In this document: positions 1 to 62,373 of the stretch, in pieces
How positions within the stretch are numbered: the first letter of the stretch is position 1
Layout of the letters: every line of letters begins with the position of its first letter
Origin: a virus
Lineage: Duplodnaviria > Caudoviricetes
IMG/VR virus record: IMGVR_UViG_3300008120_000066
Coordinates: 1 to 62,373 of that record
DNA length: 62,373 nt
Reading direction: 5' to 3' (one strand)
Program-made: the position numbers and the translations under genes
Notes under the pieces: generated by a model
Databases searched by the model: none
Told to the model about the DNA's origin: nothing
What the model saw: the letters and a program-made list of their open reading frames with translations, nothing else

Positions 1-1
1 T

Positions 2-220
2 GAGGCTGGTGGAGCAGAAGCTGGTGGAGCAGAAGCTGGTGGAGCAGAAGCTGGTGGAGCAGAAGCTGGTGGTGCTGAAGGTGGTGGTGCTGAAGGTGGT
101 GGTGCTGAAGGTGGTGGTGCTGAAGGTGGTGGTGGAGAAGGTGGTGGAGGAGGAGAAGGTGGTGGAGGAGAAGGTGGTGGAGGAGAAGGTGGTGGAGGAG
201 AAGGTGGTGGTGGTGGTGGA
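2..220 (+). repeat. 15-bp tandem repeat array (about 14 units)
   Basis: Units grade from GAAGCTGGTGGAGCA to GAAGGTGGTGGTGCT to GAAGGTGGTGGAGGA. Confidence 0.9.
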
Positions 221-223
221 TAA
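2..223 (+). CDS. 3' end of an upstream gene with a Gly/Glu/Ala-rich pentapeptide-repeat tail (partial)
   Basis: The frame starting at base 2 reads (EAGGA)5(EGGGA)3(EGGGG)n and ends at TAA 221-223. It uses GGT/GGA codons like the rest of the genome and lies just before gp25. Confidence 0.75.
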   Translation, partial: EAGGAEAGGAEAGGAEAGGAEAGGAEGGGAEGGGAEGGGAEGGGGEGGGGGEGGGGEGGGGEGGGGEGGGGGG

Positions 224-238
224 ATCTTACAGAAAACG

Positions 239-246
239 AATAAATA
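239..246 (+). promoter_or_regulatory. T4-type late promoter variant (AATAAATA)
   Basis: One mismatch to TATAAATA, just upstream of gp25. gp55 is encoded in the window. Confidence 0.55.
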
Positions 247-252
247 AAAGAT

Positions 253-654
253 ATGGCGACAATTCAAAGAACAACACAAATTTTTAAAGATTTCGATATC
301 GCTTTCGCAGCACATCCTAATACTAAAGATGTTGCTAAAAAAACAAACGCAGAAGCAATAAAACAATCCTTAAAAAATCTATTACTAACTCAATACTATG
401 AAAGACCTTTTCATAGTGAAATAGGATCACCCATAAAGGGATTACTATTTGAATTAGCTACACCTTTATTACAACAAACAATACAAAGAGCAGTAATCGA
501 TACTGTTACCAATTTTGAACCAAGAGTTACCCTTGAGAATGTTTACGTTTTTATGAAAGATGAAACCAATGAAGTTAATATTACGCTTCTCTATGTAATA
601 ACTGGTTTAAACATTTTACAAGAATTAGAACTAACCCTAGAAAGAACAAGGTAA
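253..654 (+). CDS. gp25: Baseplate wedge subunit gp25
   Basis: Motifs AIKQSLKNLLLT..YERPF...GS.I..LLFE and FEPRV; precedes gp6. Confidence 0.93.
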   Translation: MATIQRTTQIFKDFDIAFAAHPNTKDVAKKTNAEAIKQSLKNLLLTQYYERPFHSEIGSPIKGLLFELATPLLQQTIQRAVIDTVTNFEPRVTLENVYVFMKDETNEVNITLLYVITGLNILQELELTLERTR

Positions 655-658
655 TTCG

Positions 659-2425
659 ATGGCAAATACATCTAAACTAAGAGTAACAGAATTAGATTTT
701 GATGATATAAAAAGTAATTTAAAAACTTTTTTACAGTCTCAATCTGAATTTACAGATTATGATTTTGAGGGATCTGCGCTTTCAGTTTTACTTGACCTTT
801 TAGCATATAATACTCATTACAATTCAGTCTATGCAAATCTAGTTGCTAATGAAATGTTTTTAGACAGCGCATCAAAACGTGCGTCTGTTGTTTCATTAGC
901 AAAACATTTTGGATATACACCAACATCAAGAGTATCACCAAGAGCAAATATTAATTTACAGGTTGTTGTTACAGGTTCTCCAACAACATTAACACTTCCG
1001 AAATATACAACATTTACAACTACACTTGATGGAACAGATTATACATTTTATAATCTATCTTCTTTGACAAAAACACCAATCAGCGCTAATACCTTTTTGT
1101 TTGATAGTATTGAGATTGTTGAGGGGACACCATTATCTTATCGCTACACTGTATCTAATAATCAAAGATCTTTTGTTATACCAAATGTAAATGTAGATAT
1201 TACTACATTATATGTAGAAGTTCAAAATAGTGCAACAGATGCTACGAAACATACATATGTTAAAGCAACTGATATGGTATCCGTAACATCAACCGACAAA
1301 GTGTTTTTTGTTGAAGAAACACGAGATGGTCTATTCCAACTTGTGTTTGGAGACGATACTATTGGCAAACAATTAGTAAATGGTAACATCATAACTATTA
1401 CATATTTGTCATCTAATGGAATTACAACAAACAATTGTAATTCGTTTAATTTGGGAACTACTGCTGGTTTCACAGTTAACAGTTATACTATTACTCTTAA
1501 CACAAAAGCAACAGGTGGAAAAGAAAGAGAAAGTATAGAATCTATTAGATTTAATGCTCCCAAGTTCTTTAATACACAAAACAGAGCAGTTACTTCAGAA
1601 GATTACAAAAATATTATTGTTAGAGAATATGGTCAAATAGATGCTATTTCAGTTTGGGGTGGTGATGTAAATGATCCACCAATATATGGTAAAGTTTTTA
1701 TCTGCGCGAAACCAAAAAATGGTTTAAGTCTCAGTGATTCTGATCGTTATTTTATTAGACAGATCTTAAAGAATAAAAATGTTGTTGGTATTACACCAGA
1801 ATTTATTGACCCCGAATATTTGTACATGACAGTGGAAGCTGATACGTATTTTGATCCAGGACAAACATCAACTTCTAGTTCTACTCTACAATCAAATATT
1901 ATTTCAACAATTATTAATTACAGAGATTCTGATCTTGATAATTTTGATAGTATTTTTAGAAAGAGTAAACTGTCTAGATTGATTGATTATACCAACAAAG
2001 CGATTTTAAATAATAACATTAGAACAAAACTCTACAAAATATTGCCAATAAATACTGAATTAGAAGTGGACTATGTGATAAACTTTGTAAATTCTATCAC
2101 AAAAATATACTCATCGTCATTTAGATTAGTTGGTGATTCAGTTGATTATTATATGGAAGATAATGGTCAAGGAACAATGATACGTTATCATTACAACAAC
2201 AATATCAAAGTAATTGATGACTTAGAGTTTGGTTCTATTAACTATAAAACTGGTGTTCTAACAATACCACAGGTTCAATTTTCATTACTAACAGATACAT
2301 GTAAAATTTATGCAGAACAAGAAATACCAGATGTTAATTCTGTTAGAAATCAGATATTAACAATTCTTGAGAGCGATATTACAGTAAACGTAAGTATTGA
2401 TACAAGAAAATCGTTAATAAGGTAA
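659..2425 (+). CDS. gp6: Baseplate wedge subunit gp6
   Basis: Motifs LDFDDIK.NL..FL..Q.EFTDYDFEGS, NEMFLDSA..R.SVVSLAK, QNRAVT.EDY and WGG...PP.YGKVFI. Confidence 0.95.
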   Translation: MANTSKLRVTELDFDDIKSNLKTFLQSQSEFTDYDFEGSALSVLLDLLAYNTHYNSVYANLVANEMFLDSASKRASVVSLAKHFGYTPTSRVSPRANINLQVVVTGSPTTLTLPKYTTFTTTLDGTDYTFYNLSSLTKTPISANTFLFDSIEIVEGTPLSYRYTVSNNQRSFVIPNVNVDITTLYVEVQNSATDATKHTYVKATDMVSVTSTDKVFFVEETRDGLFQLVFGDDTIGKQLVNGNIITITYLSSNGITTNNCNSFNLGTTAGFTVNSYTITLNTKATGGKERESIESIRFNAPKFFNTQNRAVTSEDYKNIIVREYGQIDAISVWGGDVNDPPIYGKVFICAKPKNGLSLSDSDRYFIRQILKNKNVVGITPEFIDPEYLYMTVEADTYFDPGQTSTSSSTLQSNIISTIINYRDSDLDNFDSIFRKSKLSRLIDYTNKAILNNNIRTKLYKILPINTELEVDYVINFVNSITKIYSSSFRLVGDSVDYYMEDNGQGTMIRYHYNNNIKVIDDLEFGSINYKTGVLTIPQVQFSLLTDTCKIYAEQEIPDVNSVRNQILTILESDITVNVSIDTRKSLIR

Positions 2426-2429
2426 CTAG

Positions 2430-5400
2430 ATGGTTGCGAAACAAAAGAATTCATTAGTAGTAAATTTTCAAGCGCCAGAATTTATACGCAGCGATTATGC
2501 GAAATTCATCACATTCCTAAAAAGTTACTACGAATATCTAGAGCAAACAGATAAAACTCTAGATGTTATGAGAAATCTAGATACATATAATGATATTGAT
2601 GAGCAAACTAATTCTCTAATCTTAAGTGTTTTTTATACAGCATTTTTACCAGATTTTCCACAGATATTATCAGCAGATAGAAAGTTTCTACTAAAAAACA
2701 TAGTAGACTTTTATAATTCTAAAGGTTCTAATGAATCTATTAAAGCATTTTTTAGAATTGTTTATGGTGAAGAAATCCAGATCTATCTACCAAAGATTGA
2801 TATTATTAAAGTCGGCGCTGGTATTTGGAAAAAACGATTTAAGATCAAACTTACTGGTATTTCTTCTGGAACAATTTACGAATTGCTTGGCCAAGAAATA
2901 TATCAGATCAGTTCAATAACAGGAAACAAAACTGTAAGAGCAAGAATTGTTGATTATGAGGAACTAACTGGATCTGTAATTATTACTGCAGATAATATTG
3001 TCCTAAACTTCGATAGTTCTATTCCTGTTTATACAACAAGAAATGATACTGGAGCAACAGTAACATTTACTCTAATTAATCAACTTGCTTCTGCAACAGT
3101 CTCCTATGGTGGTTTAAATTATTCATCTGGAGATAATGTTGAAATATCAACAGCCGTATCAAATACAGAAAATATACAAGTAGACAATGTAAGTTATGGT
3201 GTTGTTAGAGATATAATTTTAAACACTAATGGAGACAATTATTCAACATTAGATGAGATTTCATTTGATGACAATTATCTATTTAATCCTTCTGTTAATG
3301 TGTCAACAGCTGATAATACAATTACAATTAGCAGTGGAGTTTCTCTCACAACAGGAGATATTGTTACATATCGTGTAACAGTTGATAATAATAATAATGG
3401 AACAGCAGTTGGTGGATTAGTTGATGATACGAAATATTATATTATCACAGTATCCAACACAATTGTTAAACTAGCTACAACAAAAGAAAATGCTATTAAT
3501 GGTATTAGTATTGATCTTACCACTGTTGGTTCTGGAACAAAACACTATCTTGTTTACGAGTTACCAGGTGTTGTAAAAGCAAAAGCAAAAATTACAAAAA
3601 CATCTAGTGATGATCTGTATGGAGACGTTGCTGATCTTGAGGGTGAATACCCAACAATAGTTGACGATGAGGATAAACTGTTGTTTGAGGATGGTCAAAC
3701 AATTAAAGAAGAACTTGGCGAAACAAATACTTTTAAATCAATAACAAAAAACAAGTATAATACAGATGATGATCGAACTGGAATTTCTACTGGCTCGATT
3801 ACGTCAGACGACTTTGGTATTATGCCAGAAAATCAAGAGAATGATTCAGTTGTTTATACGAGATCATCATATAATGCATCTAATGGATTAATTAGACAGT
3901 TTCTTCCTGCAGTTTCTGATCCAAATAAACAATTTTCTCTTGAGTGGGCGCAGAATAAAGGTATTACTGCTGTTCTACAAGATGAGGAGTTGAGGGTTGG
4001 TTTCGCTTATGAAGATTCCTACGCAGCATCAGGAAGTTATACACCTTCTGATCCAATGACAATTGTTATTGAGTTTCAAAGCAATGAAGATTATAATAAC
4101 TTAGAGAGATATGAACTCGTAAGAACATGGGGAACTACAAGTTATCCAGAAATTAAAAATATTACGAGTTGGGATTATTCAACACCAACACAATATGAAG
4201 ATTTTAATCAGTTTAGTGAATTACAACACATTGGAATATATCCAGAAAGCGCAGCTGTTGTTTCTTATGGAGAAAAAACAGTTTCTCAGAAGGGATTTGA
4301 TCCAAATAACAAACCAATTATTTACATTCGTGAGCGTGTATCTGATGTTGATTCTTCATTTACTACTACACAAAGACCTTGGGAATATAAATTCGTATTT
4401 AAAGAAAACACAAAATCTAATATAAAAATATATGTAAATTCTCAACCAATAAAAACTGAGAATCAACTCATTAAGACAGAAGACAGTGCATTTACTCTGT
4501 TTAATGAGGACAATACATATTTGTTTAAAGAAATTTATACTGATGTTGATACTAAAGCAATAGATCCATCAATTGCTGGTTCTAATGATACATTTACATC
4601 AAATGATCATGGTTTTGTTCAAGGCGATAAAGTAAAATTTACAACCGATGACTCTACATCACATCATAGTAGTGTTGTTCCACCAATGGAATCTTTACTA
4701 AAACAAACAACTATTGGTGTAGCTTATACTGGAAAATTTTCTGATACAATTATTGCTAAATCAACTGGCGCTGATTCAGCTGTAATAACAATCGTAGATG
4801 ATGACACATCATATTATTTAAACAGTAATTATGGTGTCACACCAACAATTACAACAACAGGAACATTGCCTGTTTCTGCTCCTTGGGCAGGAATTGCTAC
4901 AAATGGTTCTGGTCAACTATTGCTTGTTAAGAAATCTAATAGTTCAATAGAAGGTGTTAGCGCATCATATTCCACAGACCCAACAAACGTATACTATACT
5001 GCAACATTATCTTCTACAACTTCTGCTCCAGCTTGGACTGAAGCAACATTACCAATTACAGGTGTATGGGGTAATGTAGAATATGGTAATGGAAACTATG
5101 TTGTTGTTCAGGGAACGGGAAATCCAAGAAAAGAACCAACATACAAATTTGTACCAGGAACACGTGCAGTTTATTCTTCAGATGCGACAAACTGGACACA
5201 AGTTACTCTGCCAATTTCAGACTACTGGACAGATTTAAAATTTGTTAATGGTAGATTTTTCTTATTGCCATATGGTAATATTAGAAATGAATTAAATGGT
5301 TCTGTTTATGAATCTGTTGTTGCAGGAGAAACACTTGAACTAAGAGCGCCTGTTGGTGCTGTGTTTACACGTGTTTTGTTTTCAAGTTATGGTGATCCTA

Positions 5401-8400
5401 CTGGAGCAAATGGTAATTATTATGTTGGAACTGTTGATTCCCCATTATCAATCAGTCAGGTTGAGAAACAGTTCTTAGGAAAAAACTATTCTTCGATTGT
5501 TGCTTCTGATACAATATTTGGAACAACAAATGTGGCTGGTAAAAGACTTTATGTCAAACTAGAATATGCGTACCAAAACCAAACACTTGGTTTGATGTCA
5601 TTTAATGGTTCAATCTGGGATCAAATAACATTTCCATTTAGTAAATGTGCTGATCTTGCTTATGGAAATGGTGTATATGTCCTTACATCATACAACAATA
5701 CAAGCGATTATGCGTACTCATATGATTTAATAAAATGGAAAACAGCAAGATTTCCGATTTCCGACAAAGAATTAAACAATTATGAAAATTTAGATAAGTC
5801 GTTTTGGTCAAGTGTTGTATTTGGTTACGATAAGTTTATTGCAACTTTCAACAGTGATCCTAACAAAGTAGTTAATTCACAAATTAAAAACAAGTTTGCT
5901 GTTTCTTCTGATGGTATTAACTGGGATACCCATACTAACGCAAGTTACGCATCAACAATAACTTCAACAGGATCAGCTTCAACAGGAAAAGGTTATTTTC
6001 TTGGTGGTCTTACGAGAATTCAATCTCCTCTGAATAATACTAGTTATACGGAAATTGATGGCATTAACTTTACTACAGAAGCAGCAATAAATCCAGCTGC
6101 TGCGTTAGTGCAACAAAGGTTTGGGGCATTTTCAACGCAATCAACAACAAAAGGATATGTAGCTGGTGGTGTTTATAATCCTGTCCCTTCATCTCCTGTA
6201 GGTGTGTGGATTAATTCCTTTGAGAATATTACTTTCTCTACGGAATCTGGATCTGCTATGGGTATAACTCTTGCTGCTGGTCGATATCAAGGAGCATCAA
6301 CACAAAATACAACAAGAGCATATTTTCTTGGAGGGAACGCAAGTGGTTCAGTTACATCAGAAGTTGATGGTTTAGTATTTTCATCTGAAACATATGATAA
6401 TCCAGCTTCGACATTAACAAATATTACTTTAAGTAATTCTGGATTAAGTTCAGCTACAAAGGGTTATACTCTTGGTGGTTATAGTCCATCAACTATTATT
6501 GAATCAATAGTATTTTCTAGCGCATCTACTAGTGTTCTTGGTACTGCACTTCCTACCGCAAGGAGCAGCGCAGGCAGTGTACAAAATTTGACAACAAAAG
6601 GATATGTGGGCGGATCAACTTCGCCATTTACTACAAGTATTGTTGGATTTGTTTTTTCGAGCGAATCTGTAACTTCTCAATCTGCTGTTTTGCAAATAGC
6701 ACGCCAAGAGGCTAGTGGTGTTTCTTCCAGCACTAGAGGCTACTTTGGTGGTGGAGTATCTTATGTTACTAGTCCAACAGTATTTACAAATTACGACGAA
6801 ATCGATGGTATTAGATTTGACACAGAATCATCGGTAAATCCATCTGCAGTGTTAACAAGTTCAAGATCATTTGCTTCTGGTGTGTCTTCTCCATCGACAG
6901 ATATTTCAATATCAACTAATTATGTGCCTGAGATAGAGCAATCTATTTATGACCCAACTGGTAAAGTATTTGCTTTCGTTGCTCAGAATAAAAAAAGAAC
7001 AGATGTAACAACTACTACTACTTTTACAAATTATGGTAATGGTTATTTTGGTGGTGGTCTTACTCCATCAACTAGTAGTGAAATTGATGGTATTAATTTT
7101 CAAACAGAAGCATCAGTAAATCCAGCTGCTACACTTGCTACTGCAAGATACATACCAACTGGAATGATGAGTTCAACTATTGGTTATTTCTTTTCGGGGT
7201 GGAGTAGTACTGCTGTATACGAAATTGATGGTATTCGTTTCTCAAACCAAACAGCAGTAAATCCTTCTGCTAGTTCAACTGCTCCAGTTGGTGGTCACAG
7301 TTCAACAACTGGTTCAATGTCGAATGATGGACAGCGTGGCTACATGCATAGTGGTCATATATCTCCACTCAACACTAATATGATACAAAGGTTTGATTTT
7401 CCAACAGAAACAGCTTTTCAACTTGTTGCTACTGCAGCATTACCAAGATACATGGGCGCTGGTGGATACTCTGCAGTAACCAACAAAGGTTATTATATGG
7501 GTGGTTATTCATACACAGCGCATGGTGTACCAGCAGATGGACCAACAACTGAAATTGATGGTTTAGATATGACATCTGAAACAGCAATTAATCCATCAGC
7601 TGTTTTATCTGTTCCTGTTTCTCATAATACGAGTTTAAATTTTACAAATTATGCCGTTGTTGTTTCTGGTTATGGTACTGGGGGAACAACTATAAATGAA
7701 GTAGAAACATTTACATTTGATACTGAAAGTGTAACGAATGTCGCTTGGACAATGCCAGCAGCAAGATTTGGAATAACTGGTGTTCAAAACATAAATTTGA
7801 ATAAAGGATTTATTGCTGGAGCTCAATCACCAGCAGTTCTTTCTTCAATGCTCAATTTTAACAATACAACATTTGTATTTGCTAATATTGCTGCTACTCT
7901 TGCTGCTGCAAGAGGATATATGGGTGGTGTTTCAGAACCAACAAGCACAACATCTTACAGCAATACAAGTTTATTTAACAGCGATAATAGTAGTATTGGT
8001 TTGTTTACGATGAAAGACCAATTGACAAAAAATAAATCGTATCTTGTAAATTATGTTTCATCTTCTCAATTTAAGTTGGCTAAATCAAGAAAAGATTTAA
8101 TTGATGGTGTATATGTTACAACTTCGCCACAAATAACTGACAATACAGGTTATGCAAAATTAATTACTGATCGTATTGACGCTGGTTCTCAAGACTCATT
8201 CACTAAAGCAAGTAAAAATGCGCAATTTAATGTGTATGCTAAGAAACAAACTGCTGGATTTCGTTCTTCGACAATGAAGATTAATCAAAATCCGAATGTA
8301 GCAACATACGATGATACTGAGAAGAGCTTTAAAAATTATACAAGCGATAACAAGTATTACATTTATGAGGCAGTTAATGAATCTACTGAATATCTTGTTA

Positions 8401-11400
8401 TGGAAAGATCTGATATTGAAGGAACAGATCAGGTAAACATTGAGTTAGAGTTAGATAAGAGAAGTGAGACTGAAAAATTGCATTATGTTACGTATCCATA
8501 TCTTGCTTCTGAAACATCAATAGTTTCTAAAGTTCAGGCAAATAATGAAATCGATATTCCAAACTACAGTAAAGTCAGACTGTTTGTTGATAGTTCTGTC
8601 CTTCAATCAGTAAATAGCGTTGAGAGAAATCCAGAAGAACTAATCTATAATGATTATGGTAGTTTTGATTTATCAGAAGATGCTACAGTTTTAAATAAAG
8701 AGAGAGATGAATACTTCAATCTTTCAAATCCTATTGTTTCAGAAACAAGCACAACGAAAACATATCGCAATAACTATAATGTTGTTCCATTTGGGCACGA
8801 GGATAAACCATATGTTGTTGGATTAACACCAGCAACAAATCAATTTTCTAGTGGACCTGGAGAATTTGGTAATACTGGTATTACTTCGTTTGTACAAAAT
8901 ACTAATATACGATTTAATGCTGATGCTGCATTTTTAGACAACACATTTTATACAATAGCAGCGAGTACTGAGCAAGCATACTACGATAATGATCCAAATA
9001 AACCGACAAAAGATGGAAGAACATTCCACACATTCTCATTTAATGTACCAAAAGAAGTCGGTGCGACATTTGATAATCCACTAACTGTTGCGATTAAAAA
9101 TCTTGTGACAAATAGACAAAATAACACAAGCCACAAAACAGTGGATTATGGCGATAAGATTTTGTTGGGAGAAACTGAAAAGTTATCAACAATAGTTCAA
9201 CTTCAAAAGAGACCAATAGAATGGACACCAGTTCTTACAGGAAATGTAAACTGGATTACTACAAATCAAAAAAATCTACGAATTTCAACAACAGGTTTTT
9301 CTGGTCAATCAACTTTCTATCCATACTATGAGCCAATAATTAAAGAAGTAAAAAATAATGATTTAATAAGAACCGTAAGTTCTAGCACTATTCTTAGATA
9401 TAACAACTTACCTTCTTATCTGGCTGGTTTACAAGCAACAAATTCAATTAATGATTCTGACACAGCAGCATTTTATACCAATAATAGAGTTCGTGTTTTC
9501 TTGCTAAGAAATCCAAGTTGGAATGCTGTTGATACTACAACTTGGCTAGCATTAACATTCGAAACAAACAAAAATTATATTGTTGACAATGCTACTGGCA
9601 CATCGCAGGCTATAAGTGTTTTCTACAAAGATTTTGAACCAGGAGGTCCATATACACTTGATAATAATTCTGCAATATATCTTTTCCAAAATTTAGCAGG
9701 TCCAAGTGCTGATAATTCTAAATATGGATTCTATAAACCAGGAACAGGCGATAATGTATGGGATGCGCAGGTGTTTTCTCGTGAGGGATTTATAAGAAAT
9801 GTCTTTGCCAGCGCAAGAATTAATAGAGTTACTGCAAATAGTGAGTGGATGTTTGGTTTAAATTCAGACCCCTCTAATAATGCAAGTTTCGATACAATCG
9901 ATTATTGTTGGTATCCTAACAGTAGTGGTGCTGCTAGCATTTATGAAAGTGGTTCATCTATCGGAACCTTCGGTACGTATACCGCTGGAAGTACATTTGA
10001 GATTACATATGATGGAACAAATGTAATTTACTATCTTGATGGTAATGAAAAAAGAAGGGTTACAAGATCAATAGGAAATCCATTGTTCCTTGATAGTTCT
10101 CTTTACAAGCAATATGGCACTAATACTACTGCTGTTTCAATGTTTGATGTAGATTTTGGTGAATTAAATGTGCCAGTAAGTTTTGATTTACCAAAAGTTC
10201 CAACTGACACAAGTGTTCCAGATGAAATATCTTTAGAAGATAATAGCGCAACAATTGCAGCAGAAACAAATATCTTTGGATTGCATGATGTTGGTGGAAA
10301 TTATTCTAATGTCACACCTTCTCTAGCGATTGAATTTTATTCTCCATCTCTTGCTTTAGATGTTGCTAAAAATGGTTTATCTAATTCAAATTCTAGCTAC
10401 CACATGGTTTATTACTGCGATAAAGCAGAGTATTTGAATGTTTCTACCGACACGCAGAAAACAACATACAAATTTTACAATTGTTGGAGTCCAACGAATT
10501 CAAATACTTTAAATGTAGCATCAACAGTAAACGATTATATTGTAACGATTCGTGATTTAACAAAGAATGATTATATTATTAAAAAGAAAAACGATTTTAT
10601 TAATAAGATAACAACAAATGGACTGTTATATCGTGATGTTTGGGTTTCGAAATCTTCTGACGATTATGGTAAGTATGTTAAATTCTATCCATCCTATGCA
10701 GATTCTGTTGCTGATACAAATATAATTTCGTTATCAACTTTAAATATCGGAACAGCAAAAACTTTTAATCAAACATCATATTCTGGTAACTCAATTGTTG
10801 CTGAAGATCCTAGCGTATCAAAAATTGGACACTCCTATTATGGAGCAATCGAAGAGAACGATATTTTAAGAACCTTCCGCTTTGATCCTAATGTTGATGT
10901 TTCTGCAAATGCGATTACTATTTCAAATCATGGTTTACGAAATGGAGATAGAGTGTTATACCGAGTAGATTTTAATGGTGCAAAAATAACTGGTCTAACA
11001 GATAACACAATTTATAGTGTTATACAGAGAACAGACAATACATTAAAACTCTCAAGCGACGAAACTACAGCAATTACACTTACTGCTTCTGTTGAAACTG
11101 GAAAGAGAAATTATTTGCAAATTTATCCAGAATCTTTAGACTTTGGATCAACTAAAACATTATTTAATACTAAAACTGAATACTCTGTTTCTTCATCAGA
11201 TCTCGTTCCATATTCTATCGCAACAGGACTAATCTCAAACCTTGGAGAAAAGCAATATGTTGTTGAGGGGAGAAATGATATTCTACAGGTCCAAGATACT
11301 ACATTTGCCTTTAAAAATCCAGTAGAATTTAATACTGGAGATTATATTCGTATTGAACTAGGTGGTGGGGATCAATTAAAAGACCATGATGGAACCATAT

Positions 11401-12656
11401 TAACAGGAACACAATACGCATATGCAATTAGATACAATGATAGATTGTTCGCTTTTGTTAAAAGATATGAAGAGGCTCTTGACGGTATTACATTCTTAAC
11501 TGGTTATTATAATAATTCTCAATCAGTGTTTAGTAATACAATATTTTACAAAAATGAATCAAAATATAACAGTGGATCATGGTTTAATGCTGGACAAAAC
11601 GCTTTACCACCATACATTAAAGATAATATGAAAGTGAAATTTTATGGTACATCTTCTGGTAAAACTCCAGGAGCAAGCTACTATGTTGATGCCTCATCTA
11701 ATTCATTTACATTACATAACACAGTAGCATTAAGTGGTGTTCAGACATTTACTAATACAGACTACAATAATCTTGTTGAGTTTTCACCTGTTAGACCGAC
11801 CTACCTTAAAATTGTATCCCCAATGATTACTGGAACTGTTAAAGAAGATGTTACTATTTCTTACAGTCCATATCCAAGTAGAGAAACAGGAATAATTGAG
11901 AACTTTGAATTAACGAACAAAGGAAATTACAATAGAATACCAAATGCTACAATCATAACAGATGATGGTAGACTTGGAACTGGCGCAGAAATTTATCCAA
12001 TTGTTGACGACATTGGAGTTGTTAATTCAGTTACATTTATTGATGGTGGCACACACTCTGTTAACAGAACACTATATCTGCCTTATTCATTCTTCTCTGA
12101 AACTATTACTGGAACATGGGAGATTGGCGAAAAAGTATCAAAATCTGGAACAGAAATTGGAACACTTGTTGAAAAAAATGGAAGATACTTTAAGATTGAA
12201 CAGAATGGTTCAGCAACAACTGTTACCTATGCAGATACATTAATCGGTATGATATCTGGAGCAACAGCTGTTGTTGGAAGAACTCTAAATATATCTGCAG
12301 CAACTAATGCAAGACCAGCAAAAATTACAACAACTACACCACATTATTTAAATACTGGTGATTTTGTATATGTGTCTGGTATTAATTCAACTGTTGCGAA
12401 TGGAATATATTATGTAACAGTTACTGGAGTAAATACTTTTGCTCTATTTACTAATGTAACAATGGCAACACCATATGATTCCAGATTAACATCAGCATAT
12501 GTTTCTGGTGGAACAGTTTCTGCTGGTTTATATACAGCACAAGGAACTGCTATACCTGGAGAAATAACATTATCCAGCGCTAATGGTCCAACAAACAACT
12601 ATGAGAATGATAAAAATCTTATTCTGCCGACTTCTAAAGTTCAAGATTCTTACTAA
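2430..12656 (+). CDS. gp7: Giant baseplate wedge protein gp7-like with many inserted adhesin-like domains (frame continues to 12875 after an in-frame TAA)
   Basis: N-terminal PEFIRSDY.KFITFLKSYYEYLE and FYNSKGSNESIKAFFRIVYGE; lies between gp6 and gp8; the C-terminal QDSY-*-YQDYSY...HPAG motif straddles the stop. Confidence 0.85.
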   Translation: MVAKQKNSLVVNFQAPEFIRSDYAKFITFLKSYYEYLEQTDKTLDVMRNLDTYNDIDEQTNSLILSVFYTAFLPDFPQILSADRKFLLKNIVDFYNSKGSNESIKAFFRIVYGEEIQIYLPKIDIIKVGAGIWKKRFKIKLTGISSGTIYELLGQEIYQISSITGNKTVRARIVDYEELTGSVIITADNIVLNFDSSIPVYTTRNDTGATVTFTLINQLASATVSYGGLNYSSGDNVEISTAVSNTENIQVDNVSYGVVRDIILNTNGDNYSTLDEISFDDNYLFNPSVNVSTADNTITISSGVSLTTGDIVTYRVTVDNNNNGTAVGGLVDDTKYYIITVSNTIVKLATTKENAINGISIDLTTVGSGTKHYLVYELPGVVKAKAKITKTSSDDLYGDVADLEGEYPTIVDDEDKLLFEDGQTIKEELGETNTFKSITKNKYNTDDDRTGISTGSITSDDFGIMPENQENDSVVYTRSSYNASNGLIRQFLPAVSDPNKQFSLEWAQNKGITAVLQDEELRVGFAYEDSYAASGSYTPSDPMTIVIEFQSNEDYNNLERYELVRTWGTTSYPEIKNITSWDYSTPTQYEDFNQFSELQHIGIYPESAAVVSYGEKTVSQKGFDPNNKPIIYIRERVSDVDSSFTTTQRPWEYKFVFKENTKSNIKIYVNSQPIKTENQLIKTEDSAFTLFNEDNTYLFKEIYTDVDTKAIDPSIAGSNDTFTSNDHGFVQGDKVKFTTDDSTSHHSSVVPPMESLLKQTTIGVAYTGKFSDTIIAKSTGADSAVITIVDDDTSYYLNSNYGVTPTITTTGTLPVSAPWAGIATNGSGQLLLVKKSNSSIEGVSASYSTDPTNVYYTATLSSTTSAPAWTEATLPITGVWGNVEYGNGNYVVVQGTGNPRKEPTYKFVPGTRAVYSSDATNWTQVTLPISDYWTDLKFVNGRFFLLPYGNIRNELNGSVYESVVAGETLELRAPVGAVFTRVLFSSYGDPTGANGNYYVGTVDSPLSISQVEKQFLGKNYSSIVASDTIFGTTNVAGKRLYVKLEYAYQNQTLGLMSFNGSIWDQITFPFSKCADLAYGNGVYVLTSYNNTSDYAYSYDLIKWKTARFPISDKELNNYENLDKSFWSSVVFGYDKFIATFNSDPNKVVNSQIKNKFAVSSDGINWDTHTNASYASTITSTGSASTGKGYFLGGLTRIQSPLNNTSYTEIDGINFTTEAAINPAAALVQQRFGAFSTQSTTKGYVAGGVYNPVPSSPVGVWINSFENITFSTESGSAMGITLAAGRYQGASTQNTTRAYFLGGNASGSVTSEVDGLVFSSETYDNPASTLTNITLSNSGLSSATKGYTLGGYSPSTIIESIVFSSASTSVLGTALPTARSSAGSVQNLTTKGYVGGSTSPFTTSIVGFVFSSESVTSQSAVLQIARQEASGVSSSTRGYFGGGVSYVTSPTVFTNYDEIDGIRFDTESSVNPSAVLTSSRSFASGVSSPSTDISISTNYVPEIEQSIYDPTGKVFAFVAQNKKRTDVTTTTTFTNYGNGYFGGGLTPSTSSEIDGINFQTEASVNPAATLATARYIPTGMMSSTIGYFFSGWSSTAVYEIDGIRFSNQTAVNPSASSTAPVGGHSSTTGSMSNDGQRGYMHSGHISPLNTNMIQRFDFPTETAFQLVATAALPRYMGAGGYSAVTNKGYYMGGYSYTAHGVPADGPTTEIDGLDMTSETAINPSAVLSVPVSHNTSLNFTNYAVVVSGYGTGGTTINEVETFTFDTESVTNVAWTMPAARFGITGVQNINLNKGFIAGAQSPAVLSSMLNFNNTTFVFANIAATLAAARGYMGGVSEPTSTTSYSNTSLFNSDNSSIGLFTMKDQLTKNKSYLVNYVSSSQFKLAKSRKDLIDGVYVTTSPQITDNTGYAKLITDRIDAGSQDSFTKASKNAQFNVYAKKQTAGFRSSTMKINQNPNVATYDDTEKSFKNYTSDNKYYIYEAVNESTEYLVMERSDIEGTDQVNIELELDKRSETEKLHYVTYPYLASETSIVSKVQANNEIDIPNYSKVRLFVDSSVLQSVNSVERNPEELIYNDYGSFDLSEDATVLNKERDEYFNLSNPIVSETSTTKTYRNNYNVVPFGHEDKPYVVGLTPATNQFSSGPGEFGNTGITSFVQNTNIRFNADAAFLDNTFYTIAASTEQAYYDNDPNKPTKDGRTFHTFSFNVPKEVGATFDNPLTVAIKNLVTNRQNNTSHKTVDYGDKILLGETEKLSTIVQLQKRPIEWTPVLTGNVNWITTNQKNLRISTTGFSGQSTFYPYYEPIIKEVKNNDLIRTVSSSTILRYNNLPSYLAGLQATNSINDSDTAAFYTNNRVRVFLLRNPSWNAVDTTTWLALTFETNKNYIVDNATGTSQAISVFYKDFEPGGPYTLDNNSAIYLFQNLAGPSADNSKYGFYKPGTGDNVWDAQVFSREGFIRNVFASARINRVTANSEWMFGLNSDPSNNASFDTIDYCWYPNSSGAASIYESGSSIGTFGTYTAGSTFEITYDGTNVIYYLDGNEKRRVTRSIGNPLFLDSSLYKQYGTNTTAVSMFDVDFGELNVPVSFDLPKVPTDTSVPDEISLEDNSATIAAETNIFGLHDVGGNYSNVTPSLAIEFYSPSLALDVAKNGLSNSNSSYHMVYYCDKAEYLNVSTDTQKTTYKFYNCWSPTNSNTLNVASTVNDYIVTIRDLTKNDYIIKKKNDFINKITTNGLLYRDVWVSKSSDDYGKYVKFYPSYADSVADTNIISLSTLNIGTAKTFNQTSYSGNSIVAEDPSVSKIGHSYYGAIEENDILRTFRFDPNVDVSANAITISNHGLRNGDRVLYRVDFNGAKITGLTDNTIYSVIQRTDNTLKLSSDETTAITLTASVETGKRNYLQIYPESLDFGSTKTLFNTKTEYSVSSSDLVPYSIATGLISNLGEKQYVVEGRNDILQVQDTTFAFKNPVEFNTGDYIRIELGGGDQLKDHDGTILTGTQYAYAIRYNDRLFAFVKRYEEALDGITFLTGYYNNSQSVFSNTIFYKNESKYNSGSWFNAGQNALPPYIKDNMKVKFYGTSSGKTPGASYYVDASSNSFTLHNTVALSGVQTFTNTDYNNLVEFSPVRPTYLKIVSPMITGTVKEDVTISYSPYPSRETGIIENFELTNKGNYNRIPNATIITDDGRLGTGAEIYPIVDDIGVVNSVTFIDGGTHSVNRTLYLPYSFFSETITGTWEIGEKVSKSGTEIGTLVEKNGRYFKIEQNGSATTVTYADTLIGMISGATAVVGRTLNISAATNARPAKITTTTPHYLNTGDFVYVSGINSTVANGIYYVTVTGVNTFALFTNVTMATPYDSRLTSAYVSGGTVSAGLYTAQGTAIPGEITLSSANGPTNNYENDKNLILPTSKVQDSY

Positions 12657-12875
12657 TATCAAGACTATTCATATGTTGTTCGCTCTGGTGTTTCATTTGA
12701 GAATTGGAAACCTTATTTTAATAAACTTGTCCACCCAGCTGGTATAGCTGTTTTCGGCGAGGTTGACTATGCTAATGTAAATAGTGGTCAAGTATTAATG
12801 GGCAACACAGAGGTTGTGAATAACCAAATAAATAATACAAAGACGACTACATCAACAACTGTAACAATAACATAA
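12657..12875 (+). other. In-frame C-terminal continuation of gp7 beyond the TAA (72 codons)
   Basis: Reads YQDYSYVVRSGVSFENWKPYFNKLVHPAGIAVFGEVD...TVTIT* in the gp7 frame and ends 1 nt before the gp8 ATG. Confidence 0.85.
12827..12834 (+). promoter_or_regulatory. Possible late promoter (AATAAATA) for gp8
   Basis: About 42 nt upstream of the gp8 ATG, inside the gp7 extension. Confidence 0.45.
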
Positions 12876-12876
12876 T

Positions 12877-14883
12877 ATGCCAGCAATCATTAAAGACAAA
12901 ACAAAATACCAAAGCGCTGCAGACTACAGAGGATTGTTGTCTGCAGGTACAACCAGTTTGTATTATTACTTTGGGAATCCAGTTTCATGGGTAAAATACC
13001 CAGGTGGAAGTTATAACGAATCAACACCCCCAACGCCAAAAGATACATTGTTCGAAGAAAAAGAAATTTGGGATGGTGTTATTGGGTTGAAAAAAGTTGC
13101 GCCAGCAGATACTAAACTTGGTTTTAGGAGAATAGACTGGGCTTCTGGGCAATATTATGATATTGTTGGCGATTATACAAACACCAAACCACTTTCATTA
13201 GCAAGATCTAATAGTTTAGTTCTTGTTGATGTAAATGGAGATGGCGCAACCTATCGTGTATATCGTTGCGTTGATAATAGGAGTACTTCGACTGGTAATC
13301 CTATTGCATCTACAACTAAACCAACACATACTACTTCAACAGTAACAACTACAGCAGATGGATACAAATGGAAATATCTTGGGCAACTTGACTCAACAGA
13401 TATAAATGAGTTTTTAACCACAACTGTTTGTCCAATACCAACAACACTGTCAACAGCTACTTTATCTGGTGGAATTTGTTCAGTCGTAATGACATCTCGT
13501 GGAACAGGATATACTGGAACACCAACAGTAACTATAAAGGGAGATGGTGCAGGTTTAACACTAGGATCACCTGTTCTGTCTGGTGGACAAATTGTTTATA
13601 TTCCTGTAACAGCTAGTGGTTCAGGTTATACATATGTTGAACTTTCGATATCAGGGACAGGAACTTCAGCAACTGCAAAAGCAGTTCTTTCTCCATCAGG
13701 TGGATTTGCATATAATGTTGAAAAAGAAATAGAACCAAATTTTTTGTGCGTTAGAGTAACAAATATTAATACTGATTCTTATTTTGTTGCAAGAGGAACG
13801 GCTCCTACTACTTATGGAACTGCTACTGCTTTAGATAGTGATAATCCAAATGTAAATGGATTAGTTTACAGAAGTGTTGGTCTTATTGAAAATCCATACA
13901 ATTATGGCACAACTACAAAAGCGACATCAAATTTGTTAACTAATTTTAAAGAATTTAGATTCAATGTAAATGTAGGATCTGCCCCATCATTTGGTTCTAG
14001 ATATTACACATCAGCTAGTGGTTCTTCTAATGCTGTTTGTACAACAGTTGGATATAGAGTTAACAGTGTAACATTCAATACAACTACTGATGTAAATACT
14101 TCAACCAATCAAATTACAATTTCTGGTGGCCACTCATTTGTTACAGCAGAGCCAGTAGAATATGCTGTTGGATCAGGAACAACTGTAGTTGGAAGTGGAA
14201 TCAGTAATGGAGCAACTCTTTACGTAATTAAAGACAGTAATACTCAAATTAGACTTGCGACTACAGATGCCAATGCTAATGCTGGTACTGCTATTGATAT
14301 TACTGGAGCTGGAAGTGGAACTGTGCATAGGTTAATATCTATGAATTCACCAAAAGCGTATGTTTCTTTTATTCAAACAACGCAGCAAAAAACTGTAAAT
14401 AATCCCCTTGTTTCCACAAACGCATTAACTTATATGTCTGGAGATCCGATTTCTAGCATAAGAATTGGTCCATTCGAAGCATTTAATGGATCTTCTGCTA
14501 GTTTTGTATCATTATTAAATGACACAATTACAATAAACAGTCACCCATTTATTACTGGAGATCAAATTACATACAGTAATGGTGGTGGCACTTCTATTAT
14601 AACAAGTACAGGTTCATTAACAAGTGGCGGAACATATTATGTTATCAAATACGATAATGATTCGATTAAATTAGCAACAACACTTGCGAATGCGAATGCT
14701 GGTACAGCAATAGATTTAACTGGGCTTGGAACAGGAACTAGTCATAGCATAACTTATTCTGGAAGTGATGCGTCTTATAACCCAACAGTTGAAAGATATT
14801 CTGGAAGTATAATTTTCGCTGAGTATAGAACACCAGCAACAAGATCAATCTCTGAAAAATACAGATTCCTTCTTGAATTCTAA
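12877..14883 (+). CDS. gp8: Baseplate wedge protein gp8 with two inserted beta-rich modules
   Basis: Motifs PPTP.D...E..EIWD..IGLKKV, RIDW.SG..YD and VYRCVDN...STTKPTH...TADGYKWKYL; C-terminal SGSIIF.EYR.P..R....E...LLEF. Confidence 0.88.
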   Translation: MPAIIKDKTKYQSAADYRGLLSAGTTSLYYYFGNPVSWVKYPGGSYNESTPPTPKDTLFEEKEIWDGVIGLKKVAPADTKLGFRRIDWASGQYYDIVGDYTNTKPLSLARSNSLVLVDVNGDGATYRVYRCVDNRSTSTGNPIASTTKPTHTTSTVTTTADGYKWKYLGQLDSTDINEFLTTTVCPIPTTLSTATLSGGICSVVMTSRGTGYTGTPTVTIKGDGAGLTLGSPVLSGGQIVYIPVTASGSGYTYVELSISGTGTSATAKAVLSPSGGFAYNVEKEIEPNFLCVRVTNINTDSYFVARGTAPTTYGTATALDSDNPNVNGLVYRSVGLIENPYNYGTTTKATSNLLTNFKEFRFNVNVGSAPSFGSRYYTSASGSSNAVCTTVGYRVNSVTFNTTTDVNTSTNQITISGGHSFVTAEPVEYAVGSGTTVVGSGISNGATLYVIKDSNTQIRLATTDANANAGTAIDITGAGSGTVHRLISMNSPKAYVSFIQTTQQKTVNNPLVSTNALTYMSGDPISSIRIGPFEAFNGSSASFVSLLNDTITINSHPFITGDQITYSNGGGTSIITSTGSLTSGGTYYVIKYDNDSIKLATTLANANAGTAIDLTGLGTGTSHSITYSGSDASYNPTVERYSGSIIFAEYRTPATRSISEKYRFLLEF

Positions 14884-14889
14884 TAAATA
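14882..14889 (+). promoter_or_regulatory. Late promoter variant (AATAAATA)
   Basis: Overlaps the gp8 stop; followed by a GGAG RBS and the ATG at 14919. Confidence 0.6.
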
Positions 14890-14918
14890 TAAAGCAAACT
14901 ATAATGGAGAAAGCATAG

Positions 14919-17900
14919 ATGGACTTTAATATTCCACCATATTATGATGATTTCGATGAGGATAAAAAATTCCTTAAGGTATTGTTCCGACCAGGATACT
15001 CTCTACAAGCCAGAGAGTTGTCACAACTTCAGTCGATTTTACAAAACCAAGTATCAAAAGTTGGCGATTTTATTTTTAATAATAAGTCTAGAGTAATTCC
15101 AGGCGCAGTAATGCACCAACCAACTTGGACAATAAAACTTGAACCATTAGAAGTTGACACAGCTGTAAATGTTGATACATTTGTTGATAGTATTATTGGT
15201 TATGATATTTTAGGTGAAACTGCTGGTGTTCGCGGAAGAGTTCAATATGCTGAAAAAAGCGATATAGAAGGTAATCCAGCTATACTATATTATAGCATTA
15301 TCTCTGGTGGGTCAGACTCAAGCGCATACTTTAATTTTAATCCTGATGAAATTTTAACAATTAAACAGGGAACAACATCATACAGAGTTCGTGTTCAAAA
15401 TGCATCTGATGCTAGAAATTATGGTAGAATTTTTAAAATTTCACCAGGAGTATTTTACGTAAATGGTTATTTTGTTAAAAATGATGAACAAACTATTTCT
15501 CTAGGAAAATATACAAACGTACCATCTTGTACAATCGGTCTTGATGTTGTTGAAAAAATTATTACACCAGAAGAAGATACATCTTTATTAGATAATTCAG
15601 TCGGCGCTCCAAACTACACAGCTCCTGGCGCTCATAGATTCGTTATTGATTTAGTTCTTGTCAAACGAGAAATTGGATATGCTGCGGATAATTTTATTGA
15701 ATTGATGAGAATTAGGAATGGTGAGACAGAGTTTCAATTGAAAGACAATGATTTGTCATATTTGCAGGATGTTCTTGCGAAAAGAACGTATGATGAATCT
15801 GGTGATTACATAGTTGATCCATTTGAAATGGAAATGAGAGAGCATAGAAACTCAGACCAAGGCGAATGGGAAGGAACAAGAAATTATCAGAAGGGTGATG
15901 TTGTTTACTACATAAACACATTAACAAACACATATCAATATTATTTGTGTTTAGACAATGGAGTTTCTGGATCCAGCACACCAACACATACTTCTGGCGT
16001 TGGTAGCGATGGTGGTGTTCGTTGGAGATATACCGCAAAACCAGTTTATGACTACGGTATATACTCTGAATCTCAAGGTGGTGATACAGACAAAATTGCG
16101 TTTGGTTTAAAACAAGGCACTGCATATATCAAAGGATATGAGTTTAAGACATTCGGAACAACATATCTGTCAGCAGATAAACCAAGAGAATACGCTCAAA
16201 TTAAAAACACTTCTACTCCAGTTGTTCTTGGTAATTTATTGGATGTTCGTGTATTTGGCTCGCCAGATGTAGACAATTTTCAGATTGTTGATCTTTACAA
16301 AGTTGATACTATTCCAGCTGATGGATCTAACATTGGTATTCTTGTTTCTAATGGCGCTAATACTGCATCAAATGTTTATTCAAGCAGCACAACTTATTGG
16401 CCAAATGGTGTAAATAAACTTACATATGTTATTGTTTGCGCAACCTCGCAGAACTATGTTGTTGAAAAAATGAAATTTGATCATAATGCTACAACAAAAG
16501 CTCCATACAATTATAACGGAGCAAGTGGTTGGGTTCCATATATAACAACAAGTAAAATTGGAACAGCTAGGATTCGTTATTACGAACCCTACGAAAGAAT
16601 CAACTCAAGAACAACTGCTAAGATTTCTCTGATTGATATTCAGATGAATCCTGGCGAAGACTTCCGTAAAGTTCGTGTCATTGGAACACCACTTAGTGTT
16701 GGTAGTACATCAACAGGTGGAGATCCAAATTGTTTCCGTGCTCTTGTTTTACCAGCGCTTTATAATAGTACATCAGTTGGTTCTGCTTCTGTTGCTAACA
16801 GTGGTGGCTATGGTGTAAATAATTCTGGTTCTTGGAGTGATATGGCATCAAACTTAACAGGGCAAGGAACAAGATGGACTTCATCAAATCAATTACAATC
16901 TGGAGATATGGTTTGGTTTGCTAATGACCCATCTCAGTTTTTCTTTGTTCGTGGTTTAACAAATGGTTCAGATACAACTACTAGGGATAATATAGGTATC
17001 GTAATGAATCATGCAACAGGTGGTGGTATTTCAGGTAATTTGTTAAGATCTGATTGCGCATTTGAAAACCCACAAGATTATGACAGTTTATTTACTCTAC
17101 CAAAAACTGGTGCATACACGATCCGTGGTGGTAATGATTTACAAACCCTTAACACATCTTATACAGTTCTCGAGAGATATACTGCATCATCTACAGCAAC
17201 TGATCCTGTTGTATTAACAATTTCTACATCATTCCCAGACGAATTTGTATCTAATGTTCCAACACAATACGTTGTAACAAATCAAGATAATGGCGAAAGT
17301 GTCAGTGTTACTTCCCTAACATTAACAAATAACACACAAGCAGTTTTGTCATTGAGCGCATCAGCTTCTATTTCTAATTCTATCGGCACTATGCAGAATA
17401 AAACATTTACTGTATATGCGCCAACAAAGAAAAGACTGTTTAATGCAAAAGAAAAAGTAAAATCGTTAAAAACTTCAACATTAAACATCATAATTCAGTC
17501 TGCTCTAGAACAAGAAACACTAAGTCTCTTTAAAGCTGATATTTTTAGATTGTTAAAAGTTGAGGTATTCCCCAATGTAATTTTTGGTAATAGTATTGAT
17601 GGAATTGTTTCTGGAACTGGAATTGATATAACAAATCAGTACGAGTTAGATAATGGTCAGAGAGATACACATTACGATTTAGGACGTTTAATAAAAGGTA
17701 AAGCATTCCCATTCCCATCAGGTCCAATTAGAGTTACTTTTGAATATTTTGAACATTCTGCTGGCGACTATCTTTCTGTTGATTCATATTCAGATTTGCT
17801 CTATGAAGAAATTCCAACATATTACAGTAAGGTAACTGGAAGAACTCTTAATTTGAAAGACGTATTAGATTTTCGTCCAAGAATGAATGATGCTGGTACT

Positions 17901-20900
17901 TTCGATGGTGGAACTACATCTAGTTCATCAATACCGCAGAGACTTTATGGAATTAATCTTGATATGGCATATTTTATGTCAAGAAAAGACTCAATTATAC
18001 TTGAAAGAAATGGTGGGTTAAAATTAATTCAAGGTGTTCCTTCAGATAATCCAATTTTACCATCATTACCTTCTGATACAATGATTTTATATGATATTGA
18101 TTATGTGCCATATGTTAATCAAGTCGATGCTCTTAATGTAAGAATTAAAGAGCATGAGCATAAACGCTACACAATGAGAGATATTGGTAAAATTGATAAA
18201 CGTGTACAGAATATTGAACAAGTAACCGCATTAAATTTACTTGAAAAAGAAACAGCTTCTATGAACATTAAAGATCAAGATGGTCTTGATCGATTTAAAA
18301 ATGGATTTGTTGTCGATAATTTTAGAGGACATACGGTTGGTAATCCAAGAGATCCAGATCATGAGTGCTCTATTGATATCGATCGAAGAGAACTAAGACC
18401 TGCATTTTCTCAAGTTGTTGTTGATCTCGTAGAATCTGCATCAACTCTAGTTGAAAGAACAAATTCTAATTATAGAATGCATGATGAGAATATTGTTACT
18501 CTTCCATATTATACTGGCGCTGAGTATTATTATAAAAATAAAAATGAATTGGCTACAATTAATGCTAAAGGCGCATCAGCAACCACAACAGAACTGTTTA
18601 GAAAAGAAACTCTATTAAGAGAAAATATGGATTTGGTTATTGTTGATAATCCATATGCAACTCATGCAGAAAAAGTTTGTCAATTACTTAATACTCAACA
18701 ATCTGGTATCGTTGCTCTTACACCATCTAATGATTCATGGATTGAAGAGGCAATTCCCCCAGAATTGGTTATTGAGGAAGGTGGAACATATGATTCTGTT
18801 GCTGCTTCTAAAGACGCATTTGGTATTGATTTCGGTACAATATGGAATGGTTGGCAGGTAACACAATTAGGAACACCAATTACTGCAACCACTTCAACTA
18901 CAAGTTTTGCTGGTCTTGGCACTTCTGGTGCTTCTGCTACAACAACAACTACATCAGTAACTACACAGCAAATTACTGAAACTAATACTGGAAAAGAAAT
19001 TGGTCTTAAAGAAACTACTGGTAAAAAAGAAATTAATGGTAGACTAACTGCTAGACAATCTATTTCGTATGTTCGCTCTAGACCTATTGTTTTCCAAGCA
19101 ACAGGATTAAAACCATCAACAAGATTTTACGCTTTCGTTGATGAAACACCTGTTTCTGATTACTGCACACAAGCTACAAGATTATTGCTTGGCGCAAGAT
19201 CTTTTAATTATGAATATACACCATATCAGTATGGTAATTATGCGCAGGCTAGAAAAGTATATGAAACATTTGATACAAACAGTATTTTTGGATCAGCTGT
19301 TACTAATCTAGAAAGAAGATTTGCTGGACAATTAACATATCCTGATGAAACAACTGCTGCAACAACGCAATTTACTTCTGTTTATAATGGAGATGTAAAA
19401 TCAATAACAAACTTAGTTAATGGTACTAGTGGGTTAAATGATGTTGCTAGAGATATTATGGGTATGGATGGAGAAGTGACAGCATTTATGCGTGGTGAAG
19501 TTATTATTGGAGAAACAAGTGGAACAACAGGAATTGTTGTTTTACATGAGCAATCAACAAACAGTAGCACAGGAGAGCCAGATGGTCTCGCTGATGTTTT
19601 ACATGTTGTTAACATTCAATTAGGGCAAGGTCTTGGACCAACAACAAGAAGAGGTGGTTTTGTTAATGGCGAATATATTCGTGGAACTGTGTCAAGATCA
19701 TCTCTAAATGGAAATCCTCTTAGATTACAATTAAGAGGCGCTGGTGCAGTAGAGGCTGCTTCTCCAGGAAATCTTGTTTCTACAGGAACTGGTCGTTTGA
19801 GTGGTGTTTGGTTCTTAACAAGCGGACAGACAATTAATAATAGAGCTGCTCCTAAGTTCCTAACAGGAAAAAGATTGTTTACATTAAGCGATAGTGCAAC
19901 AAACGATATCACAAGAAGAACAAGTATAGCTGACACAATATACAATGCTGTTGGTATCATTGATGCTGGTAATGGCTCGTTTGTTTCAGTTAGAAACGCA
20001 GAATTAGCGATTAATAATGTGAGAATTGATAGACAGAGAACACTCGAGAGTGTTGTTCGTTCCGTTAATACAGTAACTTGGGATGATTCTCCTCCACCAG
20101 CACCTCCTTCTGGTGGTGGCGATGGTGGTGGCGATGGTGGTGGCGATGGTGGTGGTGGAGATCCATTGGCTCAAACATTTATTTCAACAATAGAGGGCGG
20201 AAAAGATGGATGTTTCGTGCGCGAAGTTGAATTGTTCTTTAAAAATAAAGATTCGTTTTTACCTGTTGTTGTTGAACTAAGAACAGTAAATCCAGGTGGA
20301 TCGCCATCAGAAACTGTTATACCATTTGGCAGAAAAGTTTTATATCCGTCAGACATTATAACTGACTTTACTGGAACAGTTGGTACAGTAGTCAGATTCC
20401 CAGCACCAGTTCATCTATTAGACAGTGTGAGATATGCTGTTGTACTTGTTACTGTTTCTCCGAATTATGAAGTTTGGACAGCAAGACTTGGAAGCGCTGA
20501 TGTAAGTTTAAACAAAATGGGAAATGTTGTTAAACAACCAAGTCTTGGCGCTTGTTTTATTTCTAAGAATGGAGCAAACTGGGTCGAGACACCAGAAACA
20601 ACATTAAAAGTTAATGTGTTTAGATGTATTTTTAATACAAATGAAACACTAAGTGCTCCATCATTGGTGAAATTAGTCAACAGAGAAATTGAGCCACAGT
20701 CAACTTCTGGCAGACCAATTTCATATACTAAGTTTGGAAATAATCCATTTAGAGTTAAATTAAACAGTAGTGAAGTAATCGTAACTCAACCAAACCACGG
20801 ATTTAGCGTTGGGTCTTATGTTTCATTCCAAAATGTTTCTGGTAGTTCTAATTTTGGTTTCTCTGATGATAACATCAATTCTTATACAATGATACCAGAT

Positions 20901-23135
20901 GTATATGATGGAGCAACAAATACTATTAAACAAATTTCTGGATTTAAATCACATCAAGTTTTTAAAGTTTATAGTCACGATAGATATAGTATTAGAATTT
21001 TAGATAGTATTGGATCTAATACAATATCTACTGCTACTGGAACCTTTGGTGGATCAGAAGTTAGAGCAACACGTAATACTCTCTATACTACATATCATCC
21101 TACAATCAATTATATGGCTTTGCCAGGAACATCTGTTACTGGTCTTATTAAACACACTTCTGGTAAAAGTCCACATGGTAATGAAGTTCCATACGCAAAA
21201 GATACATCTCCAGAAACTATTATTTTAAATGATAATAATTACACTACAACTCAGAAAACAATTCTTAATAAACACAACGAAGCGCAAGTGCTTGGAAGAG
21301 ATAGTTCAGTTGAATTGCAATTAAAATTAGAATCAACAAATAAATTTGTTTCTCCAGTTATTGATTTAGACAGAGCATCTATTGTTTGTGTGCAAAATAG
21401 AATTGATGATCCAGTAACAATAAAGAGTGCGTCAACAAATTACTATTCTGCTACTGGTGGTTTTGATGGTACTGACATCTATCAATCTGAGTATGAAAAC
21501 AAAGAGGGAGTTGCCCAAGCAGCATACATAACAAGGAAAGTTCAGTTTAAAAATAGTTCAAGACTATTAAAAGTGCAAATTGCTGCTAATGTTCCTTCTA
21601 ATTCATTAGTTGATAAAACAATAAGTTCAGTTACTATACCATTTAGATTTGCTTCTGGCGCTAGAATTTCGGATCATCCAACTATATTAACACAAAGAAC
21701 AACTGCATCAACTGCATTTGCGCAAGGTGTAACATCGATAACTTTACAGTCTGGAACTGGATTATTGAGAGGAATGTATGTTTATGGTCCAGGTATTCAG
21801 AAAGGAACAAGAATATCTACATCCTATTCAAATGGATCGACTTCTCTAATTATTGATAAAGCATTAAAAGAGAATTTACCTGCTACAGCAAGTAGTGGTA
21901 CGGTGCTGTTCTTTACGTCAATTGATATTTCTTCAATGTATACTGTTTCTCAGATAGATACTGGAGATTATTTGTCTTTACCTACTGGTGTTTCTGGAAT
22001 TACTACAGGAACATATGTAACGCTGGCGCCAAAAAATAGCTACTTTACAAGAAAAGTTGGTACTTACTCAACTGGAAGTTTTCAACAATACAGTGTAACT
22101 AACTTCTTTTCTTTATCAACATTAATTGATAGAAGTAGTGGATGGATTGATGCTACTACAAACAACATGACAATTTTCTTAGATAATGTCTCAGATATTA
22201 AAGTTGGAACATATGCGTATCTTGGCAATAGTACAGGTAATGACGGCACATTTGAATATGCTCCAAAATCGCTTCGTAGAGTTGTTCAAGTTAATACTTC
22301 ATCTAAGAGTATTGTTTTAGAAGATTTATTAAGTTCTGGCGCTGAGTATGATTCAACTGGATTTGGTACAACATTTACCTTTAACAGAAATAATCCAGTT
22401 GTTACGTTTTTTGATCCACGTGTTAGAATTAGTCAAGCAACAACAGCTGCAATTGAACCAACAAATGATTCAACAACTGGTAATATAACAAACGCTATTA
22501 CATTTACAACACCACCGAACGATGTGTTTGAGGTGTATGCAAAAACATCTACTTCAGGAAACGCTACTTCTACAAATGCATATACATTTGTAAGTAGTTC
22601 TGGTGTTGCGTCTAACACAATTACACTTGCCCAAACACATAATTTAAGTTTAGGTTCTCCAATAACATACTATGGTGAGAACAATGTTGTTAGTGGTTTA
22701 ATAAATGGAGCTACTTATTATGCTATTGTTGGATCAGATTTTAGTTTAGGTGTTAATCAAATAAAATTAGCGAGTTCTTTAAACAGCGCTCTTGCTGGCT
22801 CTGCGTTAACAATAACATCAACTTCTTCTGCTGAAACACATAGAATTATTGATGTAAATCAGAAAGATGCTGCGTCAATTGAAGATGACCAGTATTTTAG
22901 AATTCTTCCAGACATTGCTGTTGGTGGAGATTCTTTATTCTATGGTAATAGTTATACTCTGGCAACAAAAGGTTCTTTAGTTACAACAGATAATCCTAAT
23001 GAGTTTATTGATCATTCGTTTACTGTTGACAACTTATCTCCATTTAACGTGGCTATAATTAAGATTGTTATGAGATCAAGAAATCCAGCATATGTGCCTA
23101 AGTTTAGAGATTTAAGAATTATCGCTACAGCATAA
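14919..23135 (+). CDS. Large virion structural protein, VrlC/DUF4815-like
   Basis: Motifs FNIPPYYDDFDEDK.F.KVLFRPG..LQARELSQLQSILQNQ, APGAHR, LAKRTYDESGDY.V.PF, RYTMRDIGK, DRFKNGFVVDNF and DPLAQTF; C-terminal P.F.DLRIIA. Confidence 0.85.
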   Translation: MDFNIPPYYDDFDEDKKFLKVLFRPGYSLQARELSQLQSILQNQVSKVGDFIFNNKSRVIPGAVMHQPTWTIKLEPLEVDTAVNVDTFVDSIIGYDILGETAGVRGRVQYAEKSDIEGNPAILYYSIISGGSDSSAYFNFNPDEILTIKQGTTSYRVRVQNASDARNYGRIFKISPGVFYVNGYFVKNDEQTISLGKYTNVPSCTIGLDVVEKIITPEEDTSLLDNSVGAPNYTAPGAHRFVIDLVLVKREIGYAADNFIELMRIRNGETEFQLKDNDLSYLQDVLAKRTYDESGDYIVDPFEMEMREHRNSDQGEWEGTRNYQKGDVVYYINTLTNTYQYYLCLDNGVSGSSTPTHTSGVGSDGGVRWRYTAKPVYDYGIYSESQGGDTDKIAFGLKQGTAYIKGYEFKTFGTTYLSADKPREYAQIKNTSTPVVLGNLLDVRVFGSPDVDNFQIVDLYKVDTIPADGSNIGILVSNGANTASNVYSSSTTYWPNGVNKLTYVIVCATSQNYVVEKMKFDHNATTKAPYNYNGASGWVPYITTSKIGTARIRYYEPYERINSRTTAKISLIDIQMNPGEDFRKVRVIGTPLSVGSTSTGGDPNCFRALVLPALYNSTSVGSASVANSGGYGVNNSGSWSDMASNLTGQGTRWTSSNQLQSGDMVWFANDPSQFFFVRGLTNGSDTTTRDNIGIVMNHATGGGISGNLLRSDCAFENPQDYDSLFTLPKTGAYTIRGGNDLQTLNTSYTVLERYTASSTATDPVVLTISTSFPDEFVSNVPTQYVVTNQDNGESVSVTSLTLTNNTQAVLSLSASASISNSIGTMQNKTFTVYAPTKKRLFNAKEKVKSLKTSTLNIIIQSALEQETLSLFKADIFRLLKVEVFPNVIFGNSIDGIVSGTGIDITNQYELDNGQRDTHYDLGRLIKGKAFPFPSGPIRVTFEYFEHSAGDYLSVDSYSDLLYEEIPTYYSKVTGRTLNLKDVLDFRPRMNDAGTFDGGTTSSSSIPQRLYGINLDMAYFMSRKDSIILERNGGLKLIQGVPSDNPILPSLPSDTMILYDIDYVPYVNQVDALNVRIKEHEHKRYTMRDIGKIDKRVQNIEQVTALNLLEKETASMNIKDQDGLDRFKNGFVVDNFRGHTVGNPRDPDHECSIDIDRRELRPAFSQVVVDLVESASTLVERTNSNYRMHDENIVTLPYYTGAEYYYKNKNELATINAKGASATTTELFRKETLLRENMDLVIVDNPYATHAEKVCQLLNTQQSGIVALTPSNDSWIEEAIPPELVIEEGGTYDSVAASKDAFGIDFGTIWNGWQVTQLGTPITATTSTTSFAGLGTSGASATTTTTSVTTQQITETNTGKEIGLKETTGKKEINGRLTARQSISYVRSRPIVFQATGLKPSTRFYAFVDETPVSDYCTQATRLLLGARSFNYEYTPYQYGNYAQARKVYETFDTNSIFGSAVTNLERRFAGQLTYPDETTAATTQFTSVYNGDVKSITNLVNGTSGLNDVARDIMGMDGEVTAFMRGEVIIGETSGTTGIVVLHEQSTNSSTGEPDGLADVLHVVNIQLGQGLGPTTRRGGFVNGEYIRGTVSRSSLNGNPLRLQLRGAGAVEAASPGNLVSTGTGRLSGVWFLTSGQTINNRAAPKFLTGKRLFTLSDSATNDITRRTSIADTIYNAVGIIDAGNGSFVSVRNAELAINNVRIDRQRTLESVVRSVNTVTWDDSPPPAPPSGGGDGGGDGGGDGGGGDPLAQTFISTIEGGKDGCFVREVELFFKNKDSFLPVVVELRTVNPGGSPSETVIPFGRKVLYPSDIITDFTGTVGTVVRFPAPVHLLDSVRYAVVLVTVSPNYEVWTARLGSADVSLNKMGNVVKQPSLGACFISKNGANWVETPETTLKVNVFRCIFNTNETLSAPSLVKLVNREIEPQSTSGRPISYTKFGNNPFRVKLNSSEVIVTQPNHGFSVGSYVSFQNVSGSSNFGFSDDNINSYTMIPDVYDGATNTIKQISGFKSHQVFKVYSHDRYSIRILDSIGSNTISTATGTFGGSEVRATRNTLYTTYHPTINYMALPGTSVTGLIKHTSGKSPHGNEVPYAKDTSPETIILNDNNYTTTQKTILNKHNEAQVLGRDSSVELQLKLESTNKFVSPVIDLDRASIVCVQNRIDDPVTIKSASTNYYSATGGFDGTDIYQSEYENKEGVAQAAYITRKVQFKNSSRLLKVQIAANVPSNSLVDKTISSVTIPFRFASGARISDHPTILTQRTTASTAFAQGVTSITLQSGTGLLRGMYVYGPGIQKGTRISTSYSNGSTSLIIDKALKENLPATASSGTVLFFTSIDISSMYTVSQIDTGDYLSLPTGVSGITTGTYVTLAPKNSYFTRKVGTYSTGSFQQYSVTNFFSLSTLIDRSSGWIDATTNNMTIFLDNVSDIKVGTYAYLGNSTGNDGTFEYAPKSLRRVVQVNTSSKSIVLEDLLSSGAEYDSTGFGTTFTFNRNNPVVTFFDPRVRISQATTAAIEPTNDSTTGNITNAITFTTPPNDVFEVYAKTSTSGNATSTNAYTFVSSSGVASNTITLAQTHNLSLGSPITYYGENNVVSGLINGATYYAIVGSDFSLGVNQIKLASSLNSALAGSALTITSTSSAETHRIIDVNQKDAASIEDDQYFRILPDIAVGGDSLFYGNSYTLATKGSLVTTDNPNEFIDHSFTVDNLSPFNVAIIKIVMRSRNPAYVPKFRDLRIIATA
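20112..20147 (+). repeat. (GGTGGTGGCGAT)x3 encoding a GGGD linker
   Basis: Three perfect 12-bp units just before the codons for GGGGDPLAQTF. Confidence 0.9.
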
Positions 23136-23365
23136 TGAAAAAAGATTATATGAGAGTAGAAGGGGTTTCTGGTTTATACAGAGACCCTCATTCTAAAGCG
23201 ATAATAAACATGGATCAAACAGGTTATGATGCGTATATTATTCAAAAACAAGCCAATGAAAGAAAAAGAAAAGAACAACAAGAAGTTAGAGATGAGATTG
23301 ATAGTATAAGAAATGATGTAAACGATATTAAAAATCTGCTTTTAAAACTATTAGAAAAGAATTAA
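23135..23365 (+). CDS. Small conserved coiled-coil protein of T4-like phages
   Basis: VEG..GLYRD..S.AIIN.D..Y..Y followed by a coiled coil; TAATG overlap with the previous gene. Confidence 0.75.
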   Translation: MKKDYMRVEGVSGLYRDPHSKAIINMDQTGYDAYIIQKQANERKRKEQQEVRDEIDSIRNDVNDIKNLLLKLLEKN

Positions 23366-23366
23366 T

Positions 23367-23702
23367 ATGGCACTACAACAAAACCTTTATATTGATCAAG
23401 GAGCAGATTTTACTACTGTTCTTACATTAACCAATGCAGCAGGAACTGGTCCATTAAATTTAACAGGTTCAACATTTGCTTGTCAGATGAGGAAAAATCA
23501 CACTTCTTCTACAGCAGTAACAATTTCAGTTTCTATACAAGATGCGCTCGAGGGAGAGATAGTGCTCAATCTTGACGATAGTATTACCACTGGAATTAAA
23601 GCTGGACGTTATGTCTATGATATTGAGATGTTAATGGCTGGTGTGAAATCTAGAATTGTCGAGGGTTTAATAATTGTTTCTCCACAGGTAACGCAGGTAT
23701 GA
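23367..23702 (+). CDS. Small virion structural protein (BppU-N/Ig-like adaptor)
   Basis: NLYIDQGADF...LNLTG....QMRK...G.I.L.L....T.....GRYVYDIE.....RIVEG...VSP.VT. Confidence 0.75.
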   Translation: MALQQNLYIDQGADFTTVLTLTNAAGTGPLNLTGSTFACQMRKNHTSSTAVTISVSIQDALEGEIVLNLDDSITTGIKAGRYVYDIEMLMAGVKSRIVEGLIIVSPQVTQV

Positions 23703-23706
23703 TGGC

Positions 23707-26700
23707 ATGTCTAAAAGAGTCACCTCGCGAGATCTAGTAAAAAAAGTATCTGCTACATCCGCTAATGATCTAGTTGTAAAAGTAAAATACGCAGCTTCTC
23801 AATTAGCTGTTTCTGTAAAAACAGCACAAGCAGATTTTAATGAGCGTGCTAAAGATGTAAAAGCTGAGCTCCAAACTTTTGTTAGTGCTGTTAATGTAGT
23901 TTTCGATATAGATAACTTTGCTGTTGAACTAATATCGAGCGGTGTTGTAATTGATGATGTAACAATTAATTTACTCAAAAATTTAGTCGAAACACCAATT
24001 CTTTCAGACATTATTGCTCAAAAGGATGTTACTAAACTCCTTGGCGATATTGTCACACTCAATGAATCTCTTGCGTTCGCATATTCCAAAGCTCTTGAAG
24101 AAATAACTTCCACCTCTGACAATGCAGATGTTTATCTTAATAAGATAAGAGAAGACACGGCAGCTGCAGCTGACTCTCTCTCATTACTAATTAACAAAGC
24201 ATTCGCTGACATATCATCTATCTCTCAAGATGACACTGTACAATATATAAAAATTCTTGGCTCAGTAATAAATACTGCACCAGCAATTGGCTATTTTGTT
24301 TCTGGACAGATTGAATATTATGTACAAGTTGGACCAGGGCAATTTAGTCCTGTGGTTACTGGATCAACCAGTATTTCTGGTGTAAGTTTTACTACAGATA
24401 CAACAGTAAATTCAAGTAATAGTTTTTTAGCATTTAATCAAACAAGAGCTACTGGTGTTTCATCATCTGTAGCAGGATATATTTCTGGTGGTTATATTAC
24501 TGCATTTGGTGGTGGTATATCAGGTATACTTGCAAACGTAAATAAAATAGACATTTCAACAAGTACGTTGTCGACAGCTTCGTTTTTACATACTACTAAT
24601 TTTGCAAAATTTTCAGCAACTGGGGTTGAATCAGACACTAGAGGTTATTATCTTGGTGGTCATAATGGCAGCACTGCTCTCAACGAGATAGATGGAGTTC
24701 AATTTTCTAATGACACCTACATAAATCCAGCAGCATCAATACCTTTAGGTTGTTCTGCTGCTGGATTTTCATCATTAGCAAAGGGATATGCTGTAAAAGG
24801 AACAACATCAAATCCACTTGGTTATATATCAAATGTACAATCTATCAGTGGCATAAGATTTGCTGACGAAACTGGGTTTCTAATTGGAGCAGCTGGTGGT
24901 CTTGAGTTAGAATCTGCGTCATCAGAGACAACAACAAGAGGATATGTTTTTGGTGGACACTATAATCAATCTCGTGTATCACACTTAAGATTTGCTGACG
25001 AAACTTATAATATTGACGGAGTTTCTCTTTTATCTGCAAGAGAATCATCAGCAGGACTTTCATCTGCTAATAGTGGATATGTTGGTGGTGGTAATCGTTC
25101 AGACATGCAAAAATTTAATTATGCTAACTCGACAGTTAATACAATCGCAGCAAGTTTAGGCACAAATACAATTGGTCCTACGAGCATACAACCAAAACTT
25201 AATCGTCAAACAACTGCAGTAATCTCTGACAGTATTGGTAAAGGTGTTGGCAAACAAGCAACTGGCGATACTGCTAGAGGAACTGACGCAACAACAAAAC
25301 GACCAAACAAAGGATTATCTGATACTGTTCGTAGCACTGAAACATTATCATTTTTTACAAGCAAAAATATTTCTCAAGACATATCTCGAATCGCAGAATC
25401 AATTGAGAAATATTTTTCAAAACAAGCAACTGGCGATACTGCTAGAGGAACTGATGTAACAACAAAACAACCAAACAAAGGATTGTCTGATACAGCTTCT
25501 TTCTCTGAGGTCATAACAAGAATAATAGAAAAACATCTCACAGATAATGTAACAACATTTGAGGGTGTTACTGGTTTCGATGGAATTTCGTTTGTTCTTG
25601 ACAATACAGAAACGAATACATCTTCTGCATTTGATGTTTTCTCAAGAGTAGTTGATTACGTTAGATCTGGTGCTGCTTACAATTTAACACATACATCTAC
25701 TGTATCAGATACAATTACTAGCAAAGATGTTGGTAAAGGTTTAAGCGATACTGCTGAAGGTGATGACGCATTATCAAAAGAGCCAGGAAAAGCATTAAGT
25801 GATACTGTTCAAGCAACTGAAACATTTACTAGATTGCTTATATTTGGTCGTTCATTTGCTGATACCTCTAGTGTCGCTGATGAGTTAACTAGATCTGTGG
25901 AGTATAGTCGTTCTGGAGCAACATATAATTTGGTAGATATTACCAGAGGAACTGATGCGATATCGAAAGAACCTAACAAAAGACTTGGTAATGTGTATTC
26001 ATCAATTGAACAGGACAAATTACTAAGCGAATATCTTAATATTCCAGATGACATTCAAGAAAAACAAACTCTTACTGCAGTATATACACCAACTGATCAA
26101 AACATATCAAGAGCAACAGACGCAAGAACTAAACAAATAGGAGTTGGCTTAACAACTGCGAGAGGTGGTAGTAGATACACTGGAACCTTTCTTGGCGGAG
26201 AATTTGTTTTAAATATTGGTTTTATTAATTCAACTACTCACCTACTAGAAGGAACAGCTAATCCTACAAGTGCTGCTTGGTTAGCGATAAAAACATTTGA
26301 AGCTGGGCAGGTTGGTGTTATAATTGATACTGTTGCTCCAGGTATTGGTCGTCAATATCCCTTTACTGTTGTTTCTTGGCAAGATGAACCAACTCGTGAG
26401 CTCCTAATAATATCATCAAATATTCCACAAGGTGCTGAACTTGATAACTTTGCAATGGACATTATTGTTAGACCAACATCATTTCAAACTGCAACTAGAG
26501 CAAGTGAAGCGATAACTAAAAAAGCAGTAACAAAAGGATTAAGTGATATTGCTCGTGGTACTGATGAGTTTGCTAGAGTTATTACATACAATCGTTCTGG
26601 CGCAACGTATAATCTGGTTCATACTGCTAGAGGAACAGATACTGATACGATACAGTATACAAAAGTTGCTGGTGGTGAATCAACTGCTGGTTTAACTGAC

Positions 26701-28191
26701 TTTGTTGGATTAGATTATAATCAAGAATTAATTTTTCCAAAATTAAAATATGATAGAGCAAGAGTATCAGACTCTGTTACTACTGGACCAGGAAAAGGAT
26801 TAAGTGATACTGCTGCAGCATCTGATTCTTTCTTTAGATTGGTCGCATTCTCAAAAAATTATGCTGATACTGCTAGAGCAACCGATGAGTTGAGTAGAGT
26901 TGTAAATTACAGTCGTCTTGGTGCAACATATAACTTAACTAGAACAGCTAGAGCAACTGATGTAGCAACAAAACAAATAGATAAGGCTCTATTCGATACT
27001 GCTCGTGGGACTGATGCGTTTACTAGAGTTGTAAACTATATTCGATCTGGAGCAACATATAATTTAGTAGATATTACTAGAGGAACAGACGCACAAACAA
27101 AAACAGCCAGTATTTATGGTGGTGGAGAAGAAGCCTATGTTGAAATAGATGTTGCTGGTATTGGACCTGACTTATCAGCAGAAATTTCTCAGAATTATAA
27201 TAAACGAAATTTTAAACCAGTTCCTTTTGTGAATTTAATTACAACAGGAACTGGAGCAAATGGTCCAGCTACTGCGCCAGCAAGTTCAGTAGTTTATACA
27301 AGCTCTCCCTTTATTCCGAACTCATTTATTGGTGGTATTAATAATGGTTACATATCTATAACTATACTAACTACTGGCGTATATACTTTCGACATTACTG
27401 GCGCAGCTGGTGGTGTTAGTACAGTTAGACCTCCTACTAACGCAGCAGCACCAACAATTAATGGATTTAAGCGTGCTCCTGGTGCAAGAATTGTTGGTAC
27501 GATATCTCTTGTTGCTGGTAATATAATTACTATGGTTATTGGTCAAGGTGGTGGCGATGACATTAACGGATGGGATAATCCAGGTGGTGGCGGTGGTACA
27601 TTTGTTACATTGGGAACTGTTGCTAATATTCAAGCTGGAACAGATACGCTATTATTTGCTGCAGGTGGTGGTGGTGGCGGTGCGGATCCTGGTTTCGGAA
27701 CAGATAATTATTCTGCTGGTATTGGTCAAGCTGGAACAGCTGGTGGTAGTACTCCCGATAACTCTGGTGGTACTGGCGGAAGTGGGGCAGGGATAAATGG
27801 TGCTTCTAATTCAACAGGTGGTGGTGGATATTTAAGTAATGCTGGTGGTACTATATCCCAAGGATTTGGTGCTGCTCCTGCCGATGGACTTTCTAGAGGT
27901 TTTAGGCAGGGCGCAGTTGGTAGTAGAAATAGTGGAACTGCAGTAGGTATTGGTGGTTTTGGTGGTGGTGGATCTGGATCTTCTCAGACATCTTCTGACC
28001 TAGATAAAGGTGGTGGTGGTGGTTACTCAGGTGGTGGTTTTGCCTTTGATAGTACCATATTCGCTGGTGGTGGTGGATCATTTGCAATTGGAGTCGCGAC
28101 TGCAGTATCAATTACTGCTGGTGGTGGAACATCATATAATGGTTCTGTTCTTATTTCTGGTAATTTTATACACAGCTACTTTATTCGATGA
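23707..28191 (+). CDS. Large repeat-scaffold fibre/adhesin protein with a Kelch-like propeller and Gly-rich domain (frame continues to 28386)
   Basis: Recurrent KGLSDTARGTD / YxRSGATYNL repeats; six GY..GG-type blades; C-terminal GAAGG...GGGGGTFV...AAGGGGG...GGFGGGG domain. Confidence 0.7.
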   Translation: MSKRVTSRDLVKKVSATSANDLVVKVKYAASQLAVSVKTAQADFNERAKDVKAELQTFVSAVNVVFDIDNFAVELISSGVVIDDVTINLLKNLVETPILSDIIAQKDVTKLLGDIVTLNESLAFAYSKALEEITSTSDNADVYLNKIREDTAAAADSLSLLINKAFADISSISQDDTVQYIKILGSVINTAPAIGYFVSGQIEYYVQVGPGQFSPVVTGSTSISGVSFTTDTTVNSSNSFLAFNQTRATGVSSSVAGYISGGYITAFGGGISGILANVNKIDISTSTLSTASFLHTTNFAKFSATGVESDTRGYYLGGHNGSTALNEIDGVQFSNDTYINPAASIPLGCSAAGFSSLAKGYAVKGTTSNPLGYISNVQSISGIRFADETGFLIGAAGGLELESASSETTTRGYVFGGHYNQSRVSHLRFADETYNIDGVSLLSARESSAGLSSANSGYVGGGNRSDMQKFNYANSTVNTIAASLGTNTIGPTSIQPKLNRQTTAVISDSIGKGVGKQATGDTARGTDATTKRPNKGLSDTVRSTETLSFFTSKNISQDISRIAESIEKYFSKQATGDTARGTDVTTKQPNKGLSDTASFSEVITRIIEKHLTDNVTTFEGVTGFDGISFVLDNTETNTSSAFDVFSRVVDYVRSGAAYNLTHTSTVSDTITSKDVGKGLSDTAEGDDALSKEPGKALSDTVQATETFTRLLIFGRSFADTSSVADELTRSVEYSRSGATYNLVDITRGTDAISKEPNKRLGNVYSSIEQDKLLSEYLNIPDDIQEKQTLTAVYTPTDQNISRATDARTKQIGVGLTTARGGSRYTGTFLGGEFVLNIGFINSTTHLLEGTANPTSAAWLAIKTFEAGQVGVIIDTVAPGIGRQYPFTVVSWQDEPTRELLIISSNIPQGAELDNFAMDIIVRPTSFQTATRASEAITKKAVTKGLSDIARGTDEFARVITYNRSGATYNLVHTARGTDTDTIQYTKVAGGESTAGLTDFVGLDYNQELIFPKLKYDRARVSDSVTTGPGKGLSDTAAASDSFFRLVAFSKNYADTARATDELSRVVNYSRLGATYNLTRTARATDVATKQIDKALFDTARGTDAFTRVVNYIRSGATYNLVDITRGTDAQTKTASIYGGGEEAYVEIDVAGIGPDLSAEISQNYNKRNFKPVPFVNLITTGTGANGPATAPASSVVYTSSPFIPNSFIGGINNGYISITILTTGVYTFDITGAAGGVSTVRPPTNAAAPTINGFKRAPGARIVGTISLVAGNIITMVIGQGGGDDINGWDNPGGGGGTFVTLGTVANIQAGTDTLLFAAGGGGGGADPGFGTDNYSAGIGQAGTAGGSTPDNSGGTGGSGAGINGASNSTGGGGYLSNAGGTISQGFGAAPADGLSRGFRQGAVGSRNSGTAVGIGGFGGGGSGSSQTSSDLDKGGGGGYSGGGFAFDSTIFAGGGGSFAIGVATAVSITAGGGTSYNGSVLISGNFIHSYFIR
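25252..25493 (+). repeat. About 74-bp near-identical direct repeat (25252-25325 and 25420-25493)
   Basis: AAACAAGCAACTGGCGATACTGCTAGAGGAACTGA...CCAAACAAAGGATT(A/G)TCTGATAC occurs twice, 168 nt apart and in frame. Confidence 0.85.
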
Positions 28192-28386
28192 GATCGATTT
28201 AGATTACAAGATCAAATTACCACAAAAGAACCTGGAAAGGGATTAAGTGATGTCGCTCGTGGCACTGATACAATTGCAAAAGATATTAGTATACAAGCAA
28301 GTGGTCAGGCGAGAACAAAACTTACTGAATTTACACCTATAAATTATACTCAAGACCTATTACACATTATTCAAGCAGATCTATGA
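28192..28386 (+). other. In-frame continuation of the 1494-aa scaffold protein beyond the TGA (64 codons)
   Basis: Reads DRFRLQDQITTKEPGKGLSDVARGTDTIAKDISIQASGQARTKLTEFTPINYTQDLLHIIQADL*. This matches the protein's own internal repeats and ends in an ATGA overlap with the next ORF. Confidence 0.75.
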
Positions 28387-29813
28387 CAATAAGAGACGTA
28401 AATTACATTAACGATGTTTGCCGAGTGGTTCTTTCTAAACCACAAGGTATTACCAAATCGGAGCCAGCTGGAACAATTAGAATTTCTGGCACACCAACAT
28501 CGCTTACTGAAAGTTCATATGCTTCTCCTACTCTTGATTTAGATTTTGCTAAAACACAAAGTGTTGACTCAAGAATTACATTTTCAAGATCTACTACTGC
28601 GTCATACTATGATAGTAACGGATTTCTTAGATTTGCTGCTGTCAATCAACCAAGAATACAATTTGATCCAGACACAAAAGAATGTCTTGGATTGTTGATG
28701 GAAAATGTATCAACAAACATTATTAATGCTAGTGAGTGGCAATTTGGAGCTAGTAATGGATTTACAAATCTTGATCCTGATAATACATTTGATCCGTCAG
28801 ACGTTACTGTTCCAACAAATGAATCTGGAACAGTTAGATCTTTAATCGCATCAACTACAGCTTCAAGTATTAGATATGCTCTTGCTGCAAAAACTCATAT
28901 AGGAACAGAAATATGTGCGTTTTCTGCATTTTTTAAACAAGTAACAAACAATCAGGTTTTTCCATGTTTAGTTATAGATAATACTGTTGGTAGTGGTGTG
29001 TTTGCTAGATTTAATTTAGTAAACGGAACAGTAGAACAAGCCCAAATTACTGGTACTGGTGTACTTATTGCTTCAGGAATTGAAAAACTTCCAGGTGGTT
29101 GGTCACGCTGTTGGGTTATTGGTCGTTCCCCCGCAACAGCTTCTGGTAGACTTGCGATTAGTATAGTAGGTGGAAATTCAACTAATGGTTATGATCCACC
29201 TTGGACACCAACAGCAGTAGGAGATGGTGTTCGAGTTTGGGGTATTCAATATGAACAAGGTCTTCCTTTTAATCGATTAAGACCATCTTCTTATATAAGA
29301 ACCCAAAGCGGAGCAATTACGAAATTTGCAGATTCTGCGAGTATAACAGGAACAAATTTTTCTAGATGGTATAATCAATCTCAAGGAACAATCCTTGTTG
29401 ATTTTTACAAGAGATATGCTGGAAATTATCCAGAGACCAATATGATTTTTAGATTCTCAGACGGAACTCTGAATAATTTTATTGATTTATCAGGTGTTAC
29501 TGGCACTAATACCATTCGTTTTGTAGGAACAACTGCTGCTGGTAACGGAACATTTCAAACTGCTAATGCTCAACAAGGATTTAATCGAGCTGTTGGAACA
29601 TATTTGTTTAATAGAGGCGATCTGGTTTCAAATGGAACAAGAACAACAGCTGTTGATACGTTATATACTCCACCAACAGCTCTTATAGGTGTAGATATTG
29701 GGCATTTTGGAGGATCTTTCCAACTAAATGATTGTATTGCTAGACTAGTATATTATCCTATATCTATAGACCCTAATGTTACTCTTGGAATGTCAGTTCC
29801 TAGAAACTTTTAA
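28383..29813 (+). CDS. Head/tail spike-fibre protein with ConA/laminin G-like lectin domains
   Basis: TLDLDF....ITFSRSTTASYYDSNG...AVNQPRI.FDP...E.LGLL.E..STN; GWSRCW; SSYIRT; WYNQSQGTI; LN.CI.RL.YYP. The start codon is uncertain. Confidence 0.7.
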   Translation: MTIRDVNYINDVCRVVLSKPQGITKSEPAGTIRISGTPTSLTESSYASPTLDLDFAKTQSVDSRITFSRSTTASYYDSNGFLRFAAVNQPRIQFDPDTKECLGLLMENVSTNIINASEWQFGASNGFTNLDPDNTFDPSDVTVPTNESGTVRSLIASTTASSIRYALAAKTHIGTEICAFSAFFKQVTNNQVFPCLVIDNTVGSGVFARFNLVNGTVEQAQITGTGVLIASGIEKLPGGWSRCWVIGRSPATASGRLAISIVGGNSTNGYDPPWTPTAVGDGVRVWGIQYEQGLPFNRLRPSSYIRTQSGAITKFADSASITGTNFSRWYNQSQGTILVDFYKRYAGNYPETNMIFRFSDGTLNNFIDLSGVTGTNTIRFVGTTAAGNGTFQTANAQQGFNRAVGTYLFNRGDLVSNGTRTTAVDTLYTPPTALIGVDIGHFGGSFQLNDCIARLVYYPISIDPNVTLGMSVPRNF

Positions 29814-29824
29814 ATGCAGTATTT

Positions 29825-29832
29825 TATAAATA
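29825..29832 (+). promoter_or_regulatory. T4-type late promoter TATAAATA
   Basis: Exact consensus, intergenic, upstream of an AAGGAG RBS and the ATG at 29890. Confidence 0.8.
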
Positions 29833-29889
29833 ATCCAATAAACCCAACGATTTTTTATCGTAGAACAACCCCTCCAAGGAGACGAAACA

Positions 29890-30345
29890 ATGATTAATGA
29901 AGATTTAAGAGCCATCGGTAAACTCAAGATTGAAGTTATTTCACCAGATGGTATTGTAAAAGACAAACGTGAGGTTGACAATTTAGTTGTTGACACTGGA
30001 AGAACTCATATCGCATCTCGTATGGTGGGAGTTGCTCAAAACATTATGAGTCATATGGCTATCGGCACTTCCTCAACAGCTGCTGCAGCTGGTCAAACAA
30101 CTCTTACTGCTGAAGTTGGAACTCGTGTTGCGTTTACATCATATACTAACGCATCTCAGGTTGTAACTGCCATTGCTACATTCGGCGCTAGCAACCCAGC
30201 AACTGCGCAAGGTATTCAGGAAGCAGGAATTTTTAATGCTCTTACTTCTGGAACTATGCTTTGCCGTACAACTTTTTCAGTAGTTAACAAGGATCCTGCT
30301 GATACATTGCAGATTACTTGGACAATTACAGTTAATGCGCCTTAA
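29890..30345 (+). CDS. Conserved small virion protein (tail-collar/fibre-base-like domain)
   Basis: NLVVDTG...IASRM....MSHMAIGT, EAGIFNA...GTMLCRT.F.VVNK...DTLQITWTI. Confidence 0.7.
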   Translation: MINEDLRAIGKLKIEVISPDGIVKDKREVDNLVVDTGRTHIASRMVGVAQNIMSHMAIGTSSTAAAAGQTTLTAEVGTRVAFTSYTNASQVVTAIATFGASNPATAQGIQEAGIFNALTSGTMLCRTTFSVVNKDPADTLQITWTITVNAP

Positions 30346-30364
30346 TAGTTGACTTGGTTATACT

Positions 30365-30388
30365 GGAGCAGAGTTAATTCTCTGCTCC
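30365..30388 (+). other. 9-bp stem-loop (possible terminator or processing stem)
   Basis: GGAGCAGAG-TTAATT-CTCTGCTCC with no U-tract; directly followed by TAAATA. Confidence 0.55.
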
Positions 30389-30394
30389 TAAATA
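30387..30394 (+). promoter_or_regulatory. Late promoter variant (CCTAAATA)
   Basis: TAAATA core about 28 nt upstream of the ATG at 30422; the paralogous gene at 34850 has TATAAATA at a similar position. Confidence 0.55.
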
Positions 30395-30421
30395 TTAGAA
30401 AATTGATCAACGGAGAATTAA

Positions 30422-33400
30422 ATGGCAAGAACAGTCCTTAACGAACAGTATTATACATTCAATCCAAGCACTAGAGTAATTGTAATCCCACGTGTTATTC
30501 AGCGTGAGCAGTTACTGCTTATCACCAACGTAACGACAAATACTGTCATTTATAACTTCAGTGATAATGCGCTAAGAGCAACAGCATATGCGATTACTGG
30601 AACAAACTTTCAGTATGGTGTGGCGCCAACAGGAGCAACAACTCCAGGCAAACCATATACAACAATTACATTAAACTTTAACACCAGTAGTATGTCAGCA
30701 GCAGATGAACTTCAGTTCATTGTTGACATTGAACAAGCAGAGTTTATCCCAGCAGAACAATATCGTGATCCAGTTGATAAGCTGCGTGTTTCTACACCTC
30801 AGTCATTAATTGATACTGACTTTGAATATTCTGTTCAGCCATCTAAATGGGAAAACATTAACTACATTTGGAATAAACCATCATTCTTCTCAAAGGGATC
30901 TGGTGGTAACTCTGTTGATATTACATCAATTACTGGTGGCAATCAACTTCCATATTCAACAGTTACAGTGACAACTCAAGCTGCTCATGGATTTGCTGCT
31001 GGTGATGTTATTACTGTTCAAGAAACAACAAGTCAATTTGCTGAGGGAACATTTGCAATTACATCAATTCCATCAGGAACACAATTTACATACCTAGCAA
31101 AAGGTCAAGTGAATGGATCAATTCTTGCTACTGGTCTAACAACAGTTTATGGTGGTGATACATATGACTTCTCAAATATCCCAGTTAGCGCAATTTCATC
31201 AAACGTAGGATCTCCATCTACAATTACAATCACAACACCAAACCCACATGGTTTCTTACCTGGATCTACAATTTTAGTTTCAGGTTCTTCTACAGCTGGT
31301 GTTGATGGTAACTGGATTATTACATCTGTAGTATCTCCAACAACATTCTCATATGTAACAGGAACTAATGCAATTACTGCATCGCCAAACTTAACAACAA
31401 GTATTTCAACTTTTACTTCTGCTACATCATCTGGAGCTACACGTTCTATAATTACAGCAACACTCGGAGCTGTGCATAATTTTAAAGTTGGTGATTATAT
31501 ACAGGTAACAGGTTCATCAAATGCTCAGTTGAATGGTAGCTGGGTTGTGGTAGCAACACCATCAACAACAATTGTTTCGTTTGTAATTTCAACTACAATT
31601 ACTGCTGGCGCAGTTGGTTCTGTGGGAACAGCAACAGTAAATAGATTTATTCGTTTATTCCCAAGATCAGAAGCATACCAACAACATCGTGCTCTTGATG
31701 GAGGTGTTTCTCTTACAACATCAGCAAATTTTGCTGGAGGAACTGCTACTCGCCAAACAAGACGTTATTTCCGCTATCAATCTGGAAAAGGATTGCAGTT
31801 TTCGACTGGTGCAAAATTTACACCAACATTTGACATTACAACAATTTCTGGAAGTAGCATTGGTGCTGGCTCAAAAACAGTAACTGTTACAACATTCCAA
31901 GATCATAATCTGCAAGTTGGTGCAACAATTGTTGTAGAGGGACTAACAGTTGGAACAGGAACAAATCCATATAATGGTACATTCTTAGTCGCTTCTGTTA
32001 CAGGATCAAAAACATTTACATATACAACAACATCAGACGCAGGTTTTAACGATCTTGCTCCAGGTGGCGCTGAATCCTATATTACCTGTACATTGTGGCG
32101 TGGCGCTGTAACAAGAACTGGGTTGTTTGATGACATGAATGGATTTTACTATGAATATGATGGATTAACATTATATGCTGCTCGTCGCTGGGGTATTAAA
32201 GAAATATTTGGAACAGTCGCTCCTGTTCAAGGTTCTACTACAATAACTGGAACTAATACCAGATTCCGTGAACAAATGGTTGTGGGCGACAGAATTATTG
32301 TTCGAGGAGTTCCTTATCAAGTAACAAGAATTTCTTCTGATACTTCTCTCGACATTACTGTCGCATATCGTGGATTAACACCACCATCTGAAGTAAAAGC
32401 ATTAAAGGTTCAAGAATTCCGTGTTCCACAATCTCAGTGGAATTTAGATAGAATGGATGGAACTGGACCATCAGGATATAACTTAGATATCAAAAATATG
32501 CAAATGGCATATATTGATTACACTTGGTACGGTGCTGGTTTTATTCGTTTTGGTTTCCGTTCAACAAATGGCGATATCGTTTATTGCCATAAAATGCCAA
32601 ACAATAACGTAAATAAAACTGCGTATATGCGTTCTGGTAACCTACCTGGACGTTTTGAGGCTACTAATATTGGTCCATATTCACGTGTTATGGCAGGTGT
32701 TGGCGGAACAAAAGGTAATACTGTTGGAACAGCTGATACTACAATTTACTTAGAAAATATCAGTGGTTGGCCAACCAATACTAACTCAACAAACGCATTT
32801 ATAATCAGCGATGGAACAAACGTAGAACTTTGTACATATACAGCAATCAACACAACATTTAACGCAACAGCTGGTGGATATGCAGTATCTGGTATTACTA
32901 GAAGAACTTCATTGGGTGTTAATGCGATTACTCCAGCAGGAACGTATGGTACAGTAACACTTTCAGGAACTGCGTCTAGTTTTTCATATGCTCCTGACTT
33001 TACCATCGGTGGCGGTGGAACCTCTCAGGTATTTGCACAGTATCTAACAAATACCTGCGCTCCAAATATTGCCCACTGGGGTGTGTCCGTAATTATGGAT
33101 GGTCGTTTCGATGATGATCGTTCCATTATTTTCACAACACCTACTGGTAACACTGTTTCTGTTGGATCTATTGCGATATCAACAACTTCTGTCTCAGGAA
33201 GTGTGTTGACAGTAAATACTACAGGAAACCACAATTTAGTTCAAGGTCAATTTATTACGATTAGCGGAAATGCTGGTAATATTAATCGTGAATATCAAGT
33301 TCAATCTGTACCATCAGCATCATCGTTTACTGTAGTTCAAGTAACTCCAGCAATTTCTGGTACAAACAACGCTGGTAATATTTTCCCTGTTCGTCCACTA

Positions 33401-33901
33401 ATTTCAATCCGTGTTGCGCCAACTGTTGACAACGCTATCGCCAGAAACTTTGGTATTCGTGAGGTTGTTAATCGTATGCAGCTAACACTAGTATCTTGTG
33501 GTGTTAACGTAACTGGTCAAACATGTTTAATTCGTGGATTTTTAAATCCAACATTCTTAACTCTCCAAGCATCTGGTGGACAGAATGTTGCAGTTCCAGA
33601 TGCTTGGGAATTTAACAGAGTTGGTTCTGGTTCCCTCTCACAAGTTATCTATCACGTTCAAAACGATGCGGTTGGTGGTGGAGAATCTGTGTTTGGTATT
33701 TTCGCAAACAATAACACTACTACTGCTCTTGATCTGACTAAAGCTCGTGATCTCGGTAATTCAATTTACTCTGGTAACGGGAATTTTAAATCTCCTGGAT
33801 ATCCAAATGGACCAGATGTGTTAACAATTTGTGCGCAGCCAGTGACAACAACACCATCAATAGTTTTGGCTAGATTATCCTGGACTGAAGCGCAAGCGTA
33901 A
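30422..33901 (+). CDS. Large virion structural/fibre protein, paralog A
   Basis: YTFNPSTR.IVIP...[43 protein letters not shown] and YMRSGNLP.R; several H-G/N-F/L...GD FCCH-like inserts; ends SWTEAQA. Confidence 0.75.
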   Translation: MARTVLNEQYYTFNPSTRVIVIPRVIQREQLLLITNVTTNTVIYNFSDNALRATAYAITGTNFQYGVAPTGATTPGKPYTTITLNFNTSSMSAADELQFIVDIEQAEFIPAEQYRDPVDKLRVSTPQSLIDTDFEYSVQPSKWENINYIWNKPSFFSKGSGGNSVDITSITGGNQLPYSTVTVTTQAAHGFAAGDVITVQETTSQFAEGTFAITSIPSGTQFTYLAKGQVNGSILATGLTTVYGGDTYDFSNIPVSAISSNVGSPSTITITTPNPHGFLPGSTILVSGSSTAGVDGNWIITSVVSPTTFSYVTGTNAITASPNLTTSISTFTSATSSGATRSIITATLGAVHNFKVGDYIQVTGSSNAQLNGSWVVVATPSTTIVSFVISTTITAGAVGSVGTATVNRFIRLFPRSEAYQQHRALDGGVSLTTSANFAGGTATRQTRRYFRYQSGKGLQFSTGAKFTPTFDITTISGSSIGAGSKTVTVTTFQDHNLQVGATIVVEGLTVGTGTNPYNGTFLVASVTGSKTFTYTTTSDAGFNDLAPGGAESYITCTLWRGAVTRTGLFDDMNGFYYEYDGLTLYAARRWGIKEIFGTVAPVQGSTTITGTNTRFREQMVVGDRIIVRGVPYQVTRISSDTSLDITVAYRGLTPPSEVKALKVQEFRVPQSQWNLDRMDGTGPSGYNLDIKNMQMAYIDYTWYGAGFIRFGFRSTNGDIVYCHKMPNNNVNKTAYMRSGNLPGRFEATNIGPYSRVMAGVGGTKGNTVGTADTTIYLENISGWPTNTNSTNAFIISDGTNVELCTYTAINTTFNATAGGYAVSGITRRTSLGVNAITPAGTYGTVTLSGTASSFSYAPDFTIGGGGTSQVFAQYLTNTCAPNIAHWGVSVIMDGRFDDDRSIIFTTPTGNTVSVGSIAISTTSVSGSVLTVNTTGNHNLVQGQFITISGNAGNINREYQVQSVPSASSFTVVQVTPAISGTNNAGNIFPVRPLISIRVAPTVDNAIARNFGIREVVNRMQLTLVSCGVNVTGQTCLIRGFLNPTFLTLQASGGQNVAVPDAWEFNRVGSGSLSQVIYHVQNDAVGGGESVFGIFANNNTTTALDLTKARDLGNSIYSGNGNFKSPGYPNGPDVLTICAQPVTTTPSIVLARLSWTEAQA

Positions 33902-34125
33902 TGGAAATATTTTGTTTTTACGAAAAAGCAATAAGAGAATTAGCACCAGAGGCAAACTGGTGCATATTCAATAATTCTCTTGAGGGGATAGAGTGGCGCT
34001 CTGATGATATAGAGCAGCCATCTATTGAAGATATTGAAGCAAAAGCGCAAGAGTTATATGAAGAGCATATAGAAAATGCGCCAACTGGAGATCCAGCACC
34101 ACCTGTTGGAATTTTTCCACAATAA
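33901..34125 (+). CDS. XkdW-like small tail-fibre-associated/chaperone protein
   Basis: AI.EL.P.A.W......I.W......P..E.I.A...EL pattern; TAATG coupling to the fibre gene. Confidence 0.55.
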   Translation: MEIFCFYEKAIRELAPEANWCIFNNSLEGIEWRSDDIEQPSIEDIEAKAQELYEEHIENAPTGDPAPPVGIFPQ

Positions 34126-34148
34126 TATTTTTTTACTTTGGGGATATA

Positions 34149-34805
34149 ATGAACGAAGTTGCACAAATTACGCAAGAAACTGCAGATGATATAATCAGAG
34201 AATTAGAAGATGCTTTTTATGACATCCCATTCGAGAATTCTAAATTTCAAACCGAAGCGTTTGTAATTGCTGCACAAATTACTCCAGAAAGATCATATAG
34301 ATCCATTGGTTTAAGGATGATGGCAAAACTTCGTGCGCTTAATGAAGCCAAGTTTGCAAGAATGAAACAACAAATAGATATTGATGAGATTAATTATAAA
34401 TTAGATAATAGTGAACTTGATCAATTTGAAAGACGTAGACAAGAATTAAAAAAGCAAGAATTACTGTCTGGGAATTATTGGTCAGATAAGTTAATTAACG
34501 ATGCCATTGAAGAATTAAACGTATTGTATAAACATTTTAAAACACTTCCTAAATTTACTAGAGAGCAGTTTGAATCAGCCGAAAAACTACATTTTGAGCA
34601 GCGTTTAAATAGGCAGGTTTTGGGTCTCTCTGGCGCAAAAGAAAGTCTTGTGAATATGAGCGATGATATTAGGGCATTAGAGAATTATGAGCAAAAAGTA
34701 CAAGAACTTGGTTTTACTGGTCAAGATACTCTAAAGTTGGAAGACTTAAGAAATTCTATGGCAAATATTTTAAAAGAAACTGAACAGAGAGTTCCTGCTC
34801 AGTGA
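34149..34805 (+). CDS. Helical protein, putative fibre assembly chaperone
   Basis: SKFQ...FV.....TPER.YR motif, coiled coil and FTREQFE.AE..HF..RL.RQ; lies among fibre genes. Confidence 0.55.
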   Translation: MNEVAQITQETADDIIRELEDAFYDIPFENSKFQTEAFVIAAQITPERSYRSIGLRMMAKLRALNEAKFARMKQQIDIDEINYKLDNSELDQFERRRQELKKQELLSGNYWSDKLINDAIEELNVLYKHFKTLPKFTREQFESAEKLHFEQRLNRQVLGLSGAKESLVNMSDDIRALENYEQKVQELGFTGQDTLKLEDLRNSMANILKETEQRVPAQ

Positions 34806-34807
34806 TT

Positions 34808-34815
34808 TATAAATA
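34808..34815 (+). promoter_or_regulatory. T4-type late promoter TATAAATA
   Basis: Exact consensus upstream of a GGAG RBS and the ATG at 34850. Confidence 0.8.
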
Positions 34816-34849
34816 TAGGATAGTAAGCCAAAATAACGGAGAAATTTAA

Positions 34850-37800
34850 ATGGCAAGAAAAGTCCTACTTGATCAATATTATACATTTACACCATCTACA
34901 AGAACAATTGTTATACCAAGAATTCTACAAAAAGAGTTTTTGGTTCTCATCACAAATGTAACGCAGAATCGTGTAATTTATAACTTTAGTGATCCGAATT
35001 TAACCTCAACATCATATACCTTTAATACAGCTACTAATACTACAACTGTTGTGTTGAATTATGACACGACTGGTATGTCGGGCAATGATGTTTTGCAAAT
35101 TACCTACGATGATATGGTTCAGGAATTTATTCCTGGAGAAACGTATAATGATCCAGTTTCTAAAATTCGTGTTTCTACACCACAGTCATTAATTGATACT
35201 GACTTTGAATATGGTTTACAGCCAACAAAATGGGAAAATATCTCTCTGTTAAATAATCGTCCTGGATTCTTCAATGATGTTACTTCGCCAATTCCAGTAT
35301 CAGACATTCAAGTTACAAATAATTCAAGAACTGTAACTGTTACTATTAGACCATTTTCCTTTGATGGATCTTCTTCGTCTATTGTTGACACAACGAACGA
35401 CACTATTGTTGTTTCTTCTCATCCCTATCAAACTGGTGATTTAATTAGATATTTCAATGGTGGTGGTAATATTGGTGGTCTTTCTAATGCGACTGATTAT
35501 TACGCAATCAAAATTGATTCAAATACTATTGCTTTGGCAACATCATTAAATAATTCTCTTGCTGGTACAAAAATTGATTTAACTACTGTTGGCTCTGGTA
35601 CTACTCACAATTTTGTAAATAGAATTTCTGGATCAGGAGTTCCATTCTTTATGTCTGACACATCTTTCGTGCCAGCCAATGGATCTTATTTAATTGAAAC
35701 ATATAGTGCTCCTGGTACATTACCAAGCACTTTTACGTATACTATGATTAACTTTTTTCCTGGAAGTTCTGGATCAATTTATAATCAAGACGTAACGCAA
35801 ATGTATCTTGGTGTATTTTTTAATGCGTCCGCTATTCCTGTTACATCAATTACATACTCTGGTGTTACAATTACTGTTACTACAGTTCAACCACATGGAT
35901 TAACAGCAGGTAATCTAATATACATAACAAATACAACAGCATCTACCAATGCTCCTAACGGATCTTGGGTTGTTTCACAAATTGTTAGTCCTACAATATT
36001 CAGTTTTCAAGCAGTAAACACACCAACTGGCAGTATTGCTGGCGTTACTGCATTCCCGCACACTTATACTACCGCAAATACATTATACATTCGTAACGAA
36101 AATCAACTTGTGCATAGACCACAAGATGGTGGTGTAAGATTCTCACTTGGTAGTTCAAGTAATGGATATCAACTTATTCGTCAGACAAGACGTTATTTCC
36201 GATATCAATCTGGTAAGGGGATACAGTTCTCTACTGGTACAATTTTAAAACCAACTTTCCAAGTCGATGAGTTAAATGCTGTTGGTACATTAATTACGGT
36301 AACAACAAAAGAACCACATAATTTGAATCCAGGTGTTTCTGTAACAATTTCTGGAGCAACAGATTCAGCATACAATGGAACAAGACTTGTTGTTGATGTA
36401 ATTGATGATTTTAGATTTACTTACACTGCTCTTTCCGCTCCATCAGGATCTGGTTCTTTTAATGCCGAGGCAAGTAACGCTACTGGAGCAATTAGTGGCA
36501 CAACATTAACGATTACTGTCGCACCATCATCAGGTAATTTTGCAATTAATCAGACAATTACAGGAACTGGTGTTGCTGCAGGAACTGTTATTACAGCTTT
36601 CTTAACAGGATCTGGTGGTGCTGGAACATATGAAGTTAATCAATCCCAAACTGTTTCTTCAACAACAATTTCTGGTAGTAATATAGTTGCTAGTGGTGAT
36701 AAAGTTGTCGTTGTTGCTAATCAATGGAGAGGTTCTTCTATTCGAGCAGGTATGTTTGATGAAGCAAATGGATTTTTCTTTGAATTTGATGGTCAGCAAT
36801 TATATGCATGCCGTAGAAACAGCACAACACAGTTATCTGGTTATGTTAACGTAACACAAGGTAGTAATGTAATAACTTCTGTTGCTGCTTCTTCCTTTGG
36901 TTCAGAAAAAAGAACTAAGTTTAGAAATCAACTAACACCTGGTGATAAAATTGTAGTTAAAGGGACAGTTTATACTGTAAATCACATAAACTCTAACTAC
37001 TCAATTAATATTTCTCCAGAGTATAAAGGACAAACATTATCTGGTAATAATTACGCAAATATATCAAAGGTTATTACTAGAAAAGATCCACAATCATCGT
37101 TTAATATTGATCGTTGCGATGGTACAGGTCCAAGTGGATTTAATGTAGATTTATCTAAAATGCAAATGCTATATGCAGATTATGCGTGGTATGGAGCTGG
37201 CGCTATTAGATATGGATTTAAAGATCAAACAGGCAACATATTCTACTGTCATAGAATTACTCACAGTAATTTAGAAACAGAAGCATATTTACGTTCTGGT
37301 AATTTACCAGCAAGATATGAAGTTGCTACTGATTGGGCTAGGTGTAAACTACGTGGTTCTATCGCTGATGCTGAAGTTACATCAATTACTGTTGATACAA
37401 CTGCGGAGTTTCCTTCTTCTGGTGTATTACTAATTGCTGATCCAAATGATTCTTCAAATGGTAGATATGAAACAATTGAATACTCGGGAAAAACAGCAAC
37501 AACATTTACTGGCTTAAAACGTGGTGGTGCTGTATCTGGTGCTCTTGGTTACGCAACTTCAGTTGCTTCCATAACAACAATTAAAAACAGCAATAATTTA
37601 ACTACACCAAGCGCAATTACTAATGTGCGTATTGGACAATACATAGCAGGAACAGGTATTCCCAATGATGCTTTTGTTACATCTATTACTTCTGGAACGC
37701 CAAATATTATTGAAATAAGTAGGGCAGCAACTGCATCATCTGGCGCTTCACCAATTACACTAACTTTATATCCTCTTGGTTCTACGAACGCTAACGCACG

Positions 37801-38782
37801 TGTTCATACTTATTCTTCTTCTGGCGAATCACCAGAAATTCCAATTTTCTTATATTCTCCTCAAGTAGGTATGGCAGCAAATCACTGGGGAACAGCTGTT
37901 ATAATGGATGGTCGTTTTGATGACGATAAATCTTTCGTGTTTACGCAGGGTATGCCATCTATTGTTCCTGTTTCTGCTACTGCTCCTATTGCCCTTATGA
38001 GTCTTCGTGTTGCTCCAACAGTCGATTCTGGTGTGACAGGTATTCTTGGCGCTAAAGAAGTTATTAATCGTATGCAGTTAACACTTAGTTCTCTTGGTAT
38101 TACAACTAACGGAGCGTTTTTCGTTCGTCTTGTGTTAAATCCAAGATTTGTTGTTTCTGGTATTGGTTCTGGAATAAGTTCGCCATTACTAACATTCCAA
38201 CCAGTTGGTGGATCAAGTCTCTCGCAAGTTTGTTTCCACTCTGTTGCTCCATCTGGTGCTGCAACAACATCAACACAGGTGTTTGCTCTTGGTGGTGAAA
38301 CAGTTTATGCGTTTTATACAGAACAAGGTGGTGGTGCATTGAACTATACTGTTACTACAGTAGACTTAAATAAAGTGCGTGATCTGGGTAACTCTATTCT
38401 TGGTGGTGGCACACAAAACTCTTTATTGAGCGAAAGATATAATAACATTTATCCTGATGGACCAGATATATTAACAGTTGTTGTTCAGAACGTGCTTTCT
38501 CCTGTGCCGCAAACTGCTCTTGGAACTGTTAATGTAACTAATGGTCAATCTGTTGTAACTGTTACAGATTCTTCAAGAGTTGATGTTGGGCATATCGTAA
38601 CAACAACAGGTAGCGGAAGTGGATTACCACTCGGTTCATTTATTCGTACTGTTGTTCCTGGTACAACGACAACAACATTAAACATGTCAAAACTAAACAC
38701 AACTGGCTCAGCAGGTTCATTTATATTAAGTCCGCCTTCGAACATTGCTGCTCGTATGTCATGGACAGAAGCGCAGGCGTAA
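34850..38782 (+). CDS. Large virion structural/fibre protein, paralog B
   Basis: Same conserved blocks as 30422-33901 ([49 protein letters not shown]) with different inserts. Confidence 0.75.
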
Positions 38783-38785
38783 AAA

Positions 38786-39535
38786 ATGGCTGCTCCTATA
38801 ACAAGAGATCAGTTTACAGATTATTGTTTGCGCAAGTTGGGCGCACCTGTAGTCGAGATAAACGTAGATGATGATCAAGTATCAGATCGTATTGACGAGG
38901 CTCTACAATATTACAACGAATATCATTACGATGGTGTTGAAAGAATATACCTTAAACACCAGGTAACTTCTAATGATATTAACAATGGATATTTACCACT
39001 AACAGATTTAATTATTGGTGTCCGTAATATATTTCCAATTTCTGGAGACAATGTAACTGGTTCTGATGGTTTGTTTAATCTGCAGTATCAACTACGTCTT
39101 AACGATCTCTATGATTTGACAAATGTAAGTTTGGTGTATTATAATACAGTTCGTAATTATCTCGCTGAATTAGATTTGTTATTAAATGGAACAAAACCAT
39201 TAAGATTTAACAAACATCAAAACAGATTGTATATTGATATGGATTGGACAACTGATGTTCAAGTTGGACAATTTGTAATTGTAGATTGTTATCGTGCGCT
39301 AGATCCACAAACATGGGCTGATGTATGGAATGATATGTGGTTAAAAAGATACGCAACTGCTCTAATTAAAAAACAATGGGCGACTAATATTAAAAAGTTC
39401 TCTGGTTTGCAGCTTCCAGGTGGTGTAACATTAGATGGTGATAAATTATATGAAGAAGCATCTGATGAATTAAAAGAACTCGAAGATCAAATGCAAACCA
39501 ATTACTCATTACCACCAGATTTCATGATAGGATGA
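38786..39535 (+). CDS. gp13: Neck protein gp13
   Basis: YCLRKLGAPVVEINVDDDQ..DRIDEALQ...EYHYDG; WLKRYATALIK.QW..N..KF.G.QLPGGVTLDG. Confidence 0.93.
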   Translation: MAAPITRDQFTDYCLRKLGAPVVEINVDDDQVSDRIDEALQYYNEYHYDGVERIYLKHQVTSNDINNGYLPLTDLIIGVRNIFPISGDNVTGSDGLFNLQYQLRLNDLYDLTNVSLVYYNTVRNYLAELDLLLNGTKPLRFNKHQNRLYIDMDWTTDVQVGQFVIVDCYRALDPQTWADVWNDMWLKRYATALIKKQWATNIKKFSGLQLPGGVTLDGDKLYEEASDELKELEDQMQTNYSLPPDFMIG

Positions 39536-39536
39536 A

Positions 39537-40289
39537 ATGGCAAGAAATGTATATTTCACGCAGGGAACAAAGAACGAGCAATGGCTACTTGAAGACATAA
39601 TAATTGAGTCTCTAAAAATATATGGTCAAGACGTTTATTATATCCCTCGAACATTAGTAAACAAGGACATAGTTCTTGGTGAGGATGTTCTCAGCACATT
39701 TGATTCTGCCTATGAAATTGAAATGTATTTTGAGGATGTGGATGATTTCCAAGGACAAGGAACATTTCTACAAAAATTTGGTATTGAGATAGAAAAATCT
39801 GCTACTCTTGTTGTTGCTCGTCGTAGATGGGAGCAATTAATCAGCAGAATTCAAGTTGGTCGCATATTAACAAGACCAGCAGAGGGTGATCTAATATATT
39901 TCCCACTTACTAAAAAATTATTTGAGATTAGATTCGTTGAGCACGAAGATCCATTCTATCAAATCGGTAAACTCTACACATATAAGTTAAGAATAGAAAC
40001 ATTCCAGTACGCAAGCGAAAGAATAAACACTGGTATTAGTGAAATTGACGCAATAGAAGCAAATTACACATACGACCAACTTGGTTATGAGCTGCTTATG
40101 GAAGATCCTCAGGGAGTAAATATCAGAATCGGCGATGAAGATAGAGACGAGGATTATTATTCTCAAGAGTTAGCGACCGATGATACACCAGAAGATTATT
40201 CTGATGGTAAAACATATGATGATATATCTAGATCTTCAGGACTAATCGATTTTGATGAAAGAAATCCATTCGGAGAAGTAAATGCTTAA
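39537..40289 (+). CDS. gp14: Neck protein gp14
   Basis: EQ.LLEDIIIESLKIYGQDVYYIPR; RPAEGDLIYFP; FEI.FVEHE.PFYQ.GK; DF.E.NPFG. Confidence 0.93.
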   Translation: MARNVYFTQGTKNEQWLLEDIIIESLKIYGQDVYYIPRTLVNKDIVLGEDVLSTFDSAYEIEMYFEDVDDFQGQGTFLQKFGIEIEKSATLVVARRRWEQLISRIQVGRILTRPAEGDLIYFPLTKKLFEIRFVEHEDPFYQIGKLYTYKLRIETFQYASERINTGISEIDAIEANYTYDQLGYELLMEDPQGVNIRIGDEDRDEDYYSQELATDDTPEDYSDGKTYDDISRSSGLIDFDERNPFGEVNA

Positions 40290-41073
40290 TCATGGACATT
40301 TTTACCACGCTACAGTAAGAAATAGTATTATTTGCTTTGGCAAATTGTTTAATCAAATGTACATTAAGCGTGATGACTCTAGCAATGTAGAAACTCAGTT
40401 TATAAAAGTTCCAATAACATATGGTCCAAAAGAAAAGTGGTTGGTTCGAAGCGAAACTGATCCAAATCTTGATAAACCAGTAGAAATTGTTCTACCAAGA
40501 ATGTCGTTTGAGATAAACGACTTTCAGTTTGACACACAAAGAAAATTAAATTCTCTTACTGAACTTATTGTTGAAAATCCACAAGACAGAACAAAACAGA
40601 GAAAACAGTTTGCGCCTATTCCATACAACTTAGGAATAACACTATACATTATTTCTAAAACACAAGAAGATGCGCTGCAGATATTAGAGCAAGTATTACC
40701 ATTCTTTACTCCAGCATATAACCTTACTGTAAATTTAAATCCAGATATGGGTTATTCGTTTGATGTTCCGACTATCTTAAATTCTGTTTCATTAAACGAT
40801 GAATATGATGGCCAGTTCGAGATTAAAAGAACTGTGCTTTATACTTTACAGTTTACAATGAAAACACAAATGTTTGGACCTGTACAAGAATCTGCTGTTA
40901 TTCGCACTTCGATTGCTAAAATTAAAGAAGAAACTGTAGTTCCAACAACTGGTGAAACAGTAGTTAAAAATGTTCAAACATATACAGCGCAGGTTTCGCC
41001 ATCAACAACAATAAACACAACCCCAATTCCACTTACAACAGATGAGTGGGATTTTGATTTTGACGATGCCTAA
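40282..41073 (+). CDS. gp15: Tail sheath stabiliser/terminator gp15
   Basis: HFYH..VR..I..FG.LFN; KVPITYGPKEKW; LPRMSFE; DALQILEQVLPFF.P. Confidence 0.93.
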   Translation: MLNHGHFYHATVRNSIICFGKLFNQMYIKRDDSSNVETQFIKVPITYGPKEKWLVRSETDPNLDKPVEIVLPRMSFEINDFQFDTQRKLNSLTELIVENPQDRTKQRKQFAPIPYNLGITLYIISKTQEDALQILEQVLPFFTPAYNLTVNLNPDMGYSFDVPTILNSVSLNDEYDGQFEIKRTVLYTLQFTMKTQMFGPVQESAVIRTSIAKIKEETVVPTTGETVVKNVQTYTAQVSPSTTINTTPIPLTTDEWDFDFDDA

Positions 41074-42652
41074 ACTATCTGAAAATTATAATGCGAATGT
41101 AAACTTAAAAACAGTTGGCGTAGATATTCAATATACGCAGGAACAAGTTCAAGAGTACATTAAATGTTCACAGGATCCAATATATTTTATTGATAATTAT
41201 TGTTATATTGTTACTCTTGACTCTGGTTTACAGCTCTTTAAACTTTATGACTGCCAAAAAGAAAAAATAAAAGTAATTCATGAGAATCGCAAAGTCATTC
41301 TTATGGAGGGTCGTCAGCAAGGCAAAACAACAACTGCTGCAGCATATATTCTTTGGTACACTATTTTCAATCAAAGCAAAACAGTAGCAATTTTAGCAAA
41401 CAAAGCAACAACTGCTAGAGAAATATTGTCACGCTACCAACTGATGTATGAGAACATCCCAATCTGGATGCAACAAGGTGTAAAAACTTGGAACAAAGGT
41501 GATATAGAGTTAGAAAATGGAAGTAAAGTATTTACTGCTGCTACAACTAAATCGGGTATTCGTTCTAAGTCTGTTAACCTACTATACATTGACGAAGCTG
41601 CGATTATTCCAAACAATATCGCAGAAGAATTTTTTACATCAGTATACCCAACTATTTCTGCTGGTAAAACTACCAAAATTCTAATGACATCAACACCATT
41701 AGGATATAATCATTTCTGGAAATTTTGGAATGATGCGGAAAATAATCGTAATGATTTTATCCCATTGTTTGTGCCATATTGGAAAATTCCTGGACGTGAT
41801 GAGAAATGGGCAGCTGAACAGAAAGCAACACTTGGCGAACTTAAATACAACCAAGAGGTTTTGTGTAAATTCCTTGGTTCATCGCTAACACTTATTGCTG
41901 CTGATATTATTGCTCAAATGTCACCAGCTACATATCTATACAGAAAAGATGGGTTAGATGTTATTGAGGCGCCAAATAAAGAGCGAGTTTATGTTTTGGT
42001 TGCTGACACAGCAAAAGGTGTAAATGGCGACTATTCAGCATTTACAGTTATTGACATTACAGAAGCACCTTACAAAGTTGTGGCTAAATATAGAGACAAT
42101 AAGATAAGTCCATTGCTATATCCAAACGTAATTGCTAAGGTCGGTAAAGACTATAATGATGCTTACGTTCTTGTTGAATTAAATTCTAGCGAGCAGGTTC
42201 CATATATTTTACATGAAGAACTACAGTATGAGAATTTGATTTTCGTAAATAGAACTATGGATGGGCAGGTTGTTTCTGGTGGTTTCGGTGGTGGTAAAAC
42301 GCAGTTCGGTGTGCATACTGATAAGAAGGTAAAGCGTACTGGATGTCAGAATTTTAAAGCATTGGTTGAAGAGAAAAAACTTCTTATTCAAGATATTGAT
42401 ATTATTTCAGAAATGTCAACATTTATTGAGGTAAGGGGTTCTTATGAGGCAGATGATGGTTACAATGACGATTTGGTTATGACACTGGTTCTGTTCTCTT
42501 GGTTAACTGCTCAGTCATATTTTAAAGACCTAAATGATGTAAATATGCGACAATTAATGTACCAAAATAAAATGAAACAAATTGAGGAAGAACTAACACC
42601 ATTTGGTTTTATAGACGATGGCATACCAGAAAATGTGGTCCAAAACTTCTGA
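41066..42652 (+). CDS. gp17: Terminase large subunit gp17
   Basis: Walker A-like RQQGKTT, Walker B LLYIDEAA, STPLGYNHF, nuclease DTAKG..GDYS and DDLVM. The ATG at 41066 (overlapping the gp15 end) is more likely than 41042. Confidence 0.96.
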   Translation: MPKLSENYNANVNLKTVGVDIQYTQEQVQEYIKCSQDPIYFIDNYCYIVTLDSGLQLFKLYDCQKEKIKVIHENRKVILMEGRQQGKTTTAAAYILWYTIFNQSKTVAILANKATTAREILSRYQLMYENIPIWMQQGVKTWNKGDIELENGSKVFTAATTKSGIRSKSVNLLYIDEAAIIPNNIAEEFFTSVYPTISAGKTTKILMTSTPLGYNHFWKFWNDAENNRNDFIPLFVPYWKIPGRDEKWAAEQKATLGELKYNQEVLCKFLGSSLTLIAADIIAQMSPATYLYRKDGLDVIEAPNKERVYVLVADTAKGVNGDYSAFTVIDITEAPYKVVAKYRDNKISPLLYPNVIAKVGKDYNDAYVLVELNSSEQVPYILHEELQYENLIFVNRTMDGQVVSGGFGGGKTQFGVHTDKKVKRTGCQNFKALVEEKKLLIQDIDIISEMSTFIEVRGSYEADDGYNDDLVMTLVLFSWLTAQSYFKDLNDVNMRQLMYQNKMKQIEEELTPFGFIDDGIPENVVQNF

Positions 42653-42664
42653 AAATGTCAAAAT

Positions 42665-42672
42665 ACTAAATA
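42665..42672 (+). promoter_or_regulatory. Late promoter variant (ACTAAATA)
   Basis: Intergenic upstream of gp18, which has an AAGGAG RBS. Confidence 0.65.
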
Positions 42673-42730
42673 ATAGGATGAAACTCAGGTTGTTAATAAC
42701 AACGTATAATCGTATCAAGGAGACATAGCC

Positions 42731-44833
42731 ATGCCATTTCAAGTTTCTCCAGGAGTTGCCGTAGTAGAGAAAGATCTTTCTCTCGTAATTCCTCAAATTG
42801 CAGCTTCAATCGGTGCAACAGCAGGATTTTTCCGCTGGGGTCCAGTTGAGCAACCAATTACAATTGCTAATGAGGGTGAATTAGCAAATATATTTGGAAA
42901 ACCAGTTGGTGTAAGCGACTTTATTGCTCGTTCTTTCTACACTGCATCTAATTTCTTATCCTACTCAAACAACATGGTTGTTGTTCGAGCAGTTCCAACA
43001 ACAACATCAATATCCGACGCAAAAAATGCGCTGTCTGAAGACGTAGCTGCTCTTGTTATCAAAAATACTGATGAATATGTAGGAAATTTTAGTACTTACA
43101 CAGCAACAAACGTAGCATTTGCTGCAAAATATCCAGGATCTTTAGGAAATACATTAAAAATTTCTGTTTGCGATGCTGACTCGTTCAACACTACTGCTAC
43201 AGGTACTATCGCTGCTGCTCAAACAACTACAGCATTGTCAATTACTGGTGGTGCTATCACCACTCAGGCTGCTGTTGGTTCTAAAGTATTGTTCTGGTCT
43301 GCCGCAGCTGGTACTGGTACATTGTTGGGATCTTCAACAATTGCTTCCATTACTTCAGCAACTGCTGCTACATTGTCTAGCAACCCAGCTATTGCTTCTG
43401 GTATCGTGTCTATCACATTCCGTTGGGAATACTATGATGATTTCGTGTCAGCCCCAGGAACATCAACATATCTGACATCACAAGGTTTATCTTCTGCAAA
43501 AGATGAAATGCATATTGTAGTAGTTGATCGTCTCGGTCAATTTACTGGCGTTCAAGGAGCAGTTCTTGAAAAATTTACTGCTGTTTCTAAAGCAGCAGAT
43601 GCTGTTTTAACAGACGGATCATCAAACTATTTTAAAACATTAATTAATCGCAGCTCAGATTATATTTGGGTTATGAAAGATTTAGATGACACAATTACAG
43701 CAACAGCAGGTGTGTATTCTTCAGCTGACTTAAATACTGCTTCTGCAGCTGCTTATGGTGTAAATGTTGCAACAAATGGTATGGGAGCTAATACTGTGTT
43801 TATTACACATAAGCGTCCATATACTGTGACCATGGGTTACAATCTTACACAAGCAACTGGCGCATTGGCTCTAATGTCAACAGGTAAAGGTGCTGATGGT
43901 TACACAATCTCAGACAATGCCCATACAGCAGCAGTTAAATCAGGTTTACAAATAGCATTTGGTTTATTTGCCAATACCGAAAATATTGATGTTGGTTTAA
44001 TTGCTCTTGGCGAAGTTGAGTCTGTTGTAGCAAAATATGTAATCTCCAACGTCGCTGAAGTCCGCAAAGATTGTTTAGTTTTCGTTTCTGCTGTAAAAGA
44101 CAGTGGTACTGCTTTAACAATCGTAACTAAATCATCAGATTTCACAGGTTTAATTGATTATAGAACAGCAGCTTCTAACTCTGTAAATACTTCAACATCA
44201 TATGCAACAATGGACAGTGGTTACAAATATATGTATGATAAGTATAACGATAAGTACATCTATGTTCCATTAAATGGTGACGTCGCAGGTTTATGCGCAA
44301 GAACTGATTTTACAGCTGATCCATGGTATTCTCCTGGTGGCTACAATCGTGGTATCATTAAGAATGTTGTTAAACTTTCTTACAACCCAAGTCAAACAGA
44401 GCGTGATACATTGTATAAGAATGGTATCAATCCAGTTGCTACATTCCCAGGACAAGGAACAGTATTGTTCGGCGATAAAACAATGTTGGCTAAGCCAAGC
44501 GCATTCGATCGTATTAACGTGCGTCGTCTGTTTATCGTTCTTGAGAAGTCTATCTCTACAGCTGCTAAATTCCAGTTGTTCGAGTTTAACGATACGTTTA
44601 CACGTGCTCAGTTCCGTAACTTAGTAGAGCCATTCCTGCGTGATGTTCAGGGTCGCCGTGGTATATACGATTTCCGTGTTGTATGCGATGAATCAAATAA
44701 CACTGGTGAAATTATTGACACTAATCAATTTATAGCAGATATCTTCATCAAGCCAGCTCGTTCTATCAACTTTATTACTCTAAACTTTATTGCTGCTAGA
44801 ACAAGTGTGAACTTTGAAGAGATTGGTGCTTAA
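42731..44833 (+). CDS. gp18: Tail sheath protein gp18
   Basis: SPGV.V.EKDLS, F.WGPVE, AKYPG.LGN, PW.SPGG.NRG and AFDRINVRRLF...FEFND.FTR. Confidence 0.96.
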   Translation: MPFQVSPGVAVVEKDLSLVIPQIAASIGATAGFFRWGPVEQPITIANEGELANIFGKPVGVSDFIARSFYTASNFLSYSNNMVVVRAVPTTTSISDAKNALSEDVAALVIKNTDEYVGNFSTYTATNVAFAAKYPGSLGNTLKISVCDADSFNTTATGTIAAAQTTTALSITGGAITTQAAVGSKVLFWSAAAGTGTLLGSSTIASITSATAATLSSNPAIASGIVSITFRWEYYDDFVSAPGTSTYLTSQGLSSAKDEMHIVVVDRLGQFTGVQGAVLEKFTAVSKAADAVLTDGSSNYFKTLINRSSDYIWVMKDLDDTITATAGVYSSADLNTASAAAYGVNVATNGMGANTVFITHKRPYTVTMGYNLTQATGALALMSTGKGADGYTISDNAHTAAVKSGLQIAFGLFANTENIDVGLIALGEVESVVAKYVISNVAEVRKDCLVFVSAVKDSGTALTIVTKSSDFTGLIDYRTAASNSVNTSTSYATMDSGYKYMYDKYNDKYIYVPLNGDVAGLCARTDFTADPWYSPGGYNRGIIKNVVKLSYNPSQTERDTLYKNGINPVATFPGQGTVLFGDKTMLAKPSAFDRINVRRLFIVLEKSISTAAKFQLFEFNDTFTRAQFRNLVEPFLRDVQGRRGIYDFRVVCDESNNTGEIIDTNQFIADIFIKPARSINFITLNFIAARTSVNFEEIGA

Positions 44834-44834
44834 T

Positions 44835-44842
44835 CCTAAATA
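44835..44842 (+). promoter_or_regulatory. Late promoter variant (CCTAAATA)
   Basis: Between gp18 and gp19, upstream of an AGGAG RBS. Confidence 0.6.
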
Positions 44843-44865
44843 AAAAGAAACAGGAGAAAAATTAA

Positions 44866-45462
44866 ATGGCAAATATTGACGCATTTAAAGCCAATCTAAT
44901 CGGTGGTGGCGCTCGCGCAAATCAGTTCTTTGTTCAATTAGCATTCCCGAGCTATGTTGCTGGTGGAGCGCTGTTAGCAGCAAAAGGACAGTTTATTTGT
45001 AAAGGCGCACAGCTTCCCTCATCAACAATTGATAATACACCTACGTTTTTCCGTGGGCGACAAGTTAATATGGCTGGTGAAAGAACTTTCGCACCATGGA
45101 CAGTTACTATTATTAACGACAACGATTTTGCATTAAGAAATGCATTTGAATCTTGGTCTAATGGTATGAATGATGTTGCAAATAACACTGGACGAATTCG
45201 TCCTGCTGAATATCAAGCTGATTTAGATGTTTATCAACTTGATCGTAATGGTAATCCAATTAAACATTATAAATTTGTTAATGCATTTCCAACAGAAATT
45301 TCAGCGATTGAATTAAATTTTGATACAAACAATCAGATTGAAGAATTTACTGTAACATTCCAGTACAATTACTGGACATCTGAGACAAGCACTCAGGGTA
45401 GATTAATCAGCGGTGGTGTGAATATTAACATAGGTGGTATCAATATTCCTACATCAATCTGA
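44866..45462 (+). CDS. gp19: Tail tube protein gp19
   Basis: GGGAR.NQF.V; FRGRQ...AGERTF.PWTVTI.ND.DF; AFPTEIS.I.L..DT.NQIEEF.VTF.Y. Confidence 0.95.
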   Translation: MANIDAFKANLIGGGARANQFFVQLAFPSYVAGGALLAAKGQFICKGAQLPSSTIDNTPTFFRGRQVNMAGERTFAPWTVTIINDNDFALRNAFESWSNGMNDVANNTGRIRPAEYQADLDVYQLDRNGNPIKHYKFVNAFPTEISAIELNFDTNNQIEEFTVTFQYNYWTSETSTQGRLISGGVNINIGGINIPTSI

Positions 45463-45484
45463 TGTAAACTTGTGAGGTTATTTT

Positions 45485-47062
45485 ATGCAATTTTTTGGTT
45501 TTGAAATAAAACGTAAAAAGGACTCATTACCAATTGAATCGGTGGTATCACCAACAATTGATGATGGGTCCACACTCGTATCTACAGCAGCAGGTTATTA
45601 TGCGCAAACTATTAATATGGATGCGGTTATTAATAACGAGAACGATCTTCTAAGAAAATACAGAGAAATCTCTGGGTTTCCAGAAGTTGATGCTGCTATC
45701 GAAGATATTCTTAATGAGGCAATTATTGTTGAAGACAATGAGCCTCCCGTATCATTAGACCTTAAGGATCTAAAGGTATCTGAAAATATTAAGAAAAAAC
45801 TTACTGAGGAATTTGAAACTGTATTAGATCTCTTAGGTTTTGGTGAGAGAGGTCATGATATTTTCCGTCTTTGGTATGTTGATGGACGCATCCATTACCA
45901 AGTATTGATTGACGAAAAAGATGTAAAGTCAGGAATTAAAGAACTGAGATACATCGATTCAATGAAAATTCGTAAAATAAAAGAAGTAAAAAAAGAACGA
46001 GATAAAAAAACAGGATTAGAAACTGTAAAAGAAGTGCAAGAGTACTATGTTTACAACGAGAAAGGTATTTCCTCTGCTAATTCTCAAGGTGTTAAGTTAA
46101 GTAAAGACAGTGTTGTATACTGTAACTCTGGTTTAATCGATCAGGCTCTTAACATGGTTCTTAGCCATTTACACAAAGCAATTAAACCAGCCAATCAATT
46201 AAAGATGATTGAAGATTCGCTGGTTATCTATCGTGTTTCTCGTGCGCCAGAGCGTCGTATATTCTATATCGATGTTGGTAATTTACCCAAAATTAAAGCA
46301 GAACAGTATGTTCGTGATATTATGAACAAGTATCGTAATAAACTTGTTTATGATGCAAATACTGGAGAAATTAAAGACGATCGTAAGCATATGTCTATGC
46401 TTGAAGATTTCTGGATGCCACGTCGTGAGGGTGGTAAAGGAACAGAAATTACAACTTTACAGGGTGGACAAAATCTTGGCGAGTTGGCTGATGTAAAATA
46501 TTTTAAAGACAAATTATATGAGTCTTTAAATGTTCCAAAAAGCAGAATGCAACAAGATCAAACAGCTTTTAATCTTGGTCGCTCAGCAGAAATTTCAAGA
46601 GATGAAGTTAAGTTTGCAAAATTTATCAACAGATTGCGTGTGCGTTTTTCGCTACTATTCTCTGAAATCTTAAGGACCCAACTTATACTCAAGGGAATCA
46701 TTAGAGAAGATGAGTGGGATGAATTTGATAAAAAAATTAAATACCATTTCAAAATTGACAATCATTACGCTGAACTAAAAGAGAACGATATATTTACTGG
46801 AAGATTGGCAATGCTTCAACAAGTTGACCCATTCGTTGGAAAATATTATTCTAAACAATACGTCCAGGATAATATTCTTAAACTTGCAGAAGAAGATATG
46901 CAAAGAATTGAGAAAGAGATTGAGCAAGAAAAAGGGCAACAATACGTTGACGCTGATCATTTGGGAACAATTGCTGGTGTAACACAAACTGCTCAACAAA
47001 CTTATCTTGCTGCAAATGCTCCGCCTGAAACTCAAGAAGCACCAACATCAAATACACAATAA
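45485..47062 (+). CDS. gp20: Portal protein gp20
   Basis: WYVDGR; LHKAIKPANQLKMIEDSLVIYR.SRAPERRIFYIDVGNLPK.KAEQY; EDFWMPRREGGKGTEITTL.GG. Confidence 0.97.
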   Translation: MQFFGFEIKRKKDSLPIESVVSPTIDDGSTLVSTAAGYYAQTINMDAVINNENDLLRKYREISGFPEVDAAIEDILNEAIIVEDNEPPVSLDLKDLKVSENIKKKLTEEFETVLDLLGFGERGHDIFRLWYVDGRIHYQVLIDEKDVKSGIKELRYIDSMKIRKIKEVKKERDKKTGLETVKEVQEYYVYNEKGISSANSQGVKLSKDSVVYCNSGLIDQALNMVLSHLHKAIKPANQLKMIEDSLVIYRVSRAPERRIFYIDVGNLPKIKAEQYVRDIMNKYRNKLVYDANTGEIKDDRKHMSMLEDFWMPRREGGKGTEITTLQGGQNLGELADVKYFKDKLYESLNVPKSRMQQDQTAFNLGRSAEISRDEVKFAKFINRLRVRFSLLFSEILRTQLILKGIIREDEWDEFDKKIKYHFKIDNHYAELKENDIFTGRLAMLQQVDPFVGKYYSKQYVQDNILKLAEEDMQRIEKEIEQEKGQQYVDADHLGTIAGVTQTAQQTYLAANAPPETQEAPTSNTQ

Positions 47063-47071
47063 GGAATAATT

Positions 47072-47275
47072 ATGGCAAACGAACAAATTATTGATTTAAT
47101 CGACAATATTGTAAACGACAATGCAGTTGAATCAGAAAAAGCATTTAACTCTATTATGGCAGATAAAATAGCCGATAGATTACAAGATTATAGAAAAGAA
47201 GTAGCATCAACATTCTTTAACACGGCTGAGCAACAGGAAACAGAGGCAGAAACTCAAGAAAATGCAGCTGGCTAA
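47072..47275 (+). CDS. Prohead core protein, gp67-like
   Basis: Small acidic helical ORF right after gp20 (F..IM..KI...L...RKEVA...F). Confidence 0.6.
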   Translation: MANEQIIDLIDNIVNDNAVESEKAFNSIMADKIADRLQDYRKEVASTFFNTAEQQETEAETQENAAG

Positions 47276-47819
47276 TTTTTTATCTAAGATCCACACTGTC
47301 AAAGGCAATTACGGAAAAGTTGTCAGTGTCGCATCGTATTATGATAAAGAGATTATCATAAATGATAAAGAAGAGTATTTTGTTGATGGTATAAAATTAG
47401 AGCAGAAGTTTGAAAACTTAGAGGAAGTCAAATCATACATTGATATACAAGAAGAAGCATTTAAAACCAAAGTAGAATTATACGAAAATATATCTGATAC
47501 CAAAGTTGCTTCGATTATTAGAAAACATACAGAAATAAAGATAACAAATCATCTCATTGAACATTATATACATACAGCTTCCTCTAAGTGTTTTACAGTT
47601 GATCCAATTATCTTAGAGATGAGAATGACCAATAAACTGGACTCTGAGATTAGTGGTAAAATAGTTTTTAGATTAGATGACGGTAAACAGGTCGCATTAT
47701 CAGAGCAAACTCTTGAGAAAATTGCGAATTTACTAAATAATATGGAAATAAAAGATCAAACGATTGACTTTATGAGAAAAAGTCAAGAAAATTTTCTCTC
47801 AGTTATAAGAATAGTATAG
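47262..47819 (+). CDS. Hypothetical head-module protein (gp68 position)
   Basis: 185-aa ORF between the gp67-like gene and gp21; no recognisable motif. Confidence 0.6.
   Translation: MQLANFLSKIHTVKGNYGKVVSVASYYDKEIIINDKEEYFVDGIKLEQKFENLEEVKSYIDIQEEAFKTKVELYENISDTKVASIIRKHTEIKITNHLIEHYIHTASSKCFTVDPIILEMRMTNKLDSEISGKIVFRLDDGKQVALSEQTLEKIANLLNNMEIKDQTIDFMRKSQENFLSVIRIV
47732..47739 (+). promoter_or_regulatory. Possible late promoter (ACTAAATA)
   Basis: About 90 nt upstream of the ATG at 47830, inside the previous ORF. Confidence 0.4.
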
Positions 47820-47829
47820 GAAAACTAAC

Positions 47830-48246
47830 ATGGCAGCAACAAAAACCGTAGTTAGAAATAACATCAATAAATGCTTAATCCGCATTGTTGGCACAACAGC
47901 TGCAGATACCTCAACAGTTGATTTAGATGTCGACTGTCTTGGATCTTTTGAAGCATTAACTGTTGGTGGAACAGTAGCTGTAAATATCGCAAAAGTAAAA
48001 GCGAGCACTGGTAATAGTATTACTCTTGTTCGTAATGGCGTTACAGTCGCATCATTATATGGCTCAGATATTTTAGATGAAGCTGATTGGGTAATTACTG
48101 ATCAAAATACACATGACATCGTTGTTACATTTGTCGGTGGCGGAGGAATGGTGTTGCTTGAACTAACAAAAGTTAGTGGATTCTCGCCTGAGTTTGAGCC
48201 AGGATCTTTTGGTGGTGGTGATAACATTAACGCAGTGGGGTCATAA
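47830..48246 (+). CDS. Hypothetical beta-rich protein, probably a virion component
   Basis: AGGA RBS; lies just before gp21; small-residue beta-strand composition. Confidence 0.65.
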   Translation: MAATKTVVRNNINKCLIRIVGTTAADTSTVDLDVDCLGSFEALTVGGTVAVNIAKVKASTGNSITLVRNGVTVASLYGSDILDEADWVITDQNTHDIVVTFVGGGGMVLLELTKVSGFSPEFEPGSFGGGDNINAVGS

Positions 48247-48249
48247 GCC

Positions 48250-48900
48250 ATGAGACTAATTAGAGAACAAGTAACAGAAACAAAATTTATTGTTGAAGAA
48301 AAGCTCGGTAAAGGAAAACAGTATTTTATCGAAGGTATATTTCTTCAATCAGAACTAAAAAATCGTAATGGACGCATGTATCCAGAATCAATTATGGATA
48401 GAGAAGCGTCTCGTTACATAACAGAATATGTAGAAAATAATCGTGCTTACGGAGAACTAGGTCATCCAGATACACCGACAATTAATCTTGATCGTGTATC
48501 CCATTTGATTGTAGATTTACGTAAAGAAGGTACAAACTACATTGGTAAGGCAAAGATTTTAGAAACCCCAATGGGTGCTATTGCTCGTGGTCTTTTAGAG
48601 GGTGGCGCAAGTCTTGGTGTTTCTAGTAGAGCACTTGGTTCTTTAAAAGAGGACAAAGATGGTGTTCAAATCGTTCAAGACGACTTTATGCTGTCAACTG
48701 CAGCTGATATCGTAGCCGACCCATCGGCTCCAGATGCTTTCGTTCGTGGCATTATGGAAGGAAAAGAGTGGGTTTATGTTGATGGAAAATTTGTGGAGAG
48801 ACATATTGAAGAGACAAAGAGGGCAATCCAAAAGGTTTCCTCTCGTAACTTAAACGAGCAAATGCTCAAAGAATTTAAAAAATTCTTGATGAAATTGTAA
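48250..48900 (+). CDS. gp21: Prohead protease gp21
   Basis: IEGIFLQ....NRNGR.YP; GELGHP....INLDRVSH; LGVSSRALGSL; DIVADPSAPDAFV.GIME. Confidence 0.96.
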   Translation: MRLIREQVTETKFIVEEKLGKGKQYFIEGIFLQSELKNRNGRMYPESIMDREASRYITEYVENNRAYGELGHPDTPTINLDRVSHLIVDLRKEGTNYIGKAKILETPMGAIARGLLEGGASLGVSSRALGSLKEDKDGVQIVQDDFMLSTAADIVADPSAPDAFVRGIMEGKEWVYVDGKFVERHIEETKRAIQKVSSRNLNEQMLKEFKKFLMKL

Positions 48901-48904
48901 TTTT

Positions 48905-48912
48905 TATAAATA
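48905..48912 (+). promoter_or_regulatory. T4-type late promoter TATAAATA
   Basis: Exact consensus upstream of gp22/gp23. Confidence 0.85.
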
Positions 48913-48961
48913 AATTTATCGAAAATAAATCGGACATAACCTATTCAAACAGGAGATAAAC

Positions 48962-49954
48962 ATGTCAGTTGAAAAGAAAATAGCTGAGTTGCTTGCGGAG
49001 TCTGAAAAACTACGTCAGCAAGAAGAACAAATTGAGGATATCGTTGAGGAAATTAACGAAGAATCAGAAGAGCAACTCGATGAGGGTGCTGCCGAAACAA
49101 TCAAAATGAAAGGCAGTGCTGGTAGCGAGGGCGACAATCCAGACAATAAGAAAAACCAAGGAACAGAAAAGCCAGCTGTTACAACAAGCAAGGCGAAAGA
49201 TCCAGCACCAGGAGCAGCAATGAAAGAAGAAATTACAGTCGATGTTACTGATGATGTAGCTGCATTGGTAGAAGGCGAGGAGTTGTCAGAAGAATTTAAA
49301 ACAAAAGCTGCAACAATTTTTGAAGCAGCAGTTGTTACAAGAGTCAAGGCTGAATTAGCCAAGATTCAAGAGCAGTATGACGCACAACTCGTAGAAGAGT
49401 TTGAGCAGATTAAAGAGGGTCTAGTTGAAAAGGTTGATGGATATCTCGGTTATATTACCGAGCAGTGGATGAAACAAAATGAGATTGCCCTTGAAGGTGG
49501 TATGAAAGCAGAATTAGCAGAGTCATTTATCCAAGGTATGAAGACATTGTTCGAAGAGCATTATGTTGATGTACCAGCAGAGAAATATGATGTGCTTGGT
49601 TCACTTGAAGAGAGAGTTGCAGAACTCGAAGGCAAGTTGAATGAGTCTGTAAATACCAATATTGAAATGCAAAAGAAAATTGCAGAATATGATAGAGAGC
49701 AAATTGTTGCTGAACTCTCAGATGGCTTAACAGCTACTGAAGAAGAAAAGTTTGCAACATTGGCATCAGAAATTGTTTACGAATCAGCTGACCAGTATAA
49801 AGGTAAGCTACAAACTATTCGTGAATCATATTTCACAAAAGCAGCACCTGTAGCGAAAGATACAGTTGCAGCAGAAGAGCCAGTTGGTGATCAGAAAGTA
49901 ATTTCTGAGCAAATTGCTCACTATGCGTCTGCATTGGCAAAACTTAAGAAATAA
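48962..49954 (+). CDS. gp22: Prohead scaffold/core protein gp22
   Basis: LSEEFKTKAATIFEAAV; VDGYL.Y..EQWM..NE.A; LFEEHY.DVP.EK.DV; KL..IRESYF. Confidence 0.93.
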   Translation: MSVEKKIAELLAESEKLRQQEEQIEDIVEEINEESEEQLDEGAAETIKMKGSAGSEGDNPDNKKNQGTEKPAVTTSKAKDPAPGAAMKEEITVDVTDDVAALVEGEELSEEFKTKAATIFEAAVVTRVKAELAKIQEQYDAQLVEEFEQIKEGLVEKVDGYLGYITEQWMKQNEIALEGGMKAELAESFIQGMKTLFEEHYVDVPAEKYDVLGSLEERVAELEGKLNESVNTNIEMQKKIAEYDREQIVAELSDGLTATEEEKFATLASEIVYESADQYKGKLQTIRESYFTKAAPVAKDTVAAEEPVGDQKVISEQIAHYASALAKLKK

Positions 49955-49975
49955 CCTTTTCAGGAGAAAAATAAC

Positions 49976-51331
49976 ATGTCAACAATGTTAAGAGAAGATC
50001 TCGTTAAAAAATGGGCACCCGTCCTTGAGCACGAGACAATGGATCCAATTAAGGATCAGTATCGTAAAGAAGTTACTGCTGTTCTTTTAGAGAATCAACA
50101 AAAGTCTCTATCAGAAGAGCGTGCTGCTCTTTTCGAAGCAGTTCCAACAAACGCCAACTATAATGGCTCAACAACAAACCCAGACACAGGTGGTGTTGCT
50201 AAGTATGATCCAATCTTGATCAGCTTGGTACGTCGTGCTGCTCCACAAATGATCGCTTATGATGTTTGCGGTGTTCAGCCAATGACAGGTCCAACAGGTC
50301 TAGTGTTTGCAATGAAAGCACGTTATGGTACACAAGGTGGTACTGAGGCAGGCTACAACGAAGCAAATGCTGAGTTCTCAGGTGGCGACTTAGGTACAGA
50401 CACCAACCAGACAGCAATCTCTGGTTCTAACTGGTTCTCAACAGCTAATGCTCCAGGTGGTATGACCACACAACAGGCTGAAGGTGGTCACAGTGCTTCT
50501 TCATCTGTTGCTCCAGCAGCAGTTGGTCCTGGTTCTTCAACTTTCAACGAAATGGCTTTCTCAATCGAGAAGACCAGCGTTACTGCAAAGTCACGTGCTT
50601 TGAAAGCTGAGTACTCAATCGAATTAGCACAAGACTTGAAAGCAGTTCATGGTCTTGACGCTGAGTCAGAGTTAAGCAATATCCTCTCAACAGAAATTCT
50701 TGCTGAGATCAATCGCGAAGTTATCCGTACAATTTATTACACAGCTAAGAGCGGTGCAGCATCTGGTACAGTAACAACAGCAGGTGTGTTCGATCTTGAT
50801 ACAGATGCTAACGGACGTTGGTCAGTTGAGAAATTTAAGGGTCTGTTGTTCCAAATCGAGCGTGATGCGAACGTAATCGCACAAGAGACACGTCGTGGCA
50901 AAGGTAACTTCATCATCTGCTCTTCAGATGTTGCAAGTTCTTTAGCAATGGCTGGTGTTCTTGACTACGCTCCTGCTTTGAACACAAACTTAAATGTTGA
51001 TGACGCAGGTTCAACATTCGCTGGTGTTCTAAATGGACGCTATCGTGTTTACATCGATCCATATGCAGCCAATGGTGGCGCTAATGACCAATTCTACGTA
51101 GTTGGTTACAAAGGTTCTAGCGCATTCGACGCTGGTATCTTCTACTGCCCATACGTTCCTCTACAAATGGTTCGTGCTGTAGATCCAAATACATTCCAAC
51201 CAAAGATTGGTTTCAAGACACGCTACGGCATGATCGCGAACCCATTCGCACGTGGAACTACATTAGCAACATCAATCGGTTCAAACGAGAACGTCTACTA
51301 TCGTAGAGTTCGTGTTCAGAACATTATGTAA
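49976..51331 (+). CDS. gp23: Major capsid protein gp23
   Basis: KWAPVL; LLENQ; CGVQPMTGPTGL.FAM; FNEMAFSIEK.SVTAKSRALKAEYS.ELAQDLKAVHGLDAE; FYCPYVPLQ; FQPKIGFKTRYG. Confidence 0.98.
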   Translation: MSTMLREDLVKKWAPVLEHETMDPIKDQYRKEVTAVLLENQQKSLSEERAALFEAVPTNANYNGSTTNPDTGGVAKYDPILISLVRRAAPQMIAYDVCGVQPMTGPTGLVFAMKARYGTQGGTEAGYNEANAEFSGGDLGTDTNQTAISGSNWFSTANAPGGMTTQQAEGGHSASSSVAPAAVGPGSSTFNEMAFSIEKTSVTAKSRALKAEYSIELAQDLKAVHGLDAESELSNILSTEILAEINREVIRTIYYTAKSGAASGTVTTAGVFDLDTDANGRWSVEKFKGLLFQIERDANVIAQETRRGKGNFIICSSDVASSLAMAGVLDYAPALNTNLNVDDAGSTFAGVLNGRYRVYIDPYAANGGANDQFYVVGYKGSSAFDAGIFYCPYVPLQMVRAVDPNTFQPKIGFKTRYGMIANPFARGTTLATSIGSNENVYYRRVRVQNIM

Positions 51332-51363
51332 TTGATGAAGCTGACGTAAGATCAGTATTTGAC

Positions 51364-51389
51364 AGAGCCACCTTCGGGTGGCTCTTTTT
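51364..51389 (+). terminator. Rho-independent terminator with a C(UUCG)G tetraloop
   Basis: AGAGCCACC-TTCG-GGTGGCTCT followed by TTTT, directly after gp23 as in T4-like phages. Confidence 0.92.
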
Positions 51390-51394
51390 CATTG

Positions 51395-51402
51395 AATAAA
51401 TA
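51395..51402 (+). promoter_or_regulatory. Late promoter variant (AATAAATA)
   Basis: Directly after the gp23 terminator and before the gp3-uvsY-uvsW unit. Confidence 0.6.
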
Positions 51403-51407
51403 TATGC

Positions 51408-51629
51408 ATGGAAGACAATAATGTTAAGATCATAGTCATTTCAGAACTTCTCGAAACTCGCGAGAGAAAAGAGAAGGAGCTGCAGTATTACCATGAACAA
51501 TTAAGAGAACTGCAGTTAAGAATGTCTTACGTCCAAGCTGAAATACATTTAACAACTAAAATTATTCATATGATTGAACATGAAAAGATAGTTGATATAA
51601 AGAAACATTTAACACAGAAAGAAAAATAA
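51408..51629 (+). CDS. Hypothetical coiled-coil protein
   Basis: 73 aa, II.ISELLETR.RKEKEL.YY..QL..L; TAATG-coupled to gp3. Confidence 0.7.
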   Translation: MEDNNVKIIVISELLETRERKEKELQYYHEQLRELQLRMSYVQAEIHLTTKIIHMIEHEKIVDIKKHLTQKEK

Positions 51630-52177
51630 TGGCATATGTAGCGCAAGAATGGAAAACTAGAATTCCAGAAAACATGAATCCTCTTTCGCCATCAGGTTTC
51701 AAGTTTTTAATTAACAAACTACCAAAAATGCATTTTTATTGCCAGACGGTAAATCTTCCTGGAATCATACTGGGAGAACCAGAGTATGCTACGCCATTTA
51801 GTAATATTCCTATCCCAGGAGAAAAATTGTCATTTGGTGATCTAACTCTCCAGTTCCTTGTTGATGAAACTTTAGAAAATTATCAATCGATTCAAAGATG
51901 GTTGTTCGGACTAGGTTTTCCAAAAGAATATAGTCAATACATTGACTTTATTAACAGCGACACGATTACTGCAGGTCCTAATTCCGAATTATCAAGAAAC
52001 TATTCAGATGCTTCGCTTTTTATCTTGACAAATAATAACACTGAGAGTAAACTATTATCGTTCAAGAATGTTTTTCCAACATCATTAGAAAGTTTAACTT
52101 TTACTGGTATTGACAATGACATTCAATATCTCGTAGGACAAGTTACATTTAAATACTCATACTACGATTTCGAATAA
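51629..52177 (+). CDS. gp3: Tail completion/tube terminator gp3
   Basis: N.LSPSGFKF.I.KLP...F.CQ.VNLPGI.LG; PG.KL.F.DL...FLVDE.LENY; FP.SL..L.F. Confidence 0.9.
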   Translation: MAYVAQEWKTRIPENMNPLSPSGFKFLINKLPKMHFYCQTVNLPGIILGEPEYATPFSNIPIPGEKLSFGDLTLQFLVDETLENYQSIQRWLFGLGFPKEYSQYIDFINSDTITAGPNSELSRNYSDASLFILTNNNTESKLLSFKNVFPTSLESLTFTGIDNDIQYLVGQVTFKYSYYDFE

Positions 52178-52195
52178 TTATTACTTGGAGTTGTT

Positions 52196-52633
52196 ATGAA
52201 TCTTGAAGAATTAATGCAACAATGGGAACACGACAGTAAAATTGATGACAATCACCTCGGAGAAGCATCAACAGAATCACCAAACTTGCATAGCAAATAT
52301 ATTAACACTATGGTATCTTACAAATTAAAACTTGCTAAGATACGTGGTGATTATAATCTACTCAGAAAAACCAAATTTCGCTATTATCGTGGCGAATTAT
52401 CAAGACAAGAATTAGAAGATCTTGGATGGCAGCAGTGGCAAGGTGTTAAACCACTTAGGAATGAGATGGATGAGTTTCTTCAGGGAGATACTGATCTTGT
52501 TCAGATGGAACAAAAAGTGGAATACTTAAATACTATTGTTTACTTCTTAGAAGAAGTGTTAAGACAAATACGTCAGCGTGACTGGCAAATTAGAACTGCT
52601 GTTGACTGGAAAAAGTTTCTAGTAGGAATGTAA
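52196..52633 (+). CDS. uvsY: Recombination mediator UvsY
   Basis: W..DS.ID...L..AS...P.LHSKY; K..YY.G; I..R.WQI..A..W.KF..G. Confidence 0.92.
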   Translation: MNLEELMQQWEHDSKIDDNHLGEASTESPNLHSKYINTMVSYKLKLAKIRGDYNLLRKTKFRYYRGELSRQELEDLGWQQWQGVKPLRNEMDEFLQGDTDLVQMEQKVEYLNTIVYFLEEVLRQIRQRDWQIRTAVDWKKFLVGM

Positions 52634-54120
52634 TGAAAATATACGTTGAACAAGTTGATGATGTTAATGTTCGTGTTTTCTCTGAAGATAGTATCGAAAA
52701 AGAGATAAGTAATTTCTTCACATTTGAAGTTCCTGGTGCAAAATTTATGCCAGCATACAAAGCGAGGTTATGGGATGGAAAAATTAGACTTTACGACTTA
52801 CAAAGAAAAACGCTATACGCTGGACTCAAAAACTATGTTGAGGAGTTTGCGAGAAGAAATGAATACCAATATCAAGAGTTGGCAAGCGCAGATTATAAGC
52901 CAGTGCAACTCAACAACTACACTTATGAACAAGTCGAAGGATATGCCGATTCTCTTAATCTCTCTGCTAGGGGAAACCCAATTGAGGTTCGAGACTATCA
53001 GATCGACGCAATTCAAAAATCTATAAACACGAATCGTACTTTACTATTATCACCAACAGCATCAGGTAAATCTCTTATAATATATTCAATTATGCGCCAC
53101 CATGTAAGTGAAGGGCGCAAGTGTATTCTTATTGTTCCAACTACGTCTCTTGTTGAACAAATGTATACTGACTTTGAAGATTACTCATTTGAGAATGGAT
53201 GGAGAGTAGATAAACATTGTCAAAAACTTTACTCTGGTTTCACAAAAGAGTTTAGTAAAGATGTACTAATTACCACATGGCAGTCTATTTACAAACAACC
53301 ACGTAATTGGTTTGATCAATTTCAGGTTGTGTTTGGTGATGAAGCGCACCAGTTTAAAGCCAAATCATTATCAACTGTTATGGAAAAGATGGGAAAAATT
53401 CCATATCGTATCGGCACAACAGGAACAATCGATAATAAGCAGGTACATCGCTTAGTTCTAGAGGGACTGTTCGGTCCAGTTCACAAAGTAACAACAACTA
53501 AAGAACTAATGGACACAGGAAGAGTAGCGAAACTAAATATTAATTGTCTACTACTAAAATACTCAGAAGAAACGTGTAAAGAACGCAAGAATAATTTATA
53601 CCAAGAAGAGATGGATTTTCTGGTCTCTCATCAGAAACGTAATCGTTTCATTAAAAATCTTGCCCTATCTCTTACAGGAAATACTTTAATATTATTTCAG
53701 TATGTAGAAAAACATGGTAAAGTTTTGCACGAATTGTTTGGTGATCAAACTGATCGCGAACTGGCAATAGTTCACGGAGATGTTGATGTTACTGTGAGAG
53801 AACAGATACGCAAGAGGGCAGACAAACAAGATAACATGATTATTTTAGCATCTTTCGGCACATATTCAACAGGGGTGAACATACCCTCAATCGAGAATAT
53901 TATTTTTGCATCGCCGAGCAAATCAAGAATTAGAAATTTACAGTCAATTGGTCGTGGGTTGAGGCTGAAAGATGGAAAGACCACATGCACTTTGTATGAT
54001 GTTGCTGATGATCTATCGTACAAATCATGGAAAAACCACACATTAAATCATTTCCTAGAGCGTGTTAAACTATACTCTGAAGAGAAGTTTAATGTAAAAA
54101 TATCGGAAGTAAACCTGTAA
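52633..54120 (+). CDS. uvsW: SF2 DNA helicase UvsW
   Basis: WDGKIRL, RDYQ, SPTASGKS, GDEAH, GTTGT, STGVNI and LQSIGRGLR. Confidence 0.96.
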   Translation: MKIYVEQVDDVNVRVFSEDSIEKEISNFFTFEVPGAKFMPAYKARLWDGKIRLYDLQRKTLYAGLKNYVEEFARRNEYQYQELASADYKPVQLNNYTYEQVEGYADSLNLSARGNPIEVRDYQIDAIQKSINTNRTLLLSPTASGKSLIIYSIMRHHVSEGRKCILIVPTTSLVEQMYTDFEDYSFENGWRVDKHCQKLYSGFTKEFSKDVLITTWQSIYKQPRNWFDQFQVVFGDEAHQFKAKSLSTVMEKMGKIPYRIGTTGTIDNKQVHRLVLEGLFGPVHKVTTTKELMDTGRVAKLNINCLLLKYSEETCKERKNNLYQEEMDFLVSHQKRNRFIKNLALSLTGNTLILFQYVEKHGKVLHELFGDQTDRELAIVHGDVDVTVREQIRKRADKQDNMIILASFGTYSTGVNIPSIENIIFASPSKSRIRNLQSIGRGLRLKDGKTTCTLYDVADDLSYKSWKNHTLNHFLERVKLYSEEKFNVKISEVNL

Positions 54121-54575
54121 TGGATTATAGAATATTAGGAAAGAACAATGGGGAAAGTATGTTTTGTATTGTGTTGAAAGAAACGCAAGACGAGATTATG
54201 GTAATGTTTCCTATGACAATTGAAAAGCATGTAATACCAATCGGACCAACAACAATCAGAGAAACATACTCTGCATCACAGTTATGTCCTTTCAGTGATG
54301 ATAAAATCTTTACATTTTACAAACCAGAATTGCTTTACATCAAACCACTAAGTAAAGATGCTATACCATTTTATGTTAATATGATAAATAGACACGAGAG
54401 TTTAGAAACGATGAAGCGATATAACATTGAAAGTTTGGTTCAAAGCGATGAGGTCTTAAATCAGATTGAAGATATTAATGACAAAGTAGAAGTAATAAAG
54501 CAGTTTCTTTCTGAGCACGAAGAGAGCGAAGAAGAAGAAATCCCTTCTGTCAAGGGAAATAAAACAATGCATTAA
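54120..54575 (+). CDS. Conserved hypothetical protein upstream of gp55 (Sm-like N-terminus)
   Basis: K.NGE..FC at the N-terminus, acidic tail ending ...MH; usual position between uvsW and gp55. Confidence 0.65.
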   Translation: MDYRILGKNNGESMFCIVLKETQDEIMVMFPMTIEKHVIPIGPTTIRETYSASQLCPFSDDKIFTFYKPELLYIKPLSKDAIPFYVNMINRHESLETMKRYNIESLVQSDEVLNQIEDINDKVEVIKQFLSEHEESEEEEIPSVKGNKTMH

Positions 54576-54629
54576 TATCAAACCCCACATCGTTATTTTA
54601 CAACACAATGAATTTTATAGCAAATAAAT

Positions 54630-54658
54630 TTGACACTTTTTTAAAAAAATAGTATAAT
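54630..54658 (+). promoter_or_regulatory. Perfect sigma70 promoter for the gp55 operon
   Basis: TTGACA (54630-35), 17-nt spacer, TATAAT (54653-58). Confidence 0.9.
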
Positions 54659-54691
54659 CTTTATATTATAACTAATAACACTGAGGATATT

Positions 54692-55231
54692 ATGGCATCA
54701 TCTCATTATGTAAATAACGCAGACTTTCTTGCTGCTATAAAAGAATATAGAATATCTGTTGAAGAAGCAGAATCTTCTGGCAAAGAAAAACCCCGTGTTC
54801 CTGAATATATTGGGGAATGTCTACTAAAAATCGCCACACATCTATCCTATAAAAGCAATTTTATCAATTACACATATCGTGAAGATATGATAAACGATGG
54901 TGTAGAAAATTGTCTCCAGTATATTGGTAATTTTGATCCCAACAAATCAAGCAATCCCTTTGCTTATTTCACACAAATTATTTACTATGCGTTCATTCGA
55001 AAAATCCAAAAAGAAAAGAAACAAACGATAGTCAAGAACAGAATAATTATGGACATGTCATTTGATGAATTCGAATTACAGGCACAAGATGAAGATGGTG
55101 AATTTACGAATATGATGATAGATTATTTGCGTAATAATAATGATAAAGAGTATACTATACCAAAGAAGAAGACAAAGAAAAAAGCATCTACTTCTTTAGA
55201 TGATTTTATGGAGGAAAGCGACAATGTATAA
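54692..55231 (+). CDS. gp55: Late-transcription sigma factor gp55
   Basis: HYVNN.DFL.A; YIGEC.LKIA.HLSYK.NF.NY.YREDMI.DG.ENCL.Y..NFDP.KS.NPFAYFTQI.YYAF.R.I.KEKKQ. Confidence 0.96.
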   Translation: MASSHYVNNADFLAAIKEYRISVEEAESSGKEKPRVPEYIGECLLKIATHLSYKSNFINYTYREDMINDGVENCLQYIGNFDPNKSSNPFAYFTQIIYYAFIRKIQKEKKQTIVKNRIIMDMSFDEFELQAQDEDGEFTNMMIDYLRNNNDKEYTIPKKKTKKKASTSLDDFMEESDNV

Positions 55232-55403
55232 AGTTACATTCTATGCCAGTAACAGCACTTCTGAACAATCAGTTTTGTTTAAATGGTTTAAGACAGCTAA
55301 TGAGGCATTTGACTATTCTAGACAACTTGGGGATCGTGTTATTGAGACAAAACACTATAATGATCTTGAATCCTTCCCACTACCAGATCTAGACATGTCA
55401 TGA
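55224..55403 (+). CDS. Small hypothetical protein
   Basis: GGAGG RBS before the ATG at 55224 (MYKVTFY...FKWFKT..EA); ATGA-coupled to gp47. Confidence 0.65.
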   Translation: MYKVTFYASNSTSEQSVLFKWFKTANEAFDYSRQLGDRVIETKHYNDLESFPLPDLDMS

Positions 55404-56464
55404 AAGTTGCGATTATTACAGACCAACATTTTGGCGCAAGAAATGATAGTACAGTATTCTTAGATTTTTTTCAAAAATTTTATGATAATGTTTTCTTCCC
55501 AACAATAGAACAACACAAGATAACTACTGTTCTTGTTCTTGGTGACACATTTGATAGACGCAAATATGTAAATTTCTATGCTTTGCAAAGAGCAAAAGAA
55601 ATGTTCTTTGATAAACTAGCAGAGAAAAATATACAGGTACATATGCTTGCTGGTAATCATGACACATATTATAAGAACACGAATGATGTAAATTCTCCTG
55701 ATCTATTGCTTCGTGAGTATGACAATATTAATGTGATAGATACACCACAAACAATACACCTAGATTATGGCAATACAGCTGCTGATATACTGATGTTACC
55801 ATGGATATGCGCCGATAACTATAACCAAACAATGACCGAGATACAGAATACAAGCGCAACACTATGTATGGGGCACTTAGAAATTTCTGGATTCGCAATG
55901 TACAGAGGAATGGAATCTTATGAAGGATTGGATAAAAAGACATTTGAGAAGTTTGATCTTGTTTTCTCTGGCCATTATCATCATCGCTCAGACGATGGTC
56001 ATATTTACTATCTGGGAAACCCATATGAACTCACTTGGCAGGACTATAATGATCCCAGAGGATTTCATTTGTTTGATGTTGGCACAAGAAAACTCGAATT
56101 TATCCAGAATCCATATCGTATGTTTGAAAGAATCGAATACAATGACAGAGACGGAGAAATCGACATTGATTCCATTAATCTAAGTGATATGTTCGTTAAG
56201 CTGGTTGTTGTAAGCAAAACAGACCACACTAAGTTTGACAAATTTACAACAAAGTTGTATAATAAGGGTTGCCATGATATTAAAATTATTGAAGACATGA
56301 CAGATTTTGAGTCAGGAACAATTGATGAAACAATTAATCTTGAAGATACAATGTCCGTATTAAGCAGTTTTATTGACTCAGTTGAGACGGAAGCAGACAA
56401 AGAGAGAATTAAAACAATGATGAAGACGTTATATACTGAGGCGATTAATCAGGAGGTCGTATGA
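55400..56464 (+). CDS. gp47: Recombination endonuclease subunit gp47 (Mre11/SbcD-like)
   Basis: Metallophosphoesterase motifs TDQHFG, LGDTFDRR, GNHD, GHLE and SGHYH. Confidence 0.95.
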   Translation: MKVAIITDQHFGARNDSTVFLDFFQKFYDNVFFPTIEQHKITTVLVLGDTFDRRKYVNFYALQRAKEMFFDKLAEKNIQVHMLAGNHDTYYKNTNDVNSPDLLLREYDNINVIDTPQTIHLDYGNTAADILMLPWICADNYNQTMTEIQNTSATLCMGHLEISGFAMYRGMESYEGLDKKTFEKFDLVFSGHYHHRSDDGHIYYLGNPYELTWQDYNDPRGFHLFDVGTRKLEFIQNPYRMFERIEYNDRDGEIDIDSINLSDMFVKLVVVSKTDHTKFDKFTTKLYNKGCHDIKIIEDMTDFESGTIDETINLEDTMSVLSSFIDSVETEADKERIKTMMKTLYTEAINQEVV

Positions 56465-57081
56465 TAATTTCTGACAAACAGTATCAGCATTACGAAAAGA
56501 TCATGCGAAATTTTATACAAGAGCACTGTATAGTTAAAAAAACAATGCCAGGAAAATTGCCTGGAACAACATATACTTGGATGTTTTATCTACGCAATGG
56601 TCTTTTTAATGCGGACTTTCTGCAATATGCCAGTGAAATGATGCTCTACAGACTTTATGAAGAGATTGGTAGTTTTAAATTTCAAATATGTGGCGCAGAG
56701 ACAGCAGGAACACCTCTCGCAGCTTCGTTACCATTAATTGCGAAAATGAATAATATTCAGCTTGGGTCTTTTGTTGTTCGCAAAGAGCAAAAAAAATATG
56801 GTTTGATGAATTGGCATGAAGGTATGGTATTTAAAGACATTCCTTATGTTCTTATTGATGATTTGTGTAATTCATCTATGTCATTAAAACATGCTGATGA
56901 TATATGTAGAAATAAACTAATGATACCATCAACAAATGTTGCTATTGTTCTTGTTAATAAAGTAAACAAAGAAATCCACAGCGAAAAAAGAACAAAAACA
57001 GATATGTATCTACCAGAAGATGTAAAAGTTATCTCTTTGTTTGATCTTGATTCGTTTGATCTATCTAACCCATCACACTAA
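56461..57081 (+). CDS. Type I phosphoribosyltransferase, orotate PRTase (PyrE)-like
   Basis: G.ETAG.PLA..L, FVVRKE.KKYG....EG and a degenerate PRPP loop VLIDDLCNSSMS. Confidence 0.72.
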   Translation: MIISDKQYQHYEKIMRNFIQEHCIVKKTMPGKLPGTTYTWMFYLRNGLFNADFLQYASEMMLYRLYEEIGSFKFQICGAETAGTPLAASLPLIAKMNNIQLGSFVVRKEQKKYGLMNWHEGMVFKDIPYVLIDDLCNSSMSLKHADDICRNKLMIPSTNVAIVLVNKVNKEIHSEKRTKTDMYLPEDVKVISLFDLDSFDLSNPSH

Positions 57082-58793
57082 TGATTATATTCAAATCCAT
57101 TCTATGGAAAAACTTTTTATCAACAGGTAATTCTGCCAATAAAGTCTGTCTAAACAGAACATCTACCACACTGATCATTGGAAAAAATGGTGAAGGTAAA
57201 AGTACAATCTTAGATGCGTTGTGCTTTTCATTATTTGGCAAACCATTTCGTAACATTAACAAACCACAGTTAGTAAACAGTATTAATCAAAAGAACTGTT
57301 TGGTAGAGATAGAATTTTCTATTTCTGGATCAGAGTATAAAATCATTCGTGGTATGAAACCCACAGTGTTCGAAATCTATCAGAATGGGCAGTTGATTAA
57401 TCAAGACGCAGCAGCGAAAGATTATCAAAAGGTGCTCGAACAACAGATTCTTAAACTAAACTACAAAACATTTACGCAAGTTGTTATCCTTGGTAGCGCT
57501 TCGTTTGTGCCATTTATGCAGTTACCATCTCATACACGCAGAGAGGTTATTGAGGACATTCTAGATATCCGTGTGTTTAGTATTATGAATAATATATTAA
57601 AAGAGAAAATGCAGGAGACAAAAGATGAGATCAACAGCACTGAATCTGCGCTCACAGTGGCACGTGAGAGGGTTGAAAATCAGCAAAAGACCATTAAAAT
57701 ATTGCTCGACAGCAGAAAAGATGCTGTATCAGCGTTACAAGCAAAGATTGGCGATAATGAGGTATCTATCCAAACCACGAATGAAACTATTAATGTTCTC
57801 ACTCAAGATATTACTGATCTTAAACAGAGCATCGCTGACAGGACAGATATCGTATCGCAGATTGAAAAGGCGAAAACTCTGGCCAATAAGAAAGTTGGTA
57901 AAAGCACAGACCTCACGACTACAATAGAGTTCTTTAATCAAAATGAGCATTGCCCTCAGTGTGAACAAGGGATCCCACATGAGCATAAATCGCGAATAAT
58001 TGATCAAATTCAGCGTGATTTTGAGGAAAATCAGAGGAATATTGAGGACCTTACAGCAGCACTAGGGAAACTAGAGGAAAGACTAGAAAAAATTAATGAA
58101 ATACAGAATTTAATCTCTGATAAAAATATTGATGTTTCAACTGCGAATCAGACAGTTACAATGTTAAACAAAATGAATCAGGATTTGATGAAAGAGATCA
58201 ATGATGCGCAAACTGATGATACTAATGTGAATGAGGAAAAGAACAAACTCAAAGATATGGCTAAGGAAGCAATGTCATTACTTGACAGAAAGAACGAGCT
58301 GTCTGACAGCAGATATTATCAAGAAATAGCATCTAATCTTCTGCGTGACACTGGTATTAAAACAAAGATTATTCGTGAGTATCTACCAACTATGAATAAA
58401 CTCATTAACAAATATCTGCAAGCAATGGAGTTCTTTGTTCATTTTGAATTAGATGAAGTGTTTAATGAGGTGATTAAATCAAGATATCGCGATGAGTTTA
58501 CTTATGCAAGTTTCTCAGAGGGTGAGAAGATGCGTATTGACTTGGCTATTTTATTTACTTGGCGACAGATTGCAAAAATGAAGAACAGTGTCAATACTAA
58601 TCTGTTAATTCTTGACGAGATATTTGATAGTAGTTTAGATGTGGCAGGTACAGATTATTTTCTGACTCTGATGAATACTTTTGGCGAACATACCAATGTG
58701 TTTGTTATTAGTCACAAGGGTGATCAACTATTTGATAAATTCCGTAGTGTAATTAAGTTTGAAAAGCAGAATGATTTCTCAGTAATTGTATGA
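57081..58793 (+). CDS. gp46: Recombination endonuclease subunit gp46 (Rad50/SbcC-like)
   Basis: KNFLSTGN, GKNGEGKST, zinc-hook CPQC, FSEGEKMRIDLA, LILDEIFDSSLD and ISHK. Confidence 0.96.
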   Translation: MIIFKSILWKNFLSTGNSANKVCLNRTSTTLIIGKNGEGKSTILDALCFSLFGKPFRNINKPQLVNSINQKNCLVEIEFSISGSEYKIIRGMKPTVFEIYQNGQLINQDAAAKDYQKVLEQQILKLNYKTFTQVVILGSASFVPFMQLPSHTRREVIEDILDIRVFSIMNNILKEKMQETKDEINSTESALTVARERVENQQKTIKILLDSRKDAVSALQAKIGDNEVSIQTTNETINVLTQDITDLKQSIADRTDIVSQIEKAKTLANKKVGKSTDLTTTIEFFNQNEHCPQCEQGIPHEHKSRIIDQIQRDFEENQRNIEDLTAALGKLEERLEKINEIQNLISDKNIDVSTANQTVTMLNKMNQDLMKEINDAQTDDTNVNEEKNKLKDMAKEAMSLLDRKNELSDSRYYQEIASNLLRDTGIKTKIIREYLPTMNKLINKYLQAMEFFVHFELDEVFNEVIKSRYRDEFTYASFSEGEKMRIDLAILFTWRQIAKMKNSVNTNLLILDEIFDSSLDVAGTDYFLTLMNTFGEHTNVFVISHKGDQLFDKFRSVIKFEKQNDFSVIV

Positions 58794-58936
58794 CAGATGA
58801 AGAAATATTAAAAGCGTATGAGGAGATGGTTAAAGAGTGGGGAGACAAACTACCAAATCCAGAACATGAACCACGTAGATTTACATATTATGTAAAGTTG
58901 TATAGGTATTACAAAGAAATGAAGAAGGGAACATAA
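58790..58936 (+). CDS. Small hypothetical protein (48 aa; not in the ORF track)
   Basis: MTDEEILKAYEEMVKEWGDKLPNPEHEPRRFTYYVKLYRYYKEMKKGT*; ATGA overlap with gp46; fills the gap to the next gene. Confidence 0.7.
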   Translation: MTDEEILKAYEEMVKEWGDKLPNPEHEPRRFTYYVKLYRYYKEMKKGT

Positions 58937-58937
58937 C

Positions 58938-59561
58938 TTGAAAATACAAGATCCAGTAATTGAAACCATTTTTCCAACACCAGTCTTACATTCATTTATG
59001 AAGCGTGAACCAACAGAAACAGAGTTGGCATTTTTCAATGAGCAAGGTAAAGTAGTAATAAAAAATACTGGTAATTGGACAAGCAAAAATCGTTATATTC
59101 TAGATGAACCAGAAATGGTAGAGATCAAAGAGATGTTGATGGAAGCTGTGGATTATTGGTTTAAAACAGTTGTATGTAACAGCAAAGTAGAGCCATATAT
59201 TACACAGTCTTGGTTAAACTGGACACAGAAAGAAGAAACACATCATCTACATAATCATCCAAATTCTATTGTTTCTGGTGTGCTGTATATTAATGGCGAG
59301 GATGATAAATTACATTTCCACAAACAAGAATATGAACAGATTAAAATTCTACCAGATACAGATGAACAATATAATGAGTATAATTGCGAAGTAGCATGGT
59401 TTTCAACACCACCTGGAAAAATTTTACTGTTTCCATCTAAAATACAGCATACTGTCGAGAAAAAGGTATCAGACAAATTACGTGTAACTCTTGCGTTTAA
59501 TGTATTTGTGCGTGGCACAATTGGTAAAGCATCAGCTCTAACTGAATTAAGATTGGGATAA
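58938..59561 (+). CDS. Putative 2OG-Fe(II) oxygenase (TIGR02466-like)
   Basis: IFPTP, ITQSW.N, H..H.HPNS.VSGV.Y, G..LLFPS...H.V and R.TLAFN; TTG start. Confidence 0.85.
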   Translation: MKIQDPVIETIFPTPVLHSFMKREPTETELAFFNEQGKVVIKNTGNWTSKNRYILDEPEMVEIKEMLMEAVDYWFKTVVCNSKVEPYITQSWLNWTQKEETHHLHNHPNSIVSGVLYINGEDDKLHFHKQEYEQIKILPDTDEQYNEYNCEVAWFSTPPGKILLFPSKIQHTVEKKVSDKLRVTLAFNVFVRGTIGKASALTELRLG

Positions 59562-59562
59562 C

Positions 59563-59862
59563 ATGACAACACTTATTATCAAAATGATTACTGGTGAAGA
59601 AGTAATCGCAGAAACAGAAGCATCTCCGCAAGGATATCTTGAACTAACAAACGCAATGACAATCATCGCACGACCAGATGAATCTGGCAGTGTGCGTATG
59701 GGTATGGTTCCGTATGCTCAGTTTGCAACAAGCAAAAAGGTGCGTGTGTATCCACATGCTATCATGGCTGACTATGAGCCAGCGTTAGAAATTCTCAATC
59801 AATATAATAGACTATTTGGCACTGGTATTCAAATCGCAACAGCCGACATGATGCCAAAGTAA
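59563..59862 (+). CDS. Conserved hypothetical protein (Sm-like fold)
   Basis: IIKMITGEEVIA...P....NQYN..FG.GI.IA. Confidence 0.7.
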   Translation: MTTLIIKMITGEEVIAETEASPQGYLELTNAMTIIARPDESGSVRMGMVPYAQFATSKKVRVYPHAIMADYEPALEILNQYNRLFGTGIQIATADMMPK

Positions 59863-59880
59863 GTGACCACTAACTTATAC

Positions 59881-59933
59881 CCCTACAACCTGTAGGGTTA
59901 TTGCTTGACGAAAATTCGTTTTTCCCGTATAAT
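59881..59933 (+). promoter_or_regulatory. Early promoter cassette 1: palindrome plus sigma70 promoter
   Basis: CCCTACA-ACC-TGTAGGG (59881-97); TTGACG (59905-10), 17 nt, TATAAT (59928-33). Confidence 0.85.
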
Positions 59934-59940
59934 AGACTGT

Positions 59941-60282
59941 ATGAATAGGAAAAAACGAACTGACCGTAACCACCTGATATATCAGCTGACCTGTCTTGAC
60001 ACAGGATCCAGCTACATTGGTGTAACAGTGATGCGTGGACGTGCTCAACAAAAAACCCTTGCCACACGCTGGCAACAGCATCAATATCGTGCTCATCGTC
60101 AAGACAAAGACTGGGCACTGTCCGACGCCATTCGTAGCTACGAAAACTGGCATACACAGGTGGTCACAGTAGTGCGTGGCAAAAAAGAAGCCCATGCACT
60201 GGAAACCCAGCTGATTGACGACCTGCAGCCAGCCCTGAATACCCATAAAAAGACCCTACAGCGTGTAGGGTTATCGAATTAA
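59941..60282 (+). CDS. GIY-YIG family nuclease (catalytic domain only)
   Basis: LIYQL...TG.SYIG.T, RW.QH and A..LE..LI....P.LN. The ATG at 59941 is preferred because the TTG at 59905 is the -35 box. Confidence 0.8.
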   Translation: MNRKKRTDRNHLIYQLTCLDTGSSYIGVTVMRGRAQQKTLATRWQQHQYRAHRQDKDWALSDAIRSYENWHTQVVTVVRGKKEAHALETQLIDDLQPALNTHKKTLQRVGLSN

Positions 60283-60315
60283 TTGCTTGACGAAAATTCG
60301 GTTTTACGGTAAACT
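60253..60315 (+). promoter_or_regulatory. Early promoter cassette 2: palindrome plus sigma70 promoter
   Basis: ACCCTACA-GCG-TGTAGGGT (60253-71); TTGACG (60287-92), 17 nt, TAAACT (60310-15); shares ATTGCTTGACGAAAATTCG with cassette 1. Confidence 0.8.
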
Positions 60316-60321
60316 TATACT

Positions 60322-60603
60322 ATGATGATTAAAAAAGGAAACGAAATGTTAAATGTGAAAATTGGTGATGTGATCCGTGCTTATGACTTTAAACCAATGG
60401 TTGGTCGTGACGACTGCTTCGTTGAAGGTGTCGTTGAGCGTGAGACAAATGAGACAGGTTACTCTGCTTTTAAAATTACCGTGACCAAAGATTCTTGGTC
60501 TGATGCATCTGACAAGGGTCGTGTTGGTAAAATTGTTTTCGTACCAAAAATTGTTTCGTTCAGCGAATTTCCTGGACGTGTGATTAACTTATCGAGGATT
60601 TAA
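60322..60603 (+). CDS. Hypothetical early protein (SH3/KOW-like)
   Basis: VKIGDVIRAYDF.P...R.DCFVEG.V; alternative start at ATG 60346 after AAGGA. Confidence 0.7.
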   Translation: MMIKKGNEMLNVKIGDVIRAYDFKPMVGRDDCFVEGVVERETNETGYSAFKITVTKDSWSDASDKGRVGKIVFVPKIVSFSEFPGRVINLSRI

Positions 60604-60604
60604 T

Positions 60605-60766
60605 ATGAAGGGTTCTATTCGAATGGTTGTTGGTCTGCTGATTGTGTTTGGTGCAGTTGGTGGTCTTGATGTCCCAGAAAATAATGAGTTGCTGTGCACT
60701 GGACTGGCGATCGCTGGTTTGCTGATTATGGCAAGTGGTATTAATGCTATGAAGAAAGTTGTTTAA
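60605..60766 (+). CDS. Small two-TM membrane protein (53 aa; not in the ORF track)
   Basis: GAGG RBS; MKGSIRMVVGLLIVFGAVGGLD...LLCTGLAIAGLLIMASGINAMKKVV*. Confidence 0.7.
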   Translation: MKGSIRMVVGLLIVFGAVGGLDVPENNELLCTGLAIAGLLIMASGINAMKKVV

Positions 60767-61050
60767 TGTTGAAATGTGTTTGTCCTGTTTGTAACGGTAG
60801 CGGTCGTGTCTCCGCTGGCGATAATAAGTATAAGTCTGTGATCGCTGGCTACGACAAAGAAACTGATACACTACCCTGCAGAAATTGTGGTGGTCAGTAT
60901 ATGTTTGGTCGTCCGACTGGTGAAGTTCGTGCGAGACCTGACGGTAGTGCATGTACTCATGAGTATACCAGCAAAACTGTTGGTCGCTGTTTGACTGAAT
61001 ATACCTGCGTTCATTGTGGTGATCGCCATCAGATTGACTCAGGAGATTGA
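60766..61050 (+). CDS. Cys-rich zinc-ribbon protein
   Basis: CPVCNGSG, CRNCGG, CTH and CVHCG motifs; TAATG coupling. Confidence 0.75.
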   Translation: MLKCVCPVCNGSGRVSAGDNKYKSVIAGYDKETDTLPCRNCGGQYMFGRPTGEVRARPDGSACTHEYTSKTVGRCLTEYTCVHCGDRHQIDSGD

Positions 61051-61051
61051 G

Positions 61052-61273
61052 ATGTTTGTGACTGTGTTGAAATGGATAGCTACCGCAGTTACTCTTGCTG
61101 GTGCTGTGGCTACTGCGCTGATGATTGATCCGCTCAACATCTGGTTGCTAAATGCTGGTGCTCTGTTGTTTTTGATCTGGGGATACCTAATCAAAGAAAA
61201 AGCAATGATCGCTGTAAATGCAGGGCTGTTGTTTATATATGTGGTTGGTATTTTGTATAGGAATGTGATATGA
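61052..61273 (+). CDS. Small membrane protein (about 3 TM)
   Basis: AGGAG RBS before the ATG at 61052; LKWIAT.VTL.GA...PLNIW..N.GA...LIWG...KEKA...VN. Confidence 0.7.
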   Translation: MFVTVLKWIATAVTLAGAVATALMIDPLNIWLLNAGALLFLIWGYLIKEKAMIAVNAGLLFIYVVGILYRNVI

Positions 61274-61458
61274 TGAAAGATGATGAATTGGTAAAAACAG
61301 TTGTAAGTAAACTCTACAACAAGTACGGAACCTATGCTCATGCAGCTGGTTACCTAGAATCAACAGTGGCTGGTCTGCTGTCTGGAATTGATGACACTGA
61401 CAGTGTGCGTCGTCGACTGAACAATATGTTAAGTGAATTGGAGAAAGAAAATGGGTAA
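61270..61458 (+). CDS. Hypothetical protein
   Basis: 62 aa with YG.YA.AAGYLES; overlaps both neighbours. Confidence 0.65.
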   Translation: MMKDDELVKTVVSKLYNKYGTYAHAAGYLESTVAGLLSGIDDTDSVRRRLNNMLSELEKENG

Positions 61459-61693
61459 AGTGAAGAATGAAATAATTGATGTGATAGATGCACTGGAAAG
61501 CACAGGAATGGACTTTGAGAAAGTTGCTAATCAGTTCGGTATGTCACTAACCGAGGTAATTGAAATTGCTCGTGAGTATGGTGACTTTGAAAACGATGCC
61601 GATCCTGGCGACATGGATGGTGACTTTGATTCAGCAATGGCAAGTGCTGGCTTTGGCACCGATGAAGATTATGGTTACTACGGAGAAGAATGA
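61451..61693 (+). CDS. Hypothetical acidic protein (HTH-like N-terminus)
   Basis: GGAG RBS before the ATG at 61451; C-terminal DGDFDSAMASAGFGTDEDYG. Confidence 0.65.
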   Translation: MGKVKNEIIDVIDALESTGMDFEKVANQFGMSLTEVIEIAREYGDFENDADPGDMDGDFDSAMASAGFGTDEDYGYYGEE

Positions 61694-61929
61694 TGAACAA
61701 CACAATTGAATATCGTGGACAAACATTTGATCGCAGTCATGGTAGTCCCTTTGATCGAGGTTCAGCTGACAGCTGGTATAGTCGACCAGAAGAACCACAC
61801 TGGTATCCTGAGGGAAGCTACAATGGTAATCGCATTGATTCCAAAGACATGAGTATAGCTGAGATGCGAGCATATTTCATGGGCTACGAATACAATGAAA
61901 AATTTGGTGGTAAAAAGAGTTGGGATTAA
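61690..61929 (+). CDS. Conserved hypothetical phage protein
   Basis: HGSPFDRGSADSWY.RP..PH.YP.G...G.RI....M...E..AY..GY. Confidence 0.7.
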   Translation: MMNNTIEYRGQTFDRSHGSPFDRGSADSWYSRPEEPHWYPEGSYNGNRIDSKDMSIAEMRAYFMGYEYNEKFGGKKSWD

Positions 61930-61991
61930 AACCCCACAGTCTTACTGGAGGAGTATCCGTGGCAAGACTCTAAACTAGCCAAAACAGCAGC

Positions 61992-62034
61992 AGTCTATTT
62001 TTGCTGGTTATAGACTATAAAGAAAAACCAGCAA
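61992..62034 (+). other. Predicted H-type RNA pseudoknot in a 5' leader
   Basis: S1 AGTCTAT (61992-98) pairs with ATAGACT (62010-16); S2 TTGCTGGTT (62001-09) pairs with AACCAGCAA (62026-34); A-rich loop ATAAAGAAA. Confidence 0.6.
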
Positions 62035-62051
62035 CTATTTCAAAGGAAGAT

Positions 62052-62373
62052 ATGATTATACCTATAATACAAGAAAGACAATGTGGTGAGTGTACCGCAT
62101 GTTGCCAGGGCTACGTTACTGGATCTGCGCATGGGTATGAATTCTTTCGTGGTAAACCCTGCTTCTTTCTTGGTGACAACTGTACAATCTATGCTGATCG
62201 ACCTGTCAATCCTTGTCAAAACTTTCAATGTACTTGGCTAAAGGATAATACCCTTCCAGTTTGGATGAGACCAGATCGCTCAGGTGTACTTGTTGTTCAC
62301 GAAAATAAAGAGGGCATCGAATACTACAATGCAATTGAGACTGATAAACCTATGGCAGCAAACGTATTGAATT
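62052..62373 (+). CDS. YkgJ/CxxCxxCC-family Zn- or Fe-S-binding protein (partial, runs off the window)
   Basis: AAAGGA RBS; MIIPIIQERQCGECTACCQG...PCFFL...CTIYADRP..PC..F.C.WL......WMRPD.SG. Confidence 0.78.
   Translation, partial: MIIPIIQERQCGECTACCQGYVTGSAHGYEFFRGKPCFFLGDNCTIYADRPVNPCQNFQCTWLKDNTLPVWMRPDRSGVLVVHENKEGIEYYNAIETDKPMAANVLN

Follow-up and report, generated by a model that had tools for sequence, protein, structure and literature searches.

An in-frame TAA in the gp7-like baseplate wedge gene of a T4-like phage is private to one metagenome-assembled contig

We analysed a metagenome-assembled phage contig of 62,373 nucleotides (IMG/VR record IMGVR_UViG_3300008120_000066, taken as a whole and referred to as the window), in which a giant gp7-like baseplate wedge gene is interrupted by a TAA codon ahead of its conserved C-terminal end. 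The features at issue are as follows.

659-2425, plus strand: gp6-like baseplate wedge gene, 588 aa, upstream neighbour (Pfam Gp6-like_1st, E 1.5e-21; Gp6_C-I; Gp6_C-III)
2430-12656, plus strand: gp7-like giant baseplate wedge open reading frame as written, 3408 codons plus TAA (Pfam PF23786)
12654-12656, plus strand: in-frame TAA; the base A at 12656 is private, other copies having T or C (Tyr) and distant relatives a Phe codon
12657-12875, plus strand: conserved gp7 C-terminal 72 codons (YQDYSY...W...VHPAG..FGE) and the true stop TAA at 12873-12875 (translation, PHROGs)
12877-14883, plus strand: gp8-like baseplate wedge gene, 668 aa here, 683 aa in its intact form (phrog_438, baseplate wedge, 3.1e-55)
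28171-28191, plus strand: second cluster of private changes, in the structural gene 23707-28386 (protein alignment with relatives)

The gp7-like gene is flanked by gp6 and gp8 homologues, as expected for a T4-type gp7, and sheath, portal and major capsid genes lie downstream of the gp8-like gene. The 588-aa gp6-like protein was found in its exact form on 3 contigs. An N-terminal wedge domain was recognized at residues 82-125 of the gp7-like product (Pfam Baseplate_wedge, PF23786; E 2.1e-11, 44.3 bits, cut-off 27), and the gp8-like product fell just below the cut-off of Pfam Phage-Gp8 (24.9 bits, cut-off 25). The open reading frame list gave 3408 codons from ATG 2430, and then TAA. On the plus strand, positions 12642-12674 read CAA GAT TCT TAC TAA TAT CAA GAC TAT TCA TAT, and translation of the window confirmed the original prediction that the TAA at 12654-12656 stands at a Tyr position, between QDSY and YQDYSY. 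Past the stop, the same frame was open for the predicted 72 codons (12657-12872) and terminated at TAA 12873-12875, leaving a single base, T 12876, before the ATG of the gp8 homologue at 12877. The probability of 72 open codons is about 0.004 at the base composition of the window, so that the run is more than chance, and 3408 + 1 + 72 gives 3481, the length of intact gp7 cluster members. No in-frame ATG, GTG or TTG was present between 12657 and the HPAG codons, as had been stated, and the first in-frame ATG after 12657 was the M of VLMGN; separate translation of the gp7 tail was thus ruled out.

The tail alone matched phrog_4406 (2.1e-11), the baseplate wedge family phrog_2885 (1.3e-07), phrog_17744 and phrog_38653, and its matches to PHROGs annotated as 'baseplate wedge subunit' fell near the C-termini of these families. 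It was identical or near-identical to the C-termini of relatives, with 3 synonymous differences and 1 non-synonymous difference from relative L019. In a 79-sequence alignment of aquatic T4-like relatives, D57, Y61, Q62, Y64, S65, Y66, H86, P87 and G89 were invariant. When the C-terminal module was searched against the PDB, T4-type gp7 came first with profile A2 at a marginal E of 0.05 and was the sole chain below E 1 with profile A3, again marginally (E 0.41); both alignments covered T4 gp7 residues 860-916, around ...VHPxGF..., and a PDB search with a single C-terminal sequence returned only a chance match (E 0.83). AlphaFold2 models of the C-terminal 267 residues of L002, an intact relative, from a single sequence (mean pLDDT 30.3), and of the 132-residue module with the 79-row alignment (pLDDT 52.2, pTM 0.20), were too poor for a fold search. 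The claim that this is a conserved gp7 C-terminal motif of T4-like phages held strongly among aquatic T4-like relatives, whereas its extension to T4 gp7 itself was only marginal. By major capsid protein, the nearest cultured phages were Methylophilales phage Melnitz (65.5%) and Synechococcus/Prochlorococcus myoviruses (about 62%). Megablast and tblastn searches of the region against GenBank phages gave no match, so there was no cultured close relative to compare.

The interrupted form was restricted to the window. Logan contigs from all four public runs compared (X1, X5, X6 and X8) carried T at 12656, giving TAT (Tyr), and in the X1 contig (depth 27.8; a possible source sample) this position was the sole difference from the window in 901 bases. 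Twenty runs shared the sequence, four of them flagged as possible sources, and none exceeded a 0.98 share of 90 sampled words, which would fit the absence of A-bearing words from all 20. The run comparison used assembled contigs, from which minority variants are lost, and it may thus have missed a minority A allele that is real. The exact truncated 3408-aa gp7 protein was found on 1 contig only, that of the window. The 90% cluster of gp7 comprised 31 members, 15 of which were listed, and all eight full-length proteins among those listed (3478-3482 aa) had Tyr at the site, within QDSYYYQ. One of the proteins, P0008 (3481 aa; 3 contigs, from JGI/IMG, Logan and ENA), equalled the read-through product at 3480 of 3481 positions, differing only by Y in place of the stop.

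All 15 pattern matches in IMG/VR had Tyr (TAT in 5, TAC in 10) and none a stop, the codons at the site being TAC TAT TAT in L002 and TAT TAT TAT in L003 and L004. Among more distant relatives, collected with a search pattern that left out the TAA codon position itself, the best 80 of 376 confirmed carried Tyr (57) or Phe (23, as TTC or TTT), again without any stop. A scan of the site in JGI metagenomes, whose coverage of records very close to the window may be incomplete, yielded one contig with TAT, which is the same contig as L019 and not an independent count. None of these relatives keeps the TAA, and the four Logan assemblies, which are independent, agree on Tyr. The original prediction had held that TAC or TAT in relatives would mark the stop as an error or rare variant and speak against recoding, and this is the pattern observed. 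The TAA occurs solely in this assembled contig, and the intact Tyr form is the population consensus.

The window held other private lesions. The gp8-like gene carried an in-frame deletion of 45 nt at junction 13162/13163, 506 nt downstream of the TAA and without flanking repeats; the resulting 668-aa form was present on 1 contig, while the seven 683-aa cluster members were present on 14, 9, 3, 3, 2, 1 and 1 contigs. Two private substitutions, 18 nt apart, were found in the structural gene 23707-28386, namely CAC (His) at 28171-28173 and a premature TGA at 28189-28191; relatives show Pro at the first site (8 of 8) and Ser at the second (8 of 8). An IMG/VR search with the C-terminus of this gene found no relative, so the residue of relatives at the TGA is known as Ser from proteins only. 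After the premature TGA, the frame ran on through 64 codons and ended at TGA 28384-28386, in overlap with ATG 28383, and the exact 1494-aa protein was found on 1 contig only. By comparison, exact copies of 17 of the 21 window proteins present in the collection occurred on 2-34 other contigs. A scan for long open stretches after stops detected only one in-frame TAA in the window; apart from the stretch after 28191, the other long post-stop stretches were neighbouring genes of an ordinary kind, each with its own ATG (38786, 49976, 52196 and, for a small gene, near 47075). The contig is a 35%-complete fragment, whereas the same phage has been assembled elsewhere to 125-168 kb, and its size would fit poorer coverage in the assembly of the window. 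The argument that the assembly is not error-prone because it lacks frameshifts was contradicted by the second in-frame premature stop and the 45-nt gp8 deletion, both private.

These results indicate that the TAA is either a consensus error or an allele that is rare and defective, and not programmed recoding. Its being private, with Tyr or Phe in all relatives, supports the single-base error or nonsense variant that the original prediction offered as the simplest of its explanations. We consider it probable that the TAA is a consensus error of one metagenome-assembled contig and that the phage encodes an uninterrupted 3481-aa gp7-like protein. A single T-to-A miscall at 12656 would turn TAT (Tyr) into TAA; the phage itself would then make an ordinary gp7-like wedge protein, with its conserved C-terminal module ending 1 nt from the gp8 start, and no readthrough or hop over a stop would be needed. 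The technical cause may be that the stretch came from one or a few poor reads or from a local misassembly, and not from a real allele. Three lesions in two spots, each probably disabling an essential virion gene, favour a locally bad consensus over a replicating genome. Against an error, assemblers seldom invent bases and some reads probably carried the A, and sequencing errors do not typically take the form of a clean 45-nt deletion free of flanking repeats. Moreover, two of the three private substitutions are nonsense, where we estimate that about 1 in 15-20 would be expected from random errors, an excess that an error leaves unexplained in a sample of three. Alternatively, the TAT-to-TAA change could be real and rare, the assembler having taken a minority path, which we regard as possible but doubtful. 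The gp7 of such a phage would lack its conserved last 72 residues, and the allele would persist briefly or by complementation from co-infecting intact phage; the gp8 deletion may belong to the same reading, as may the TGA in gene 23707. Assembler output reflects read content, and the repeat-free gp8 deletion resembles a real in-frame deletion more than a base-calling error. The same gp7 tail carries a 29-nt frameshifting deletion, relative to L020, in L010, an IMG/VR contig of a related phage, and the few differences from L019 show no decay downstream of the stop, as for a very young allele. However, the allele was absent from the contigs of all four runs compared and from the other gp7 cluster members, at the coverage of that cluster given above (31 members, 15 listed, 8 full length), a 62-kb haplotype with three lesions, each disabling by itself, hardly suits a replicating lytic phage, and lethal alleles would be expected to stay far below the frequency that an assembler would choose.

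Recoding at the site had been raised in two forms. In the first, either an ochre suppressor tRNA encoded by the phage or a near-cognate tRNA-Tyr would read UAA as Tyr, so that full-length gp7 is made at a set ratio to the truncated form. The stop does coincide exactly with a Tyr position, the frame beyond it is intact to the normal gene junction, and with 35% of the genome in the record a suppressor tRNA could sit elsewhere, but the stop was conserved in none of the 15 pattern matches, 80 relatives, 8 full-length cluster members or 4 runs. TAA is also the commonest stop in the window, ending 30 of 44 open reading frames of at least 80 aa; global TAA reassignment is thereby ruled out, and efficient ochre suppression would lengthen most gene products. 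ARAGORN found no tRNA in the window, except for one malformed call inside an open reading frame, an Rfam scan of the window gave no family at the gathering score, and the predicted RNA fold of 12645-12764 (120 nt) was not unusual (z -0.20; 76 of 200 shuffles folded at least as well). The stop is followed by T, and UAA-U is the strongest terminator context in bacteria. The TGA at a Ser position in gene 23707 would require a second, different suppressor, and phage stop-codon recoding is described for UAG in the portion of the literature used here. With an unconserved stop, TAA as the usual terminator and no tRNA in the window, this form of recoding received no support, and we judge it very unlikely. 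In the second form, peptidyl-tRNA-Tyr would leave TAC (12651-12653) and re-pair with TAT (12657-12659), skipping the TAA, so that nine bases encode one Tyr. The matched take-off and landing codons do flank the stop, and one tRNA-Tyr is expected to read both TAC and TAT. Yet the arrangement is not conserved, relatives carrying three sense codons at the site, and no stimulatory structure was found. The product would lose two of the three Tyr of the YYY run, keeping the invariant Tyr before Q and losing the preceding conserved aromatic (Y or F in all 80 relatives). Synthetic constructs hop with low efficiency. The accessible text of a review (PMC5009743) knows of no natural occurrence of an in-frame stop-hop. 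Stop-hopping thus found no support either, and it seems scarcely credible here. It is extremely unlikely that the A at 12656 is real in a sub-population of this abundant freshwater phage that obtains enough full-length gp7 for assembly by near-cognate tRNA-Tyr readthrough or a TAC-to-TAT hop; if true, neither an in-frame stop-hop nor ochre readthrough would have a natural precedent in an essential baseplate gene of a phage.

A single contig of an uncultivated virus can show nonsense changes and deletions that are private to it, in genes that are perfectly conserved apart from them, here three lesions in three structural genes, and comparison with other assemblies of the same population resolves such cases quickly. 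For annotation, gp7 should be treated as one gene of 3481 aa, and like caution applies to gp8 and gene 23707-28386. A real stop that is decoded would make this phage one of the few bacterial viruses with UAA recoding, and would be relevant to the tolerance of stops by essential virion genes.

Compared with T4 gp7 (PDB 5hx2, 5iv5 and 5iv7; 1032 aa), the window has the same gene order, gp6 - gp7 - gp8, and the N-terminus of its gp7 matches Pfam Baseplate_wedge. Unlike T4 gp7, its protein is 3481 aa long, against 1032, with large inserted repeat regions, and the QDS-Y/F-Y-YQDYSY block belongs to the aquatic relatives and is absent from the T4 alignment. In the classical amber and ochre mutants of the T4 baseplate, one base change creates a stop in place of a sense codon in an essential wedge gene, and these laboratory mutants, grown on suppressor hosts, are viable only with suppression or complementation. 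The change in the window, unlike theirs, is seen in a single metagenome contig, and perhaps no virion carries it. With the synthetic stop-hops of Weiss et al. 1987, as described in the accessible text of PMC5009743, and with T4 gene 60 bypassing, the site shares a stop flanked by codons that pair with the same peptidyl-tRNA (TAC ... TAT), but here the arrangement lacked conservation, and neither a stimulatory nascent peptide nor a stem-loop was found. Like crAss-like and other gut phages with suppressor tRNAs, the window has an in-frame stop within a late structural gene. Those phages, as far as the sources at hand describe them, have many genes with a recoded stop (UAG) and encode their suppressor tRNAs, whereas the window has one TAA and one TGA, both private, with no tRNA found and TAA as its main terminator.

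The window is a linear IMG/VR virus record of 62,373 bases with a G+C content of 36% and a CheckV completeness estimate of 35%. On the + strand, 12642-12674 reads CAA GAT TCT TAC TAA TAT CAA GAC TAT TCA TAT, in which TAA (12654-12656) interrupts a gp7-like baseplate wedge gene lying between gp6-like and gp8-like genes:

659-2425: gp6-like gene, upstream of gp7, with Pfam gp6 domains
ATG 2430 to TAA 12654-12656, + strand: gp7-like ORF as written, 3408 codons
beyond TAA 12654-12656, + strand: open frame of 72 codons, beginning YQDYSYVVRSGVSFENWKPYFNKLVHPAGIAVFGEV... and closed by TAA 12873-12875
12877-14883: gp8-like gene, downstream of gp7; phrog_438 baseplate wedge (3.1e-55); Pfam Phage-Gp8, 24.9 bits, slightly below its cut-off (25)

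The original prediction of an in-frame TAA followed by 72 open codons up to the gp8 ATG was confirmed. ATG 12877 lies one base past TAA 12873-12875, and no in-frame ATG, GTG or TTG occurs between TAA 12654-12656 and the HPAG codons. At the base composition of the window, the chance of 72 open codons is ~0.004, and the 72-residue tail alone matched several PHROG families of baseplate wedge subunits or virion structural proteins (phrog_4406, 2.1e-11; phrog_2885, 1.3e-07). These results indicate that the tail is true coding sequence and that the observation is correct.

The long ORF carries a Pfam Baseplate_wedge domain close to its N-terminus (E 2.1e-11). For the C-terminal module we built two profiles, one from 8 relatives and the other from 79; T4-type gp7 ranked top with the former (E 0.05) and was the sole chain below E 1 with the latter (E 0.41), and both aligned to gp7 residues 860-916. 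The nearest major capsid protein was that of Methylophilales phage Melnitz (65.5%), with Synechococcus and Prochlorococcus myoviruses at ~62%. The phage is an aquatic T4-like myovirus and the long ORF its giant gp7 homologue, with 3481 aa when read through versus 1032 aa in T4 gp7. D57, Y61, Q62, Y64, S65, Y66, H86, P87 and G89 were invariant in the 79-sequence module alignment, so that the conserved C-terminal motif originally ascribed to gp7 of T4-like phages holds within the aquatic relatives, while the match to T4 itself is marginal.

A long array of ~50-residue repeats (…KGY..GG….EIDG..F..E….NP.A.L…) was seen in the translation of gp7 (2430-12875) at residues ~1180-1900. The PHROG match to this region was phrog_19111, a family whose function is not known (E 1.3e-35, strongest over 1388-1801), and Pfam gave no match there. 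The module D-S/N-x-[YF]-YQ[DN]YSY…W…HPAG..FGE (loci L022-L101) is widespread, with at least 376 confirmed stretches in IMG/VR, and lies mid-protein in the giant virion proteins of some PHROG families (1837-1907 of 3231 in phrog_4406; 3459-3499 of 6136 in phrog_701). The label 'head closure Hc2' on one PHROG family matching the module looks doubtful.

The TAA was seen in none of the relatives compared. The nearest accessible relative (L002, identical with L019 and L021), whose DNA is 95-96% identical to the window, has TAC TAT TAT at the site, and two others (L003 and L004) have TAT TAT TAT. An IMG/VR DNA scan, with the third base of the stop codon left free in the pattern, returned 15 stretches, ten with TAC, five with TAT and none with TAA; the sole JGI metagenome match to the site was the L019 contig again. 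Distant relatives were scanned with a peptide pattern beginning past the codon in question, and in the best 80 of at least 376 confirmed relatives the residue was Tyr (57) or Phe (23), with no stop within 40 residues of the site. The exact truncated 3408-aa protein is recorded on the window only. Its 90% cluster has 31 members; among the 15 listed, eight are full-length (3478-3482 aa), and all eight contain QDSYYYQ. One of these, P0008 (3481 aa; from JGI/IMG, Logan and ENA; three contigs, the longest of 168,040 bases), is the same as the window's read-through product at 3480 of 3481 positions, the sole difference being Tyr versus stop, and 3408 + 1 + 72 gives its length.

The same population was traced in 20 public runs (14 studies; lake and freshwater samples for the most part), in which at least 0.83, and never more than 0.98, of sampled words of 12200-13100 were present. 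Position 12656 was T in the Logan contigs of all four runs compared (X1, X5, X6 and X8, at depths of 27.8, 13.3, 7.75 and 15.3), a comparison of assembled contigs rather than reads, in which a minority A allele could go unseen. Over 901 bases, 12656 was the only difference between the window and X1, a run flagged as possible source. The population consensus at the site, possible source sample included, is TAT. The TAA is not a feature of the phage, and five lines of evidence agree on this.

A recurrence check placed the lesion among others. We looked up 22 window proteins, 21 of which were present in the collection, and 17 of these recurred exactly on 2-34 other contigs; gp7, gp8 and the products of 23707-28191 and 34850-38782 were found on the window only, the last without any individually private residue. 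Exact copies of many window proteins occur on 13-34 contigs (NCBI, JGI, Logan, ENA), the phage population being common in freshwater data. The private lesions outside gp7 were:

junction 13162/13163, in 12877-14883: in-frame gp8 deletion of 45 nt (15 residues), 506 nt past the TAA
28171-28173, in structural gene 23707-28386: missense, CAC (His), with Pro in 8/8 relatives
28189-28191, same gene: premature TGA, 18 bases past the His codon, with Ser in 8/8 relatives

The deletion falls inside the conserved N-terminal part matching Pfam Phage-Gp8. Its 15 residues are present in all seven 683-aa cluster members and in L019; at least 33 contig records carry the 683-aa form, and the window alone carries the 668-aa form. 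Past TGA 28189-28191, the frame runs for 64 more codons and closes with a TGA that overlaps ATG 28383, which gives a true gene of 1559 codons; products of its relatives have 1559-1577 aa and show an indel of 18 residues around residue 678. Thus the contig holds an in-frame TAA at a Tyr position, an in-frame TGA at a Ser position, one missense and one deletion, all private and in two tight clusters, which makes any single recoding mechanism implausible. The private TGA, missense and deletion also remove the earlier argument that frameshift-free core genes spoke for a clean assembly. Elsewhere, the IMG/VR contig of a related phage (L010:6852-7000, against L020, reverse strand) is without 29 nt just past QDSYYYQDYSY; this loss shifts the tail frame, so that here too an assembled contig has a disrupted gp7 C-terminus.

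The TAA is probably a consensus error of this contig, as the clustering of lesions, the coincidence of three probably lethal ones and their absence from all other assemblies argue. A plausible cause would be a fragmented assembly with thin coverage, some stretches of which rested on a single low-quality read or read pair, or on a few of them; the contig represents 35% of the genome, and other samples assemble the same phage to 125-168 kb. That the assembler picked up a real but rare defective allele is possible but less likely. In its favour, bases are not made up by assemblers, a miscall would not typically leave a clean 45-nt deletion, and L010 likewise has a deletion in the same gp7 module. 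Nonsense changes make up two of the three private substitutions, above random expectation, although n = 3. Both readings agree that the gp7 of the phage is a normal 3481-aa protein and that there is no programmed decoding of the stop. A single-base error or nonsense variant, the simplest option originally offered, is best supported, every other copy compared having a Tyr codon, or a Phe codon in some distant relatives.

Programmed readthrough of the TAA is very improbable, since the stop occurs in no relative or other assembly compared and no recoding device was seen in the window. TAA is the commonest terminator there, closing 30 of 44 ORFs of at least 80 aa, and the base following it here is T; in bacteria, no context terminates more strongly than UAA-U. 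No unusual fold was seen in the 120 nt beginning at the stop (z -0.20 versus shuffled sequence). The suppressor tRNA originally proposed was found by neither ARAGORN nor Rfam within the window, 35% of the genome, where no Rfam family reached gathering score. ARAGORN's single malformed call ('tRNA-???' with a two-base anticodon, 48587-48685, inside ORF 48250-48900) is probably false, as Rfam has no tRNA there at gathering score. The stop named in the consulted portions of the phage stop-codon recoding literature is UAG.

Stop-hopping is the least credible reading. The TAC and TAT flanking the TAA would suit take-off and landing, but the hop product would be two residues short in the YYY run; the Tyr left over would still precede Q like the invariant Tyr, but with the conserved aromatic position ahead of it lost. 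Hops over a stop between matched codons are described in the sections consulted of PMC5009743 for synthetic E. coli constructs, and a natural case is stated there as not known. Compared with those constructs, the present site likewise has matched flanking codons, TAC/TAT, but a hop here would cost conserved residues.
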